A stretch of 64,000 bases of DNA from an uncultured Phycisphaerales bacterium (GTDB lineage Bacteria > Planctomycetota > Phycisphaerae > Tepidisphaerales > Tepidisphaeraceae), in NCBI GenBank assembly GCA_963755915.1, contig CAVWLP010000002.1:4768001-4832000 (forward strand), in the 5' to 3' direction. The position numbers and the translations under genes were made by a program. Shown piece after piece: positions 1 through 64,000 of the stretch; the stretch's first letter is position 1, and each line of letters opens with the position of its first letter. The notes beneath the pieces are model-generated. The model was not told the origin of the DNA. It saw nothing but the letters and a program-made list of their open reading frames with translations, and did not search any database.

Positions 1-358
1 GCTGCACGGCCGCCTGAACCAGCACGATCGCCAAACCCAGGAGCGATTCGACCATGAAGATCAGAATCGCCGGTCCGGGCCCCACCCACGCCCCAACTGC
101 CGCCAGCAGCTTCACGTCTCCGCCGCCCAGTGCCGAAATGGCGTAGAGCACGAGCGGGATGGCCCCGCCGGCGAGCATTCCTTCGACGGAATGCACGAAA
201 CTGCCGGAGCCGCCGAAGCAAAGCGCACGTCCGAGTCCTGCCAGGAGCAGTCCAAAGGTCAGCCAGTTTGGAATCCTGCGCTGCCGGCTGTCGATGGCCG
301 CGGCCACGGCAAGGGCACAAATCAGGGGCGCCGTGGCTACGAGGACGGATAAGTTCAT
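1..358 (-). CDS. cpaA: A24 family prepilin peptidase (CpaA/TadV-like), runs off the window edge
   Basis: Manual translation MNLSVLVATAPLICALAVAAAIDSRQRRIPNWLT...ALGGGDVKLLAAVGAWVG shows the D-x4-R-IPN and GGGDVKL motifs. It lies directly downstream of two flp genes. Confidence 0.9.
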   Translation of the reverse strand, partial: MNLSVLVATAPLICALAVAAAIDSRQRRIPNWLTFGLLLAGLGRALCFGGSGSFVHSVEGMLAGGAIPLVLYAISALGGGDVKLLAAVGAWVGPGPAILIFMVESLLGLAIVLVQAAVQ

Positions 359-377
359 ATTGGCGGTTATCGACCAG

Positions 378-539
378 CTACATGGATGAATTTAGGCTGT
401 TCCATCGAGCCAGAACCTTGCCGCCAACTTTTCCAATTACCGCGATCGCGGCCACGACAATAAGGCCCGCGATGAGTGCGTATTCAAGGACTTCCCCCCC
501 GGTTTCGTCACGTAGGAACCGAGTTATTTGTTTGAGCAT
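378..539 (-). CDS. flp: Flp family type IVb pilin (53 aa)
   Basis: MLKQITRFLRDETG/GEVLEYALIAGLIVVAAIAVIGKVGGKVLARWNSLNSSM: G-x4-EY motif followed by a hydrophobic helix. Confidence 0.92.
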   Translation of the reverse strand: MLKQITRFLRDETGGEVLEYALIAGLIVVAAIAVIGKVGGKVLARWNSLNSSM

Positions 540-583
540 GGTGCATATTCCAAGTCCCCCCATGCTCCAAGTTAATTGATAAA

Positions 584-619
584 AGGGCGGTGGGCTCTGT
601 TGATGGAAACCCACCGCCC
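584..619. promoter_or_regulatory. Stem-loop between the two flp genes (GGGCGGTGGG...CCCACCGCCC); followed by TTTT on the minus strand, possible terminator
   Basis: 10-bp perfect inverted repeat visible in the sequence. Confidence 0.45.
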
Positions 620-780
620 AGTACTGTTTTGGAACTACTGCAGTAAGTTCGCAGACTTGGACTGACAGAGCGGGTTTCGGCACGCCGAGGAAAATTCCCG
701 ACACGAACGGCGCCGGCCGGTAGCCGCGCCTGTCGGTCGATCCTTGTGCGTTGCCCGCATGCCAGGCCGTTGCCTGTGAC

Positions 781-951
781 TTACATGCTGCTGTTAAGCG
801 AGTTCCAGCGGGCCAGCACTTTGCCGCCGACCGAACCGATGACGGCGATTGCCGCCACGACGATCAGACCAGCGATCAAAGCGTACTCAAGAACCTCACC
901 ACCCTGCTCGTCCTTGACCAGGCTGGCAACGAAATTCGAAATCGCCTTCAT
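781..951 (-). CDS. flp: Flp family type IVb pilin (56 aa), missing from the ORF track
   Basis: Manual translation MKAISNFVASLVKDEQG/GEVLEYALIAGLIVVAAIAVIGSVGGKVLARWNSLNSSM; GGGAG RBS-like sequence upstream. Confidence 0.92.
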   Translation of the reverse strand: MKAISNFVASLVKDEQGGEVLEYALIAGLIVVAAIAVIGSVGGKVLARWNSLNSSM

Positions 952-1599
952 GATATAATCTCCCGTAGAGGCGACATGACTTCCGCGTCACTACCAAGCC
1001 CCAAGGCCGGCAGCCGCGTCCCGGACTTCACGGCATTTAGCCGATCGATCTGGACTGACGCGCAAGCGCTGTTGCGCTGAAGACCGCACCGCCCAAATGC
1101 AGCACAGCCCCTCCAGGTCCGCTCAACCACCGCACCCGCGGAATGTCGAGCTAAAACCCGATTGCAACCCTCTCATCGGTCGCGCTACACGCTTGCTTAA
1201 CATCGACCGGCAATTTTTGCGGGGTGGTACGGATGTGGCAATTGAAGGAATGGAGGGGGAGATAAGGGAAGTGGGAAGGGATTTTATCGGACGGGATTTT
1301 TGGTGCTGGCGAGTTGAATGAATTGTGGGGTGGAGATGAATTTCGGCGCCCGGGGGCATCAAATACAAAATTGGACAGTCCGCAACAAACTGGGATGTTT
1401 GGGTAATCTGGGTAAGCGCAAAACGTGGTTTTGGACCATATTTGAGCACATATGTGATTTCGAGATAGCCACGCGATTCTCCGAAGTTGAGAGGTCATGG
1501 TGGCGAAAGGTGCGGATAAGAGACTCGTGCCGGGTTTGAGGGCTTGCTTCGGTACTACAGGAGGGTGACCTAGCGCTTTTTTGTTTCGGGTGCCGGTCG

Positions 1600-1785
1600 G
1601 AGCGCGGTGGAAGGCAAAATACAAATGCAATGCGGGGCGGAGGCAAAAACCCCTTGGACCCCCTTCGACGAGCTCAGGGCAGGCTCCTTCGACGAGCTCA
1701 GGGCAGGCAGCCGGTTTTCGCCTCCTCCCCGCACCCCTCCTCCACTTTCCGGGTTCACCAAACCGTCCAACGAATAAGACGAACG
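1600..1785. repeat. Dispersed structured repeat (homologous to the arms at 51408-51780) with two nested 24-bp-period REP-like units at 1662-1708
   Basis: Shares AAGGC-x-AAAT-x-CAAATGCAATGC, CCCCGCACCCC and AACCGTCC-x-ACG blocks with 51419-51540. CCTTCGACGAGCTCAGGGCAGGC occurs twice. Confidence 0.7.
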
Positions 1786-1943
1786 ACTCGCGTGGTTCCA
1801 GTTTCTGAGTAGACGGAACCTGGCCCCTTTTTTGTGACCTACGGCGCAAGAAGCCGAATCCGGAAATTGACCGACTTAAAATCTCCCGTGTGTCCAAAAC
1901 CGGGGCCCGGCATCGCCGAGTATGGGCGGTACGGCCAATCCAT

Positions 1944-2420
1944 TTACGGGGTTTGTGATGGCAGATTGACGCGGGATGAACTGTAGTTAGTTGCAGGCGC
2001 CGAGATAAGGGACACTTTAGTGTAGGCAGTTACGGAAAATGCGTAAGTTTTTCCGGGCGTGAGGTTTGAAATTGTATCGGCTTCCGAACCAGCAGGTACC
2101 ACATCAACGACTTGCCAGGTCGCCTCATTGTCGTTCGATTGCCGAATAACATACTTCGCATCGATGCCTTCTACGTCCTTCCAGAAGAGCATCGCCTGCG
2201 TCGGGTTAGGAATTACAATTGAAAAGTTCGTGGGCTGTTGCGGACAAGCAATGTAGGCGGGCGAATTTGGGCCGTGAACGTCGAACGGGGAGTTGAGGGT
2301 CGGACCACTACGTTTCGGCTGGGCGGAAACGGCGGTGCGCGATGAATCTGGCGGTACCGTGGCACAGGCTCCAAGCGCGGAGACGAGGGACGCAATATAC
2401 CAAAATCGAGTTATTAACAT
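1944..2420 (-). CDS. Lipoprotein with a fibronectin type III domain
   Basis: Lipobox LGAC after a hydrophobic stretch; FN3-like W...Y...ISNLTPGKTYAFSVTAY. Confidence 0.7.
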   Translation of the reverse strand: MLITRFWYIASLVSALGACATVPPDSSRTAVSAQPKRSGPTLNSPFDVHGPNSPAYIACPQQPTNFSIVIPNPTQAMLFWKDVEGIDAKYVIRQSNDNEATWQVVDVVPAGSEADTISNLTPGKTYAFSVTAYTKVSLISAPATNYSSSRVNLPSQTP

Positions 2421-2544
2421 CCATCGTAATATAGTGTTTGCTAGCTTAATTGGCAAATTAAACGGACGAGTGCACGTCCTTCTTTGGAGTACGGTTTGTT
2501 TTGAGTGAAGGTGGATGATCGGGAGTTTCCGCCGGTGAGGACAC

Positions 2545-4006
2545 CAATACTGTCCGGCATTTTGTATCACAAACGTGCGGTTGCGCCCTGGCGATGGTTG
2601 TGGTACATCAAGCCCCATGCCGCGAGCCAAACGGCCCCAGATCACAGAAGCCGATGTGAATGTGCCAGGGATCATCCGCCAGGTTCAGACGTTCGATCAA
2701 TATTGGCGCGATCATGTTCCGCCGGAGCATGGGAACGTCGCGCTCGGCGAAGTGGACGTGCTGATCGTTTTGCTCTGCGCTTTTTATGATCCGCTGGTTC
2801 GCTCGCTGCGCACGCTTGAGCAACTGGCGCAGGTTCCTTCAGTCAAATCGCATCTCAAAGCCCGTCAGGCTCCCAAAAGCACGCTCTCCGATGCGATGGC
2901 ACGCTTTCGCGTCGAGCATCTGCGTCCGCTGATTCAAGAGCTTCAAAAGCAACTGCCGCAGCTTCATCGGATGGACCCGGATCTGGATCGAGTCGCCGGG
3001 AAGATCGTGGCCGGCGACGGGTCTCTTTTTCGTCTGGCCGGCGAGGTGACCTGGGCCCTGCAGCGACGCAAGAACGGGGACGGCGACATCGATTCCCAGG
3101 TGCGCCTGAACCTGCAGGTGGACGTCAAACATTGGACGATGGAGAACTTTTCCATCAGCGGCAATGCCCACAAGGGAGGCGAAGCGGCGGCGATGAAGCC
3201 GATGCTGCAGCCTGGCGTGCTCTACCTCTTCGACCGCGCCTATTACCCCTATGAGTTCATCTGCTCCATCTTGGACATCGGCTCAGACTTCGTCGTGCGA
3301 CTCAAAAAGGACCTGACGCTTCGAGTGCAGGAGAGTCGTCCGCGGTGCGAAAAAGATATCGAATCAGGAGTACGGGAAGACCAATTCGGTCTGCTGGGCG
3401 TGGAAAACGGCCGCAAGGGCCAGCCCCCAGCACAGACGCTGCGCCTGGTGACCGTGTGGGATCCGATCAAGCAGGAACCGGTGCGACTGCTGACCAATCT
3501 GCTGGACGTGGAGGCGTGGGTGATCGCCATGCTCTATCGTTGCCGCTGGATCATCGAACTGTTCCTGCGCTGGCTGAAGGTGACGGCGGGATTCTCTCAT
3601 CTGTTGAGCACCAGCGCCAACGGCATCACCCCGCAGTTTTACGCGGCGACAATCTGTACGCTGCTGATTCACATTCGCACGGGCCTGCCGGTGGATAAAT
3701 ACAGCCTGGTGGCTCTGAGCCTGGTTTATCGCGGGCAATGCAGCTACGAGGATCAGTTGCCGGTGCTTATCAAGCGTCAGAGAGAGCGGATGTTGGAGAA
3801 AGCACGGCTGGCCCGCAAGAAACAATTGCAAAAAAAGCCCTGATTGCCGCGCGGGTTCATTCCTGGCTCAGGCGGCAAAGTGCCGATGCTGCGCGGAAAT
3901 AAGCATCTTTCCCCGAGAACGCCGAACCGCTGGCCCTGACAGCGTGAACATTTGCAAAACCGACCCCACCCTCAACCCACTCGGCTTATAATGCCGGACA
4001 GTATTG
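2545..4006 (+). mobile_element. Complete IS4 family insertion sequence (1462 bp)
   Basis: Perfect 17-bp terminal inverted repeats (TIRs) CAATACTGTCCGGCATT. 10-bp target site duplication (TSD) GTGAGGACAC at 2535-2544 and 4007-4016. Confidence 0.95.
2617..3843 (+). CDS. IS4 family DDE transposase
   Basis: GDGS, FDRAY, FVVRLK and the YREK-type motif YRCRWIIELFLRWLK. Confidence 0.93.
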   Translation: MPRAKRPQITEADVNVPGIIRQVQTFDQYWRDHVPPEHGNVALGEVDVLIVLLCAFYDPLVRSLRTLEQLAQVPSVKSHLKARQAPKSTLSDAMARFRVEHLRPLIQELQKQLPQLHRMDPDLDRVAGKIVAGDGSLFRLAGEVTWALQRRKNGDGDIDSQVRLNLQVDVKHWTMENFSISGNAHKGGEAAAMKPMLQPGVLYLFDRAYYPYEFICSILDIGSDFVVRLKKDLTLRVQESRPRCEKDIESGVREDQFGLLGVENGRKGQPPAQTLRLVTVWDPIKQEPVRLLTNLLDVEAWVIAMLYRCRWIIELFLRWLKVTAGFSHLLSTSANGITPQFYAATICTLLIHIRTGLPVDKYSLVALSLVYRGQCSYEDQLPVLIKRQRERMLEKARLARKKQLQKKP

Positions 4007-4054
4007 GTGAGGACACGGGCGGCACTTGAGGAACTGCAATTGAAAAGAGGGCTG

Positions 4055-7000
4055 TTATTTTCTGCGCCGGCGGCGGAATGTGACGATCGAGGTAGTCAGA
4101 AGAAGCGCCGCGGCGGCGGGTTCGGGGACGTTGGCGAACGTGGGTAACGGCAGGCCGTTGGCAACCGCAAAGGCGTCGAGGGCTTGGAAGTCGGCTGGAG
4201 AGACGGTTGCGTTGGCGCCGCTGTCACCCTGGCCGAAATTGGCGGCTAGAGCGCTGAAATCGGAGCCGTTGACCGAGGATGTGAAGAGGAAATTGCCCTG
4301 GTCCCAGTTGGTCGCGCCCAGTCCGAAATTTGCGGCGAGGATGCTGAAGTCGCTGCCGTTGACGGTACCGTCGAGGTTGGCATCGCCGACGAGCGTGTAC
4401 TTTAATTCGATCTGGCCGCTGGACAGGCCGGTAACGATCTTGTCGGCGCCGTCGGCGAAACCGACGCCGTAGTGAAGGCCGTTGGTGAGAGTTTGTGCGG
4501 AGGAGGAAATGATGCCGGTGCCGTCCCAGTTGCCGGAGGCGTAACCCGTTTTGAGATATCCGTAAATGGTGGCGATGGGATCGGAGTTGCTTCCGTAGTC
4601 GATAAAAAAATGGGTGTTCGTGAGGTCCAGCGTCCCGCCGCCGCTGATGGTCAAGGAAGCCAGCGTCTGAGTGGAATGAATTTGTAGGGATCCGCCCGTG
4701 ATTGAGACGGGGCCGGTGGGGTCGAGGGTTGCGCCGGCGCTAAAGACAGTGGTTCCGCTACTGACCTGGGCGGTTCCCGCGCCGGCAAGCGTGCTCGTGC
4801 CTGTAAAGGTGAAGGCGCCGCTTAAATTCAGTACGGCGCCGGTGCTGACGCTGAAGCTGCCGGATTCGATGCCGCCGCCGCTGAAGGCCATCGTTCCCAC
4901 CTGCACGGTGGCCTGCCCGGAGTTGTTAAATTCCGCTTCCATCGTGGTGAGTCCGCTGCCGGCGGATCTGGTGAAGGTTCCCTGGTTGTTGAAAACGTCG
5001 GGGACGGTGCTGCTCGAGGCGCGACCTTCATAGGTCGCGTTGGTCTGGACGTTGAAGGTAGCGCCGAGGAGATTATTGAAGATGGTGTTCTGGTCTGCGG
5101 TATTGTTGCCGACGGCGTCGATAGTGCCGGCGGTCCAGGTGGCAGTGGCAGAGTTGTTGAGGGTGGCGCCGGGGCTTAGTTCTACAAAGGCGCCGATGGA
5201 GATGCCGCCATTGGCGTTGAAGGTTTGGGCGGTTGTGCCGCTGCCCAGGGCGCCGCCGGTCCAAGTGAGGGCGCCGCTGGTGGAGACGGTGTCGGTGCCG
5301 CCGATCGTGCCGGAGCTCACTGAGATGGAAGAGGGGGTGATGGTCTGTCCGGTGGCGAAATTGACAGCTCCTCCGCTGACGGTGAGGGCGCCGGAGACGG
5401 TTACGTTGGATGAGTTGAAGTTGACGGTTGCGCCCGAGAAGGTGCTGGCGGAGGGATCGTAGGTAGCGCCGGAATTAAAGGTGGTGGTTCCGCTGCTGAA
5501 CTGGGCCGTCCCGGCGCCATTGAGCGTGCTGGCGCCGGTGAAGGTAAAGGTTCCGGACAAATTCAGGGCCGCGCCGGTGCTGACGCTGAAGCTGCCGGAT
5601 TCGATGCCGCCGCCGCTGAAGGCCATCGTTCCCACCTGCACGGTGGCCTGCCCGGAGTTGTTAAATTCCGCTTCCATCGTGGTGAGTCCGCTGCCGGCGG
5701 ATCTGGTGAAGGTTCCCTGGTTGTTGAAAACGTCGGGGACGGTGCTGCTCGAGGCGCGACCTTCATAGGTCGCGTTGGTCTGGACGTTGAAGGTAGCGCC
5801 GAGGAGATTATTGAAGATGGTGTTCTGGTCTGCGGTATTGTTGCCGACGGCGTCGATAGTGCCGGCGGTCCAGGTGGCAGTGGCAGAGTTGTTGAGGGTG
5901 GCGCCGGGGCTTAGTTCTACAAAGGCGCCGATGGAGATGCCGCCATTGGCGTTGAAGGTTTGGGCGGTTGTGCCGCTGCCCAGGGCGCCGCCGGTCCAAG
6001 TGAGGGCGCCGCTGGTGGAGACGGTGTCGGTGCCGCCGATCGTGCCGGAGCTCACTGAGATGGAAGAGGGGGTGATGGTCTGTCCGGTGGCGAAATTGAC
6101 AGCTCCTCCGCTGACGGTGAGGGCGCCGGAGACGGTTACGTTGGATGAGTTGAAGTTGACGGTTGCGCCCGAGAAGGTGCTGGCGGAGGGATCGTAGGTA
6201 GCGCCGGAATTAAAGGTGGTGGTTCCGCTGCTGAACTGGGCCGTCCCGGCGCCATTGAGCGTGCTGGCGCCGGTGAAGGTAAAGGTTCCGGACAAATTCA
6301 GGGCCGCGCCGGTGCTGACGCTGAAGCTGCCGGATTCGATGCCGCCGCCGCTGAAGGCCATCGTTCCCACCTGCACGGTGGCCTGCCCGGAGTTGTTAAA
6401 TTCCGCTTCCATCGTGGTGAGTCCGCTGCCGGCGGATCTGGTGAAGGTTCCCTGGTTGTTGAAAACGTCGGGGACGGTGCTGCTCGAGGCGCGACCTTCA
6501 TAGGTCGCGTTGGTCTGGACGTTGAAGGTAGCGCCGAGGAGATTATTGAAGATGGTGTTCTGGTCTGCGGTATTGTTGCCGACGGCGTCGATAGTGCCGG
6601 CGGTCCAGGTGGCAGTGGCAGAGTTGTTGAGGGTGGCGCCGGGGCTTAGTTCTACAAAGGCGCCGATGGAGATGCCGCCATTGGCGTTGAAGGTTTGGGC
6701 GGTTGTGCCGCTGCCCAGGGCGCCGCCGGTCCAAGTGAGGGCGCCGCTGGTGGAGACGGTGTCGGTGCCGCCGATCGTGCCGGAGCTCACTGAGATGGAA
6801 GAGGGGGTGATGGTCTGTCCGGTGGCGAAATTGACAGCTCCTCCGCTGACGGTGAGGGCGCCGGAGACGGTTACGTTGGATGAGTTGAAGTTGACGGTTG
6901 CGCCCGAGAAGGTGCTGGCGGAGGGATCGTAGGTAGCGCCGGAATTAAAGGTGGTGGTTCCGCTGCTGAACTGGGCCGTCCCGGCGCCATTGAGCGTGCT

Positions 7001-7786
7001 GGCGCCGGTGAAGGTAAAGGTTCCGGACAAATTCAGGGCCGCGCCGGTGCTGACGCTGAAGCTGCCGGATTCGATGCCGCCGCCGCTGAAGGCCATCGTT
7101 CCCACCTGCACGGTGGCCTGCCCGGAGTTGTTAAATTCCGCTTCCATCGTGGTGAGTCCGCTGCCGGCGGATCTGGTGAAGGTTCCCTGGTTGTTGAAAA
7201 CGTCGGGGACGGTGCTGCTCAAGGCGCGACCTTCATAGGTCGCGTTGGTCTGGACGTTGAAGGTAGCGCCGAGGAGATTATTGAAGATGGTGTTCTGGTC
7301 TGCGGTATTGTTGCCGACGGCGTCGATAGTGCCGGCGGTCCAGGTGGCAGTGGCAGAGTTGTTGAGGGTGGCGCCGGGGCTTAGTTCTACAAAGGCGCCG
7401 ATGGAGATGCCGCCATTGGCGTTGAAGGTTTGGGCGGTTGTGCCGTTGCCCAGGCTTCCGCCGGTCCAGGTCAGGAGGCCATCGACGGTCAGGGTGTCCT
7501 GGCCGGCGATAGTGCCACCGGAGAGAGCAAGCAACTGGATGGTGGGAGTGACATCGAGGGCAACGCTGCCATTTTTGATGACGACATCATAAAGGACACC
7601 GGCCGGCGTGCCGTTGTTGGGGTAATTGGGATTGGTGGACCAGTCGGCGGCGTTGGACCAGGTGCTGGTGGCGCCGTTCCAGGTGGCGCTGGTATCGCCA
7701 AAAGCGGCGTGATGGAGACCGCCCAGCAAACTGAATCCGCTAATGGCCAGGAGCAACGGGCGTCGACGATGGCATTTTTTTGACAT
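4055..7786 (-). CDS. Large secreted Gly/Thr/Ser-rich beta-repeat protein with a dockerin-like domain and PEP-CTERM sorting signal
   Basis: N-terminal signal peptide; 245-aa repeats; GDANLDGTVNGSDFSILAANFG; C-terminal VPEP-hydrophobic-RRRRRK. Confidence 0.88.
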   Translation of the reverse strand: MSKKCHRRRPLLLAISGFSLLGGLHHAAFGDTSATWNGATSTWSNAADWSTNPNYPNNGTPAGVLYDVVIKNGSVALDVTPTIQLLALSGGTIAGQDTLTVDGLLTWTGGSLGNGTTAQTFNANGGISIGAFVELSPGATLNNSATATWTAGTIDAVGNNTADQNTIFNNLLGATFNVQTNATYEGRALSSTVPDVFNNQGTFTRSAGSGLTTMEAEFNNSGQATVQVGTMAFSGGGIESGSFSVSTGAALNLSGTFTFTGASTLNGAGTAQFSSGTTTFNSGATYDPSASTFSGATVNFNSSNVTVSGALTVSGGAVNFATGQTITPSSISVSSGTIGGTDTVSTSGALTWTGGALGSGTTAQTFNANGGISIGAFVELSPGATLNNSATATWTAGTIDAVGNNTADQNTIFNNLLGATFNVQTNATYEGRASSSTVPDVFNNQGTFTRSAGSGLTTMEAEFNNSGQATVQVGTMAFSGGGIESGSFSVSTGAALNLSGTFTFTGASTLNGAGTAQFSSGTTTFNSGATYDPSASTFSGATVNFNSSNVTVSGALTVSGGAVNFATGQTITPSSISVSSGTIGGTDTVSTSGALTWTGGALGSGTTAQTFNANGGISIGAFVELSPGATLNNSATATWTAGTIDAVGNNTADQNTIFNNLLGATFNVQTNATYEGRASSSTVPDVFNNQGTFTRSAGSGLTTMEAEFNNSGQATVQVGTMAFSGGGIESGSFSVSTGAALNLSGTFTFTGASTLNGAGTAQFSSGTTTFNSGATYDPSASTFSGATVNFNSSNVTVSGALTVSGGAVNFATGQTITPSSISVSSGTIGGTDTVSTSGALTWTGGALGSGTTAQTFNANGGISIGAFVELSPGATLNNSATATWTAGTIDAVGNNTADQNTIFNNLLGATFNVQTNATYEGRASSSTVPDVFNNQGTFTRSAGSGLTTMEAEFNNSGQATVQVGTMAFSGGGIESGSFSVSTGAVLNLSGAFTFTGTSTLAGAGTAQVSSGTTVFSAGATLDPTGPVSITGGSLQIHSTQTLASLTISGGGTLDLTNTHFFIDYGSNSDPIATIYGYLKTGYASGNWDGTGIISSSAQTLTNGLHYGVGFADGADKIVTGLSSGQIELKYTLVGDANLDGTVNGSDFSILAANFGLGATNWDQGNFLFTSSVNGSDFSALAANFGQGDSGANATVSPADFQALDAFAVANGLPLPTFANVPEPAAAALLLTTSIVTFRRRRRK
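4836..7445. repeat. Intragenic tandem repeat, 735-bp unit, about 3.5 copies
   Basis: Identical shadow ORFs recur at 5040, 5775, 6510 and 7245. I noticed only one substitution (7221). Confidence 0.95.
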
Positions 7787-7938
7787 TTCTCCTCCGCTTC
7801 CTGTGAATAAATGTCGCCCACCGATTTGTTACGAAGATTTGCGAGCGGTAAAGGCTATATCAAAATTTAGCTGGGAGTGTCAAAAGAATTTGAGATTCAG
7901 CACAGGATGCGGGCCGGGTTGCGCGAATCCAAGCCGGC

Positions 7939-8691
7939 TCACCAAGGGAGCAATCGGAAGGTTGAATAGCCCTCGATTTTTTGGCCGGGCTTGGCGTTGG
8001 TGACTTCGACGAACTGCTTGGACCAAACTTTGATGATTCCTTCGACGTCGCCGTACCAGGTGAGGCCGCGGAAATCGATGATGGCGTATTGCTCGGATTC
8101 GCGGTCGGCGGCCTGCATGACGATCCTGCCGCTGTAGGCGTCGCTGGTGCGGGACTCGAAGGCGCAGCTGCTCTTGTCGCTGGCGGCGTCGCGGGCGAGG
8201 CTGATGCCGGTGCCGACGTAGAACGGGGCGTAGCCGAGGAGGTTGAGCAGGACCTTGCTGGGGACGATCTGGACGATGGCGACCTCGAAGATGAGGGTGT
8301 GCGGCTCGTGGCCGGGAGAGTCGAGCACCTGGAAATGATGTTTAGGATCGTCGCGATAGGCTTTGATGATCGTGGCGCGGGTAAAGTCGGCGATTTTTTG
8401 CACATCCTTCTCGATATCGGCCTTGCGATCGCCTTCCTGCCACTTGGTCATCTTGAGCATGTAGGAGGTGTTGACCTCGGCGACGTAGATCTTGTCGTAT
8501 TGATTGAGGTCGAGGTTGGGGTCGCGCCAGAATCTGTTGAAGGGAATGTTGGGGTCGGGCTTGAGGACCGCGGGGTCGGCGAAGCCGGCGCTGGGGGCGG
8601 GGGTGGCTTTGCAGCCGACGAGGAGCGCGGCGGCGAGGAGGAGGGAGAGACTTGTCCAGCGGATGATCAAGGGGCGGATGAGCGGGGGCAT
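7939..8691 (-). CDS. DUF3313-like lipoprotein
   Basis: Lipobox LVGC, then SAGF...P; FE-x4-DAYSGRIV-x-AADR pattern. Confidence 0.7.
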   Translation of the reverse strand: MPPLIRPLIIRWTSLSLLLAAALLVGCKATPAPSAGFADPAVLKPDPNIPFNRFWRDPNLDLNQYDKIYVAEVNTSYMLKMTKWQEGDRKADIEKDVQKIADFTRATIIKAYRDDPKHHFQVLDSPGHEPHTLIFEVAIVQIVPSKVLLNLLGYAPFYVGTGISLARDAASDKSSCAFESRTSDAYSGRIVMQAADRESEQYAIIDFRGLTWYGDVEGIIKVWSKQFVEVTNAKPGQKIEGYSTFRLLPW

Positions 8692-8849
8692 GTGGCCTCT
8701 TTCGCGGTTGGGGCTGGTAATAGGATAGGCGAGGATTTGAGGCGGGGCCAGTTTGGTGTTTTGAGTGCGACAATTGGCGCGGGCCAAAGAATGAGGGACG
8801 GGAATTCGGGAGCATAGTGCGAAAGCGCTCCCCTTCGGGTCGCGGCTAA

Positions 8850-9737
8850 GAAGCTGTTTCAAAACCGGTGTTTTTCCGTAAAATGAACTCCGACCATTCT
8901 ATCGCAAGGAGGCGATGTCATGGCAGTGGAACTGCTTCCCGACGAACTTTGGAACGAAGTACAGCCATTGTTGCCGCCGCACCACGTCTCGAAAAAAGGA
9001 GGACGTCCGCCGGCCGACGATCGGTTGTGTCTGCGCGCGTTGATCTTCATTCTCTGGAGCGGCATGCCGTACAACCTGTTACCAGCCGAGGTTTTCGGAG
9101 TCAGCGGCGTGACCGTCTGGCGACGATTCCGCGATTGGACTCGTGCCGGCGTTTGGCTGCGATTGCACCAGCTGCTGCTCAATGGGCTCGGTCGTCTCGG
9201 CGAGATCGACCTGCGGCGAGCCGTGGTCGATTCCGAATCGGTTCGCGCCATTTTTGGGGGCGCACACGGGGCCGAGTCCCGTAGATCGCAGGAAAAACGG
9301 GTGCAAACGTCACGTCATCACGGAGGCACAAGGCTTGCCGCTGTTGGTTCACACCACACCCGCCAACATCCGCGATGAGCAGCCGGTGCTCGAAATGGTC
9401 CAGAATCTTCCGCCGATTCAAGGGCCACGAGGTCGTCCCCGCAGCAAACCCGATGCTTTGGTTGGCGATCGCGGATATGGCTTCCCCTGGATCATCGCCG
9501 CCGTCGTCGCCTTGAAGATCAAAAGCCTGCTGGCTCCGCGCGGCAGCGAGCATGGCAGCGGTTTGGGAAAAGTGCGTTACGTCGTGGAACGCACGATGGC
9601 ATGGTTCGGCAACTGGCGTCGATTGCGAAGCTGCTACGAAAAGACCGCGACCCATTGGCAGGCCTACAACGAGTTGGCCGCATGCATGATTTGTTTCCGA
9701 CGAATTCATAAACTAACACGGGTTTTGAAATAGCCTC
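8850..9737 (+). mobile_element. IS5 family insertion sequence (IS1031-like, 888 bp)
   Basis: Imperfect TIRs GAAGCTGTTTCAAAACCGGTG / GAGGCTATTTCAAAACCCGTG; TAA duplicated on both flanks. Confidence 0.9.
8920..9733 (+). CDS. IS5 family transposase in two frames joined at TTTTTGGGGG (about 9251-9260)
   Basis: orfA: LWNEVQPLLP...GGRP...VVDSESVRA. orfB: TGPSPVDRRKNG...GDRGY...RYVVERTMAW. Confidence 0.88.
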
Positions 9738-9777
9738 TAAACGTGGGTCCTTGAGTTGCTGAATCGTGGATCCGCAT

Positions 9778-10617
9778 TTAGCGCCCTGGCAAGAGTCCGT
9801 TCCAGGCCGAGGGGTGGACTTCGAGGTAATAGCGTCCACCGGCGGTGCGGACTGTGGCGGGGACGCCGAAGGTTTCGGAAAGGATCGAAGATTCGAGGAC
9901 GTTTTGCATGGGGCCGGAGGCGACGGCGCTGCCGTCGCGCAGGAGCAGGACCTGGGCAGTGTGCGGGGGGAGTTCTTCGATGTGGTGGGTGATGAGGATG
10001 ATCGTGGGGGCGCTGGGGGAATCGAGAAGCATGTCGATAGTTGCGAGGACTTGTTCGCGGGCGAGGGGATCGAGGCCGCTGGTGGGTTCGTCGAGGATCA
10101 GGAGTGCCGGGCGGGTGACCATGGCGCGGGCGATGAGGCTGCGCATGCGCTCGCCGCTGCTCATGGAGGAGTAGGGGTGATCGATGACGGGGGTCAGGCC
10201 GAGGAGTTTGAGGAGATCGCGGGCGTGGTTGGCCATTTCATCGGTGTGGGATTCGTAGAGGCCGATGCTGCCGAAATATCCGGTGAGGACGACTTCGTGG
10301 GCGGTGAGGGAGGGATCGACGTCGTAGGGACCGGCGGGTTGGACGAGGCGGATGGTTTTTCGAACTTCGAGGAGATTGGCTTCGCCGAAGCGGTTGCCAA
10401 GAATGGTACAGTCGCCAGCGGTGGGCCAGAGGTAGCAGCCGACGATGCGGGCGAGGGTGCTTTTGCCGCTGCCGTTGGGACCGAGGATGGCGGCGAGGGT
10501 GGAGCGCGGGACTTGCCAATCGATTTCCTTAAGGATCCAGCGGTTGTCGCGCATGACGCCGACGGCGTGCATGTCGATTGCGAGGGGAAGTGCGGATGAT
10601 TGCGGGTTGGGGGGCAT
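9778..10617 (-). CDS. ABC transporter ATP-binding protein (orphan, ModF/YlmA-like)
   Basis: Walker A GPNGSGKST, signature MSSGE, Walker B LILDEP, H-loop ITHH. Confidence 0.88.
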   Translation of the reverse strand: MPPNPQSSALPLAIDMHAVGVMRDNRWILKEIDWQVPRSTLAAILGPNGSGKSTLARIVGCYLWPTAGDCTILGNRFGEANLLEVRKTIRLVQPAGPYDVDPSLTAHEVVLTGYFGSIGLYESHTDEMANHARDLLKLLGLTPVIDHPYSSMSSGERMRSLIARAMVTRPALLILDEPTSGLDPLAREQVLATIDMLLDSPSAPTIILITHHIEELPPHTAQVLLLRDGSAVASGPMQNVLESSILSETFGVPATVRTAGGRYYLEVHPSAWNGLLPGR

Positions 10618-10642
10618 TGTCAGGTCCGGTTTTTTTTGGAGG

Positions 10643-10680
10643 CCCTCACCCCGGCCCTCTCCCGGAGTACCGGGCGAGGG
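10643..10680 (+). repeat. REP-like palindrome family A (CCCTCACCCC..CCCTCTCCCGGAGTACCGGG.GAGGG)
   Basis: Further copies at 16551, 29588, 36047, 59335 and 59547. Confidence 0.85.
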
Positions 10681-10781
10681 GGAAAGAAGGGGAAAGAGGG
10701 GGAAAGAGCGGGAAAGATTGAATATTGCCGATGAGCGCGGGAGTCAGTAGTCTTCATACGCTCAATGTAAAGGAACAGCGA

Positions 10782-12491
10782 ATGCCTGCAACTGCCTACC
10801 CGCGGCGATTTGTGCCTGGGGATCTTGATCCATCGAACGTGGCGAGCCTGGAGGAGATTTTTCAGAAGCTCCTGAAGCGCGATATCGACACGCCGGAAAA
10901 GCTGACGGCGTGGCTGGCGGATTTTTCGGAGCTGTCGGCAGTGGTGGATGAATATGGGAGCCGGCGGTACATCGACAAGAGCTGCCATACGGATGATGAA
11001 GGGATCAAGAATCGGTTCCTGCAGTTTGTGGAGGAGATTGAGCCACGGGTGAAGCCGCTGGCGTTTGCGTTGCAGAAGAAATATCTCCAGTCGCCGGCGC
11101 GGGCGCTGACGGGCAGCCGGTTTGAAATCCTGGGGCGGCGGTGGCAGTCGGACGTGGAGATTTTTCGGGATGAAAATGTTGCGCTGGAGACGGAGATCAC
11201 GCGGAAAGTCACCGAATATGACCAGATCAACGGGCAGATGACGGTGATTTTGCGCGGCAAAGAACTGACGATGCAGCAGGCGGCGCGATTTTTGGAGGAC
11301 CCGGACCGCCCTACCCGGCAGGAGGCGTGGGAGACGAGCTCGCGGCGGCGGCTGGTGGATCGCGAATCGATCGAAACGATTTACGATTCGCTGTTTCCGA
11401 TTCGGCATAAGATCGCGCTCAACGCGGGGCTGAGCGATTACCGGGCGTTTCAGTGGAAGGCGAACAAGCGGTTCGACTATACGCCGGAGGACTGCTTGCG
11501 GTTCGCGGATTCGATCGCGGAGACGTGCGTGCCGATCGTCCGGCGGCTGGACCGGGAGCGGGCGGTGGATTTGAAGCTGGAGGTTTTGCGGCCGTGGGAT
11601 TCGGCGGTGGATACGAAGGGGCGGCCATCGCTTCGGCCGTTTGATGAAAATAAGATCGACGATTTCGTGAGCAAGACGCGGGAGGTTTTCAATCGGCTAT
11701 CGCCCGCGCTGGCGTCGGATTTCGATCAGCTTCGGGAGCGCGGCAATTTGGATTTGCAGAGCCGGAAGGGGAAACAGCCGGGGGGATTTTTGATGCCGCT
11801 GGAGGAAACGCGGCAGCCGTTCATTTTTATGAATGCGGCGGGACTGCAGCGCAACGTAGAGACGCTTTTGCACGAGGGGGGGCATGCGTTTCATCACTTG
11901 GCGGCGTCGAAGGAAGAGCTGGTGTTCGTGCGCTCGGCGCCGATGGAATTTTGTGAAGTCGCGAGCATGTCGATGGAACTGCTGGGGGGCGAGCATTTCG
12001 GCGTTTTCTACAGCGAAGCCGACGCGGCGCGGGCGCGGCGGAAAATGATCGAGGGAATCATCTATTTCTTCCCCTGGATGGCGATCATCGATTCGTTCCA
12101 GCACTGGCTCTACACGCATCCGGCGCATAGCCGGGAGGACCGCAAGCGGATCTGGATTTCGCTGCTGGATCGCTTTGGCGGGGTGGTGGATTGGACGACG
12201 TGGGAGCCGGTTCGCGAATCGCTGTGGCAGCGGCAGGGGCATCTGTTTCACGCACCGTTTTACTACATCGAATATGGGATCGCGCAGCTTGGGGCGCTGC
12301 AGCTTTGGATGAAATCGCGGGAGAATACCAAGCAGGCGATCGCGAATTATCGTTCGGCGCTGGCGCTGGGCGGGACGCGGCCGCTGCCGCAGCTTTTTTC
12401 GGCGGCGGGGATTGTGTTCGACTTCACGCAGAAGACATTGGGACCGCTGATGGAGGCGCTGGAAGAGGAGCTGCGAAGGTTGCCGCAGTAA
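10782..12491 (+). CDS. M3 family oligoendopeptidase F
   Basis: HEGGH zinc motif, EVASMSME, HAPFYYIEY. Confidence 0.92.
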   Translation: MPATAYPRRFVPGDLDPSNVASLEEIFQKLLKRDIDTPEKLTAWLADFSELSAVVDEYGSRRYIDKSCHTDDEGIKNRFLQFVEEIEPRVKPLAFALQKKYLQSPARALTGSRFEILGRRWQSDVEIFRDENVALETEITRKVTEYDQINGQMTVILRGKELTMQQAARFLEDPDRPTRQEAWETSSRRRLVDRESIETIYDSLFPIRHKIALNAGLSDYRAFQWKANKRFDYTPEDCLRFADSIAETCVPIVRRLDRERAVDLKLEVLRPWDSAVDTKGRPSLRPFDENKIDDFVSKTREVFNRLSPALASDFDQLRERGNLDLQSRKGKQPGGFLMPLEETRQPFIFMNAAGLQRNVETLLHEGGHAFHHLAASKEELVFVRSAPMEFCEVASMSMELLGGEHFGVFYSEADAARARRKMIEGIIYFFPWMAIIDSFQHWLYTHPAHSREDRKRIWISLLDRFGGVVDWTTWEPVRESLWQRQGHLFHAPFYYIEYGIAQLGALQLWMKSRENTKQAIANYRSALALGGTRPLPQLFSAAGIVFDFTQKTLGPLMEALEEELRRLPQ

Positions 12492-12552
12492 ATGGAAGGG
12501 GAACCGCGAAGAGCGCGAAGGGAATAATTCTTCTTTTTTTACGGGGTGAACT

Positions 12553-13287
12553 ATGTCAGATGTGCAGATTAAGACGAAAGATGGCGTTGCGGATGGGAAG
12601 TTTTTTGCGGCGGCAGGAAAAACGAAGGCGCCGGCCGTGATTGTGTATATGGATGCGTTTGGGATACGGGCGGGGATGAGCGGGATGGCGGAGAAACTGG
12701 CTGGTTACGGCTATAATGTTTTGCTGCCGAATCTGTACTATCGCGCCGGGCGCAGAAGCCGTTCGACCCCGCGACGGCGTTTAACGATCCGGCGGAAAGA
12801 GAGCGGATCATGGGCCTGATGGGGGCATTGACCAACAAGACGCTGGCGGATGACGTGAGCAGTTTCATGGACTGGCTCGTGAAACAGCCTACGGTTTCGA
12901 GCGACAAGTTCGGATGCGTGGGGTACTGCATGGGGGGGCGATGCGCACTGATTTGTGCGGGGACTTTTGGGGAGCGCATGGCAGCCACGGCCTGCTTTCA
13001 CGGGGGACGGCTGGCGACGGATCAACTAGATAGTCCGCATCTTCTTGCATCAAACATGCGCGGGGAGGTTTATATCGGGGTGGCGGGGCTCGAATGCGCA
13101 TTTTTCGCCGGAGGAAAAGGAGCGATTGGAGGCGGCCCTGAAGGCGGCGCATGTGCGCTACACGCTGGAAGTTTATCCGAACGTGAAGCATGGGTTTGCG
13201 GTGGTGGATCATCCCGTCTATGACCCCCCTGCCGCCGAGCGGCATTGGGAACGGCTGCTGAAATTGTTTGGGGAGAATCTGCACTGA
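12553..13287 (+). CDS. Dienelactone hydrolase family protein (two apparent frameshifts)
   Basis: MDAFG, GYCMGG and HGFAV motifs are spread over three frames. Confidence 0.85.
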
Positions 13288-13372
13288 AAACCAAATTCGG
13301 AATCTCACGCAGAGGGCGGAGGAATAAAAGCGTTTTTGCTCTGCGCTTGCGCCTCTGCGTGAGATTGTCTTT

Positions 13373-14329
13373 TCAAGCGGGTTTTGGGGAAATGCGCAGG
13401 AGCTTTGCGCCGCGGTGAAAGTAGTCGTCGTCGAAGCCTAGCTTTTTCTTGATCAGGTAGTCGCGGCGCATCCAGTTGGATTCGCGCATGAGCTCGAGGC
13501 AGGTTTGGGTGCCGAGGCGGTTGGGCTGGGGGAGGGAAATGATGGGCCAGTCGCTGCCGTGAATGAGTTTGTTGCGGAGGACGGAATCGTGGAGGAGGGT
13601 GTCGTAGGGATATCCGCGGCTGGGGACGTTGAGGGCGGCGGTGTCGCCGTAAAAGTTTTCGAATTCGCGGGCAAGGCGGCACCAGTTGGGGAAATAATCG
13701 ATTTCCCAGGGAAGAAGGCGCGAGCCGCAGTGGGCGCCGATGACGGTTACGCCTCGGCGCAGGGCTTCCATCAGGAGGATGGGATCGGCAACCGTCGGGT
13801 CGAGATTTGGCAGCGTGTTTTCTGTGCCGGTGTGACTGAGCAAAGGGATGCCGTGATGGGCGAGGGCTTCGTAGAACGGGATGCATTTTGCGTCGGCGGG
13901 GTTGAATCGCTGGGTGATCGGGAGCCATTTCACCATTACGGCGCCGGCCTGAACGCAGCGCTCCAGCTCGGCGACGGCGTCTTTGCGGTAGGGATGGATG
14001 GAGGCCGCGAAAAATATCCGGGGGTTCTGCTTTGCCAGGTCGATCACGTAGTCGTTGGTGACATAGAGATGGGTGCCGGGCAGATCGATTTTTCCGTCGC
14101 CGTCGTAGACCGCGTCGAACGCGAGGACCACCGCGCCGTCGAGCTCTTTGGCGCCATTGATGGTTCGCACGAGCAGGTTGGCGATTTGTCTCTCGGTCTC
14201 GGCGTTGGACCCGGCAATTCCGAAGCACATTCGCATGAAGAGGAACGGAATGCTGGAAACGAGCCGCTGCGACATCGACCCGTGGCCGGGCTCGAAGGCG
14301 GAGACGTGAACATGGCAATCGAGAATCAT
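13373..14329 (-). CDS. Amidohydrolase (amidohydro_2-like) family protein
   Basis: DCHVH, SHTG, AHCG and GSDWP motifs. Confidence 0.85.
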   Translation of the reverse strand: MILDCHVHVSAFEPGHGSMSQRLVSSIPFLFMRMCFGIAGSNAETERQIANLLVRTINGAKELDGAVVLAFDAVYDGDGKIDLPGTHLYVTNDYVIDLAKQNPRIFFAASIHPYRKDAVAELERCVQAGAVMVKWLPITQRFNPADAKCIPFYEALAHHGIPLLSHTGTENTLPNLDPTVADPILLMEALRRGVTVIGAHCGSRLLPWEIDYFPNWCRLAREFENFYGDTAALNVPSRGYPYDTLLHDSVLRNKLIHGSDWPIISLPQPNRLGTQTCLELMRESNWMRRDYLIKKKLGFDDDYFHRGAKLLRISPKPA

Positions 14330-15808
14330 CAGCGGTCGACCACGCTCATAAAGCGCTCGTAGGCCGCGTTCCACCTGGCAGTGTCGCGCGGCTCATAGCG
14401 TTTGACGTTGAAATTTTCGCGCACGATCTGGCGGGCGTCGGCCAGAGATTTCACCGCTCCGACAGCCATGGCCTGTACCAGGACGTTTCCGATCGCGGTC
14501 GCCTCGACCGGGCCGGCGATCACGGGGCGGGCGCAGGCGTCGGCGGTCATCTGATTGAGCAATTCGTTCTGCGTTCCGCCGCCGACGATATGGATGACGG
14601 CGATTTTTCGGCCCAGAATATCTTCCAGCCCCTCGACGGTTCGGCGATAGGTCAGGGCCAGACTCTCGAGGCAGCAGCGGACATATTCGCCGCGGGTGCC
14701 GGGCTTGCGTTGTTTGCTGTGGACGCAGAACTGGTCGATTTTTCCGACGATCTGCCCGGGGGAAAGGAAGGGCGCATGGGCCGGGTCGATCAGCGCGCCG
14801 AAGGGCGCAGCGCGGCCGGCCATTTCCGTCAGCTCGGCGTAGCCGTGGTTGTATCCATGCTTCTGCCAATAGCGGCGGCACTCCTGCACGAGCCAGAGGC
14901 CCATGATGTTTTTCAGAAACCGCACGCGGTTGCCGACGCCCATTTCGTTGGTGTAGTTGTATTTGAGCGCCTTGTCGGAAAAGATGGGTTCGGGAAGCTC
15001 GACGCCCATCAGCGACCAGGTGCCGGAGCTGATGTAGCAATAGTCCTGGCCCTCGGTCGCGGGGACGGCGGCGACGGCGCTGGCTGTGTCGTGACAGCCG
15101 GGGGCGATCACCGGGGCTGACCGGGCGCCGCAATCGGTCAGCAGTTCGGCTCGCAATTCGCCTAGAACCGTGCCGGAGGGAACGATCTCGGGCAATATTC
15201 GCGTCGGTATGCCAAGCTTCTCCAGCACTTCCGTCGCCCAGCGTTTATTGCGGGGGTCGTACATCTGGCTGGTGGAGGCGATCGACAATTCGCTTTTACG
15301 TGAGCCGCAGAGGAGATAGTTCAGCAGGTCGGGCACAAACAAAAGAGTTGCCGCGGCGTCGAGGATATCGGGATTCTGCTCCTTCAATGCCAGGAGCTGA
15401 AAGAGCGAATTGATCTGCATGAACTGAATGCCGGTGGCCTGGAATATTTTTGCGCGGGACGAGGGCGAAGGCCTTTTCCATCATGCCGTCGGTGCGCGGG
15501 TCGCGGTACATGATGGGATTGCCGAGAATCTGGCCGCCAAGGGAGAGCAATCCGAAATCGACTCCCCAGGTATCGACGCCGATGCCGGCGAGATCGCAGC
15601 GGAGGTCGGCACAGGCGCTGGTCAATCCGGTTTTGATCTCCTGCCACTGGGACAGCAGGTTCCACTGCAGGCGGCCGAGCATTTTGCCGTTGGGATTGGT
15701 GAAGCGATGCTTCTCGGCGAGGGTCAGTTTGCCCGCGTCGAGGGTGGCGAGAATGGCGCGTCCGCTTTCTGCTCCAAGATCAAACGCCAGGAAATTCGCC
15801 GCGGCCAT
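14329..15808 (-). CDS. rhaB: Rhamnulokinase / FGGY sugar kinase (frameshift near 15445)
   Basis: AFDLGAESGR, GVDTWGVDF, HDTASAV, SSGTWSL, KNIMGLW. Confidence 0.87.
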
Positions 15809-15845
15809 AATTGGTGGTTCCTCGTCGGCTGGCTACTATCTTAGC

Positions 15846-16523
15846 GTGGTTCGAACGCGAGTTAAAATCTGCGGAGTGTGCAGGCCGGAAGATGCCGTCG
15901 CGGCCGGGCGCGCCGGGGCGGACGCGATTGGGATGGTGTTTGATCCTTCGTCGGGGCGGTGTGCTTCGATGGAAGATGCTGCGCGGATCGCCGGGGCGGC
16001 GGCGCCGTTTGTCAGCGTGGTCGGGCTTTTCGTCAATGCCTCGGTCGAAGAAATTAGGCGCGTGGCTGCGGCACTCGCCCTTTCGGCGGTGCAATTGCAG
16101 GGGGAAGAATCGCCGCAGACCGTGGCCGCCCTGAAACCGCTTCGTGTCATCAAGGCGCTTCATCTGGCGGGAAATGATGCGGAGCCTTTGGCGCGGTGGC
16201 GGACCGCGATGCGGGATTTGAATTTGTCCAATCTCGTCGGAATTCTGCTGGACACGCCGGGCGGAGCGCAGCGCGGGGGCACCGGGATTCCCAATGATTT
16301 CAGTTCGATCGAGAGACTTCAGCGATCCGGAGGGTTCGATGGGTTACCCCCTGTGATTGTTGCGGGCGGGCTCAAACCGGAGACGGTGGGCGATGTCGTG
16401 CGGCTGGTGCATCCGTATGCGGTGGATGTCAGCTCTGGAGTTGAAAGCGCCAAGCGAGAGAAATCGCCGCAGAAAATTGATGCTTTTATTCGCGCCGTTC
16501 GTGAAGCCGACTCGGACCTCTGA
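15846..16523 (+). CDS. trpF: Phosphoribosylanthranilate isomerase
   Basis: RVKICG, ADAIGMVF, GGTG, AGGL, VDVSSGVE. Confidence 0.93.
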   Translation: MVRTRVKICGVCRPEDAVAAGRAGADAIGMVFDPSSGRCASMEDAARIAGAAAPFVSVVGLFVNASVEEIRRVAAALALSAVQLQGEESPQTVAALKPLRVIKALHLAGNDAEPLARWRTAMRDLNLSNLVGILLDTPGGAQRGGTGIPNDFSSIERLQRSGGFDGLPPVIVAGGLKPETVGDVVRLVHPYAVDVSSGVESAKREKSPQKIDAFIRAVREADSDL

Positions 16524-16601
16524 AAATTCGTGCCGCTTTTGGCATTAAAGCCCCCACCCTAGCCCTCCCCCGGAGTACCAGGGGAGGGGATAAGAGGTCC
16601 G

Positions 16602-17675
16602 TTAAGTTAGGGCGCAGGACAGGATGTTGCGTTTGATTTTGCTGACGGTGAAGCCTCGGGCGAAGCCGTTGACGAGCGCCGGGCCCAGCGGCCAGCGTGT
16701 CAGCCGGCGGTAGCCACGATGGATGTTGGCGTAGAATCGGCGGGTTTGGGAGTCGTAGGCGGCGAGGTCTTCGCGGATTTCGTCCAGGGCGCCGTTGAAT
16801 TTCCCTTCGCTGAGAATCGCCTGCGCGGCAAGCTGGCCGCTGCGAACGGCGTTAAAAATTCCCTCGCCGAGAAATGGATCGATCAGGCCGGCGGCATCGC
16901 CGACGAGACAGACCTTTTCGCCGCTGAATCGGGCGATCCTTCCAAACCAGGGAATGCGGTGGCCGTGGATTGGCCCGCAAATCTTTCGTCCCGTTTTTCG
17001 CTCGATGAACTTCGTTAGTTTTCCCGTCGCTCCGGCCATTGTCGGATTCAGTGTATAAAGCCCGAGATTCAGATGATCGTGCTTGGGAAAGACCCAGCCA
17101 TACCCGCGCTCGACGGCGCCGAAATCAAATTCCATTGGCCAATCCCGTGCGCTGTCGCACGGAATGCACGTTTCCATCGCCACGCCAAACCGCAGGTGTT
17201 TCGCGCGCGCCAGAAGTTTTCGCACCTGGCTTCCTGCGCCATCCGCGCCGATGAGGAATTCGGCGCGGAACGCGCCGCGCTGGGTCTGGACAACCCACTC
17301 GCCCCCCTCGCGCCGGATCGCCTCAACCCGATGCCCGGGACGAAAATCCACTCCGCATCCCACGCATTGCTTCACAAAAAAATGATCGAACTCGCTCCGC
17401 ACCGTCATCGCGATCAGCGGCCCGGCGCCGCCGAGGATTTTCGCCTTTTCCCCCAATGAGATTTTCATCTCCTGGCAGACTCTTCGAACAACGGGGGTCA
17501 CATCGAATGGCAATACATTAATCGTCTTTTGCGTCAGCGCCCCTGCGCACGGCTTAAGCCGTGGAAATTGGCATTTATCGAGCAGGACGACCCGTTTGCC
17601 GTGCGACGCCAGCTCGTATGCCGCCGCGCAGCCCGCCGGTCCTGCGCCTGCTATAATGGTTTGGTAATGCCACAT
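16602..17675 (-). CDS. Geranylgeranyl reductase family FAD oxidoreductase
   Basis: GAGPAG, PRLKPCAG, GADG, GYGWVFPK, GDAAG..DP..GEGI. Confidence 0.88.
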   Translation of the reverse strand: MWHYQTIIAGAGPAGCAAAYELASHGKRVVLLDKCQFPRLKPCAGALTQKTINVLPFDVTPVVRRVCQEMKISLGEKAKILGGAGPLIAMTVRSEFDHFFVKQCVGCGVDFRPGHRVEAIRREGGEWVVQTQRGAFRAEFLIGADGAGSQVRKLLARAKHLRFGVAMETCIPCDSARDWPMEFDFGAVERGYGWVFPKHDHLNLGLYTLNPTMAGATGKLTKFIERKTGRKICGPIHGHRIPWFGRIARFSGEKVCLVGDAAGLIDPFLGEGIFNAVRSGQLAAQAILSEGKFNGALDEIREDLAAYDSQTRRFYANIHRGYRRLTRWPLGPALVNGFARGFTVSKIKRNILSCALT

Positions 17676-17685
17676 TGAGCTGAAC

Positions 17686-17708
17686 GCCACCGGATGCCAT
17701 CCGGTGGC
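17686..17708. repeat. Perfect palindrome GCCACCGGATG-C-CATCCGGTGGC (REP-like)
   Basis: 11-bp inverted repeat between divergent genes. Confidence 0.6.
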
Positions 17709-17737
17709 TTTTTACCTTATTATTCTCATCCCCTTCT

Positions 17738-19090
<1,353 letters not shown>

Positions 19091-19095
19091 TCCAA

Positions 19096-19144
19096 TCGTG
19101 CATCTTGCAACATTTTGAATCGGGCGTCTCGTGCATCCTGCACG
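19096..19144. promoter_or_regulatory. Tandem putative enhancer (UAS) sites TGCA-N3-TGCA, 33 bp apart
   Basis: TCGTGCATCTTGCAA (19096-19110) and TCGTGCATCCTGCACG (19129-19144; arms CGTGCA/TGCACG are perfectly palindromic). Confidence 0.65.
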
Positions 19145-19206
19145 ATGGAGCACCGCAAGCATCTGCTGAAACCCCCCTGGCCCGATCAGACCGAAGGGTC
19201 AGGTAG

Positions 19207-19223
19207 CTGGCCCCCCCTTCGCT
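19207..19223 (+). promoter_or_regulatory. Putative sigma54 -24/-12 promoter
   Basis: CTGG-CCCCCCCTTC-GCT gives GG-N10-GC. It lies downstream of the UAS pair and upstream of the GGAGG RBS and ATG at 19244. Confidence 0.6.
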
Positions 19224-19243
19224 TGGACATATGGAGGTTATTT

Positions 19244-21201
19244 ATGTTTGGTCTGCGCAAAAACTCTTCGTCGGCTTCGGTGGCTTGCTGGCCATCCTGC
19301 TGGCTGTCAGCAGCCTGGGGGTAGCCGTCCTGCACCAGCATCGAAGCTGGCTCGATCAGTTCCTCTATGAGAACTGGCGGAGCGTTGAATATGGCCAGCA
19401 CATGATCGACGGCCTGCAGCGCCTCGACGGGATCGCCCAGTCGGTCTCCGGCGCAACGGCGCAACCGACGGATGCGCAACTCGCCGCCGCCGCGGCTGCC
19501 GCCAAACCGGCGATCGACCTCTTCGACGCCAACTGCGTCGCTGAAGACCACAACATCACCCTCCCCACCGAAGACGAAAAAGCCTCCGGCCTGACGCTCC
19601 TCTGGAACGGCTACGCGATCAACACCCACACCGGCGAGAAACTTAACAAGACGACGGATGACACTTACCTCGACTGGTTTAGCAAGCTTATCTCCACCGA
19701 CACGACCGCCGCCCGGCGCACCGCCGCGATTGCCGCGGTCAGACGTCTTTCGCCGCAGCTCAAGGATCGTGCCCAGCAGGTGATCGACCTGAACCTGGAA
19801 AACATGCAGCCGCTGGAAGGTCGGATCAAGGACATGTCGGACCGCGCGACGAGCCTGATCATCCGGCTGGCAGTCATCGGCGTGGGTTTGGCGGTCGTGT
19901 TCATCCTCCTGATGAGCCGGGCGATCTTGCAGCCGCTCCAGACCCTCACGCGGTCGCTGGAAGAAATCTCGCAGGGGAATCTCGATCAAGTCGTGCAGGT
20001 GGGTTCGCATGACGAGCTTCATAAGCTGGCCGAGGCCTTCAACTCGATGGCCGCCAAGCTGCGAGAATTCCGCCGCAGCGACCGGGCGAAACTGATTCGC
20101 GTGCAGCGCACGACCCAACTTGCGGTCGATAGCTTGCCTGATGCCATTGCCGTGGTAAACGCCTCTGGCGTTGTCGAGCTTTCCAACGACACGGCCCAGA
20201 AACTTTTCCAGCTTCAGCCCGAGCAATCGATTCTTCAGATGCGCGATCAGCGCCTGGGCGAGCTTTACCAGGAAGTCGTCCGCACCAGTGCCCCTTCCCA
20301 GCAGAAGGGATACGAATCGGCTATCGAGATTTATGACCAGGGCGGGCAGTTGCGATTCTTCCTGCCGCAGGCCGTGCCGATCATCGACACGCAGCGGCAT
20401 CTTTTGGGCGTTACGCTTGTGCTGGGAGACGTGACCAATCTCCGCCGGCTCGATGAATTGAAGAGCGGCCTCCTCTCGGTCGTCTCCCACGAATTGAAGA
20501 CGCCGCTGACGTCGATTCGCATGGCCACGCACCTGCTGCTTGAAGAGCGGGTGGGCCCGCTCAACTCGAAACAAACCGAGCTGATGATGGCCGCCCGGGA
20601 TGACGCCGACCGGCTCCAGAAAATCATCGAAGATCTTTTGGACATGGGCCGGCTGGAATCGGGCCGGGTGAAGCTCGATCTTCAATCCGAGCCTTCGGAG
20701 CGGCTGGTATCCGATGCGGTGACGCCGCTGGAAACGGCTTTTCACGACAAGGGCGTCGCCCTGCGGGTGGATGTTCCGGTGGAAACACCGGCGGTTTTGG
20801 CCGACCCGGCGCGCATCGGGCACGTTTTCTCGAATCTTTTGACCAATGCCCTGAAGTTCACGCCGCCGGGCGGAAAAGTGCGCATCAGCGCCGAGCCGCT
20901 GGACAAATATGTCCGCTTCATCGTCGAAGACACCGGCATCGGCATCCCGCCCGAATACCTGGGAAGGATATTCGAGCGTTTTTACCGCGTTCCGCGCGAC
21001 AACCAGCCCAGCGGCGCCGGCCTGGGCCTGGCGATCGCCAAGGAAATTGTCGACGCGCATCACGGGAACATTTCCGTGGAAAGCAAGCCGGGGAAGGGGA
21101 GCGTTTTCAGTTTCACCCTCGAGCGGGCGAAGGACCCGCAGGTCAGTTCAGTCAAAGAGGTGAGTTATGAAACCAGCATCAATCCTCGTAACGGACGATG
21201 A
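19244..21201 (+). CDS. Membrane sensor histidine kinase (KinB-like: TM-periplasmic-TM-HAMP-PAS-HisKA-HATPase)
   Basis: SHELKTPL, NLLTNA, DTGIG, GAGLGL. The likely start is MFGLR at 19244, with an indel in the A run at about 19260. Confidence 0.9.
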
Positions 21202-21917
21202 AAGCGGAATCCGCCTGATGCTGCGCACCGCCCTGGAGTCGGACGGTTACGCCGTATCCGAAGCCGCCAACGGGCGCGAAGCACTCGATGCGATCAAAAC
21301 GCATATTCCCGATCTCATTGTCCTGGACCTCAACATGCCAGTGCTCGACGGGATGGCCGTGCTGGAGCAGATGAAGACGCTGGCCACGGGCGTGCGTCCG
21401 CGGGTGATTGTTCTCACCGCATATGGCTCCATTCCCGCGGCGGTGAAGGCGACGCGCCTGGGTGCGCTGGATTTCCTGGAGAAACCGATCACGCCGTCGG
21501 ATCTTCGTCAGGCCGTCCGCAGCGTGCTCGACGAACCCGAGCTCGACACCGCGCCGGAAGTCGTCGTCGATGTGCCGGGCGGTTATGACCTGGTTCTCTC
21601 CCGCATTCGCAAGCTGCTGCGGCTCGCGGAATATGAAACCGCCATGGGGCTGCTCATGAAAGCCGCCGATCGAAAGGACCAGCAGTCGGCGGAATATTTC
21701 AATCTTCTGGGCGTGCTCTACGAAGCGCAAGGCAAATGGAGGCTGGCGCAAGTGCTACGACAAGGCCATGATGGCGGATGAAAACTACGGCCCGGCCCGC
21801 GCGAATCTGCGCCGGCTGCTGGAACTGCGTCGATTTCGGCGCAGCTCGCAGGCCATCTGCCTCGGCGACGAAGCCGAAGACCTCTGGTTCGCCAAGCTGC
21901 CGGAATCCGCAAACTGA
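21167..21917 (+). CDS. Response regulator, REC plus C-terminal TPR-like helices (frameshift near 21750)
   Basis: DDE...DLNMP...TAYG...KP, then AEYFNLLGVLYE; continues in another frame to TGA at 21915-21917. Confidence 0.8.
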
Positions 21918-21923
21918 AGCACG

Positions 21924-22727
21924 ATGTCCAACGCCGGAAAATCCATCCTCGTTGTCGACGATGAGCCGAATGTCCGGCTCATGCTCCGCTCCACGCTTGA
22001 AGCCGACGGGTTCTCCGTCACCGAAGCGTGTGACGGGGAAGAGGCGATCCAATCGGTCGAGCAATTGAGGCCGGCGCTTGTGCTGCTTGACCTCTGGATG
22101 CACCGAGGCGACGGGATGCAGGTATTGGAATACTTGAATCGCAAGGCCCCGGAAGATCACCCGCGGGTGATCGTGTTGACCGCGCATGGCCGGGTTCCGG
22201 TCGTCGTGAAGGCGATGCGCCTGGGGGCTTCAGATTTTCTGGAAAAGCCGACGACGCCGGAAGATCTGCGGCTCAGTGTTTCGGCGGCCCTGGAAGACGC
22301 GCCCGAAAAGAACCCCCAGCCGGTCGAGCAAACCCCGTCGCGCACGGCGGCAAAGCTCGGCCCCGTTCTGGCGGGCATCCGCAGCGCCGTCTGGAACCAG
22401 GATATCCGGCTCACCGAGCGCATCCTCACCGCGCTTTTCCGCAAGGCGTGGAGCGACCCCGCTTATTTCAATCTTCTCGGCGCCGTCTTCGAAGCCGAGG
22501 GAAACCGCGGCGCGGCCAAGACCTTCTACCAGAAATCCGCCGACTCCCGCGCCGAATGCGAAGCGGCCAAACAAAATTTGCAGCGATTAAATGAATTGAA
22601 TGCAGACCCCGAACATCCCGCCGACGCAGTGCTCGGCGGGCAGAACGAATTTCTCAAGATGATCTGTGACGAGCACCGTAACCACGGCTCGCAAAGCAAC
22701 CACCCAGATGAAGGAGCCAATTTATGA
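21924..22727 (+). CDS. Second REC-TPR response regulator paralog
   Basis: DDEP...DLWM...TAHG...KP, then PAYFNLLGAVFE; no DNA-binding domain recognised. Confidence 0.85.
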   Translation: MSNAGKSILVVDDEPNVRLMLRSTLEADGFSVTEACDGEEAIQSVEQLRPALVLLDLWMHRGDGMQVLEYLNRKAPEDHPRVIVLTAHGRVPVVVKAMRLGASDFLEKPTTPEDLRLSVSAALEDAPEKNPQPVEQTPSRTAAKLGPVLAGIRSAVWNQDIRLTERILTALFRKAWSDPAYFNLLGAVFEAEGNRGAAKTFYQKSADSRAECEAAKQNLQRLNELNADPEHPADAVLGGQNEFLKMICDEHRNHGSQSNHPDEGANL

Positions 22728-22807
22728 TGGATTGTGTTTATCTCGGCGCAATGATCGCGTTCTTCGCCATCTGCGTCCTTTACGCCCACGCGTTTGGAAA
22801 GATTTGA
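22724..22807 (+). CDS. Small single-TM peptide (27 aa) upstream of kdpF
   Basis: MMDCVYLGAMIAFFAICVLYAHAFGKI; AAGGAG RBS; ATGA overlap with the previous stop. Confidence 0.75.
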   Translation: MMDCVYLGAMIAFFAICVLYAHAFGKI

Positions 22808-22825
22808 ATTTCAGGAGTCACCGTC

Positions 22826-22912
22826 ATGGCTGAAAACATTATTGTTGGAATCGCATCCGTTGGATTGATGGTTTACCTGTTCTGGACCCTCATCCGTCCC
22901 GAGCATTTCTAA
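22826..22912 (+). CDS. kdpF: K+-transporting ATPase subunit F
   Basis: MAENIIVGIASVGLMVYLFWTLIRPEHF has the YL-x3-L-x2-PE-x-F signature; AGGAG RBS. Confidence 0.9.
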   Translation: MAENIIVGIASVGLMVYLFWTLIRPEHF

Positions 22913-22932
22913 CGCAGCAAGAGCGCTGAATT

Positions 22933-24663
22933 ATGTCAACGTCCGGCTGGATACAACTCGCGGTTTATGTCGTGGTGCTCGTGGCGGTCACGAAGCCCAT
23001 GGGCATCTACCTTTTGCAGGTGCTCGACCCCGAGTTCGCCGGCGGCACGTTCCTCGATCGCGCTCTTGGGCCGGTCGAGCGCCTCATCTACGCCATCCTG
23101 CGCGTTGATCCCAAGCGCGAGCAGACCTGGAAGCAGTATGGGATCGCCATGCTCATCTTCAGCGTCGTCACGGCATTGATGACCTACACGATTCTGCGCC
23201 TCCAGAACCATCTGCCGCTGAATCCTCAGAGTTTCCCGGCCGTCGCCGACCATCTCGCTTTCAATACCTCGGCGAGTTTCACGACCAATACGAATTGGCA
23301 GAGCTACGGCGGCGAATCGACGATGTCGTATCTGTCGCAGATGCTGGCGCTGGCGAGCCACAACTTTTTCTCGGCTGCCGTGGGCATCGCCGTGGCGGCG
23401 GCTGTTATTCGGGGGATCGCTCGCAACAAGATCGGCACTCTCGGCAACTTCTGGCGCGATCTGGTCCGGCTTCACCTTTACCTGCTGCTGCCCATCTGCG
23501 TTCTTTACGCATCGTTCCTGATGAGCCAGGGAATCATTCAAAACTTCCGGCATTACTCAGTGCTCAATACGTTCGATCAAAGCGCGGCGGCGCAGCAGAC
23601 CATCGGCCAGGGACCAGTCGCTTCGCAGATCGCGATCAAAATGCTTGGCACCAACGGCGGCGGATTCTTCAACGCCAATGCAGCTCATCCTTTTGAGAAT
23701 TCAACGCCCCTTTGCAATTTCATTCAGATTCTGTCGATCTTCGTGATCCCCAGCGGTTTGACCTACTACCTCGGCCGGATGGTCAAAGACCAGGGCCACG
23801 GGTGGACCGTCTGGGCGGCGATGTTTGCCCTGTTCATCGCCGGGGTTGTGATCGCCTGGCCGGCGGAAGCCGCGGGCAATCCGCGTTTCACCTCACTGGG
23901 AGTCGATTCGGCAGCTGGGAATATGGAAGGCAAGGAAGTCCGCTTCGGAATTTTCGACTCGGCACTCTTTGCAACGATTACAACAGACGCCTCCTGCGGC
24001 GCCGTTAACTGCATGCACGACAGCATGACTCCGCTCGGAGGGCTGGTGCCGCTGTTCAATATTCAGACGGGCGAAGTCATCTTCGGCGGCGTTGGAGCGG
24101 GAATGTATGGCATGCTTATCTTTGTCATCCTCGCCATCTTCATCGCCGGATTGATGGTCGGACGCACGCCGGAATATCTCGGCAAGAAAATCGAAGGCTT
24201 CGACGTGAAATGCGCCGTATTGGCGATCCTTGCGCCCGCGGTCTGCATCCTTGGCTTCACCGCTTGGGCGTCGCAGAAAGACTGGGGAGTCGCCGGCACG
24301 AACAACAACGGCCCGCACGGCTTCAGTGAAATTCTCTACGCCTATACTTCCTGCGCCGGCAACAACGGCTCCGCCTTCGCCGGCATCAATACCAATACTC
24401 CCAATTACAACGACACATTGGCCATCGACATGCTCCTGGGCCGATTCTTCATGATCATCCCAATGCTCGCGATGGGTGGCCACCTCGCCACCAAGCGAAT
24501 CGCTCCGCAAAGCGCGGGCAGCTTCCCCGTCTCCGGAACCACTTTCACGCTCCTGCTCATCGGCACCGTCGTCATCGTCGGCGCGCTCACGTTTCTGCCG
24601 GCGCTGGCCATGGGGCCGATCGTTGAGCACTTTCAGATGTGGGGATCAAGGATGACCTTTTAA
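22933..24663 (+). CDS. kdpA: K+-transporting ATPase subunit A, canonical
   Basis: Filter motifs NTNWQ, TNGGG, SCGAV, NNGSA; GRTPEYLGKK. Confidence 0.96.
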   Translation: MSTSGWIQLAVYVVVLVAVTKPMGIYLLQVLDPEFAGGTFLDRALGPVERLIYAILRVDPKREQTWKQYGIAMLIFSVVTALMTYTILRLQNHLPLNPQSFPAVADHLAFNTSASFTTNTNWQSYGGESTMSYLSQMLALASHNFFSAAVGIAVAAAVIRGIARNKIGTLGNFWRDLVRLHLYLLLPICVLYASFLMSQGIIQNFRHYSVLNTFDQSAAAQQTIGQGPVASQIAIKMLGTNGGGFFNANAAHPFENSTPLCNFIQILSIFVIPSGLTYYLGRMVKDQGHGWTVWAAMFALFIAGVVIAWPAEAAGNPRFTSLGVDSAAGNMEGKEVRFGIFDSALFATITTDASCGAVNCMHDSMTPLGGLVPLFNIQTGEVIFGGVGAGMYGMLIFVILAIFIAGLMVGRTPEYLGKKIEGFDVKCAVLAILAPAVCILGFTAWASQKDWGVAGTNNNGPHGFSEILYAYTSCAGNNGSAFAGINTNTPNYNDTLAIDMLLGRFFMIIPMLAMGGHLATKRIAPQSAGSFPVSGTTFTLLLIGTVVIVGALTFLPALAMGPIVEHFQMWGSRMTF

Positions 24664-24696
24664 ACAAGGTTTTTGAGGGTTGGAAGGTATATCACT

Positions 24697-26538
24697 ATGA
24701 GTTACATGTCAGGTTCAGGTTGGGTTCAGTTGCTCGTCTTCTGCATCGGCTTGCTCCTTATCACCAAGCCGATGGGCCTCTATCTCCTGCGCGTCCTCGA
24801 CCCCGAAGTCGAGGGGGGCGTGGGACCGCTCGAGAAAATCCTCGGGCCGATTGAGAGGTTCACCTATTTTATCGCCCGAGTCGATCCCAAGAAGCAGCAG
24901 AACTGGAAGCAGTATCTCCTGTCCGTGCTCATGCTGGGATTCGTGACCATGGCACTCAGCTATGGGCTCTACCGGATTCAGGACATGCTGCCGCTTAAGC
25001 AGAACATGGCGAATCTCGCCCAGTCGGTCGACAAGTCCGGCGTGATAAATGGCGGGGGAAAAGTCCCGGGCATCATCGCCTTTATCCAAGGCGCCAGTTT
25101 CGTAACCAACACCGACTGGCAGAGCTACGAGCCGGAGCAGATGTTCACCTACTTCTCGCAGACGGTCTCGACCGCCCTGCACTTCTTCTTCTCCTCGGAG
25201 GTGGGCATCGCTGCCGCCGCGGTGGTGGTTCGATCGATTCGCCGCCGGGAGACGCGCGATCTGGGGAACTTCTGGGTGGATCTGACTCGCCAGACGCTTT
25301 ACCTCTTCCTGCCGATCTGCGTCGTGTTTGCGACGCTGGATATGTGGCAGGGAATTCCGATGAATTTTAACGCCTACACAAAGGCGACGGCGGTGGATCA
25401 ATCCGGCGCATCGGCCGGGCAACCCACGGTTCAAGGCATATTGCAGGGACCGATGGCTTCTTATTGTGCCCCGAAAGTTCTGGGCCTTAACGGCCCCGGA
25501 TTTACCGGCGCCGACTGCGCCCATCCGTTCGAAAATCCCACTCCGCTGGCCGAATTCCTTCAGTGGATGCTCTTTTTCTCCATCCCCTCCGGCATCGTCT
25601 ACTACTATGGCCGGATGATCGGCAACTCGCTTCACGCGTGGAATATCTGGCTGATCATGTTCATCATGCTGATGGGCACCCTCTTCGTCACCTGGTATTA
25701 CGAAGCCCAACCCAACCCCAACTTCGTGGCGATGGGCATCGACCCTCACAACGCCAACATGGAAGGCAAGGAAGTCCGCTTCGGAATCTATAACTCCGCG
25801 GCCTGGGCCAACGATGTCACCTGCACGGCCGAAGGCGCCAACAACTGTCAGCACGACTCGTTGACCCCCATGGCCGATTTCATGCTCCTCTTCAACATGC
25901 ACATGGGTGAACTTGTCTTCGGTGGCATCGGAACGGGCCTGTACACCATGATCATTTTCACGCTCGTGTCGGTCTTCCTCGCCGGGCTGATGATCGGCCG
26001 AACGCCGGAATACCTTGGCAAGAAGGTGGATGCCTACGGCGTGAAATGCGCGTGTCTCTACATGCTGGTGATGGTGATCGACGCCATCGGATTCACCGCC
26101 TGGGGCGCCGCCGCGACTTGGGGCAATGGAGCCGTCGGCAATAACGGGCCGCACGGTTTCAGCGAGATTTTCTACGCTTACAGCTCCGGAATGGCGAATA
26201 ACGGCACCGCCATGGGCGGCTACGGCTATTCGCCCACGGGCACCAATGCCGCCGGGCAGACGGTGTACACCAACACCATGTTCAACTGGACGCAGACTTA
26301 CTGCATGCTGATCGGCCGCTACTGGGAGCTGATCCCGGTTCTCGCCCTGGCCGGTGCGCTGGCGATTAAAAAACCGGCGCCTGCATCCGCGGGAAGCTTC
26401 CCCGTCGTCGGACCTACGTTTGTCTTACTTATCATCGCGGTCATCGTCATCGTCGGGGCGCTCAACTTCCTCCCCGGCCTGGCAATGGGACCGCTGCTGG
26501 AGCATTTCATCATGCGTGGCGGTGGAGTCCTGTACTGA
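24697..26538 (+). CDS. kdpA: Divergent second KdpA paralog with an altered selectivity filter
   Basis: KdpA scaffold is kept (HPFENP, NMEGKEVRFG, GRTPEYLGKK, GPHGFSE), but the filter motifs read NTDWQ, LNGPG, AEGAN, NNGTA. Confidence 0.9.
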   Translation: MSYMSGSGWVQLLVFCIGLLLITKPMGLYLLRVLDPEVEGGVGPLEKILGPIERFTYFIARVDPKKQQNWKQYLLSVLMLGFVTMALSYGLYRIQDMLPLKQNMANLAQSVDKSGVINGGGKVPGIIAFIQGASFVTNTDWQSYEPEQMFTYFSQTVSTALHFFFSSEVGIAAAAVVVRSIRRRETRDLGNFWVDLTRQTLYLFLPICVVFATLDMWQGIPMNFNAYTKATAVDQSGASAGQPTVQGILQGPMASYCAPKVLGLNGPGFTGADCAHPFENPTPLAEFLQWMLFFSIPSGIVYYYGRMIGNSLHAWNIWLIMFIMLMGTLFVTWYYEAQPNPNFVAMGIDPHNANMEGKEVRFGIYNSAAWANDVTCTAEGANNCQHDSLTPMADFMLLFNMHMGELVFGGIGTGLYTMIIFTLVSVFLAGLMIGRTPEYLGKKVDAYGVKCACLYMLVMVIDAIGFTAWGAAATWGNGAVGNNGPHGFSEIFYAYSSGMANNGTAMGGYGYSPTGTNAAGQTVYTNTMFNWTQTYCMLIGRYWELIPVLALAGALAIKKPAPASAGSFPVVGPTFVLLIIAVIVIVGALNFLPGLAMGPLLEHFIMRGGGVLY

Positions 26539-26583
26539 AGCTAATTTTGAAAACCAATTTGAGAGAGATTGAGGTTTAATCCT

Positions 26584-28674
26584 ATGGCTGCCAAAGCACG
26601 ACCCCTGTTCGATCCCGAAATCGTCATGCCGGCGATCTGGGAGAGCGTTAAGAAGCTCAACCCCGTTCACATGGTCAAGAACCCCGTCATGTTCGTGACC
26701 GAAGTTGGCGCGGTTCCTGACCACGCTAGATCTGTTCTTCACCAAGGACTCCCTCTGCGTTCGTCGCCCAGATTTCGCTGTGGCTGTGGTTCACGGTTCT
26801 CTTCGCCAACTTCGCCGAGGCCATGGCCGAAGGCCGCGGCAAGGCCCAGGCGGATGCCCTGCGCAAGAGCCGCACCAAAACCGTCGGCCGCAAGCTCATG
26901 CCTGACGGCTCGATTCAGACGGTCCCCGCGGAATCGTTCCGCAAGGGAGATATCTTCGTGGTGACGGCCAACGAGCTGATCGCCGCCGACGGCGAGATCA
27001 TCGAAGGCGCGGCCAGCGTTAACGAATCGGCCATCACCGGTGAATCCGCCCCGGTCATCCGCGAAGCCGGCGGCGACCGCTCGGCCGTTACCGGCGGCAC
27101 GACTGTCCTCTCGGATGAGATCAAGGTCCGCGTCACCGCCAACCCCGGCGAGAGCTTCATGGACCGCATGATCGAGCTGATCGAAGGCGCCAAACGTCAG
27201 AAGACGCCCAACGAAATCGCCCTTTCGATTCTGCTCTCGGCCCTGACGATCATCTTCCTGGCCGTCTGCATCACCATGCTCCCCTTCGCGATTTACACGC
27301 AGACGTATCTCAGCGCCGATGTCTACGCAGAAGGTGAGCCTGGCATCTTCTCCGTGACGGTGCTGATCGCCCTGCTGGTCTGCCTGATTCCGACAACGAT
27401 CGGCGGACTGCTTTCCGCCATCGGCATCGCCGGCATCGACCGAATGGTGCAGCACAACGTGCTGGCCATGAGCGGTAAAGCCGTTGAAGCCGCCGGCGAC
27501 GTCGACGTGCTTCTGCTGGATAAAACCGGCACGATCACCCTCGGCAATCGCGCCGCAGCCGAATTCATTCCCGCGCCGGGAGTGACGGAGACGGAATTAG
27601 CCGATGCCGCCCAGCTTTCCTCGCTGGCGGATGAAACGCCCGAGGGCCGCAGCATCGTCGTGCTGGCCAAGGAAAAGTACGGCATCCGCGGCCGGGAAAT
27701 CGGCGATATGCCCCATGCCGAATTCGTCCCCTTCACCGCCCAGACGCGCATGAGCGGCCTGAACTTGAATGGCGAAATGATCCGCAAAGGTGCTGCCGAC
27801 AGCGTTCGCAAATTCGTCCTGGCCGGTGGCGGCCGCCTTCCCCGCCGAGATCGATCGAACCGGTGGAAACGATCAGCCGCGCCGGCGGCACGCCTCTCGT
27901 CGTCGCCAGCACCACCAAAGTTTATGGAACGTCATTTATCTCAAGGACATCGTCAAGAGCGGCCTGCCCGACCGCTTCCAGCGCTTCCGGGCCATGGGCA
28001 TCAAGACGGTCATGATCACCGGCGACAACCCGCTGACCGCCGCCGCCATCGCCAAGGAAGCCGGCGTCGATGACTTCCTCGCCCAGGCCACGCCCGAAGA
28101 CAAGCTGGCCCTGCTCAAGAAAGAGCAGGCGGCGGGCCATCTCGTCGCCATGACCGGCGACGGCACCAACGACGCCCCGGCGCTGGCCCAGGCCGACGTC
28201 GGCGTCGCCATGAACACCGGCACCCAGGCCGCCAAGGAGGCCGGCAACATGGTCGATCTCGACAGCAACCCCACGAAGCTGATCGAAGTCGTCGAGATCG
28301 GCAAGCAGCTGCTGATGACCCGCGGCGCGCTGACGACCTTCAGCGTCGCCAACGACGTGGCGAAATATTTCGCCATCATCCCCGCGATGCTCATGGGCGC
28401 GTTCCCGCAGGTCGCCCCGCTGAACATCATGAAGCTGCACACGCCGCACAGCGCCATTCTCAGCGCCGTTATCTTTAACGCGATCATCATCATTCTGCTG
28501 ATTCCGCTGGCGCTGCGGGGCGTGAAATTCCGTCCGGCGCCGGCCGCCGTCATTCTGCGGCGCAATCTGCTGATCTACGGCTTCGGCGGCATCATTGCCC
28601 CGTTCCCCGGAATCAGGCTCATCGACCTTTTCATCAACGCCATCCACCTGCCCGGCTTGGCGATGATGCACTGA
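26584..28674 (+). CDS. kdpB: K+-transporting ATPase subunit B (apparent frameshifts near 26710-26770 and 27830-27930)
   Basis: [39 protein letters not shown]. Confidence 0.95.
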
Positions 28675-28699
28675 AAAAAACGAAAGAAGAATTACCCCC

Positions 28700-29630
28700 A
28701 TGAAAAGCGAAAAAAACACCGGCCACACAATGGTCATCCACCGTGAGAACGACGTCCCCGGCGGCTCCCTGCTCGGCGCACATCTGGGCCTCCATCGCCG
28801 TCACCATCGTCCTGGGCATTATCTGCTGCGGCATCTATCCCCTGCTCATCTGGGGAATCGGCCAGGCGGCATTCCGCTGGCAGGCGGACGGCTCCCTCCT
28901 GGACAAGTACGGGAACCACACGACGGACGATACCCAGGCCGTCGGATCGGCGCTGATCGGCCAGAATTTCTCCGCCGCTCAATACTTCCATCCCCGGCCC
29001 AGCGCGGCCGGCGCGGGCTATGATGCCACCAGTTCAGGCGGGACCAACCTCGGCCCCCTCAGCGATAAGCTTATCAACGGCCTCAATAACGCCGCCACCA
29101 CGCAGCCCACTACCCAGCCCGAATCAATCACCTACGACGGCGTCCGCTTCCGCACCATCCACTACGCCTACACCAACGGCCTTTCCTTCAAGCTCTATAA
29201 CGTCGCGGCCGACGGCACGAAAACGGAAGTCCCGCTCAAGAACTACCAGAACAAGGACGGCACCCTCAACCAAATGGCGATGGTGGACGCGTTCCCCCAC
29301 AACGGCGCCACGGCCGGCCTGATCGCCGGCGATTTCAAAGACGCCAGCGGCAACGACGTGCTGATCCCCGGCGACGCCGTCACCGCCTCAGGTTCCGGCC
29401 TCGACCCCCACATCAGCCCGGCCAACGCCGCCCTGCAGGTTAATCGCGTCGCTGCGGCCAGGAAAATGTCGCCCGACCAAGTGAAAGAGCTCGTCGCCAA
29501 GTACACCGACGGGCCGGATCTGGGAATTCTGGGCGATCCGGGCGTGAATGTTCTGCGGCTGAATATCGCATTGGATAATCAAAATGACCCTCACCCTAAC
29601 CCTCTCCCGGAGTACCGGGAGAGGGGATAA
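28700..29630 (+). CDS. kdpC: K+-transporting ATPase subunit C with a large internal insertion (frameshift near 28775; true stop may be TGA 29585-29587)
   Basis: YPL, GSALIGQNF, YFHPRPSA, SGGTNLGP, DAVTASGSGLDPHIS, VNVLRLNIALD. Confidence 0.92.
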
Positions 29631-29804
29631 GAGGGCGTAAGAGGGAGCGGTTCAAAGAGTCACTTGGGTGCGTGGGCGTCTTGATCAACGTCCAAACCGC
29701 CGCATTCGGGTGCAAACAGGCACTGCGGGGCAACGGCGCTAGTTGCCACACGCCGACCCCGCGGTACCGTTTTAACTTAGAAAGGCAAAATCCGCCCGTG
29801 GCGA

Positions 29805-31497
29805 ATGGCTGATGACAGAGCACAATCTTTCCTCCAGATGATCCGCACGCTCCCAGCGGGGGCGGCTCAAGGTCTATCTCGGTTACGGCCCCGGCGTCGG
29901 AAAAACTTTCCGCATGCTGCAGGAAGCGCACCGCCTTAAAAACGAAGGGATCGACGTCGTCGTTGGCCTCGTCGAAACCCACGGCCGCGCCGAAACCGCC
30001 AGCCTCCTCGAAGGCCTTGAAGTCATCCCCCGCCGAAAGGTCGAATATCACCAAATCGTCGTTGAGGAAATGGATGTGGATGCCGTCATCGCCCGACACC
30101 CCACGGTCGCCATCGTCGATGAGCTCGCCCATACCAACGTCCCCGGCAGCAAAAACACCAAGCGATACCAGGACGTCCAGGACATCGTCGCCGCAGGAAT
30201 ACACGTGATTTCTGCCCTCAACATCCAGCATCTCGAAAGCCTCTACAACATGGTGGAGAACCTCATCGGCGTAAAAGTGCGCGAGCGCCTGCCCGATTCC
30301 GTCCTCGCCGAGGCCGACCAGATCATCAACATCGACCTCTCCGCCGAAGACCTCCAGCAGCGCCTCAAGGAGGGAAAGATCTATCCCATGGAGCGCGTTC
30401 AGTCCTCCCTGGAAAATTTCTTCACCAGCGGCAACCTCGAGCATCTGCGCGAACTGGCCCTGCGCGAACTGGCATCGCAGATCGACTTCAAGCGCCGCGA
30501 AAGCGCCGGCAGCAGCAGGTCGCCGCCCCCACCGACGCCTCGCCCGAGCAGATCATGGTCTGCCTCTCCTCGCGCGGCCCCAACAGCGCCCGCCTCCTCC
30601 GCATCGGATCGCGCCTCGCCGGCCGTCTCAATCGCAACTGGTACGCGGTCTACGTGCAAACGCCTTCCGAAGACCCCACCGTCATCGACGCTGTCACCCA
30701 GCGCCTCCTCGCCGAAACCCAGGACCTCGCCAAGCAGCTTGGCGCAACCGTCTTCCAGTTCAAGGGACAGAACATCGCCGACACTATCCTCCGTTTCGCC
30801 TCGGAATACGGCGTCGGCCAGATCGTCATCGGACGCCCCCATCCCATCCCCTGGTGGAAGCGACTCATCGGCCACCACAGCGTCGCCGAGGATCTCATCC
30901 ACGCGCCAAGGCCGTGAGCATCATCGTCGTCGACGCCGAAAGCGAAGAGCGCCGCAGCACCGAATTCGTCGAGCCCTCCACCCAGGCGACGATCACGTCG
31001 GTCCGCCCCGCCGGCACGCTTAGCCGCCTCCTCACGCCGCAGCGGATCGTCATCTGGGACGATCCCGTGCCGCGGCAGGAAGTCCGCCAGCGCCTCGCCG
31101 AGGCCGTCGCCGCGGCAATCCGAGCCTCGGCATCGACGAGATTGTTGAAAAAACTCGCCGAGCGCGAGCAACTGGGCTCCATCTTCCTCAATGAAGGCAT
31201 CGCCCTGCCGCACGCCCGCATGGAAAAGCTCGACAACCCGGAGGTCGCCCTCGGCCTGACGCGTTCCGGCCTGCTCGACGTTGTCACCGAGCAACCCATC
31301 TCAGCCGTGTTCCTGTTGCTTTCCCCCGCCGCCAAGGCCAACGTCCATCTGCAGCTTCTCGCCAAGGCCGGCCGCGCCCTCCAGAACCGCGAGCTGCGCG
31401 CGCACTGGCCCGCGTTTCCACTCCCGAGGAAGCGATGGAGGCCATCCAGGATTTTGAAGCCGCCTTCAGCGGCCAGACTGTCGTCGCCTCCAAATAA
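29805..31497 (+). CDS. kdpD: Soluble KdpD N-terminal domain + Usp domain + PTS EIIA-like domain, no TM or kinase (several indels)
   Basis: Read across frames: RGRLKVYLGYGPGVGKT, ETHGR, VDELAHTN, KRYQDV, LRELAL; then Usp-like MVCLSS...IVIGRP; then LAEREQLGS...GIALPHAR...HLQLLA. Confidence 0.82.
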
Positions 31498-31499
31498 CC

Positions 31500-31877
31500 A
31501 TGCGCGACGAACCTCCCAGCACCGCCTTCCTTACGGCCCTGGAGGCCATCGCCTCGCGCATCAACGCCGCGACCTTCGCCTTCGACAACCCCGACGGCTC
31601 CCGCCGCGGCTTCGTCCAGTTTCTCGCCAGCCCCGATGACAGCCTCAAGATTCACCGCCTCTGGGTCCTGGAGCCCGGAATCGGTCACGGTTCGCAGATC
31701 CTGACCTCAATCTGCGATCTCGCCGACCAGCACGGCGTGAAAATCGTCCTCAAGACCGTCCCCTTCGGCGGCAAGCCCTACCCCATGCCGCGCGAGTCCC
31801 TCGCCGCCTGGTACCGCCGTCACGGCTTCGAAGGTCCCCGCTGGAAACTCGCGCGAAAACCCGGCGCGCTTCGCTGA
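31500..31877 (+). CDS. Small GNAT-like protein
   Basis: IHRLWV-x-EPGIGHGSQIL and LAAWYRRHGF resemble acetyl-CoA-binding motifs. Confidence 0.6.
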   Translation: MRDEPPSTAFLTALEAIASRINAATFAFDNPDGSRRGFVQFLASPDDSLKIHRLWVLEPGIGHGSQILTSICDLADQHGVKIVLKTVPFGGKPYPMPRESLAAWYRRHGFEGPRWKLARKPGALR

Positions 31878-31965
31878 CTCGCCCCTTGTGTTGACTCGCC
31901 TTGCATCAAGCCTCCCCGCTGACAATACTGTTCCGCGCCTGTTTTTGCGGGCGGAACATTTTTTG

Positions 31966-33695
31966 ATGAGCCAAAGCGTCGCAACAGCCGACACCTCTCG
32001 AAAAAGAAACAAGCTCGGCGCCGCCGGGATCTTCGAATGGTCGCTCGCCGCCGCGCTCACCGTTGCCTGGCTCGCCTTCCACATCCGCTTTTTCCTTCAC
32101 GCCGGCGCACTGTGGCGCGATGAGGTCAACAGCGTCGATCTGGCGACCAGCCCCACCATCTCCGACATCGCCGCCAACCTTCAGCATGATTCCTTCCCCA
32201 TCCTCTGGTTCGTCTTCATCAGATTCTGGATTCGCTGCGGAATTGGAACGTCGGACCCGGGCCTGCGCGTCTCCGGCCTCCTCACCGGCCTGGGCATGCT
32301 CGCCGCAATCTGGCTTAACGCCCGGCGCTTCCGATATCGCACGCCCATTGCAACCCTCACCCTCCTCGGCTTCGCCAGCGCGATGGTCATCTATGGCGAC
32401 TCCATCCGCGCCTACGGCCCGGGTGTTCTGCTCGAATTGCTCACGCTCGGCCTCATCTGGGACGTCGCCACTCGCCCCAGCCCCTTGCGCATTTTCGCCG
32501 CCCTCGTCATCTCACTCATGGCCGTCCAAACCCTCTTCTACAACAGCGTCATCCTCTTCGCCCTCTGCAGCGGCGGCATCCTCGTCTGCCTCGGACATCG
32601 CCATTTCAGGCGGGCCGCGATCATCCTCGCCATCGGCATCGTCTGCACCATCTCCATGCTCCCCTACCGCGTGCTGACGGTCCGCTCCGCCAGCTTCCGC
32701 GCCATGCTTATCCACTCCCCCACCATGAGCTGGCTCGTTTCCAAGTTCGTCGAATCCGTCGGCTACGACAAAGACAATCCCGCCGCCGGCAGCCCCCACA
32801 ACGCCTGGATGTGGGGCATCGCGATCGTCCTTTCCCTTTTGGTCGCCCTGACCGCCTCCCGTCGCTTTCGCGGCTCCACGCCGCGGGGCCAGCCTCTTCC
32901 CCGCGACATCGATTTCCGAAAAGACGTCCTGATCTATCATCTCACCGTCCTCTTCCTCGGCATCGGCGGCTATTGGATCTTTCTCCACGCCCTCGCCTAC
33001 ACCATGCAGCCCTGGTATTACCTCGCCCTTCTCGCCCTCATCGCCTCCTGCATCGACGGCCTTTTCAGCTCGCTCCCATCCACCGCGGTCCGTGTATCCT
33101 TTTGCCTCGCGGCAATCTGCTTTTGCGCTTCCAACTTCAGACCCGTCTGGCACGACGCGGGCCTGCGAAAAACCAGCATCGACTTCATCGCCGCCGATCT
33201 CCCTGAGTTTCAGCGCCCGGAAACCTCATCATCATCAGCCCGTGGTTCTATGCGATCACCTTTCAGCGCTACTATCACGGCCCCACCGAATATCTCACCA
33301 TCCCACCCATGGATTTCATCAAGTACCAGAGATACGAGCAGATCATCCCCGCCATGGAAAACACTCACGCCATGGATCCGGTCCTGAAGCGCATCGCCGC
33401 TACGCTCAGCAGCGGACACGACGTGATTCTCCTCGGCGATTTCGAATACCCCGATTCAGCTGCCACCCCTCCAAAACTGCTCCCCCCAGCGCCGAACGCC
33501 CAAAGTGGCTGGGAAGACAGCCCATACTATTTCTCCTGGAGGGACCAGATCACATTTTTTCTGCAATCCCACACCGTCGGCTGGAAGCGCATCGATGCCC
33601 CGGTCAAGGGAATCAGCGGTTACGAACATCCAAACGTCTTCGCCCTGTGGGGATTCGTCAAACAGCCTCTCAACCCCAAACCGGCCGCGAAATAA
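31966..33695 (+). CDS. Multi-pass membrane protein, GT-C (ArnT/PMT-like) glycosyltransferase candidate (frameshift near 33205)
   Basis: LWRDE loop motif, HDSFP, RAYG, many TM helices and a soluble C-terminal domain. Confidence 0.6.
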
Positions 33696-33698
33696 TTT

Positions 33699-35976
33699 CT
33701 ACTGCCTCGGATCCCCATACAAAATCCCCCGCCCGTGCGTCCCCACATAAACCCGCCCATAAATCCGTGGATCGCCGGTGATCTGCAAAATCAGTCCCCA
33801 TTGATGCTGATCATCATTGATCCTCACCCAGCTCTTCCCGCGATCATCACTGCGAAAAATTCCCGGCTGCCCGTTCAAATCCCCCACCACATAAATCGCC
33901 GGATAGTCTGCCCCCGGCGCAGATTTCCCAAACCCAAACGCATGAATATTCACCGGCCCTCCCACCCCCGTAAACCCCGACGGGCCGACCGGATGACACA
34001 GCCCATCATGCGACGCCAGCCACAAATCCCCTTCCCGATCCGGCGCGGGATAAAGCTGGTCCTGCCCCCCGCGCATCGCCCCGATCCTCTCCGGGCGCGG
34101 GCGGCGCAGATAAAAACATCGCCGTCGAAAATTTCTCTCCCCCATCCACGCTCCAAAAATATTCCCCGCCCGCCACGTCCACCCCATAAAACTTCATCGG
34201 ATTCACGGGATCCGCCACCGGCCGAACCCCCTCCTCAAGTCCCGCGCACCGCTTCCACGAATCCCCCCGATCCGTCGTCAAAAATGATCCGGCCCCCGGC
34301 AACGTCCAGATCCACCTCGTCCCATCCGCGTTCACCGCCACAGACCCATCCCGGCTGTTAAACCCCGGCCCCTTTTTCGCCTGCGTCCACGTCTTTCCCT
34401 GATCCAGCGAATACGCCAGCCCCGGCCCCCCTCGATTCTGACCTCCCGCCAGGTCTCCGCTCCGCACCAGCAGCATCGGGTTCCCCGTTGCCATCGCCAG
34501 GCCCGTCGTGTTCCCAAACCGCGGATTCGTATTCACATCCGCCGGAGGGTTGTCCACGTCCCAATGCTCAAAACTGCCATAATCCCCAATCGCCGAGATC
34601 AGGTGCGGACCAACCTCCGGGCTGATCAGATGCAGCGCCACCGTCTCCTCGATCCCTTTACTAAATACGCTCCAGTGCGTCGGCTTCCCCTCATCGGCAT
34701 TGGTCAGATCAAACGTCTCCCACCCGCCATATCCCGTCGTGAACATTGCATGATTCGGATCGCACGGATCGATCTGAATATCCAGCAGCCAATGGATCGG
34801 CGTATGATGCACATACGGCGCCCCCGAATAATCGTACACGCCCCCACCCGCATAAATCCCCCGCCACGATTTCCCCCCATCCGTGCTGCGATAGAGCTCC
34901 TCGCCCCCCGGATGCCCAAACGTGCTGGCGATAATCGCATCCGGATTGGCCGTATCCACCGCGACCGCCCCATACCCAAACGCCTTCCCATTGATCGGGT
35001 CCGGTTTCTCCGGCGTAATATCCGTCCAGACGCCGCTGCCCGTGTCAAACTTCCATATCGCCCCATTGGTCATCCGCGACGGTCCCGGCGCTGTCCCATA
35101 CGAAAAATAAATCACGCCGTTCGAAGCCATCACCCCATGCGAAGGCCGCAACGAAGTCGGCTCCCCCGCAACCACATCCCACGTCTGCCCATGATCCGTA
35201 CTGCGAAAAACACTCGCCTGCCTGACCAGCGACGCCCCCACATAAATCGTCCCACTTCCCTTCCCCGCCGACCCGCTGCGCGGATCGAAAATCTCAAATA
35301 CAATCCCTGAAGACCGCGGCGAAAAACCAAACCGCCGCCCCATCGGCCGCGTCGAAGGTCTCTCCACTACCTGCGGAAAACTATCCACCTTCTCCCACGT
35401 CACTCCGCGATCCAGGCTGCGCCACAGCCCATTCAGTCGAGAGCCAAAATAAATCACGTTCCCATCATTCGGATCGACTTGAAGTCTCTCCCCATTGCCC
35501 CTCCCATCCTCATTGCCCCCCATCTTGAACGGCAAATCCGTCCGCTGAAAAGTCCGCCCCCGATCATCCGACCGCAAAATCGCCGCGTTGGGCGACGTCG
35601 CATTCGTATACATCCCACACGCCAGATAAACCCGATCCGGATCCGATGGATCAATCGCAATGCTCTCCACCCCCATCAGATTCGTATCCTTATAGGAAAC
35701 CCAATCCAGTATCGGCTGCCAGATTTTCTTGGCATCATCCCACCGATACGCCCCCCCGATATCTGTCCGGCAATACCTCACGCCCTTCGCCGACGGATGA
35801 AACACAATCCCATCCACAAACCCCCCGCCGACGATCTGCACACTTTTCCAAACATACGGCCCCGTTGCCTCCGGCGCCTGCACCGACTGCGCCGTCCGAT
35901 TCCCACTCCCCACGCACCCGCACAAAATCGGAACCACCAGAAGCCACAGCCCACGCGACGATTTAAATGTTTTCAT
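33699..35976 (-). CDS. GH74 xyloglucanase-like beta-propeller lipoprotein (frameshift near 34070)
   Basis: GGGFVDG, RTDIGGAYRW, GGNEDGRGNGERL, GIEET, IGD, BNR repeats, YVGTHGRGILYG. Confidence 0.9.
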
Positions 35977-36130
35977 GGATTCCCAAACCATACCGAGAAA
36001 CCCCCTCATCAGCAAGCGTTTTCTGCATGCGAATTCTCTGCATTTACCCCCGCCCCCGGTACTCCGGTGGAGGCGGGGGGAGGGGGTTCGTCAGATGCCC
36101 TATCGATCAATCATCATTGCTTGAGCGCGA

Positions 36131-37150
36131 CTAAACCGGCAACGGATTCCTCTCCCCAAACCCCGCCTGATGCCAGTACGGATACGTCAACGGCAGCGCG
36201 CTCGCCTCATCCAATCTCTTCACCTGCTCCTTCGTCAAATGCCACCCCACCGCGCCCAAATTATCCCGCAACTGCTTCTCGTCCCGCGCCCCGATAATCA
36301 GATTCGCCACCGACGGCCTCTGCAGCAGCCAGTTCAGCGCAATCTGCGGAATCGTCTTCCCCGTCTCTTTCGCCACCTCGTCCATCGCATCCACAACCTT
36401 GTGCACATACCCCTCCTCAACCTGCGGCCCCATATCCACCACCAACTGGCTCTTCAGTCGGCTCACCGCCGGCTTCGGATGCCCGCGCCGAATCTTCCCC
36501 GTTAATCTCCCCCACCCCAGCGGACTCCACACCACGCATCCCACCCCCTGATCGACCGCCAGCGGCATCAGCTCCCACTCATATTCCCGCCCGATCAAAC
36601 TGTAATACGCCTGATGGGCCACATACCGCGCCAGTCCATATCGCTCCGACACCGCGATCGACTTCATCAAATGCCACCCCGAAAAATTCGAGCACCCGAT
36701 GTACCGAATCTTCCCCGCCCTCACCAGATCATCCAGCGTCCCCAGCGTCTCCTCCACCGGCGTCAGCGCATCAAACCCATGCAACTGATACAGATCGATA
36801 TAATCCGTCCCCAGTCTCCGCAAGCTCCCTTCCACCGCCTCGATCAGATGAAAGCGCGAAGACCCCACATCATTGGGCCCCTGCCCAGACCGAAACGTCC
36901 CCTTGGTCGAAATCAGCACGCGATTTCGCCGTCCCTTGATCGCCTTCCCCAGGATCTCCTCGGCCACGCCGCTGGAATAAATATCCGCCGAATCAAACAT
37001 CGACAGCCCCGCCTCGAGGAGGTGAGTCGCCCCCTCCGCATCGGTGTTTCCCCACTCCTTAAAGAAATCCCCCTTCCCCCCAAACGTCCCCGTCCCCAGA
37101 CTAAGCACCGGCACCTTCAACCCCGACCGACCGAGCTGGCGAAATTCCAT
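36131..37150 (-). CDS. Aldo/keto reductase
   Basis: LGRSGLKV, DSADIYS, STK, DYIDLYQLH, IGCSNF, WSPL. Confidence 0.93.
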   Translation of the reverse strand: MEFRQLGRSGLKVPVLSLGTGTFGGKGDFFKEWGNTDAEGATHLLEAGLSMFDSADIYSSGVAEEILGKAIKGRRNRVLISTKGTFRSGQGPNDVGSSRFHLIEAVEGSLRRLGTDYIDLYQLHGFDALTPVEETLGTLDDLVRAGKIRYIGCSNFSGWHLMKSIAVSERYGLARYVAHQAYYSLIGREYEWELMPLAVDQGVGCVVWSPLGWGRLTGKIRRGHPKPAVSRLKSQLVVDMGPQVEEGYVHKVVDAMDEVAKETGKTIPQIALNWLLQRPSVANLIIGARDEKQLRDNLGAVGWHLTKEQVKRLDEASALPLTYPYWHQAGFGERNPLPV

Positions 37151-37229
37151 GATGGCTCCTTAAAGCCCCCATTCTGCTCGCCGCCCAAAAAATATTCCAC
37201 CGCCAAGAGGCGCGAAGAAAAAACAATCG

Positions 37230-37292
37230 TTTCGAATTTGCTCATTCGAATTTCGAATTTGATTCGTCATTCGAATTTCGAATTTCGAGTTT
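37230..37292. repeat. Heptamer-periodic (TTCGAAT-like) repeat element; related copies at 39505-39642 and 44652-44710
   Basis: TTCGAATTTCGAATTTGATTCGTCATTCGAATTTCGAATTTCG; the 39505-39642 copy is an imperfect inverted pair. Confidence 0.7.
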
Positions 37293-38711
37293 CCGTCCCA
37301 GCTCACGGGCCACGGCGGCAATCGCGCCTTCCCAATCCCCCGCGCACTTCTGTCGAAATAACTTCACCGTCGGATACCACGGACTATTCGCGCGCTCGAG
37401 CATCCACCTCCAGTCCGGCGGAAACGCGATCAGCAGCCACGTCTCCTTCCCCATTGCCCCCGCCAAATGCCCCGCCGCCGTATCCACGCTGATCACCAGA
37501 TCCAAATTCGCAATCAGCCCGGCCGTCTCCGCAAAATCCGTGAGCCGCCCCGACCAATCCGCCACCTCCAACCCCACCGGCGGCGGTGAAGTCCCAAGAC
37601 TGTGAAACCTGCATCCTTTCACCCCCAGAATCGCCCCCCATTTCTCCAGCGGAATCGAACGGTTCCGATCATTGCGATTCGCCATGTTCCCCGCCCAGAC
37701 AATCCCAACTTGCCTGACGCCCTCCGCGCGCCCGATCCTCTCCTTCCACTTCCGAACGATCTCCTCATCCGCCGAAAGATATGGAATATCCGCTGGTATC
37801 GTCCCCAAATCCGTCCCAAACGCATTCGGCAAACTCGGCAGCGCACACTGAAAATCAAACCCCGGCAAACCCTGCCCCGCCACAACAAGCTTCTCAACCC
37901 CCGGCACCCTCCCAAACAGCCGCGCCAACGCCGGCGCACACTCCAAAATCACCGTCCCCCCCTTCGCCGCCACCATCGGCACATACCTCACAAAAAAAAT
38001 CGCATCCCCAAACCCCTGCTCCGGAAAAATCAAAACCCTCTTCCCCGCCACATCCTGCCCCATCCACTGCGGCTCCCGAAACAGGCGCGGCGTCACCGCA
38101 TCCGCACACCACCTCCGCCACTCATATTCCTTCCACCCCTCCCCCAAATTCCCCGTCACCAGTTCCATCAACCCCAGATTCATGTGCGCCGCCGAATATC
38201 CCGGCCGCTGCGCAATCGCCTTCCGATAACACTCCCCCGCCCTCTCAAACTCCCCCAGACACGCCGCCACCGCACCCAAACATAGCTGCGCCTCCGGCAT
38301 GTCCGGCTTCAGCTCCACCCCCTTCACCGCCTCCACTTCGGCCTCCCTGAGCCTCCAACTGTCCCGCAGCACGTTGCTCAGATTCACGTGCATTTCCGCC
38401 AGCCCGGGTTGAAGCCGCACCGCCTCCGAAAAAGCCTCAATCGCCTCCCCCAGCCTCCCCGCGCTCACCAGCACGTTCCCCAGGTTCGTCAGCGCTTCAT
38501 AAAAATCCGCTTTCAGCGCCACCGCCTGCCGAAACTCCCCGATCGATTCCTCCGCCTGCCCAGCGATATTCAGCGCAATCCCCAGCGCATAATGCACCCG
38601 CGCTGCCCGCGGCTCCTGCATCAAAAACCGCCGGCAAACGCGTATCGCCTCCCCCGGCTTCCCCGCATTGATATGCCGCGCCGCCGCTCGTAACACTTCT
38701 TCTGACCGCAT
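37242..38711 (-). CDS. TPR protein with a C-terminal glycosyltransferase family 9-like domain
   Basis: TPR repeats, EQGFGDAI, VGIVWAGN, DLVISVDT...HLAGAMG, WRW...SPWYP. Confidence 0.88.
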   Translation of the reverse strand: MRSEEVLRAAARHINAGKPGEAIRVCRRFLMQEPRAARVHYALGIALNIAGQAEESIGEFRQAVALKADFYEALTNLGNVLVSAGRLGEAIEAFSEAVRLQPGLAEMHVNLSNVLRDSWRLREAEVEAVKGVELKPDMPEAQLCLGAVAACLGEFERAGECYRKAIAQRPGYSAAHMNLGLMELVTGNLGEGWKEYEWRRWCADAVTPRLFREPQWMGQDVAGKRVLIFPEQGFGDAIFFVRYVPMVAAKGGTVILECAPALARLFGRVPGVEKLVVAGQGLPGFDFQCALPSLPNAFGTDLGTIPADIPYLSADEEIVRKWKERIGRAEGVRQVGIVWAGNMANRNDRNRSIPLEKWGAILGVKGCRFHSLGTSPPPVGLEVADWSGRLTDFAETAGLIANLDLVISVDTAAGHLAGAMGKETWLLIAFPPDWRWMLERANSPWYPTVKLFRQKCAGDWEGAIAAVARELGRKLEIRNSNDESNSKFE

Positions 38712-38797
38712 AGTCCAACATCCGTTTTCCCATCGCGCCCGATTTCTGTCCAGTCACTTGACCTGCGCACAGCGCTGGAATAATCCGCGTCCAAACG

Positions 38798-39496
38798 ATG
38801 GATCTCGCCCGCACCGACCCCATCCCCCATCCCGCCGTCCATCGGCTCAGCCTCTATCTTCGCCAGCTCGAATCCTTCAAGCGAAAAGACCGCCGCACCA
38901 TCTCCAGCAAACAGCTCGGCGAAAGCCTCAACCTCACCGACGCCCAGGTGCGCAAAGACCTCGCCTACTTCGGCCAGTTCGGCCACCCCGGCGTCGGTTA
39001 CCGCGTCGACGACCTCATCGCCCAGGTCCGCAAAATCCTCGGCACCGACAAAACCTGGAACGTCCTGCTCGTCGGCGCCGGAAACCTCGGCCGCGCGCTC
39101 CTCGCTTACAATGGTTTCGACGCCAAAGGCTTCCGCCTCGTCGCCGTCTTCGACGCCGACGCCACCAAAGTCGGAAAACGCCAGGGTCCCTTCCCCGGTC
39201 AACCCGGCTCCGACCCCGCCACCAGCAAACGCTTCTTCACCATCCAGCCCCTCACCGAATTAAAATCAACCATCGAAAAACTCGCGATCCGCCTGGCCAT
39301 CCTCGCCGTCCCCGCCGACAATGCCCAGGAAGTCGCCGACCAATGCGTCGAAGCCGGAATCCGCGGCCTGCTCAACTTTGCCCCCGTCTCCCTCAAAACC
39401 GCCCCCGAAATCGCCATCAAAGCCGTCGATCTGGCCGTGCAACTCGAACAGCTCTCCTTCCAGGTGAATTTCACGCCGCTCGAACAACCCAAGTAA
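38798..39496 (+). CDS. rex: Redox-sensing transcriptional repressor Rex
   Basis: RLSLYLR, ISSKQL, QVRKDLAYFG, GVGY, GAGNLGRAL, LNFAP. Confidence 0.95.
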   Translation: MDLARTDPIPHPAVHRLSLYLRQLESFKRKDRRTISSKQLGESLNLTDAQVRKDLAYFGQFGHPGVGYRVDDLIAQVRKILGTDKTWNVLLVGAGNLGRALLAYNGFDAKGFRLVAVFDADATKVGKRQGPFPGQPGSDPATSKRFFTIQPLTELKSTIEKLAIRLAILAVPADNAQEVADQCVEAGIRGLLNFAPVSLKTAPEIAIKAVDLAVQLEQLSFQVNFTPLEQPK

Positions 39497-39646
39497 TTGG
39501 GGTGAAACCCGAAACCAGAAACCCGAATGGCGAATCAATGACCGAATGACCGAATTCCGAATGATTGCCGCGCCGGCATCCCCATTCGTCATTCAATCAT
39601 TCGGATTTGATTCGGAATTCTGGTTTCGGGTTTCGGATTTCCGCCT

Positions 39647-40831
39647 TCACGCCCTGAAATTCCCCACCAACTCCACAAACATCCTCATCCCCACCCCAAT
39701 CGCCGCATCCGTAAAATCAAACCGATCATTATGCAGCGACGGATACCCCCCCGCCCCCACCGGCTCCACGCCCACATAAAAAAAACACCCCGGCACCTTC
39801 TCCAGATAATACGCAAAATCCTCCCCTCCCATCGTGGGCCTTCCCGCCATCAAAAACCGCTGCGCCCCCAGCGCTTCCCGCGCCACTTTCGCCACATAGT
39901 CCGTCATCTTCGGATCATTCACCGTCGCCGGATACCCCTCCGTCCACTCAATCTCCGCGGAACATCGTGAAGCACTCGCCACCGCGCCGATCCTCCGATA
40001 AATCGCGCTCTTCATCGCCGCCCGCGCCCCCGAAGAAACCGTCCGTGCCGTCCCCTCAAACACCGCTTCATCCGGAATAATATTCGTCGCCGTCCCGGCA
40101 CGAACCATCCCCACCGTCACCACTCCCGGCTCCGTCGGATCCACTTCCCTGCTCACAATCTGCTGCAAATCCAAAATCGCCTCCGCGGCCGCCACGATCG
40201 GATCCGCCCCCATGTGCGGAAACGCCCCATGACACCCTTTTCCTCGAATGGTCGCCTTAAAAACATCCGTCGCCGCCATGATCGCCCCCGCCTTCGTCGC
40301 CACCGTCCCCACCGGCAGCCAGGGCCACCCATGTAACCCAAAAATCGCGTTGACCCTCGGTCCGATCCTCCCATCCAACCCCCCCGCCTTCACGATCCTC
40401 TCCGCCCCCCCGCCATTCTCCTCCGCCGGCTGAAAAATCAGCTTCACACAAACCCCCAGCCTCTCTCGCATTTCATTCAAAACCCCCGCCGCCCCCAGCA
40501 GCGTCGCGATATGCCCATCATGCCCGCACGCATGCATCCGCCCCGCATGTTCGCTCGCATACGTCAGCCCCGTCTTCTCCAAAATCGGCAACCCATCAAT
40601 ATCCGCCCGCAGCGCCACGCACGGCTTTTTCACATCCCCAATCACCCCGATCGTCGCCGTCGCCGCCCCCTCGACCCCATCGATATGTTGAATTCCCATC
40701 CGATCAAGCTCCCCCCGAATCACCCCCGCCGTCTTAACCTCCTCATACGCAAGCTCCGGAATCCGATGCAGCCGATGGCGCAGCTCCCTCGCCTCCCCAA
40801 GACAGGCTTCAATGGCAGACTCACAATTCAT
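39647..40831 (-). CDS. M20D family amidohydrolase
   Basis: LRADIDGLP, MHACGHDGH, FQPAEE, GGEDF. Confidence 0.92.
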   Translation of the reverse strand: MNCESAIEACLGEARELRHRLHRIPELAYEEVKTAGVIRGELDRMGIQHIDGVEGAATATIGVIGDVKKPCVALRADIDGLPILEKTGLTYASEHAGRMHACGHDGHIATLLGAAGVLNEMRERLGVCVKLIFQPAEENGGGAERIVKAGGLDGRIGPRVNAIFGLHGWPWLPVGTVATKAGAIMAATDVFKATIRGKGCHGAFPHMGADPIVAAAEAILDLQQIVSREVDPTEPGVVTVGMVRAGTATNIIPDEAVFEGTARTVSSGARAAMKSAIYRRIGAVASASRCSAEIEWTEGYPATVNDPKMTDYVAKVAREALGAQRFLMAGRPTMGGEDFAYYLEKVPGCFFYVGVEPVGAGGYPSLHNDRFDFTDAAIGVGMRMFVELVGNFRA

Positions 40832-40837
40832 CGCAAT

Positions 40838-41194
40838 TCATGTCCGTTCTGCCAGAAAGTATAATTGCCCATCCTGGTCGATTCTGATGAATCTGAACCG
40901 CTCAACATAACCAAGAGCCTCAATCATTCTCGCCGCGACCGCCATGATCGACGGCAAGCGGCTATCCCCAGTATCGATCTCAATCACCGTCAAAGGCAGC
41001 AGCTCCAGATTCTGCTCAAACTTGATCTTCTTATCGACCGTAACCATCACGGCAAATCGCGCCTCGGCCGCCGCAGCCAGAAGCCGTCCGTTTTCAAGCC
41101 GCTCCCAGCCTTGATCTTTTGCGTGCGAAACTGCGTGCCCCTCAAAGATGGTCTTAGCCCGATACGGCATGCAGTTGTCCAGCAGGACGTTCAC
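40838..41194 (-). CDS. DUF5615 / VapC45-like PIN toxin
   Basis: GTG start, NVLLDNCMP...GW..LENGRLL...TVDKKIKFEQNL; GTGA overlap with the upstream gene. Confidence 0.82.
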   Translation of the reverse strand: MNVLLDNCMPYRAKTIFEGHAVSHAKDQGWERLENGRLLAAAAEARFAVMVTVDKKIKFEQNLELLPLTVIEIDTGDSRLPSIMAVAARMIEALGYVERFRFIRIDQDGQLYFLAERT

Positions 41195-41478
41195 AGTTGC
41201 CGCAGTCCTTCGAGCAATCCGCGCGCTGCCAGGTCGATCACTGCCACCGCCTGTTGACGTGTCACCGGCGGAAAGTCTTGAAGAAAAATCTCCAGCGAAT
41301 CCCCCGCTCGCAAATGATCGAACAGATGCTGAATCGGAACCCGCGAGCCCACAAAACACGGCTCCCCATGCATCCGCGCCGGATTAACCGAAACATAGGG
41401 CGCGAGCGGACTATCCCCCGGAATCAATTCCCGTTCCTGCCGCGGCCCTGGATTTTGCAAAGTCTTTATAGCCGCCAT
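41191..41478 (-). CDS. DUF433 family antitoxin
   Basis: NPARMHGEPCFVGSRVPI...GDSLEIFLQDFP. Confidence 0.88.
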   Translation of the reverse strand: MAAIKTLQNPGPRQERELIPGDSPLAPYVSVNPARMHGEPCFVGSRVPIQHLFDHLRAGDSLEIFLQDFPPVTRQQAVAVIDLAARGLLEGLRQL

Positions 41479-41542
41479 AAGGAAATCAATTGTATCGCAC
41501 CAGCCCCATTCGGTCCAAAACTCTTTCGCCCAGCCCGACAAT

Positions 41543-41641
41543 AAATGCATTTTTGCCACAGATATAAATCAGATTCACACCGATAAAAAAACCAATTCAT
41601 CTGTGTTCATCTGCTTTAAATCTGTGGCAAAAATGCATTTC
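41543..41641. repeat. Long imperfect inverted repeat (AAATGCATTTTTGCCACAGAT...ATCTGTGGCAAAAATGCATTT)
   Basis: 21-bp perfect terminal inverted arms, intergenic. Confidence 0.75.
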
Positions 41642-41782
41642 TCCGTGCTCTCCGCGCCCTCTGCGGCGAATCTCCCACCCCAATAACATACGAAGCAGGC
41701 CGCACGCTCGGCCTGCTTCTTGATCCGATTGCCACGGCCCTTCTGGCGAGAGGCCGTGGCGGATATTCGTTGATTTCAAGCC

Positions 41783-42058
41783 CTAATCTGCCGACCCGCC
41801 GCCAGTCGTCTCCTCCAGCATCTTCCGCAGATAAGAATTCTCGCGGCGCGTCGCTTCCAGGTCGAACACCAGATACTTAATGCTGAGCCGAAGATAATCC
41901 AAACTCTCCTGCAGGCTGCTCACCGTCTGCCGCAGCCGCTCGTGTCGCGCCCGCGTTTCATCCGCAAGCTTTTCCAATTTTTGCCTTTCGCTGGGGGGCA
42001 GCGTGCTGATCTCTCCCATCAGCTCCGCAAGTTTGTTATGAAACTCATGCTCGTTCAT
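41783..42058 (-). CDS. Small coiled-coil protein of a conserved planctomycete type
   Basis: MNEHEF...LQESLDYLRLSIKYLVFDLEATRRENSYLRKML; recognised from memory, function unknown. Confidence 0.75.
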   Translation of the reverse strand: MNEHEFHNKLAELMGEISTLPPSERQKLEKLADETRARHERLRQTVSSLQESLDYLRLSIKYLVFDLEATRRENSYLRKMLEETTGGGSAD

Positions 42059-42360
42059 GGCTTTCTTCTTTCTCTCCGAGAACGCGATCCTTTGGACCGC
42101 TATGCTCATTGCCTGAGCAAACGTTAGACCACATCCATGTACGACTGGCGATCCGTCGCCCATCCTTTCCATTCCCACAACCGCCCCGCTCCAACCGCGT
42201 CGCGGAGAGCGCCCATTCCTTCCACAGCGCCAGTCCCACGCCTAGCGGCCGCGACAACTGTTACGGCCTGTCGCCCCCGCTCAACATCCGTCCGCCCCCG
42301 CGATGCAAAAACACCGCATCAACAAATCTCCCGTTGCCTCCGCCGCACGCTTCCGCAAAG

Positions 42361-43281
42361 TTATCCGACCCACACTGCCGCATAACCAACCGCATTGTCC
42401 GGAGATTGCGGCGCTACACTTGCCAGCGTCTGATAACTATTCGTGTGGCGAAGAAGGACCGCCCTTCGGGCTCCCTGGTCCAAACAGGCCGCCATCATAG
42501 CGGCGATCGCGCCCGCGCCGCATGCGTTGTTGTTTAATCTCACCTCAGGCACCACTTTTTCCGGCCGCATATCCGTTACAACCCGCAAAATCCGGCCGTC
42601 GTTTTCCATCGCCCACGCCATCGCCTGCTGACCGACCCCCGCCGGCGCGAATCGATAGTTCGGACCGTAGTGCGTCAGATCGCTGCTCGCCAAATAGACC
42701 GCCGTTATCCCCGCCCTCTTCACCGCCCGCGCCACGCTCCGCCCCACCTCCAGCGCCGATTCAACCGCCGGCACCTCCACCGGCAAAATCTTCGCCCCGG
42801 GCCAGGCCCCCTGAATCAGCGGCAGCTCCACCTCGACCGCGTGCTCCCTCACATGAAACCGATCATCCACGAAAAATCTCCCCGATTCCCCCGTTAATTC
42901 CCGCCTCATCTCCTCCGTCACCCCGCTCTCCCCTCCCGGCACGGCCCATCGCGCATGCGAATCAAACACAGCGCGATCCACCGGAATCGGAGTATGAATC
43001 GCCCCAAACACCACCACCACATCCACGTTCGGTCGCCCCTTCGCCAGCGCCAAAATCCCCTCCGCCGCCACCGCCCCGCTGCATATCCAGCCCGCATGCG
43101 GCACAACGGCGCCGATGCCAACGTCCGCCCCAATCCCCGCCGAACTCTTCTCCAGCCCCGCCCGCCCCAACCGAAACAGCTCTTCCGTCGCCCGCCGGCA
43201 AACCGAAGAATCCGCCGGATAAAACATTCCCGCCACCCCGGGATGTCTCACGCCTCCCGCTTCATGACTTGGCCCCGACAT
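42361..43281 (-). CDS. amrB: AmmeMemoRadiSam system protein B (MEMO1 family)
   Basis: RHPGVAGMFYP, VPHAGW, EHAVEV, SSDLTHYG, ACGAG, VGYAA. Confidence 0.9.
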   Translation of the reverse strand: MSGPSHEAGGVRHPGVAGMFYPADSSVCRRATEELFRLGRAGLEKSSAGIGADVGIGAVVPHAGWICSGAVAAEGILALAKGRPNVDVVVVFGAIHTPIPVDRAVFDSHARWAVPGGESGVTEEMRRELTGESGRFFVDDRFHVREHAVEVELPLIQGAWPGAKILPVEVPAVESALEVGRSVARAVKRAGITAVYLASSDLTHYGPNYRFAPAGVGQQAMAWAMENDGRILRVVTDMRPEKVVPEVRLNNNACGAGAIAAMMAACLDQGARRAVLLRHTNSYQTLASVAPQSPDNAVGYAAVWVG

Positions 43282-43354
43282 CCACGGTATTATAATTCCA
43301 GCCCTAGCGCGGTTGATAACGCACTAACTTTTGGCGACACCCTCCAGGGCTGAA

Positions 43355-43957
43355 ATGACTCAAATGACCCAGCCGTCGGACCCCAACAACCCCTCCCCCA
43401 CGTCCGACAACTCAACAAACTCCCCCTCTTCCCAACCGCAGCCAACAACTCGCCGCGCAGCCACGCCACTCGAAGCCCCCCTCATCCCCGTCCCCGACAA
43501 AAATTTTCGTCCCCCTCCTCCCAGCGCCGGCCTGACTCCCAAACCCTCCTCCGCTCCCGCGCCGCGCATGCGCCCTTCCGCCCCGCGCACCAGCCCCGAA
43601 GATTTGCGCGCTCAATCCCCCGCCGAACCTCCCGCCACTGCCGCCGACGAAATCGCCGGCATGTACGCCGGCGGCCAGGCCGCCTTTGTCTCCCCCGCGC
43701 CTCACCCCGCCTCCCATCACACGCCGCTCCACGACGATCCCCTTTTCCTCCGCAAAACCCTGATCCCCATTCTCCTTACTCTCACAGTCATCCTCGCCGG
43801 CTTCGGCGCGCTCCTGATTCTGACCGGCCCCGACAACGCCCTCCCCGATCTCTTCCCCACCTGGATGCCCTTGGCTCTCTTCGTTCTTGCGATAATGTTT
43901 CTTATCCTCGCCGCCATCAACATCTGGTCGATCAAAAAACAATCGCCGCGTCCTTGA
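43355..43957 (+). CDS. Pro-rich hypothetical protein with two C-terminal TM helices
   Basis: Low-complexity N-terminus and two hydrophobic segments. Confidence 0.6.
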   Translation: MTQMTQPSDPNNPSPTSDNSTNSPSSQPQPTTRRAATPLEAPLIPVPDKNFRPPPPSAGLTPKPSSAPAPRMRPSAPRTSPEDLRAQSPAEPPATAADEIAGMYAGGQAAFVSPAPHPASHHTPLHDDPLFLRKTLIPILLTLTVILAGFGALLILTGPDNALPDLFPTWMPLALFVLAIMFLILAAINIWSIKKQSPRP

Positions 43958-44107
43958 TTTGCTAGCAACTCGCAACTCGCACCAACACGCCGGCATCCTT
44001 CCCAACGGCCTCCAGCCTTTGCGGAGTACCGCTCCTCGCCTCCGGCCTTCGAACGGCCTCCGGCCTAAGTTTCGCGGTGTACCGCCCGACGGCCTCCGGC
44101 CGTCGAA

Positions 44108-44136
44108 TTGACTCCCCCCACCCCCACTTCTATTAT
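44108..44136 (+). promoter_or_regulatory. Sigma70-type promoter of trxA
   Basis: TTGACT-17 bp-TATTAT; GAGGAG RBS downstream. Confidence 0.65.
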
Positions 44137-44163
44137 CCCCCAAGGATTAATTGAGGAGCATAC

Positions 44164-44493
44164 ATGGCAGGGAATAACGTCGTTCAGATCACGGACGCCA
44201 ACTTCGAACAGGAAGTCGTCAAATCCACCACCCCGGTTCTCGTCGATTTCTGGGCCGAATGGTGCGGCCCCTGCCGTCGTCTTGCCCCCACGATTGAAAA
44301 GCTGGCCGCCGACTACGCCGGCAAAGTCAAGGTCGGCAAGCTCGACACCGACTCCAACCACGGCACCGCCAGCAAGTTCGGCATCAGCTCGATTCCCACC
44401 GTCATCCTCTTTAAAGGCGGCCAGATCGCCCAGAAACTCGTAGGCCTCCGCCCCGAAAAAGATTTCCGCGACGCCCTTGATGCATCGCTGTAG
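44164..44493 (+). CDS. trxA: Thioredoxin
   Basis: VDFWAEWCGPC, SIPT. Confidence 0.97.
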   Translation: MAGNNVVQITDANFEQEVVKSTTPVLVDFWAEWCGPCRRLAPTIEKLAADYAGKVKVGKLDTDSNHGTASKFGISSIPTVILFKGGQIAQKLVGLRPEKDFRDALDASL

Positions 44494-45183
44494 TTCGCCG
44501 CGATCGGAACGTCGGGCTTGCGCGAATTTTTGATTCTGCCCCCTTCAGTACAAAAGGTTACAGTCCGGAACAAGATGGGCGGATTAGGGAGGATGGGGTA
44601 CGGGTTTTCGTGATATCATTGATATCAAAGATATCAATGATATCAGGGACCAAACTCGAAGCTCGAAATCCGATTGACGAATCAAACTCGAAATTCGAAT
44701 TTTCGAATGTCTTCAGCGAGGTTCTATGTGATGCGACGGTTGGACCGCTTTGGACTGTTGCTCTTCGGCCCAAAGCTATCCCTCCCCATCCATCATCTTC
44801 AGAACCGACTTAAGTGACGGCTCTCTTTTCCAGATTGCTTCCCGAAGGACTGGAACCACTACAGGCGCATCATAGATTCCGTGGCGAAAAGCCTTTTGAT
44901 CAACGGAATTGTATCTCCATTCGACAAAGGCATCCTTGCATCTATCCAAAACGTCAAGAGCTTTTTGGATGTGCATTCCGACCTTGTTGTTTCCCGACGC
45001 TACGAATTCGCTCTCTATACCCGCTTGTATGGAGGGGTCCAGACCAGAAAACAATATGCTTAGCTCTGTCATGGGGCGCGCAAAACCGGCCAATTGAGGC
45101 GGCGCCAAAACCGGCCATTTTGAGGCACAGGAGATTGGGTTATCGACCTTGGCTTTCGGCGGTTGCCGCAAGCCAATGGTGGG

Positions 45184-46867
45184 ATGGCCAATCAACTCAA
45201 GATGGCGGAAGTACAAGCAATTTTGGCACTTGCGCAGCGGCTGGTCCAATCGGAACATCGCCCGCCAACTCGGCGTTCACCGGGAGACCGTTGGACGCCA
45301 CATCCGGTTGTCGGGCGGCGATCCTGCGGCGCCCGGATCGGATTCAAAACCGGCCAGCGCGCCCCTCGGCTCGACGGTGCTCGCCGCAGGCGGCTCGACG
45401 GTGCTCGCCGCAGGCGGCTCGACGGTGCTCGCCGCAGGCGGCTCGACGGTGCTCGCCGCAGGCGGCTCGACGGTGCTCGCCGCAGGCGGCTCGGAGAGCG
45501 CGCCCACCGGGTTATCCGGCGCGCCATCGGGTCGGTCAGTACGGCATCGCCCTGGCGTGAGGTCATTGTTCAGAAGTTGGAAGCCGGGCTGACGGCCCAG
45601 CGGATTTATCAAGACATCTCCAGCGATCACGGCTATGCCGGCAGCTATTACAGCGTGCGCCGGATGGAATGCGAGCCGGGAGCCGAGGCGCAGGTGGACT
45701 TCGGCCGGGGTGCGCCCTGGTCGGTCCTGACGGCAAACGCAAAGCAACCTGGGTCTTCCGCATTGTGCTGAGCCACAGCCGCAAGGGGTACGCCGAGGCG
45801 GTGGAGCGGCAGACGACCGATGATTTTCTGCGTTGTCTGGAAAATGCCTTTACGCACTTCGGCGGGATGCCGTCAGCGCTGGTGATCGACAATCTTCGCG
45901 CGGCGGTGACGCGGGCGGACTGGTTCGAGGCGGAGTTGTGTCCCAAGGTCCGGTCGTTCGCCGAACATTATGGAATCGCCATTCTGCCCACCAAGCCGTA
46001 CACGCCGCGGCACAAGGGGAAGATCGAGCGGGGCATCGGCTATGTGAAGAGCAATGCTCTCAAAGGCCGGCAATTCGCCTCGCTCTCGGATCAGAACGCG
46101 CATCTGCTGACGTGGGAGAAGAGCGTGGCCGACACGCGCATCCACGGCACGACGCGGCGGCAGGTGAAGGAAGTCTTCGAGCAGGTAGAGAAGCCGGCAC
46201 TGTTGGCTCTGCCGCCGGTGCGATTCGATCTTTTCACCGAGGCGTTGCGCAGTGTTCACCGCGACGGGCACGTGGAGATCAAGGGGGCGTACTATTCGGT
46301 CCCGCCGGAGTTTTTGGGCCAGCGGGTCTGGGCGCGGTGGGACGGGCGCACGGTCCGGCTGTTCGATCAGAAGATGCGTGCGATCGCTCTGCACGCGCAG
46401 CGTCCGCCGGGCAGGTTCTCGACGCAAGACGCCCATATCCTGCCGGAGAAGATCAGCGGCATCGAGCGTGGAACGACCTGGCTTCTCCAGCGGATCGAAT
46501 GCATCGGGCCGCACGCCACGCAGTGGCGCAGTCAATGCTTCAGCATCGCGGCATCGAAGGCGTGCGCGTGTTGATGGGGCTGCTGTCGCTGGCCAATCAG
46601 CAGCCGCGACCGGCCGTGGAACGAGCCTGCGAGATTGCTCTGGGGCATGGCGCGTATCACCTGCGCTCCCTGCGGCAGCTCATCGAACACCAAAACGGCG
46701 CACCGGTTCAACAACACTTCGAGTTTGTTCAGGAACATCCAATCATCCGCGGACTGGCCGATTACGGACAGTTCGTACGCGACGCAATCACCCAAGCGGA
46801 GGCTTTGCCTGCCGCACAACCTTTACAGGCCTGCCCTGAGCAGAGCCGAAGGGAGTCCACCCCATGA
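45184..46867 (+). CDS. istA: IS21 transposase IstA (frameshifted, possibly degraded)
   Basis: HTH NIARQLGVHRETV, AQVDFG, LSHSRK, IDNL, KGKIE, YYSVP. Confidence 0.88.
45367..45493 (+). repeat. 24-bp tandem repeat x5 (CGGCTCGACGGTGCTCGCCGCAGG) inside istA
   Basis: Five exact copies plus a partial one; encodes GSTVLAAG repeats. Confidence 0.95.
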
Positions 46868-47754
46868 GACCTTCGTTGATGCAGACGCTCAAGCAACTTC
46901 GGCTTTCAGGTCTGGCGAGCAGCCTTGAAGTTCGCCTGAGCGAGGCGGCCGGCAATCGGCTCGACCACAGTGAGTTTTTGGAACTGATCCTTCAGGATGA
47001 ACTGAACGTCCGATCCAGCCGGCAGATCGGCCGGCACGTCAAGGCGGCGATGTTCCGCGACACCAAAAACCTCGACGAGTTCGACTTCTCCTTCAACACC
47101 TCCATCAAACGCAAACAGATTCACGATCTGGCCGCCGGCCAGTTCATTCGTGACAAACGTGACGTGCTCTTGCTGGGTCCGCCCGGCGTGGGCAAATCGT
47201 TTTTGGCCCAGGCCATCGGACACCAGGCGATCAAGAGCGGCTTGGTGGTCCTGTACCGATCCATCTTCGACCTGGCCCGCGACTTTTTAGGCGACGAGGA
47301 TCTGGGAGCCCAGGACAAGACGCTGGCCCGGTATCTCAAGCCTGATCTGCTTATCATCGACGACATGGGAATGAAGCAGCTTCCGCGGCGCAGCGGCGAA
47401 TGCCTGCTGGAGATCGTCATGCGCCGGCACGAGAACCGCTCGACGATGATGACCAGCAACCGTCCACTGGAGGACTGGGCCAAGCTGATCGGCGACGTGC
47501 CGGCGGCCACGGCCATTCTGGATCGGTTCCTGCAGCACGCCACGATCATCAACATCACCGGCAAGAGCTACCGCCTTCGGCATGGGGGCCATTCGACTTC
47601 GCTCACGGCAGGCCAATCCGGGACACCGGAAAAGACAAATCCAAAAGGACGGCGGAGTACCGCCGGCGATGAAGGGTGCTCCCCCCCGGAAGACACCGTG
47701 ACAGAGCCGCCGTTGTCTTCTGATGTGGGGGTATCCGCCGGCCAGACGGCGTGA
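46864..47754 (+). CDS. istB: IS21 helper ATPase IstB
   Basis: LRLSG, FDFSF, GPPGVGKS, LLIIDD, TSNRP, AILDR, GKSYR. Confidence 0.95.
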   Translation: MRPSLMQTLKQLRLSGLASSLEVRLSEAAGNRLDHSEFLELILQDELNVRSSRQIGRHVKAAMFRDTKNLDEFDFSFNTSIKRKQIHDLAAGQFIRDKRDVLLLGPPGVGKSFLAQAIGHQAIKSGLVVLYRSIFDLARDFLGDEDLGAQDKTLARYLKPDLLIIDDMGMKQLPRRSGECLLEIVMRRHENRSTMMTSNRPLEDWAKLIGDVPAATAILDRFLQHATIINITGKSYRLRHGGHSTSLTAGQSGTPEKTNPKGRRSTAGDEGCSPPEDTVTEPPLSSDVGVSAGQTA

Positions 47755-48373
47755 ACGGGGACCAATAACTCAAGGAACAGTTGCGTCGGATAGAACGGAT
47801 GCGGTATAGAATACGTCAGCACATTGGCCGGTTTTGAAGCGCCCCGCCCTGGCTGGTTTTGGCGCACCCCGTGACAGCTCGTGGCCGGTGGACTTTTTGT
47901 TGTCGATTCGCAATAAGCATTTCAGGAAAAATTCGACGGCAAGTGCGTGATTTACGACTAACGGTATTCTCACGTCAAAATCGCTCGGAAGGATAAGCCA
48001 ATCCTTCGGGGTGCTTTCAACGTAAATTTTGTGAAGTACGGTGGCAACAACGTCGAATCTTCTGGCCTGAGAGTAAAGTTCGGTCACGGTAACCCGTTTT
48101 TTAAATCGGGGTTCTGTTGGAGCAGCAGAAACGCGCGTCTGTGGTTTTTTCGCACTCATGCCCTCCTATTACACCAATCAAAATATGAGCTGGAAAGTAT
48201 ATTGGTGCCTAATATTAAGGGTCGTTTCCCCTTCCTCCCCTCGTTCCAAGGGAAAAGCACTACATCGGAGCGCGAGCTTCTTTGGCTACGACAGTTGAAA
48301 TCGCATCGGCTTGGTACGCAAACTAGCTCCGTTAAACTGTAGACGAAATTATGAGGGGACGACGTAGCTATTT

Positions 48374-48568
48374 TTAAAAACAGCTACGTCCCCTTTGTCT
48401 CCCGACCTCTCTACGAGCCCTTGCCTTTTTGTCCGACTGGGGTGCCGAAGGTGGGGACTGCCCGGACGGCGCTACGTTGGGCTTAGTGGTGGTTGGCGGC
48501 GGCTTGACCGCAGAAAAATTGCCGCCTTTCGCCCCTTGGCCCGCCTGCTGTTTGGAGTTCTGCGACAT
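48374..48568 (-). CDS. Small Pro/Gln/Lys-rich peptide 2
   Basis: AAGGA RBS; starts 2 nt after the upstream stop; paralogous to peptide 1. Confidence 0.65.
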   Translation of the reverse strand: MSQNSKQQAGQGAKGGNFSAVKPPPTTTKPNVAPSGQSPPSAPQSDKKARARREVGRQRGRSCF

Positions 48569-48570
48569 GG

Positions 48571-48744
48571 CTAGTTCCTTTGCTGGCCGCCTCCGCTATT
48601 CTGTTGAGGCGGCGCGCTGTTGTTGGTTGGCGGTTTTTGTGAAGGCACTCCTATATTAGGCTTTTGGGTCGTCGCCTCCGGCTTCACTCCGCCCTTCTTT
48701 TCCATTCCCTCCCCTATGATTCGCTGTGTCGTTTTGTTCAACAT
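48571..48744 (-). CDS. Small Pro/Gln/Lys-rich peptide 1
   Basis: AAGGAG RBS; MLNKTTQRIIGEGMEKKGGVKPEATTQKPNIGVPSQKPP.... Confidence 0.65.
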   Translation of the reverse strand: MLNKTTQRIIGEGMEKKGGVKPEATTQKPNIGVPSQKPPTNNSAPPQQNSGGGQQRN

Positions 48745-49444
48745 TTTTCGACTCCTTTGGTAGATCTGGTATCTCAATACTCAACTCGTCGGTCTGCCGT
48801 GAAACGTAAAGCACCTTGGCATTGTACAGCGGCTTACTGGTGTCGGAATTAGAATACACCGAGACATTGGTCAGCACCAATTCTCGCGGCCTCTGGCTTT
48901 CAGAGTACATCGCGGGGTGGCCGAAATAAATTAGATCCAGCTTGTGGTCTCGGACAAATATCCATTCGTCCGTGATTGCATCGTTAAATATGTCTTCCCA
49001 TAGATCCTCGTCCCCGTGCCGACAGGATACACCTATGCGTCGCGCGAAGCGATTCAGCCATTTCTTGTTGTGAACAAGCGAAGCGAAGAGCGCGAGCAAA
49101 ATCCCAATGATACAGGACGGTGCCACTGCAATAGGCATCAATTTGAGCCATTCTGGAGAAGCCTTTTCGTCAAACAGGGCTGTCGTCAGCGATCCCAGAA
49201 GCTGGCCCGCTAGGCCAACGGAGCCGCCGGCACTTGTGCTGTTACAGTGTGCCTCGATTTTTGCCCAGGAGACCGTTACGAAAATCCAAAGGGTGTAGCT
49301 GATGACTGAAAAAAACAGGACCTCGAAAAACGTCTCCCATGCCTCCTTAGGTCGTCGACCTCGCAGCTTACGATAGATTTGCGCCGCAATTAGGCCCGGA
49401 AGTGCAATGAAAGCTATTCGAATCGCTGCGATGCTGATGTCCAT
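48656..49444 (-). CDS. DUF6338-like membrane protein (three TM helices plus a soluble beta domain)
   Basis: N-terminal ALPG-TM, then W-x2-IF...WIFV...YFG...YS...ELVL pattern; family assigned from memory. Confidence 0.7.
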   Translation of the reverse strand: MDISIAAIRIAFIALPGLIAAQIYRKLRGRRPKEAWETFFEVLFFSVISYTLWIFVTVSWAKIEAHCNSTSAGGSVGLAGQLLGSLTTALFDEKASPEWLKLMPIAVAPSCIIGILLALFASLVHNKKWLNRFARRIGVSCRHGDEDLWEDIFNDAITDEWIFVRDHKLDLIYFGHPAMYSESQRPRELVLTNVSVYSNSDTSKPLYNAKVLYVSRQTDELSIEIPDLPKESKNVEQNDTANHRGGNGKEGRSEAGGDDPKA

Positions 49445-49491
49445 GAGTGCCCTTCAATCGTCTCGAATTACTCGCGCGCTTTCAACTTTCT

Positions 49492-51090
49492 TCAATCTTG
49501 TTTCTGGGTCTCCTCCTCACAATGCATCAAATGGCACTCATACGCATCCACCAGTGCCTGCCAGCTCGCGTCGATGATGTTCCCGCTGACTCCGATTGTG
49601 CCGAATGTTTCGCTCGTGCCATCTCCCCGCTGCCGGCGGCAGTCGATGATCACCCGCACCTGCGCGGCCGTCTCATCACGCGAGTTGATGACCCTCACCT
49701 TGTAATCCGTCAGATGCACCCGCGCGATCTGCGGATAGTGCCCACCCAGGCTCGTCCGCAGGGCGTTGTCCAGCGCGTTCACGGGGCCGTCGCCTTCGGC
49801 GACGTGATGCTCCGCCTTTCCGTTCACGTGGATCTTTACCGTCGCTTCTGATGTGGGCTCCTTGCCGTCGTGCTTCAGGATCGTCACCCGGTAATGGTCA
49901 AGGTCGAAGAATTTGCGGTACTGGCCGATCTCCTTGCGAACGAGCAGTTCAAAGCTTCCCTCGGCCGCCTCGAAGTGGTAGCCGGCGTTTTCCATGTCCT
50001 GGACTTTTTGCAGGAGCCGCCGCTGAACTGCCTTGTCGCTCTCCAAGTCGAACTTGCTGCCGATCTTGGCCGAGATATTGCTCGCCCCCGAAAGCTCGCT
50101 GATGAGTATTTTGCGGGTATTGCCCACCGTTTCCGGCGAGACGTGCTCATACGTGGCCGTGTTCTTCTGCACCGCATGCACGTGCATTCCGCCCTTGTGG
50201 GCAAACGCGCTCGCCCCCACATACGGCTGCCCCGCGCTGGGATTCAGATTGGCGACCTCATATACAAACCGGCTCACCTCCGTCAGCCGCTGAAGCGAAC
50301 CGGGACGCAGGCAGTCGAATTTATATTTAAGCTGGAGGTTCGCGATCAGCGAAATGAGGTCCATATTTCCGCAGCGTTCGCCGACGCCGTTGATCGTCCC
50401 CTGCGCGTGCTCCGCCCCGGCGGCAATCGCCGCCTGGGCGTTGGCCACCGCCAGAGCGGCGTCGTTGTGGGTGTGGATGCCGATCCGCGCCGAGGTCTGT
50501 TTCTTTACATCCGCGACGACCTGCTGGACGAATTCCGGCAGAGTGCCGCCGTTGGTGTCGCATAGGGCCAGCACCGACGCGCCCGCCTCCTGGGCCGCGC
50601 GCAGGGTGCGCAGGGCGTATTCGCGGTTCTGGGCAAACCCATCGAAGAAATGTTCCGCGTCATAGACCACCTGCCGGCCGGCTGAGCGGAGCAGACGGAT
50701 CGTATCCGCGATCATCGCCAGGTTTTCCTCCAGCGAAACCTGCAAGACATTCTCAACCTGCGACTGGATCGTCTTGCCCACGATGGTGATGACCGGCGTC
50801 TGCGCCTCCAGCAGCGCCTTCATTCCCGGATCGTCCTCGGCCTTCATCCCGCGCCGGCGGGTCATGCCAAAGGCCGAGACCTTCGCGGTCTTCAGTCCCA
50901 GGCTCCCGACTTCGCGGAAGAAGGCGGCGTCCTTGGGATTGGAAAGCGGGAATCCTCCCTCGATATAGTCGACGCCAAGGAAATCGAGCTTCTGCGCGAT
51001 CTGCAGCTTGTCCTGAAGCGAGAGGTTAAATCCTTCCCCCTGGGTTCCATCGCGAAGCGTGGTGTCGTAGATTTCGATTCGTCGCGGCAT
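49492..51090 (-). CDS. cimA: Citramalate synthase
   Basis: YDTTLRDGTQGEG, EGGFP-x-SNPKD, DAEHFFDG, HTHND, FAHKGGMH, GDGPVNAL, LTDYKVR. Confidence 0.93.
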   Translation of the reverse strand: MPRRIEIYDTTLRDGTQGEGFNLSLQDKLQIAQKLDFLGVDYIEGGFPLSNPKDAAFFREVGSLGLKTAKVSAFGMTRRRGMKAEDDPGMKALLEAQTPVITIVGKTIQSQVENVLQVSLEENLAMIADTIRLLRSAGRQVVYDAEHFFDGFAQNREYALRTLRAAQEAGASVLALCDTNGGTLPEFVQQVVADVKKQTSARIGIHTHNDAALAVANAQAAIAAGAEHAQGTINGVGERCGNMDLISLIANLQLKYKFDCLRPGSLQRLTEVSRFVYEVANLNPSAGQPYVGASAFAHKGGMHVHAVQKNTATYEHVSPETVGNTRKILISELSGASNISAKIGSKFDLESDKAVQRRLLQKVQDMENAGYHFEAAEGSFELLVRKEIGQYRKFFDLDHYRVTILKHDGKEPTSEATVKIHVNGKAEHHVAEGDGPVNALDNALRTSLGGHYPQIARVHLTDYKVRVINSRDETAAQVRVIIDCRRQRGDGTSETFGTIGVSGNIIDASWQALVDAYECHLMHCEEETQKQD

Positions 51091-51114
51091 AAGGTTTCTC
51101 AAGATAACTTCATC

Positions 51115-51146
51115 AAATAAAAAAGCCCCGCCATCGGGCAGGGCTT
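51115..51146 (-). terminator. Attenuator terminator upstream of cimA
   Basis: AAGCCCTGCCCGATGGCGGGGCTTTTTTATTT on the minus strand, about 25 nt before the cimA ATG. Confidence 0.88.
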
Positions 51147-51174
51147 CAATTTCCGTTTGGATGAAAGATCAGCC

Positions 51175-51234
51175 CTACCCGAGTTTTCGCGGGGTAATAA
51201 TGATCGGGCCGGTCATGTTGCGGGCAAACGACAT
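51175..51234 (-). CDS. cimA leader peptide MSFARNMTGPIIITPRKLG
   Basis: Three consecutive Ile codons. The 3' end TCGGGTAGGGCT pairs with the terminator 5' arm AGCCCTGCCCGA. Confidence 0.82.
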   Translation of the reverse strand: MSFARNMTGPIIITPRKLG

Positions 51235-51241
51235 TGCTGTG

Positions 51242-51269
51242 ATTGTATCGGAGAATTGGCGGGGGTCAA
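51242..51269 (-). promoter_or_regulatory. Sigma70-type promoter for the cimA leader
   Basis: TTGACC-16 bp-TACAAT, 7 nt before the leader ATG. Confidence 0.7.
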
Positions 51270-51407
51270 TGAGCTAACTTTGACGCGTTGGGGCAATCGC
51301 ATGTGAGTCGAATGAATGCGAAAGACGCCAGCCTAAGTTTCCAAGGGAAGATTGCCGCCGCATACAAAGCTGACGGGCCGACACTTTTTCGGATGTGGTG
51401 GCCGAAA

Positions 51408-51780
51408 GGCGCTCGCTAAAAGGCGAAATGCAAATGCAATGCAGGGGAGGCGGGAGACAACCATAAGGCCCCAAGCTTTTCTCCCGTCTCCCCCGCACCC
51501 CCTCCACCCACTTTGGCTTCCCCTAACCGTCCGACGCAAAAAAATACCCAGGCGTTTTGCGATGAATTGGCGCACCTTGTCCACGTGGAAGTTGGGGCAC
51601 ACGATTGCTGAAATACCGCCGCGCACGCATTTTGTTTGGGGGAGGGTTGAGGGGAAGGGGAGCGGGGAGGGTGCGGGAGGGGCGAGGGGGAAACTTTTGG
51701 CGCCCCCGCGCAACTCATCTCGTTTGGTTCCCCCTCGCCCCGCCCGCATTGCATTTGCATTTCGCCTTTAAGCGAGCGCC
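51408..51780. repeat. 373-bp non-coding element bounded by 35-bp inverted repeats
   Basis: GGCGCTCGCTAAAAGGCGAAATGCAAATGCAATGC (51408-51442) versus 51746-51780, one mismatch. Confidence 0.85.
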
Positions 51781-51880
51781 CCATGGCCAAGGAACCAGAA
51801 ATGTGTCGAACCGCCAGGCCTGGGGACTGCGATCCGCGTTTCAGGGGAAGAAAAAAGCGGGACACACGATTGCCCTGAAT

Positions 51881-53946
51881 TCACCGCCGATTCAAACACC
51901 AGTTGCGCCAGGCCTGTCGATAAGCATTCTCCACATCGACCGCGAATCGCTTCGCGTCCATCAGCGGCGAGGATTTCATCCGCTCGCGCAGCGTCCGCCG
52001 CAATTCGACCAGCCGGGATCGGTCGGCCGCCAGGTCGGCGGCTATCTGAACGTATTGCCCAGGATCGTGCGCGATCAATTCCGGCAAACTCAGATTTGAG
52101 AGAATGCTCCGCCCGCCGCGACCGACGGACGTTTTGCCGGAGAGCGTAACCAGCGGCACCCCCATGAAAAGCGTGTCGCAAGACGTAATGCCGCCGTTGT
52201 AGGGGAATGGATCCAGCGCGATGTCGATGCGCGAGTAGGTCTTCAAATAAGGTTCCCACTGCTGACGTCCGATGAATTCCACCCGGCCGGGTCCGACGCC
52301 GTTGTCTTCCAGCCGCTTTCTGAAATCCTCCAGATATTCGCCCGCCCGGGCATGGATGATCATGCGCGAGCCGGGAACGCGCTGAAGGATCTGGTTCCAA
52401 AGCTGGATGGTTGCTCCGCTCACTTTTGAAAACTGGTTCAGACAGCCGAAGGTGACGAAGCCGTTGGTTTCGCAGGGCGGCGACGAGACGTCGATCATCG
52501 CGCCGCCCGGCTCGTAGCACCAGTAAGTGCGGGGCAGGCGGATGGTTTGCTCCGAGTAGTCGGCCAGATCGGAGCCGGGCGGATCGAGGTGAGGATCGGA
52601 AAAGCGGTAATGCATCGCCTGCACGCCCGAGGTGCTGCAGTAGGCCAGGTAAGTGATCTGCACCGGCGCGGGCTCCATCGCGAAAGTGACCAGACGGCTG
52701 TCGGCAGTGTGCAGGGAAAGATCGACGAGCACATCGATCTCGTCGCGCCGGATCTGCTCGGCAAGGGCCTCGTATTTCAGCGATGTCACATCGCGCCAGC
52801 AATCGACGTGGGCGCGTAACTTTTCGGTGGTGCTGTCGCTGCCGTAGACCGCGGTGTGATAGCAGAAAATCTCGAAATTCCTGCGGTCGTGGCAGCGCAG
52901 CAGGGGCAGAAGATTCCATCCCACGACGTGGGCCCGAAGGTCGGATGAGACATAGCCGATTTTCAGCCGCCGGTCCGGATCGGGAGAATTGCCGTGCGGG
53001 CGGATCATCGAGCGGACCGGTTGCCCATGAACCTCATCCCATCGGCGGCACTCCCGCAGAATGTCGGCGGCAGTGGAGCCCTCGTAAAAGCACATCGCGA
53101 AAATCACGTTGCTGTGGGCGAGGGGATCGGCGGGTGTCAGCTCCATCGCCCGGCGGCCCACAGCAATCGACTCCTCGAGATGCGCCATCCGCAGCAGCGT
53201 CACGCTGAGATTTGCGTGGGCATGGGCGAAATCCGGGCCCAATCTGATCGCCTCGCGATAGGCTGCCAGCGCACCGTCCATATTCCCCTTGGCGCAGAGA
53301 ATGTTCCCGGCATTGCTGTAGGGAATCGGGGAGCCGGGCATCAGTTCCGCATCGCGCTTGCAGGCGGCAAGGGCTTCATCCAAGCGCCCGAGGCGTGCCA
53401 GGGTTATGGAGAGTTCGCTGTTGATCTCGGCATCGTTGGGCTGGATTTTCAGCGCTCCCCGGGCGGCATCGACGGCTTCGGAAAGCCGGCCGAGCTTGGG
53501 GAGAATCCGGGCGAGGTTATGGAGGCTTTCAAAGAGATCCGGCTTGATTTTGAGCGATTGCTGATAGGCCTCGACGGCGCCTTCAAGCCGGCCTGTTGCT
53601 GCAAGCGCCAGGCCGAGGTTGAACCAGGCCTCTGCATAGTCGGGATTCAGGGCCACGGCCCGCCGATAGCATTCCGCCGCCTCGCCGTGACGATTCTGCC
53701 GCCGACGATGACACCCAGGTTGACAAAATAATCCGCGCTATTGGGGTTAAGCGAGATGGCCTTGCGGACGAGTTCCTCGGCCTCTTGCGGACGGTTGGTC
53801 TGATGGGCCACGGACCCGAGAAGAAACAACGTGCCGGCGGAGTTGGGTTCCTTGACCAGAATCCGCCGATAGATTTTCTCCGCCTCGGCGAAGTTGCCGG
53901 ACCGATGCAGCTCTATCGCGCGTGCCTGGTCGTCGCTGGTGGCCAT
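51881..53946 (-). CDS. TPR + GT41 (OGT/SPINDLY-like) glycosyltransferase (frameshift near 53670)
   Basis: TPR repeats; RLKIGYVSSDLRAHVV, DVLVDLSLHT, APVQITYLAY, IDIALDPFPYNGG. Confidence 0.9.
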
Positions 53947-53971
53947 TGCCCGCGATTATAAGCTAGACGGG

Positions 53972-54262
53972 TCAGGCCTGAATGGACTGCGTCTCGTCGG
54001 TGGGCCACCACCAGCCGAGGTTTGGATCGTGCCCGACAGAGATTTTAATCCCCAGCCAGGCCGCGCAAACCGCGGCGGCGTGATGCGCCTGCTGCGGAGA
54101 ATCAAACACCTGCTCAATATTCCGGTGATTCTTGGGATTCCCCCACGCTCTGAGGAAATTGCCAACGGTGTGAAGATTCAGCATCCGCTGAAGCGGCAGC
54201 GCGATTTCGGACCGCATGATGTCCATTAGAGGTAAATCGAGGATTGGATTACGGGCGGACAT
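53972..54262 (-). CDS. Hypothetical protein
   Basis: AAGGAGG RBS; 96-aa ORF upstream of the GT41 gene on the same strand. Confidence 0.65.
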   Translation of the reverse strand: MSARNPILDLPLMDIMRSEIALPLQRMLNLHTVGNFLRAWGNPKNHRNIEQVFDSPQQAHHAAAVCAAWLGIKISVGHDPNLGWWWPTDETQSIQA

Positions 54263-54400
54263 AGGGCCTCCTTACCCGGTTTTTTTAATTTTCCCTGCAT
54301 CCCTTGCGGGGAAAATGGCGGCTTTTAAGCCAACGGCCCAAAATTAACCTGCTCATCGACAAAGTCAACCCGCCGGGGCGAAAGAACCGGACAAAAAATT

Positions 54401-56002
54401 TTAAAGTTTTCGATTTCGCTGGCGGAAGTTTGCTGCGGTAAACAAAAAGATCGCCGCGATCAGCACCACCGCGAATCCCAGGCCGGGGTAGAGGCCGTGG
54501 GAAATCGTGGCCAGCGTCGGGTCGGAATCCGAATTGAATCGGCACATGATCTCGATCAGCATCGCGCAGGAGGAAAGACAGATCACCACACCCAGCAGCG
54601 TCATCCCCAGCCCAAGCGGGATCAGCAATGGAAACAAAGCCGCCCCCCAGAGCAGATAGCGATTATTCAAATACGGCAGAATTGAAAAGAAAAGCACCCA
54701 CGGAGCGTAGAGCGCCAACAGAAATCGCGGGCTGCGGCGCCGCCACTGGACCGCGGCCGCGACGGCGCAAAGCAGCAGACACACAGCGTAGGTCTCGCTC
54801 AGGAACCATCGCAGGTCGATTTCAACCCAGTGGCCGGGGGCGATGGGAAGATCAACCGGGCTCTCCGCTTCCCAGCCCCATTGCTCGTGCAAGATCGCGG
54901 GGAGATTGCCGGTGCCAACCGTGGCGATTTCAGGGTGTTTGATCGGTCCATACTCGAAAGGCAATATGAACCAGGACATATCGCCACTGAGGAGTTTCGG
55001 GGTGAGCCAGACCGGGATTATGAAGATTGCGCAAGCGAGAAGCTGAAAGATTGGGCTGCGCCATCGGCGGCGGTAGATGAGCAGCCCGATGGCGACCACA
55101 GCACCTGAGGAGACGAAGATGAAGTCGCCTTTGCCGGTGAGTGTCCAGGGGATGGCGATGACCGTCATCGCCATCGCCAGGCCGAAAACAACGCGGGCGG
55201 CACTGAGCCATCGCGCCGAAAAAAGCGGCCAGAGCAGAAAGATCGGACCGACGAACAGAATCTGCCCCTTCAGCATCGCCCCAATTCCCAGCATCAGCCC
55301 AGCGGTAAACCACCAGTCGCGCATCGAGAAGTAGAGTGCGAAGACAAAGAACGGCAGAATCCAGCAATCCCATTGCGGCCAGCAGTCATTAAGAATGAGA
55401 GAGGGATTAAACCAGACCAGCAGCGCCGCGATGGCCAACGGCACATAGCGGCCCAAAATGTCGCGAAACCGCGTTGATTCCGCGGCCCCGCCTCTGGCGA
55501 TTTTTCGCATCAGACGCAGGACCATCACCACGCCGACCGCAGCCGCAGCCTCGCACGCGGCGTTTACCATCAGGATGGGACGATGGAACGCATAGCTCTT
55601 GTCCGGGTCCCACTGATCCGACGCGTCGAAGTGCTCGTTTACCCAGTGCGCCCAGATTGTGGCGATCGTGAGGCGAAGGGGTGTGTAATCCAGGCCATAT
55701 TCCATCGGGGGCTGATCGCCGTAGTCGGCGCGAATCTGGCGATAGCGTTTGAAGAGTCCCACGTTGTCCGAATCGCTTCCCCAGGTGTAGGCATGGGTGG
55801 CATCCCCGATGAAATGCATGTTGATCGTCTCTTCCCACGCCCAGCGGCGAAGCTGAATCCCCGCCTTAAAGACGCAGGCGGAAACGACCAGAAGCGCCAC
55901 CCAGCCGGCAATGCCCAAAAGCAGGCGCTGCCACTGCATGCCCGGCGCGGCAGTCGGCAGGTCCTCTTTTACTTCGGTGGACATCGAAGTTTCTGAAGCC
56001 AT
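54401..56002 (-). CDS. Multi-pass GT-C fold glycosyltransferase candidate (GT87-like)
   Basis: GD loop, LDYTP, WFNP-x-LI-x-ND-x-WPQWD, KGQ, RYL motifs; many TM helices. Confidence 0.65.
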   Translation of the reverse strand: MASETSMSTEVKEDLPTAAPGMQWQRLLLGIAGWVALLVVSACVFKAGIQLRRWAWEETINMHFIGDATHAYTWGSDSDNVGLFKRYRQIRADYGDQPPMEYGLDYTPLRLTIATIWAHWVNEHFDASDQWDPDKSYAFHRPILMVNAACEAAAAVGVVMVLRLMRKIARGGAAESTRFRDILGRYVPLAIAALLVWFNPSLILNDCWPQWDCWILPFFVFALYFSMRDWWFTAGLMLGIGAMLKGQILFVGPIFLLWPLFSARWLSAARVVFGLAMAMTVIAIPWTLTGKGDFIFVSSGAVVAIGLLIYRRRWRSPIFQLLACAIFIIPVWLTPKLLSGDMSWFILPFEYGPIKHPEIATVGTGNLPAILHEQWGWEAESPVDLPIAPGHWVEIDLRWFLSETYAVCLLLCAVAAAVQWRRRSPRFLLALYAPWVLFFSILPYLNNRYLLWGAALFPLLIPLGLGMTLLGVVICLSSCAMLIEIMCRFNSDSDPTLATISHGLYPGLGFAVVLIAAIFLFTAANFRQRNRKL

Positions 56003-56050
56003 TCGATCCCCCCATGAGTGTGCCTCGCAATTGGGCCGCAGGCAAGCCGC

Positions 56051-56079
56051 TTGACACTCCACCGCCGGGGTTCTACTTT
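56051..56079 (+). promoter_or_regulatory. Sigma70-type promoter of purA
   Basis: TTGACA-17 bp-TACTTT. Confidence 0.6.
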
Positions 56080-56126
56080 CGGACTGGTATTGGGGGGGTC
56101 CATTTGTTTGGAAGGGCATTGGCGAC

Positions 56127-57422
56127 GTGATTCCACTGCAAGAGCAAAATGTGTGCGTCATCGGTCTGCAATGGGGCGATGAAGGCAAGGGCAAGATCGT
56201 CGATTTTCTGGCCGAGCGGGCCGACGTCGTCGTCCGCTATTGCGGCGGCGCCAACGCCGGCCATACCGTTCGCATCGGCGCCGAGAAATATTCCACCCAT
56301 CTGCTGCCGGTCGGCGTCCTTCGGCCGGGGAAGATGAACATCATCGGCAACGGCGTCGTCATCGACCCGGCGGCGCTATTCCGTGAAATCGACGAGCTGG
56401 CCGCACGCGGAATCGCGGTAACCCCGGCAAACCTGCGCATCAGCTATAAGGCCCACCTCGTGATGCCCTATCACATGCTGGAGGATGCCGCCCGCGAGCA
56501 AAGCTCGGAAGGCTCCGCCATCGGCACCACCCGGCGGGGAATCGGGCCCTCCTACGCCGACAAAATGCAGCGCTCAACCGCCCTTCGCATCGCCGATCTT
56601 CAGGACGAGCAGAGGCTTAAAAGTCGCATTTCCCAGGTCGTGATCGAGCGCACCAAGGTCTTGCGCGCTCTATACGATCTACCGCCCATCGAATGGAAGC
56701 CGATTTTCGAACAATACCGCGATTTTGGCCGGCGGATCGCACCCTTCGTCGACGATTCGACGTTTCTACTCCTGCAATATGCCGGCGAAGGCAAGCGAAT
56801 CGTATTTGAAGGGGCCCATGCGACGCTCCTGGACGTGGATCACGGAACGTATCCTTACGTCACCAGCAGCAATTGCTCCGGGCTGGGCGTCTATACCGGC
56901 GCGGGAGTTCCGCCGCAGATGGTCCAGAATTTTCAGGGGGTGATTAAGGCCTACAGCACCCGCGTCGGAGGCGGTCCCTTCCCCACCGAGCAGGACAACA
57001 ACATCGGCAGCTATATCCGCGAGCGCGGCAACGAATATGGCACCACCACCCGCCGCCCGCGCCGCTGCGGATGGTTTGACGCCGTCGCGGCGCGGTATTC
57101 AGTCGATTTGTGCGGGGTCTCCGCTGCCGCGATCACCCTCCTGGACGTCCTCTCCGGCCTGGATCATGTTCAAATTTGCACCAGCTACAAATACCGCGGC
57201 GCGCGATTGCCGAATTTTCGCGCAGATATGGGCGTCCTCGCCGAAGTCGAGCCGGTATACGAAACGCTGCCAGGTTGGCGGGGCAACATCTCCGGATGCC
57301 GCAACTTTGCCGAGCTCCCCATCGAAGCACAGCAATACGTCAAGCGGATCGAGCAGCTCGTCGACGCGCCCATCAACATGGTCAGCGTCGGGCCCGAGCG
57401 CTCCGCAATCCTCATGCGCTAA
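56127..57422 (+). CDS. purA: Adenylosuccinate synthetase
   Basis: GLQWGDEGKGK, NAGHT, IGTTRRGIGP, GTYPYVTSS, RPRRCGW. Confidence 0.98.
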   Translation: MIPLQEQNVCVIGLQWGDEGKGKIVDFLAERADVVVRYCGGANAGHTVRIGAEKYSTHLLPVGVLRPGKMNIIGNGVVIDPAALFREIDELAARGIAVTPANLRISYKAHLVMPYHMLEDAAREQSSEGSAIGTTRRGIGPSYADKMQRSTALRIADLQDEQRLKSRISQVVIERTKVLRALYDLPPIEWKPIFEQYRDFGRRIAPFVDDSTFLLLQYAGEGKRIVFEGAHATLLDVDHGTYPYVTSSNCSGLGVYTGAGVPPQMVQNFQGVIKAYSTRVGGGPFPTEQDNNIGSYIRERGNEYGTTTRRPRRCGWFDAVAARYSVDLCGVSAAAITLLDVLSGLDHVQICTSYKYRGARLPNFRADMGVLAEVEPVYETLPGWRGNISGCRNFAELPIEAQQYVKRIEQLVDAPINMVSVGPERSAILMR

Positions 57423-57590
57423 CGCAAGAGGATGGGCGCATCTAATTTAAAAAATTTTAATAGCCAAATCTCAATTTTTAGTTTCGCAAAAAGTTTGCTT
57501 CCGTGGATACTATGGCTGCTGTAGAAACGGGACCGGAGCCGATGGAAGTTGGAGTCGGGAATCGGTTTCCTGCACGTGGGTGACGTGCGC

Positions 57591-58250
57591 ATGGATGCGA
57601 CAATGCCTTTGCAACCGGACCTTCGCAAGCGACTTGAAAAGGTTCTAAGCACCCTTGACGACCAGGGAACGCTTGGGCCCAGACTGCGCGGAGATGCCGC
57701 GCGCCTGTGGCGGCGTATTTCCAAGTGGCTCTCCATGAACCTCATCAGCTCCGGCGCCGAGATCGACGCCCTTGAACTCGCCTGCTACGCGCTTCAGCTT
57801 CCCCCCCGCCAGGGCCGCGGGGTCATGCCCGGCCGCCTCGGCCGCACCAATCTCCGCGAACGCTGCGAGCAAGCCGCCGAACTGCTCGTGAGCCTGATGG
57901 GCTCTGACATCGAAGAGGGCCTGCTCGACCGCACCACCCGCCTGCTGCACGAGGTCACCCAGCGGCTGCCGGTCCTAGACGAAGCCAAAATCCTCGCCGA
58001 CGCCCTCAACCTCGAAGATTTCGGCATCATCGGCCTGGTGCTTCAAACCATCCAGCTCGGCTTGCAGGGCGAAGGCGTTAACGACCTCTCCGATGCCCTG
58101 GAAAAGCGCGAAGAATACGGCTATTGGGAAGCCCGCCTGAAAGACGGCTTCCATTTCGAGCAAATCCGCGTGATCGCAAACAAGCGTTTGGCAAGCACCC
58201 GCCGGGTGGCGAAGATACTTGGCGATGAGCTTAAGGAAGATCAGCCGTAA
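57591..58250 (+). CDS. Helical hypothetical protein, possibly a degenerate HD-fold
   Basis: EAKILADA-x-NLEDFG-x-IG resembles HD-domain C-terminal helices, but there is no HD dyad. Confidence 0.55.
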   Translation: MDATMPLQPDLRKRLEKVLSTLDDQGTLGPRLRGDAARLWRRISKWLSMNLISSGAEIDALELACYALQLPPRQGRGVMPGRLGRTNLRERCEQAAELLVSLMGSDIEEGLLDRTTRLLHEVTQRLPVLDEAKILADALNLEDFGIIGLVLQTIQLGLQGEGVNDLSDALEKREEYGYWEARLKDGFHFEQIRVIANKRLASTRRVAKILGDELKEDQP

Positions 58251-58251
58251 G

Positions 58252-59529
58252 ATGATCGCCGCGGCGTGGGTGGCGCCGATGACCGGTCCGCTGATCCGCG
58301 ATGGCGCGATTGTTTTCAGCGCCGGTCGCGTGGAGGCGGTAGGAACGGCCGGTGGACTTCGAGAAAAATATCCCGATGCGGAAATTGTCGAGCTGGGCGA
58401 TGCCATCGTTCTGCCCGGGCTGGTGAATGCCCATACGCATCTGGAGCTAAGCCATATTCGTTGCGGGGATTCATCCGGGGGCCACCTGGCCGACTGGATT
58501 GTCAAAAGCGTAATGCCGCAAGCGACGAAGGATCCCGTCGAGATTGCGGTGCAGGAAGGCGTTAGGCAATGCCTGAGATTTGGGGTGACCAGTGTCGGGG
58601 ACATCACCAAGCAATGCGTCCCAACAAGAGCCGCCCTTCGCGACGGCCCGCTCCGCGTCGTCAGCTTTGGAGAAATCCAGGCAATGGCAAAACGCCGCGG
58701 ACTCCTGGAAGAGCGTTTCGCCAAGGCGGCCGACACATCGAGTGAATCCCAGTGGCTCCGCGTCGGAATCTCCCCCCACGCCCCCTACACGGTGGAAGCC
58801 CAGGGCTACCGCCGCTGTCTCGCCTTCGCGAAATCCCAGAATCGTCCCCTGGCGACGCATCTTGCCGAGACCGCCGAAGAAAACGAGTTTCTCACAGCGC
58901 ACACCGGACCATTCCGAAAACTCTGGGAAACCGGCGTAAATGCCTGGAGCGACGACGTCCCGCAATTTTCCGGCGGCCCAATCCGCTTCGCGCGCGAAGC
59001 TGGCCTGCTTGACTATCCCTCCCTTCTCGCTCACGTGAATTATTGCGATGACGGGGAAATGGATATTCTCACCGCCGGCAAAGCCAGCGTCGTCTTTTGC
59101 CCCCGCACCCACGAATTCTTCGGCCATCCCCCCCACCGCTGGCGCGAGATGCTGAAACGCGGCATCAACGTCGCCGTGGGAACCGACAGTTGTGCCAGTT
59201 CGCCGGACTTAAATATTGTCGACGATCTTCGCCTGCTGCATCGGCTATATCCGGAGGAACCCGCGATGTTATTGTGGGAAATGGCCACGGTCCGCGCGGC
59301 GCGGGCGATCAGGATGAATGATACCCCCTCTTCCCCCTCTCCCGGTACTCCGGGAGAGGGTTGGGGTGAGGGCCGTGGAGACATTTCCGTAGGGATAATT
59401 CGCCCGGCCGCGGCAGCAGATTTCGCCGTATTCAAATGCTCGAGTGATGATCCCCTGATGGAGATTCTGGAAACCGATGTCCTTCCCGCTTCGATCTGGA
59501 TTGAAGGGAAAAGGACACAGCCGGCGTAG
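58252..59529 (+). CDS. Amidohydrolase (MTA/SAH or aminodeoxyfutalosine deaminase-like)
   Basis: PGLVNAHTHLEL, SPHAPYT, HLAET-x-EE, AHVN, GTDS. Confidence 0.87.
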   Translation: MIAAAWVAPMTGPLIRDGAIVFSAGRVEAVGTAGGLREKYPDAEIVELGDAIVLPGLVNAHTHLELSHIRCGDSSGGHLADWIVKSVMPQATKDPVEIAVQEGVRQCLRFGVTSVGDITKQCVPTRAALRDGPLRVVSFGEIQAMAKRRGLLEERFAKAADTSSESQWLRVGISPHAPYTVEAQGYRRCLAFAKSQNRPLATHLAETAEENEFLTAHTGPFRKLWETGVNAWSDDVPQFSGGPIRFAREAGLLDYPSLLAHVNYCDDGEMDILTAGKASVVFCPRTHEFFGHPPHRWREMLKRGINVAVGTDSCASSPDLNIVDDLRLLHRLYPEEPAMLLWEMATVRAARAIRMNDTPSSPSPGTPGEGWGEGRGDISVGIIRPAAAADFAVFKCSSDDPLMEILETDVLPASIWIEGKRTQPA

Positions 59530-59602
59530 CGTTATCTCTTTCGCTGCCCTCACCCCAACCCTCTCCCGGAGTACCGGGCGAGGGGGCAAGAGGCGAATGC
59601 GC

Positions 59603-60211
59603 TTACGTTCCGCCCGTTCCCGACTGCTTCGCCCGCGTAATCGCTCCCCGCAGCCGTTCCAGCACTTCCTTCGGCTTGGCGACTGTTTGCCACACCGCCG
59701 TAGGTATCGCCTCATCGTGGGGAATAATTTCGATTGATCCAACCCCCACAAGTTTTTCCCGCGAAACGGAGACCATTCGCGCCCGCACCACTTTCCGCAG
59801 CGGGCAATCAAAGATGTCGACGCTAAAGACCCCGCGGATGCGCAGCACGCGCTGATCGGTCAGAATGTAAATCCGCCCCATCCATTGAAGCACCGCCCAC
59901 ATCAATCGTCCGCCGATGACAAACATCGCCGACTCGAAATAAAAGTTATCCCGGGCATGCCGATCGACCAATGCCAGCGCGATCGCGGCAACCGCGATGC
60001 CCGCCGCAAAGGCGATCGACTCAAAGACAATGAACCACAGCGACGGCTTGATGATCATGATGATCAGCTCCCCGTCGCGGAGAATATGCGAGCCCAGAAG
60101 CGCCCCCAGCGACGTCGTGCGTGCCGGCGCAACCACCGCCCCCGGAGCGGCGGCGGCCGCCGCTTCGGCGGGATGGGCAGCAGGCGCAGAGTGGGGACCA
60201 ATCAGGTTCAT
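59603..60211 (-). CDS. Bacterial PH (bPH_2) domain membrane protein
   Basis: Two TM helices, then YILTDQRVLRIRGVF...GVGSIEI. Confidence 0.75.
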   Translation of the reverse strand: MNLIGPHSAPAAHPAEAAAAAAPGAVVAPARTTSLGALLGSHILRDGELIIMIIKPSLWFIVFESIAFAAGIAVAAIALALVDRHARDNFYFESAMFVIGGRLMWAVLQWMGRIYILTDQRVLRIRGVFSVDIFDCPLRKVVRARMVSVSREKLVGVGSIEIIPHDEAIPTAVWQTVAKPKEVLERLRGAITRAKQSGTGGT

Positions 60212-60774
60212 GGCATATGCATCGGATTTTTTAGCGTCACGATGTCAGGCAGATTCCGGTAATAATCATTGTAATCCAGCCCATACCCGACGACGAATTT
60301 GTCCGGGATTTCAAATCCAACGTAATCCACATGTACCGCGTGCGCCGTCGGCCGGTCTTTGCGCAGCAGCACGCAGCTCTTCACGCTGGCCGCCCCCATT
60401 TCCCGCAGCGCGGGGACAACCAGGTGCAGCGTCCCCCCGCTGTCCAGAATGTCGTCCACGACCAGGACGTGCCGACCTTCAATGTTGCCCACCTGGTTCG
60501 CCAGCAACTGTGATCCGCGCGACTGGACGCTTCGCCCCGGATAGCTGGCAACCGTCATTAACCCGATCTTCATCGCCATCGGGATCTTCCGGATCAGATC
60601 GCTCGCGAAGATGATCGCCCCCGTCATGATCGGCACGATGGTAATCTCCGCATCCGCGAGCCCCGCCGCGACATGGTCTTCGGTAATCCGCAAGGCCAGT
60701 TCCCCCACCCGCATCGCAATTTTCTCTTGCGGGATCAGAACCTGATCGGTTGCCGAATTCACGGAATTGGGCAT
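60208..60774 (-). CDS. hpt: Hypoxanthine phosphoribosyltransferase
   Basis: VLVVDDILDSGGTL, FVVGYGLDY, YRNLP. Confidence 0.95.
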   Translation of the reverse strand: MPNSVNSATDQVLIPQEKIAMRVGELALRITEDHVAAGLADAEITIVPIMTGAIIFASDLIRKIPMAMKIGLMTVASYPGRSVQSRGSQLLANQVGNIEGRHVLVVDDILDSGGTLHLVVPALREMGAASVKSCVLLRKDRPTAHAVHVDYVGFEIPDKFVVGYGLDYNDYYRNLPDIVTLKNPMHMP

Positions 60775-60775
60775 A

Positions 60776-62769
60776 TCACTGCTCCCAGACCGCGACATCC
60801 GCCGGGCCCAGCGTCGCCGAGCCGACAAGAAATTTCGCTGACGCCGGCGCCGGCGTCGGCACGGCTTTGTCCTGGTAATTCAAGGCAATTCGATACGGCC
60901 CGCGCTGAAGAACCTGCACCCGAACCGGAACGAATTGCGCCTGCAACTTGTCCGGCCCAATCTGCCTCGCCAGCGATTCCACAAACGTATCCACCAGCGG
61001 CTGCTCGCTGAAGACGCCGAAATAATTCACCGTCCCCTTCCCGCATTTGGCCCGCGTGATCGCCGCCGCCCCCGTATAAAACTGGTCGGCATACGTCGCC
61101 AGCACCTCGGTGCCGGGATTCGCCGTCAGTTGATCTCCCCACACTCCCCACGCATAGCTGTTCCCCCCGAATTTGATCTGCCCGAACCGGTCATCGCGCA
61201 GCGAATCATATCCGTCAATGCTCGCGCCGATGAGCGGAAGGATCGGCGCTCCCCAAGGTCCCTCCCAAAGCTGCCCGGTGCGATCCATCAATCCCGTCCG
61301 GCAGGTCAGCACCAGATTTCCCCCGCCGCGCGCATAAGAATCGAACTGCCCCATGAGCTTATCATCGACCATCTGCACCCCTGGGGCGACAATCAGCGGC
61401 AAATCCGCCGGCCACTGGGACCCCGGCCGCAGGATACGAATCCTCACCCCCAGCCGGCTCAGCGCCGCATACCACGAAGTCAGCCAACGCGACTGATTCC
61501 ATCTCCGCGCCTGCGGCAGCGTCATGAAATACCAGAGCTGATCGAAATCCAGCACCAGCCCGACCGTATGCCGCGGGTCCTGCGCCTCGGCCGCGAATTT
61601 CGGAACCCGCGAAATATCCAGATTCCGCATCTCGCGAATCACCTGCCCAAACTGCTGCCCGCCCGGCGAAGGCGTCACCCCATCCGTCCCAACCAATCCG
61701 TGATGAAACAATTCGATCCCAAACCGCGGCTGGCGAAACCGATAGGTTGTCACAAATTCCGCCCCATGCGCAAACGCCGTCCAGATCCACAGCCGAATCG
61801 CACCCGGATAAACCCGAACCGGCACCCCGCTCCAGTTCACCTGCCCCGGCTGAAGCTCCATCAGCCCCCACCGGTTATGAAACCCCGCCATAAAATCGTG
61901 CAGCAGGCTGATCTGCGCCGGATCCGCGATTCGATATGTTTCGTCGTTCCCCTCCTTTTCCCACCCGGTCACCGGATAAGAATCCCACGCCATCAGCGAA
62001 AGATCCTTGGCAAAATCCCCCGGATCGCAATCCGGCTGAAGGTGCATGAAATTGGTTGTGATGAATCGCTTCCCGATCTTCGGACGCAGAATATCGCTCT
62101 GAATCCGGTTATACGCCGCGAAAGCCCAGCTCCAGAATCGCGACCCATCCAGCCCCTGGTGCGGATTGCCATACCGCGGATCGCGCGCGGCGGCAGAAGA
62201 ATCTGATTGAAATCCGTGTAATACGTATTCCAAAACTGATTCCCCCACGCCCGGTTTAAATTCTGAATATCCCCATATTTTTCCCGCAGCCATTTCCGAA
62301 ACGCCGCGTGCGTGATCTCCGACTGGTCGAACGGGTTGCTATATTCGTTATCGATCTGCCAGCCGATCACCGAGGGATGATCGCCAAACCGATCCGCCAT
62401 CGCCTGCACGATTCGCCGCGTGGCCGCCTGAAATTCCGGTGAAAGCGGATTGTAATGCCGCCGGCCACCAAAGCGCCCGCGAACGTTCCCTTCATACATC
62501 GGCAACGTCTCCGGCGACCCGTCGCTCAGCCAGATCGGTGGCGCCGCTGTCGGCGTGCACAGGATCACATCCAGCTTCCGCTTCGCCGCCAGATCCAGGC
62601 AATGGCTCAGCCAGTCAAACTTGAATTCGCCCGGCTTCGGCTCCATCTCGTACCACGCGAACTCAGCCATGTGCACGATCTGAAGCCCCATCTTCGCGAT
62701 GTTGTCAAAATCACGTTCCCATTGCTGCCGCGGCCACTGTTCGGGGTAATAATATGTCCCTATTTTCAT
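60776..62769 (-). CDS. GH42 beta-galactosidase (frameshift near 62190)
   Basis: YYPEQW, AEFAW, CTPTAAPP, WQIDNE, TTNFM, MELQPGQVNW. Confidence 0.92.
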
Positions 62770-62941
62770 GAATCTCCGTTCCCTTCTTTCCGCGAATGGT
62801 AGTCCAGTTGGATTAAAGCGAAAAGGCCGAAGGAACCTCGCCTCTTACATTAACCCAGGCGGGCCCATCAAAACGATTCCCCCACGAACCTAAACCCGCG
62901 CCCCCCTTGCGACGACGTTTATTTCTGTCGGAGCAAGGCCT

Positions 62942-63283
62942 ATGGACGACGCATTTGGAATTGCGCTCTCAGGAATGCAGGCGGCGCAAACGCAACTAAA
63001 TGTTGCGGCCAATAATATCGCCAATGCCAACACCCCGGGCTTCAAGGCCCAGCAGGCCGATCTAACGAGCCTGCCCAACGGGGATGGCGTCGATGTCGCC
63101 CAGATTTCAACGACAGGGAATTCCGCCGACCCCACCGTCGCCATCATTAGCCTGCGGCAATCGGCACTCCTATACGGCGCCAACGCAATGGTGATCCGCG
63201 TGCAAAACCAGATGTACGGCTCGCTGCTGAACGTCCTGGACAATCAGGACCCGAGCCAGGATCAGCCGTGGGATAATTCGTGA
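62942..63283 (+). CDS. Short orphan flagellar basal-body rod-like protein
   Basis: ALSGMQAAQTQLNVAANNIANANTPGFK plus a C-terminal Y-x-AN-x2-VI helix. Confidence 0.8.
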   Translation: MDDAFGIALSGMQAAQTQLNVAANNIANANTPGFKAQQADLTSLPNGDGVDVAQISTTGNSADPTVAIISLRQSALLYGANAMVIRVQNQMYGSLLNVLDNQDPSQDQPWDNS

Positions 63284-63302
63284 GGTGATCGACAGAATTC
63301 CG

Positions 63303-63707
63303 TCAAAATGGGAATTGTCTATCAAACGTGTGGACGTCGCGTCTGAGGCGTATACATACCGCACGAATCAGGCAGTCACCCAATTGGCGCGACGATTGAT
63401 CGCGACGAACGCGCACCGCAATGCGTTTCGCTTCTTCCCAGTCTTCCGGCACTATCCTTCCCTCGTCGAGGATCGTGAATTCATCCAGGTAATCTCGCGC
63501 TATGGCAACTCCCGCCGCACCTTGCGGGCCACATAAATATTCCACATAAATGGGCGAGAGGATTTCGTCGGTGCGTGTGAGTTCAATCAAGCGGCGGGCG
63601 CATTGTATCGCCTGGCGTTTGCCAATTTGTGTGACGTCAGCCGCTTTGAAATAAGCCTTCCAATGGTTGATCAGAACATTGGTGTCGAGGACGCGGCGGC
63701 GGCTCAT
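63303..63707 (-). CDS. PIN domain (VapC-like) protein
   Basis: VLDTNVLI, E-YL-G, DCLI, TFD-x2-F. Confidence 0.85.
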   Translation of the reverse strand: MSRRRVLDTNVLINHWKAYFKAADVTQIGKRQAIQCARRLIELTRTDEILSPIYVEYLCGPQGAAGVAIARDYLDEFTILDEGRIVPEDWEEAKRIAVRVRRDQSSRQLGDCLIRAVCIRLRRDVHTFDRQFPF

Positions 63708-64000
63708 GACACTTCTTGGGGTGCGGCAAGTCCACTCACGTAGTCATCCCATTTCTCCGCGATGTTCCCAAGTATCGAAGCCAAATTGCGCGCCTCCATT
63801 CGGCGGACCGCGGAACACGACACGCGAACTTTAACTCCTCGTACCGCTTTCTCGATGTAAACCGGCCATTGGTTATGGTCCTTGCCCGCGCAACTTTTCC
63901 GCCAGCGATTCGATCAGGGCTGCGATCTCTTTTTTATGATCCCCCAGCCACTGCCTGGCCTCTTCGCAATCCGCGGGAAGTTGGCGACCCTGGCAATCGA
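63704..64000 (-). CDS. Partial hypothetical protein coupled to the PIN gene (possible antitoxin partner)
   Basis: ...VYIEKAVRGVKVRVS...EKWDDYVSGLAAPQEVS*; ATGA overlap with the PIN start. Confidence 0.45.

Follow-up and report, generated by a model that had tools for sequence, protein, structure and literature searches.

Introduction

Kdp is the textbook example of how a P-type ATPase can be combined with a channel-like protein, and the prevailing picture, taken from E. coli, is of a pump with one of each subunit. The extreme K+ selectivity of Kdp is attributed to the filter within KdpA, its channel-like subunit; so far this filter has been studied through a few E. coli mutants.

In the portions of PMC12629597 consulted, selectivity is placed in the KdpA filter and KdpB is described as relatively promiscuous, charge at the filter entrance tunes Km, and E370 and R493 form a vestibule charge pair in KdpA. 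Two E. coli KdpA mutants, Q116R and G232D, carry substitutions in this filter; affinity is altered in both while coupling to KdpB is kept, and selectivity is altered in G232D, which passes Rb+ and NH4+ (same portions of PMC12629597). Here, a planctomycete kdp operon with two kdpA genes is analysed, the second of which, kdpA2, represents a conserved and seemingly undescribed KdpA subfamily with a consistently altered ion filter.

Results

Organization of the operon

The window, meaning the whole 64,000-nucleotide stretch of DNA analysed here, comes from a soil planctomycete whose genome is assembled in 3 contigs and is 81% complete. The genes kdpA1 and kdpA2 are intact tandem ORFs, 33 bases apart, upstream of kdpB and kdpC, and their products are 49% identical in a pairwise alignment. 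A whole-genome profile search returned 2 KdpA matches, 1 kdpB locus and 1 kdpC. The ORFs, this search and short-read contigs thus confirm the preliminary description of two uninterrupted tandem kdpA genes with one kdpB and one kdpC, the kdpB frame being split as assembled. The features are as follows (filter residues in E. coli numbering; the loops and D273 were placed by alignment to E. coli KdpA).

21924..22727, + strand: response-regulator receiver protein, adjoining the operon on its upstream side; position kept in relatives
22724..22807, + strand: sORF1, conserved small hydrophobic ORF of 27 aa, upstream of kdpF
22826..22912, + strand: kdpF, single-helix subunit, 28 aa (TIGR02115, 28.4 bits, cut-off 26.85; PF09604, 25.8 bits, cut-off 21.2)
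22933..24663, + strand: kdpA1, canonical channel-like subunit, 576 aa, filter NTNWQ/TNGGG/SCGAV/NNGSA
24697..26538, + strand: kdpA2, variant channel-like subunit, 613 aa from ATG, filter NTDWQ/LNGPG/AEGAN/NNGTA
25108..25122, + strand: KdpA2 filter loop 1, NTDWQ (N114D)
25486..25500, + strand: KdpA2 filter loop 2, LNGPG (T230L, G233P)
25513-25515, + strand: KdpA2 D273 (N239D), just behind loop 2
25828..25842, + strand: KdpA2 filter loop 3, AEGAN (S343A, C344E, V347N)
26197..26211, + strand: KdpA2 filter loop 4, NNGTA (S469T)
26584..28674, + strand: kdpB, P-type ATPase subunit, the sole one in the genome; three frames as assembled
28743..29630, + strand: kdpC, long form with an insert, 295 aa as called; matches PF02669 and TIGR00681 in two stretches; sole KdpC match in the genome
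29588..29645, + strand: palindromic dispersed repeat that gives the kdpC ORF its last codons and stop
29860..31482, + strand: kdpD-like gene with KdpD N-terminal sensor, Usp and PTS EIIA-2 domains and without a kinase domain

With an alternative start, the TTG at 24673, KdpA2 would be 621 aa long. sORF1 matched no known family in searches of Pfam and NCBIfam (E<=1); an ORF of 26-30 aa resembling it lies upstream of kdpF in A1A2BC, A1BC and A2BC operons alike. In relatives kdpF is conserved and the kdpD-like protein is intact at 552-569 aa. The palindromic repeat has at least 43 matches across the genome, and a depth spike and loose ends occur at 29588-29635 in short-read contigs. Scans of the window returned 0 sigma-70-like promoter sites, 7 terminator-like sites against 7.4 expected (none above chance between the kdpA genes) and, for a sigma-54 consensus, 17 matches where 28.6 were expected (none of them lying upstream of the operon); an Rfam search gave no match. 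Among the sequencing runs listed as containing this stretch, none was an RNA run.

Assembly quality

Short-read contigs from public soil runs agreed with both kdpA genes (0 differences, 0 gaps; e.g. over 24490-25668 and 25755-26825). Runs X5-X11, labelled as peat, bog and soil, were left out as habitat evidence, their shares being small. As assembled, kdpB falls into ORF pieces at 26584-26712, 26757-27857 and 27832-28671. The bases at 26712 and 26758, one each, are missing from short-read contigs, and without them the frame is open for about 425 aa (residues 1-424) with 88.9% identity to the KdpB of a relative; the first kdpB frame break is therefore an assembly artefact. At the second break (~27832-27857) no near-identical short-read contig settles the frame, one (run X2) skipping 27831-27930; KdpB is intact in relatives at 693 aa. 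Short-read contigs also omit one base at 28780, an assembly indel that probably affects the 5' end of kdpC. The kdpD-like gene has three frame changes as assembled, and in its region the contigs insert bases at 30505 and 30901 and omit one at 29847. The frameshifts of kdpB and kdpD in the window are mostly assembly indels.

Family membership, fold and filter of KdpA2

KdpA2 matches the Pfam KdpA family (PF03814) end to end, over profile positions 2-548 of 548, with 564.1 bits (KdpA1, 755 bits; cut-off 22.6), and the NCBIfam kdpA equivalog model TIGR00680 with 493.1 bits (KdpA1, 720 bits; cut-off 387.7). Because both proteins pass this equivalog model, both are annotated plainly as KdpA, and the KdpA2 subfamily is therefore invisible in current annotation. 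The AlphaFold2 model of KdpA2 (pLDDT 81, pTM 0.84) has the four membrane-pore-membrane repeats and terminal helices of the KdpA fold, and Foldseek aligned it to 7nnp_A, 6hra_A and 5mrw_A with TM 0.94 and rmsd 2.6-3.1 Å. In the model, pLDDT falls below 50 at residues 267-278 and 382-384, which are filter loops 2 and 3, and the proline at 233 could deform the filter. The gene context is also that of a kdpA, encoded in the window with kdpB, kdpC and kdpF.

The filter motifs of KdpA1 are those of E. coli KdpA. KdpA2 does not have this E. coli-type filter and differs from E. coli at 7 of the 20 filter positions (N114D, T230L, G233P, S343A, C344E, V347N and S469T), and it retains the segments GELVFGG, GRTPEYLGKK and GRY. 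In alignment to E. coli KdpA, the motifs and retained segments listed in the preliminary description proved exact; its statement that all four motifs had been rewritten was right as to an altered filter but overstated the extent, with only those 7 positions changed, the central glycines, Q116, E370 and R493 invariant, and N114D common.

Among 105 other KdpA family representatives, all four E. coli motifs are present in only 2, and positions 230, 343, 344 and 347 vary widely; judged from this sample, the exact E. coli filter sequence is not definitive of the KdpA family. N114D is common elsewhere in the family, with exactly NTDWQ in 11 of the 105 representatives, and LNGPG and E344 were found in none of them (0/105).

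One interpretation of these data is that KdpA2 assembles with KdpB and KdpC and that its filter selects another cation, for example NH4+, or Rb+ or Cs+. The coupled transport of NH4+ and Rb+ by E. coli G232D, together with a relatively promiscuous KdpB (PMC12629597, portions consulted), is in line with such a switch. So are the three subfamily-specific acidic residues and the proline in or adjoining the filter, which are invariant across the clade, and the confinement of LNGPG and E344 to KdpA2 in this comparison; the canonical KdpA found in every genome checked fits a second function over redundancy. Note, however, that G232, G345, G468 and the backbone positions of the main S3 site are unchanged, that NTDWQ also occurs in ordinary KdpA proteins, and that four of the changed positions are variable across the family. 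We regard this interpretation as unlikely, and it is rather improbable that KdpA2 converts the Kdp ATPase to a non-K+ cation pump, for which NH4+ would be the most plausible candidate.

Conservation and selection

The filter NTDWQ/LNGPG/AEGAN/NNGT[A/S] is present in 110/110 full-length relatives of KdpA2 (64-90% identical), only its last position varying. Q116, G232, G345, G468, E370, F386 and R493 are likewise invariant (110/110); at position 400, 95 of the 110 have R and 15 have K. Among full-length relatives of KdpA1, 116 of 118 have the four motifs of KdpA1. The dN/dS of kdpA2 was 0.10-0.23 (15 pairs), against 0.09-0.25 for kdpA1 from the same genomes, values that point to purifying selection on the KdpA2 clade. 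The proposed check, whether the NTD/LNGP/AEG filter defines a conserved clade with dN/dS below 1, was therefore borne out.

The KdpA2 clade forms one cluster at 50% identity, the next representative being 45% identical, and in the tree it branches beside the Tepidisphaeraceae KdpA1 clade. Its members came only from the genomes of close relatives and from contig collections; in a phylum-wide sample of 401 genomes including this one, no KdpA2-type gene was found in the others, and the best other match was 53% identical. A literature search over the full text of articles found no description of the subfamily; the supplements of Kdp papers might hold family surveys. Relatives of this genome also carry a KdpA paralogue with the filter TTTWQ/TNGGG/ATGST/NNGQA.

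The KdpA1 and KdpA2 clades are fixed for different residues at 37 sites, 15 of which fall no more than 5 residues from a filter motif, against 4.0 expected; restricted to columns conserved in both clades, the enrichment near the filter has a Fisher p = 0.003. By this comparison the divergence of the two clades is focused on the filter. The second kdpA of G420, which has a canonical filter and the layout A1-B-C-Ax, was considered as an intermediate but found no support: of the 37 diverged sites, 26 are in the A1 state and 3 in the A2 state. In the tree this Ax protein is sister to the KdpA2 clade (support 93/91, not starred).

Since the neighbouring kdpB, kdpC and kdpD contain assembly indels and the genome is incomplete and in few contigs, kdpA2 might be suspected of being a duplicate in decay or a product of an error-prone assembly. 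However, the kdpA2 ORF is uninterrupted and identical in short-read contigs, its orthologues are intact in short-read assemblies, and both the clade-wide motifs and the dN/dS values speak against it. The marks of a pseudogene (relaxed selection, lineage-specific substitutions and a broken frame) were absent. Decay, which the preliminary description had named as the outcome that would undo its proposal, is rejected, and we give decay or artefact practically no chance of being correct.

Operon layouts in relatives

Directly upstream of kdpA2, kdpA1 was found in 11 of 25 genome loci, no kdpA in 11 and kdpC in 1, with 2 not judgeable; the corresponding counts for 54 metagenome loci were 17, 22 and 2, with 13 not judgeable, and absence of kdpA was scored only where at least 1.5 kb of upstream DNA was available. 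kdpA2 thus stands without an adjoining kdpA1 in 33 of the 64 loci with judgeable upstream DNA. The gene after kdpA2 is kdpB in 21 genome and 32 metagenome loci and kdpC in 1 and 3 (53 and 4 of 59 judgeable loci). In A2-only operons sORF1 and kdpF precede kdpA2, giving the order sORF-kdpF-kdpA2-kdpB-kdpC.

Among close relatives, G409 has A1-B-C-D, and G404, G408 and G410 have A1-A2-B-C-D; L110, L112 and L132 have A2-B-C-D with a KdpB that is 94% identical to that of G404. In a fourth layout among relatives, A1-B-C comes first, and A2 and a second kdpC come after it. All genomes with A2-only operons that were checked (5/5) have other kdpA genes elsewhere, and therefore KdpA2 was not seen as the sole KdpA of a cell; canonical KdpA is kept in every genome checked. 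A block of kdpA2-kdpB-kdpC seems to have passed from Tepidisphaeraceae to Planctomycetia.

These layouts bear on the possibility that KdpA1 and KdpA2 join one larger complex, whether as an A1-A2 pair or with one KdpB carrying two channel subunits, in which KdpA2 needs KdpA1. The close spacing of the two genes without a terminator signal above chance, the single kdpB and kdpC per two kdpA in the genome, and the recurrence of further two-kdpA operon layouts within the same family are compatible with such a complex. It is hard to reconcile, however, with the many loci in which kdpA2 lacks an adjoining kdpA1, with close relatives in which the same operon has only A2 or only A1, and with the solved E. 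coli complex, which has one KdpA per KdpB (PDB entries; PMC10654040, in the part consulted). We consider a shared complex quite improbable.

KdpA2 might instead be non-conducting and have a sensing or regulatory role, titrating KdpB and KdpC or gating KdpA1. Its filter side chains are unlike those of every tested KdpA, and AlphaFold2 is unsure at loops 2 and 3. Against this, an A2-only operon would then encode a pump without a channel, and the clade shows no variation at the filter glycines or at Q116, E370, F386 and R493. Given the existence of complete A2-only pump operons, the sensor role entertained in the preliminary description is unlikely, and a non-conducting KdpA2 in any form is very hard to credit. 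The other suggestion of the preliminary description, that of an exchangeable subunit, gains support from the conserved clade, the A2-only kdpB-kdpC operons and the presence of all three states in close relatives.

KdpB and KdpC partners

Of 27 planctomycete KdpB rows, drawn from all operon classes, 25 are identical at TGES162, L228, F232, P264-T266, DKTGT307, D583 and K586. Two rows deviate at the last three key positions only, deviations that may stem from frameshifts in long-read assemblies, and one other row has L228F. As far as these alignments go, the ion-site and tunnel residues of KdpB are canonical across operon classes. An adaptation of KdpB to KdpA2 was considered and rejected, only 2 positions being fixed in A2-only operons and absent from A1-only operons, neither of them a known ion-site or tunnel residue. 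The long KdpC was similarly rejected as a KdpA2-specific partner; KdpC proteins of 279-456 aa occur whether or not the operon has kdpA2, and resolution in the KdpC tree is poor.

Discussion

On balance, kdpA2 probably codes for a functional channel-like subunit that serves the Kdp P-type ATPase as an alternative, although the balance is a fine one. The genes sORF1, kdpF, kdpA1, kdpA2, kdpB and kdpC would form one transcript, and two kinds of pump would be built on shared KdpB, KdpC and KdpF, one with KdpA1 and its E. coli-type filter and the other with KdpA2 and the subfamily filter. In the latter, the backbone scaffold of the filter (G232, G345 and G468, with Q116) and the vestibule charges E370 and R493 are kept, while the flanking side chains are altered by the gain of three conserved acidic residues (D114, D239 and E344) and a proline (G233P) and by the loss of two hydroxyls at the inner end of the filter (T230L and S343A). 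The ion would most likely pass from the KdpA2 filter through the inter-subunit tunnel to an unchanged KdpB site. We infer the assembly of KdpA2 into a pump from gene context, and the identity of its ion and its kinetics we only infer.

The canonical KdpB ion site, together with the retained filter glycines, Q116, E370 and R493 of KdpA2, speaks for a monovalent cation of the size of K+ and against Na+ and divalents. The favoured cargo, as far as sequence can indicate, is K+ itself or a cation of similar size, with affinity retuned; K+ would be handled with a changed affinity, pH dependence or discrimination against competing cations. Several points weigh on this alternative-subunit proposal, among them the low model confidence at loops 2 and 3, the further kdpA genes in genomes with an A2-only operon and the second kdpB frame break of the window. 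Co-transcription of kdpA1 and kdpA2 leaves no obvious route to condition-specific use, which counts against it, and the charges of E344 and D239, absent from E. coli KdpA, could mean a change of ion and not of affinity alone.

KdpA2 provides a natural version of the Kdp filter, unchanged under selection across a clade, in which charges and a proline have been gained and hydroxyls lost at defined positions, and so offers a ready test of the roles of those positions. The layouts with A1, A1 and A2, A2, or A1-B-C plus A2 and a second kdpC show KdpB, KdpC and KdpF remaining in place through addition, exchange or loss of the channel subunit, a modularity that is absent from the one-of-each picture based on E. 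coli. Were KdpA2 to carry an ion other than K+, two substrate-distinct pumps would share one KdpB, KdpC and KdpF, the substrate of a P-type ATPase being set by subunit swap, and the A2-only operons would have spread ATP-driven uptake of that cation between planctomycete classes.

Of the described systems, E. coli KdpA (KdpFABC; PDB 5MRW, 6HRA and 7NNP) aligns with KdpA2 over its full length (E = 1e-103, 36% identity) and shares with it the four pore loops, the central glycines, Q116, the E370/R493 vestibule pair and GRTPEYLGKK. Unlike E. coli KdpA, KdpA2 has inserts of 16, 8 and 13 residues (109-124, 238-245 and 512-524) and a canonical KdpA in the same operon. TrkG/TrkH and KtrB/HKT, of the same K+ transporter superfamily, have the four-pore-loop fold (Foldseek TM 0.54-0.70) but are only 10-14% identical to KdpA2; they work with RCK-type partners and no P-type ATPase, and their genes are not arranged in tandem ahead of one ATPase gene. 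The part of PMC9898762 consulted gives a precedent for a cell having two paralogous channel subunits that differ in their transport properties. Unlike the Q116R and G232D mutants, KdpA2 keeps Q116 and G232 and is changed at other positions, none of these substitutions being reported in the portions of the Kdp filter-mutant literature examined, and its filter is natural, fixed and clade-wide.

The kdp locus and its second kdpA gene

The kdp genes of the window and the genes flanking them are arranged as follows.

17738-19090, plus strand, sigma-54-type activator
19231-21201, plus strand, HAMP-PAS histidine kinase
21167-21781, plus strand, receiver-domain protein, first of two
21924-22727, plus strand, receiver-domain protein, second of two
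22724-22807, plus strand, conserved hydrophobic ORF of 27 aa (sORF1), 5' of kdpF
22826-22912, plus strand, kdpF
22933-24663, plus strand, kdpA1
24697-26538, plus strand, kdpA2
26584-28674, plus strand, kdpB
28743-29630, plus strand, kdpC
29860-31482, plus strand, kdpD-like gene, 3' of kdpC

The two kdpA genes are separated by 33 bases and kdpA2 from kdpB by 45 bases, and a terminator scan of the window gave no excess of terminator-like sites over shuffled sequence (7, with 7.4 expected). The arrangement put forward in the preliminary description, two tandem kdpA genes with a single kdpB and kdpC, was borne out by a search of the whole genome (G000; three contigs, completeness 81%), which returned one kdpB locus, one kdpC and no KdpA match besides these two. 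In this genome kdpF, kdpB and kdpC are common to KdpA2 and the canonical KdpA1.

KdpA profiles cover both proteins, which are 49% identical, from end to end. Alignment to E. coli KdpA also confirmed the motif readings made earlier: the KdpA1 filter, NTNWQ/TNGGG/SCGAV/NNGSA, equals that of E. coli, and the KdpA2 filter reads NTDWQ/LNGPG/AEGAN/NNGTA, the changes being N114D, T230L, G233P, S343A, C344E, V347N and S469T in E. coli numbering. The unusual filter is not an assembly error, since both kdpA genes match contigs of public soil runs with 0 differences and 0 gaps. The AlphaFold2 model of KdpA2 has the KdpA fold (TM 0.94 against 7nnp_A and 6hra_A); its confidence drops under 50 in two segments, residues 267-278 and 382-384, which correspond to filter loops 2 and 3.

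A conserved KdpA2 subfamily

A search with KdpA2 gave 120 clusters of 64-100% identity. Among the 110 near-full-length clusters, 89 carry NTDWQ/LNGPG/AEGAN/NNGTA and the other 21 differ only in having NNGTS; the E. coli motifs were present in 116/118 KdpA1-type relatives. The dN/dS of kdpA2 was 0.10-0.23 over 15 pairs, against 0.09-0.25 for kdpA1 of the same genomes; partial saturation affects the many dS values close to 1, and the pairs with dS of 0.35-0.82 gave 0.11-0.20. Decay of the second gene, with substitutions unique to this assembly or unconserved among homologs, is ruled out by the low dN/dS and by the retention of the motifs in every near-full-length cluster; the filter marks a conserved clade, a point that the preliminary description had put forward for testing. 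A library of 50%-identity clusters contains a single full-length representative of the clade, plus fragments, and the nearest protein outside it is 45% identical. KdpA2 is a genuine variant form of the Kdp pump's channel subunit, and it is conserved.

The filter was compared across the family using 105 aligned full-length KdpA representatives. Many different residues occur at positions 230, 343, 344 and 347, and NTDWQ is found exactly in 11 of the 105; none has LNGPG or a glutamate at 344, and one has an aspartate there. At the sequence level the filter scaffold is kept across the KdpA2 clade, with Q116, G232, G345, G468, E370, F386 and R493 unvarying in 110/110 sequences and position 400 occupied by R (95) or K (15).

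The KdpA1 and KdpA2 clades are fixed differently, at >=95% in each, at 37 positions, of which 15 lie within five residues of a filter motif (4.0 expected; hypergeometric p = 8e-7). When only columns conserved in both clades are counted, the proportions are 15/41 near the filter and 22/146 elsewhere (Fisher p = 0.003). The KdpA2-specific set includes new acidic residues (D114, D239, E344), hydroxyl losses (T230L, S343A) and G233P. According to PMC12629597, the main K+ site is S3, formed by eight backbone carbonyls, and at S4 two side-chain oxygens serve as ligands from below; Km is tuned by charge at the filter entrance, and Q116R lowers affinity while Q116E resembles the wild type. If the T-V-G-Y-G filter of K+ channels is taken as a guide, T230 and S343 would be the S4 side-chain ligands, and D114, D239 and N347 would lie at the outer mouth of the filter; this placement is ours and is not stated in the paper.

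Assembly quality around the locus

As assembled, kdpB occupies three reading frames and the kdpD-like gene four. Single-base indels relative to near-identical short-read contigs were located at 26712, 26758, 28780, 29847, 30505, 30901, 31113 and 31144. When bases 26712 and 26758 are omitted, KdpB residues 1-424, a stretch with 15 stops as assembled, become stop-free and 88.9% identical to a relative's intact KdpB. The breaks were treated as assembly indels because the genes are intact in short-read-assembled relatives (KdpB, 693 aa; KdpD-like protein, 552-569 aa). The first kdpB break and the kdpD breaks at ~30505 and ~30901 are assembly indels; the others, including the second kdpB break (~27832-27857), probably are as well. 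Between 26712 and 31144, over 4.5 kb that takes in kdpB, kdpC and kdpD, the assembly departs from these contigs by at least eight single-base indels; across the two kdpA genes (3.6 kb) none is seen. The assembly is apparently error-prone, so its other broken genes should not be called pseudogenes without checking.

Contig depth in all four soil runs (X1-X4) was 49-167 at 28066-28352, against single digits elsewhere. These bases encode the P-domain, where kdpB is most conserved, so the high-depth contigs probably come from many other organisms. A palindromic repeat of ~45-58 bases at 29588-29645 provides the last codons and stop of the kdpC ORF and gave rise to depth spikes and loose ends in short-read contigs; the genome holds at least 43 matches (190 first-look candidates), and two more copies lie in the window near 59322-59593. 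GC skew is strongly negative (-0.2 to -0.37) at 30000-36000, 3' of the kdp locus, where many out-of-frame ORFs are rich in proline and serine.

Operon layouts

Gene context was counted by rule at 25 loci from species-representative genomes and 54 from metagenome contigs; the two sets overlap and are not independent (locus L147, for example, is identical to that of relative G404).

Genes neighbouring kdpA2
Upstream, genome loci (25): kdpA1, 11; no kdpA with >=1.5 kb present, 11; kdpC, 1; not judgeable, 2
Upstream, metagenome loci (54): kdpA1, 17; no kdpA with >=1.5 kb present, 22; kdpC, 2; not judgeable, 13
Downstream, genome loci (25): kdpB, 21; kdpC, 1; nothing found, 1; not judgeable, 2
Downstream, metagenome loci (54): kdpB, 32; kdpC, 3; nothing found, 1; not judgeable, 18

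At the genome locus with nothing found (L086), the rule missed the genes because frameshifts break up both kdpA2 and kdpB. Operons with kdpA2 alone have their own sORF1 and kdpF immediately 5' of it. A third layout, kdpA1-kdpB-kdpC-kdpA2-kdpC', was seen at L077, L116, L128 and L129; at L077 and L129 it continues with a third kdpA, different in type, and kdpD.

Close relatives show all three states. The operon of G409, of the same genus, is kdpA1-kdpB-kdpC-kdpD; those of G404, G408 and G410 are kdpA1-kdpA2-kdpB-kdpC-kdpD; and at L110, L112 and L132 kdpA2-kdpB-kdpC-kdpD comes after the same regulator, sORF1 and kdpF, with no kdpA1-like remnant present and a KdpB 94% identical to that of G404. 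KdpA2 can serve as the sole KdpA of an operon. The five genomes with a kdpA2-only operon that were checked (5/5) all carry one or two more kdpA loci elsewhere.

Other layouts with two or three kdpA genes occur in the same family (L066 in G420:C4, L067 in G410:C25, L077 and L152). One has kdpA1-kdpB-kdpC, a second canonical-filter kdpA and kdpD; another has a 700-aa kdpA (NTNLQ, without the E370 loop), kdpB, kdpC, a regulator and a TTTWQ/TNGGG/ATGST/NNGQA kdpA. At L077 a single cluster combines one kdpB with two kdpC and three types of kdpA.

Phylogeny and distribution of KdpA2

The 15 KdpA2 rows in a careful maximum-likelihood analysis of 41 KdpA sequences form a clade with 100/100 support, whose stem is long (0.51 changes per site) and which adjoins the Tepidisphaeraceae KdpA1 clade within a 29-row group (97/96). 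This fits duplication of a Tepidisphaeraceae-type kdpA, with a phase of rapid change before the sequence became conserved. Seven KdpA2, their records titled Planctomycetia, Pirellulales, Thermoguttaceae or Planctomycetaceae, group together (100/100), nested within Tepidisphaeraceae-titled KdpA2, the intervening branches having supports of 98/92, 100/99 and 98/96. An AU test rejected the Tepidisphaeraceae-labelled KdpA2 as one group (p = 4.7e-5), a test weakened by the group having been chosen after a quick tree was seen. In agreement with the KdpA2 tree, a quick KdpB tree nests the eight KdpB of kdpA2-only operons, as a single group (SH-aLRT 100), within the KdpB clade of Tepidisphaeraceae. 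The trees suggest that kdpA2, kdpB and kdpC moved as a block between planctomycete classes, together with the small genes. The isolate labels in record titles (SPRUCE, palsa, MFD and those of three other records) presumably denote peat and soil surveys, and runs X1-X4 are labelled "soil metagenome".

KdpB, the transported ion and a working model

The KdpB key residues (TGES162, L228, F232, P264-T265-T266, DKTGT307-311, D583 and K586; roles of F232, D583 and K586 as given in PMC8385062) equal those of E. coli in 25/27 planctomycete rows, whether the operon has kdpA1, kdpA2 or both. One other row has L228F, and two deviate at the last three key positions only, probably through frameshifts in long-read assemblies. 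No more than two alignment positions separate KdpB of kdpA2-only from kdpA1-only operons. The unchanged KdpB site and the retained filter glycines favour K+ or a K+-sized monovalent cation as the ion of KdpA2. A change of ion is possible, because the G232D variant passes NH4+ and Rb+ and KdpB is relatively promiscuous (PMC12629597), and is not indicated. The most likely working model is that one transcript would yield two isoforms of the pump that differ in filter properties, gene context suggesting that KdpA2 assembles into the pump. No description of a second or tandem kdpA, or of the NTDWQ/LNGPG/AEGAN/NNGTA filter, was found in full-text searches of the literature.

Accessory genes

The sORF1 gene is conserved in kdpA1-kdpA2-kdpB-kdpC, kdpA1-kdpB-kdpC and kdpA2-kdpB-kdpC operons of both planctomycete classes and matches no Pfam or NCBIfam family; it possibly encodes a fifth small subunit of the pumps. 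The product of the kdpD-like gene comprises a KdpD N-terminal sensor domain, a Usp domain and a PTS EIIA-2 domain, and is ruled out as a KdpD histidine kinase by the absence of a kinase domain; an intact form of 564 aa is found at L062:4126-5820, minus strand. In E. coli, EIIA-Ntr (PtsN) binds KdpD, and by this analogy the kdpD-like gene looks like a natural fusion of KdpD and its EIIA-type partner.
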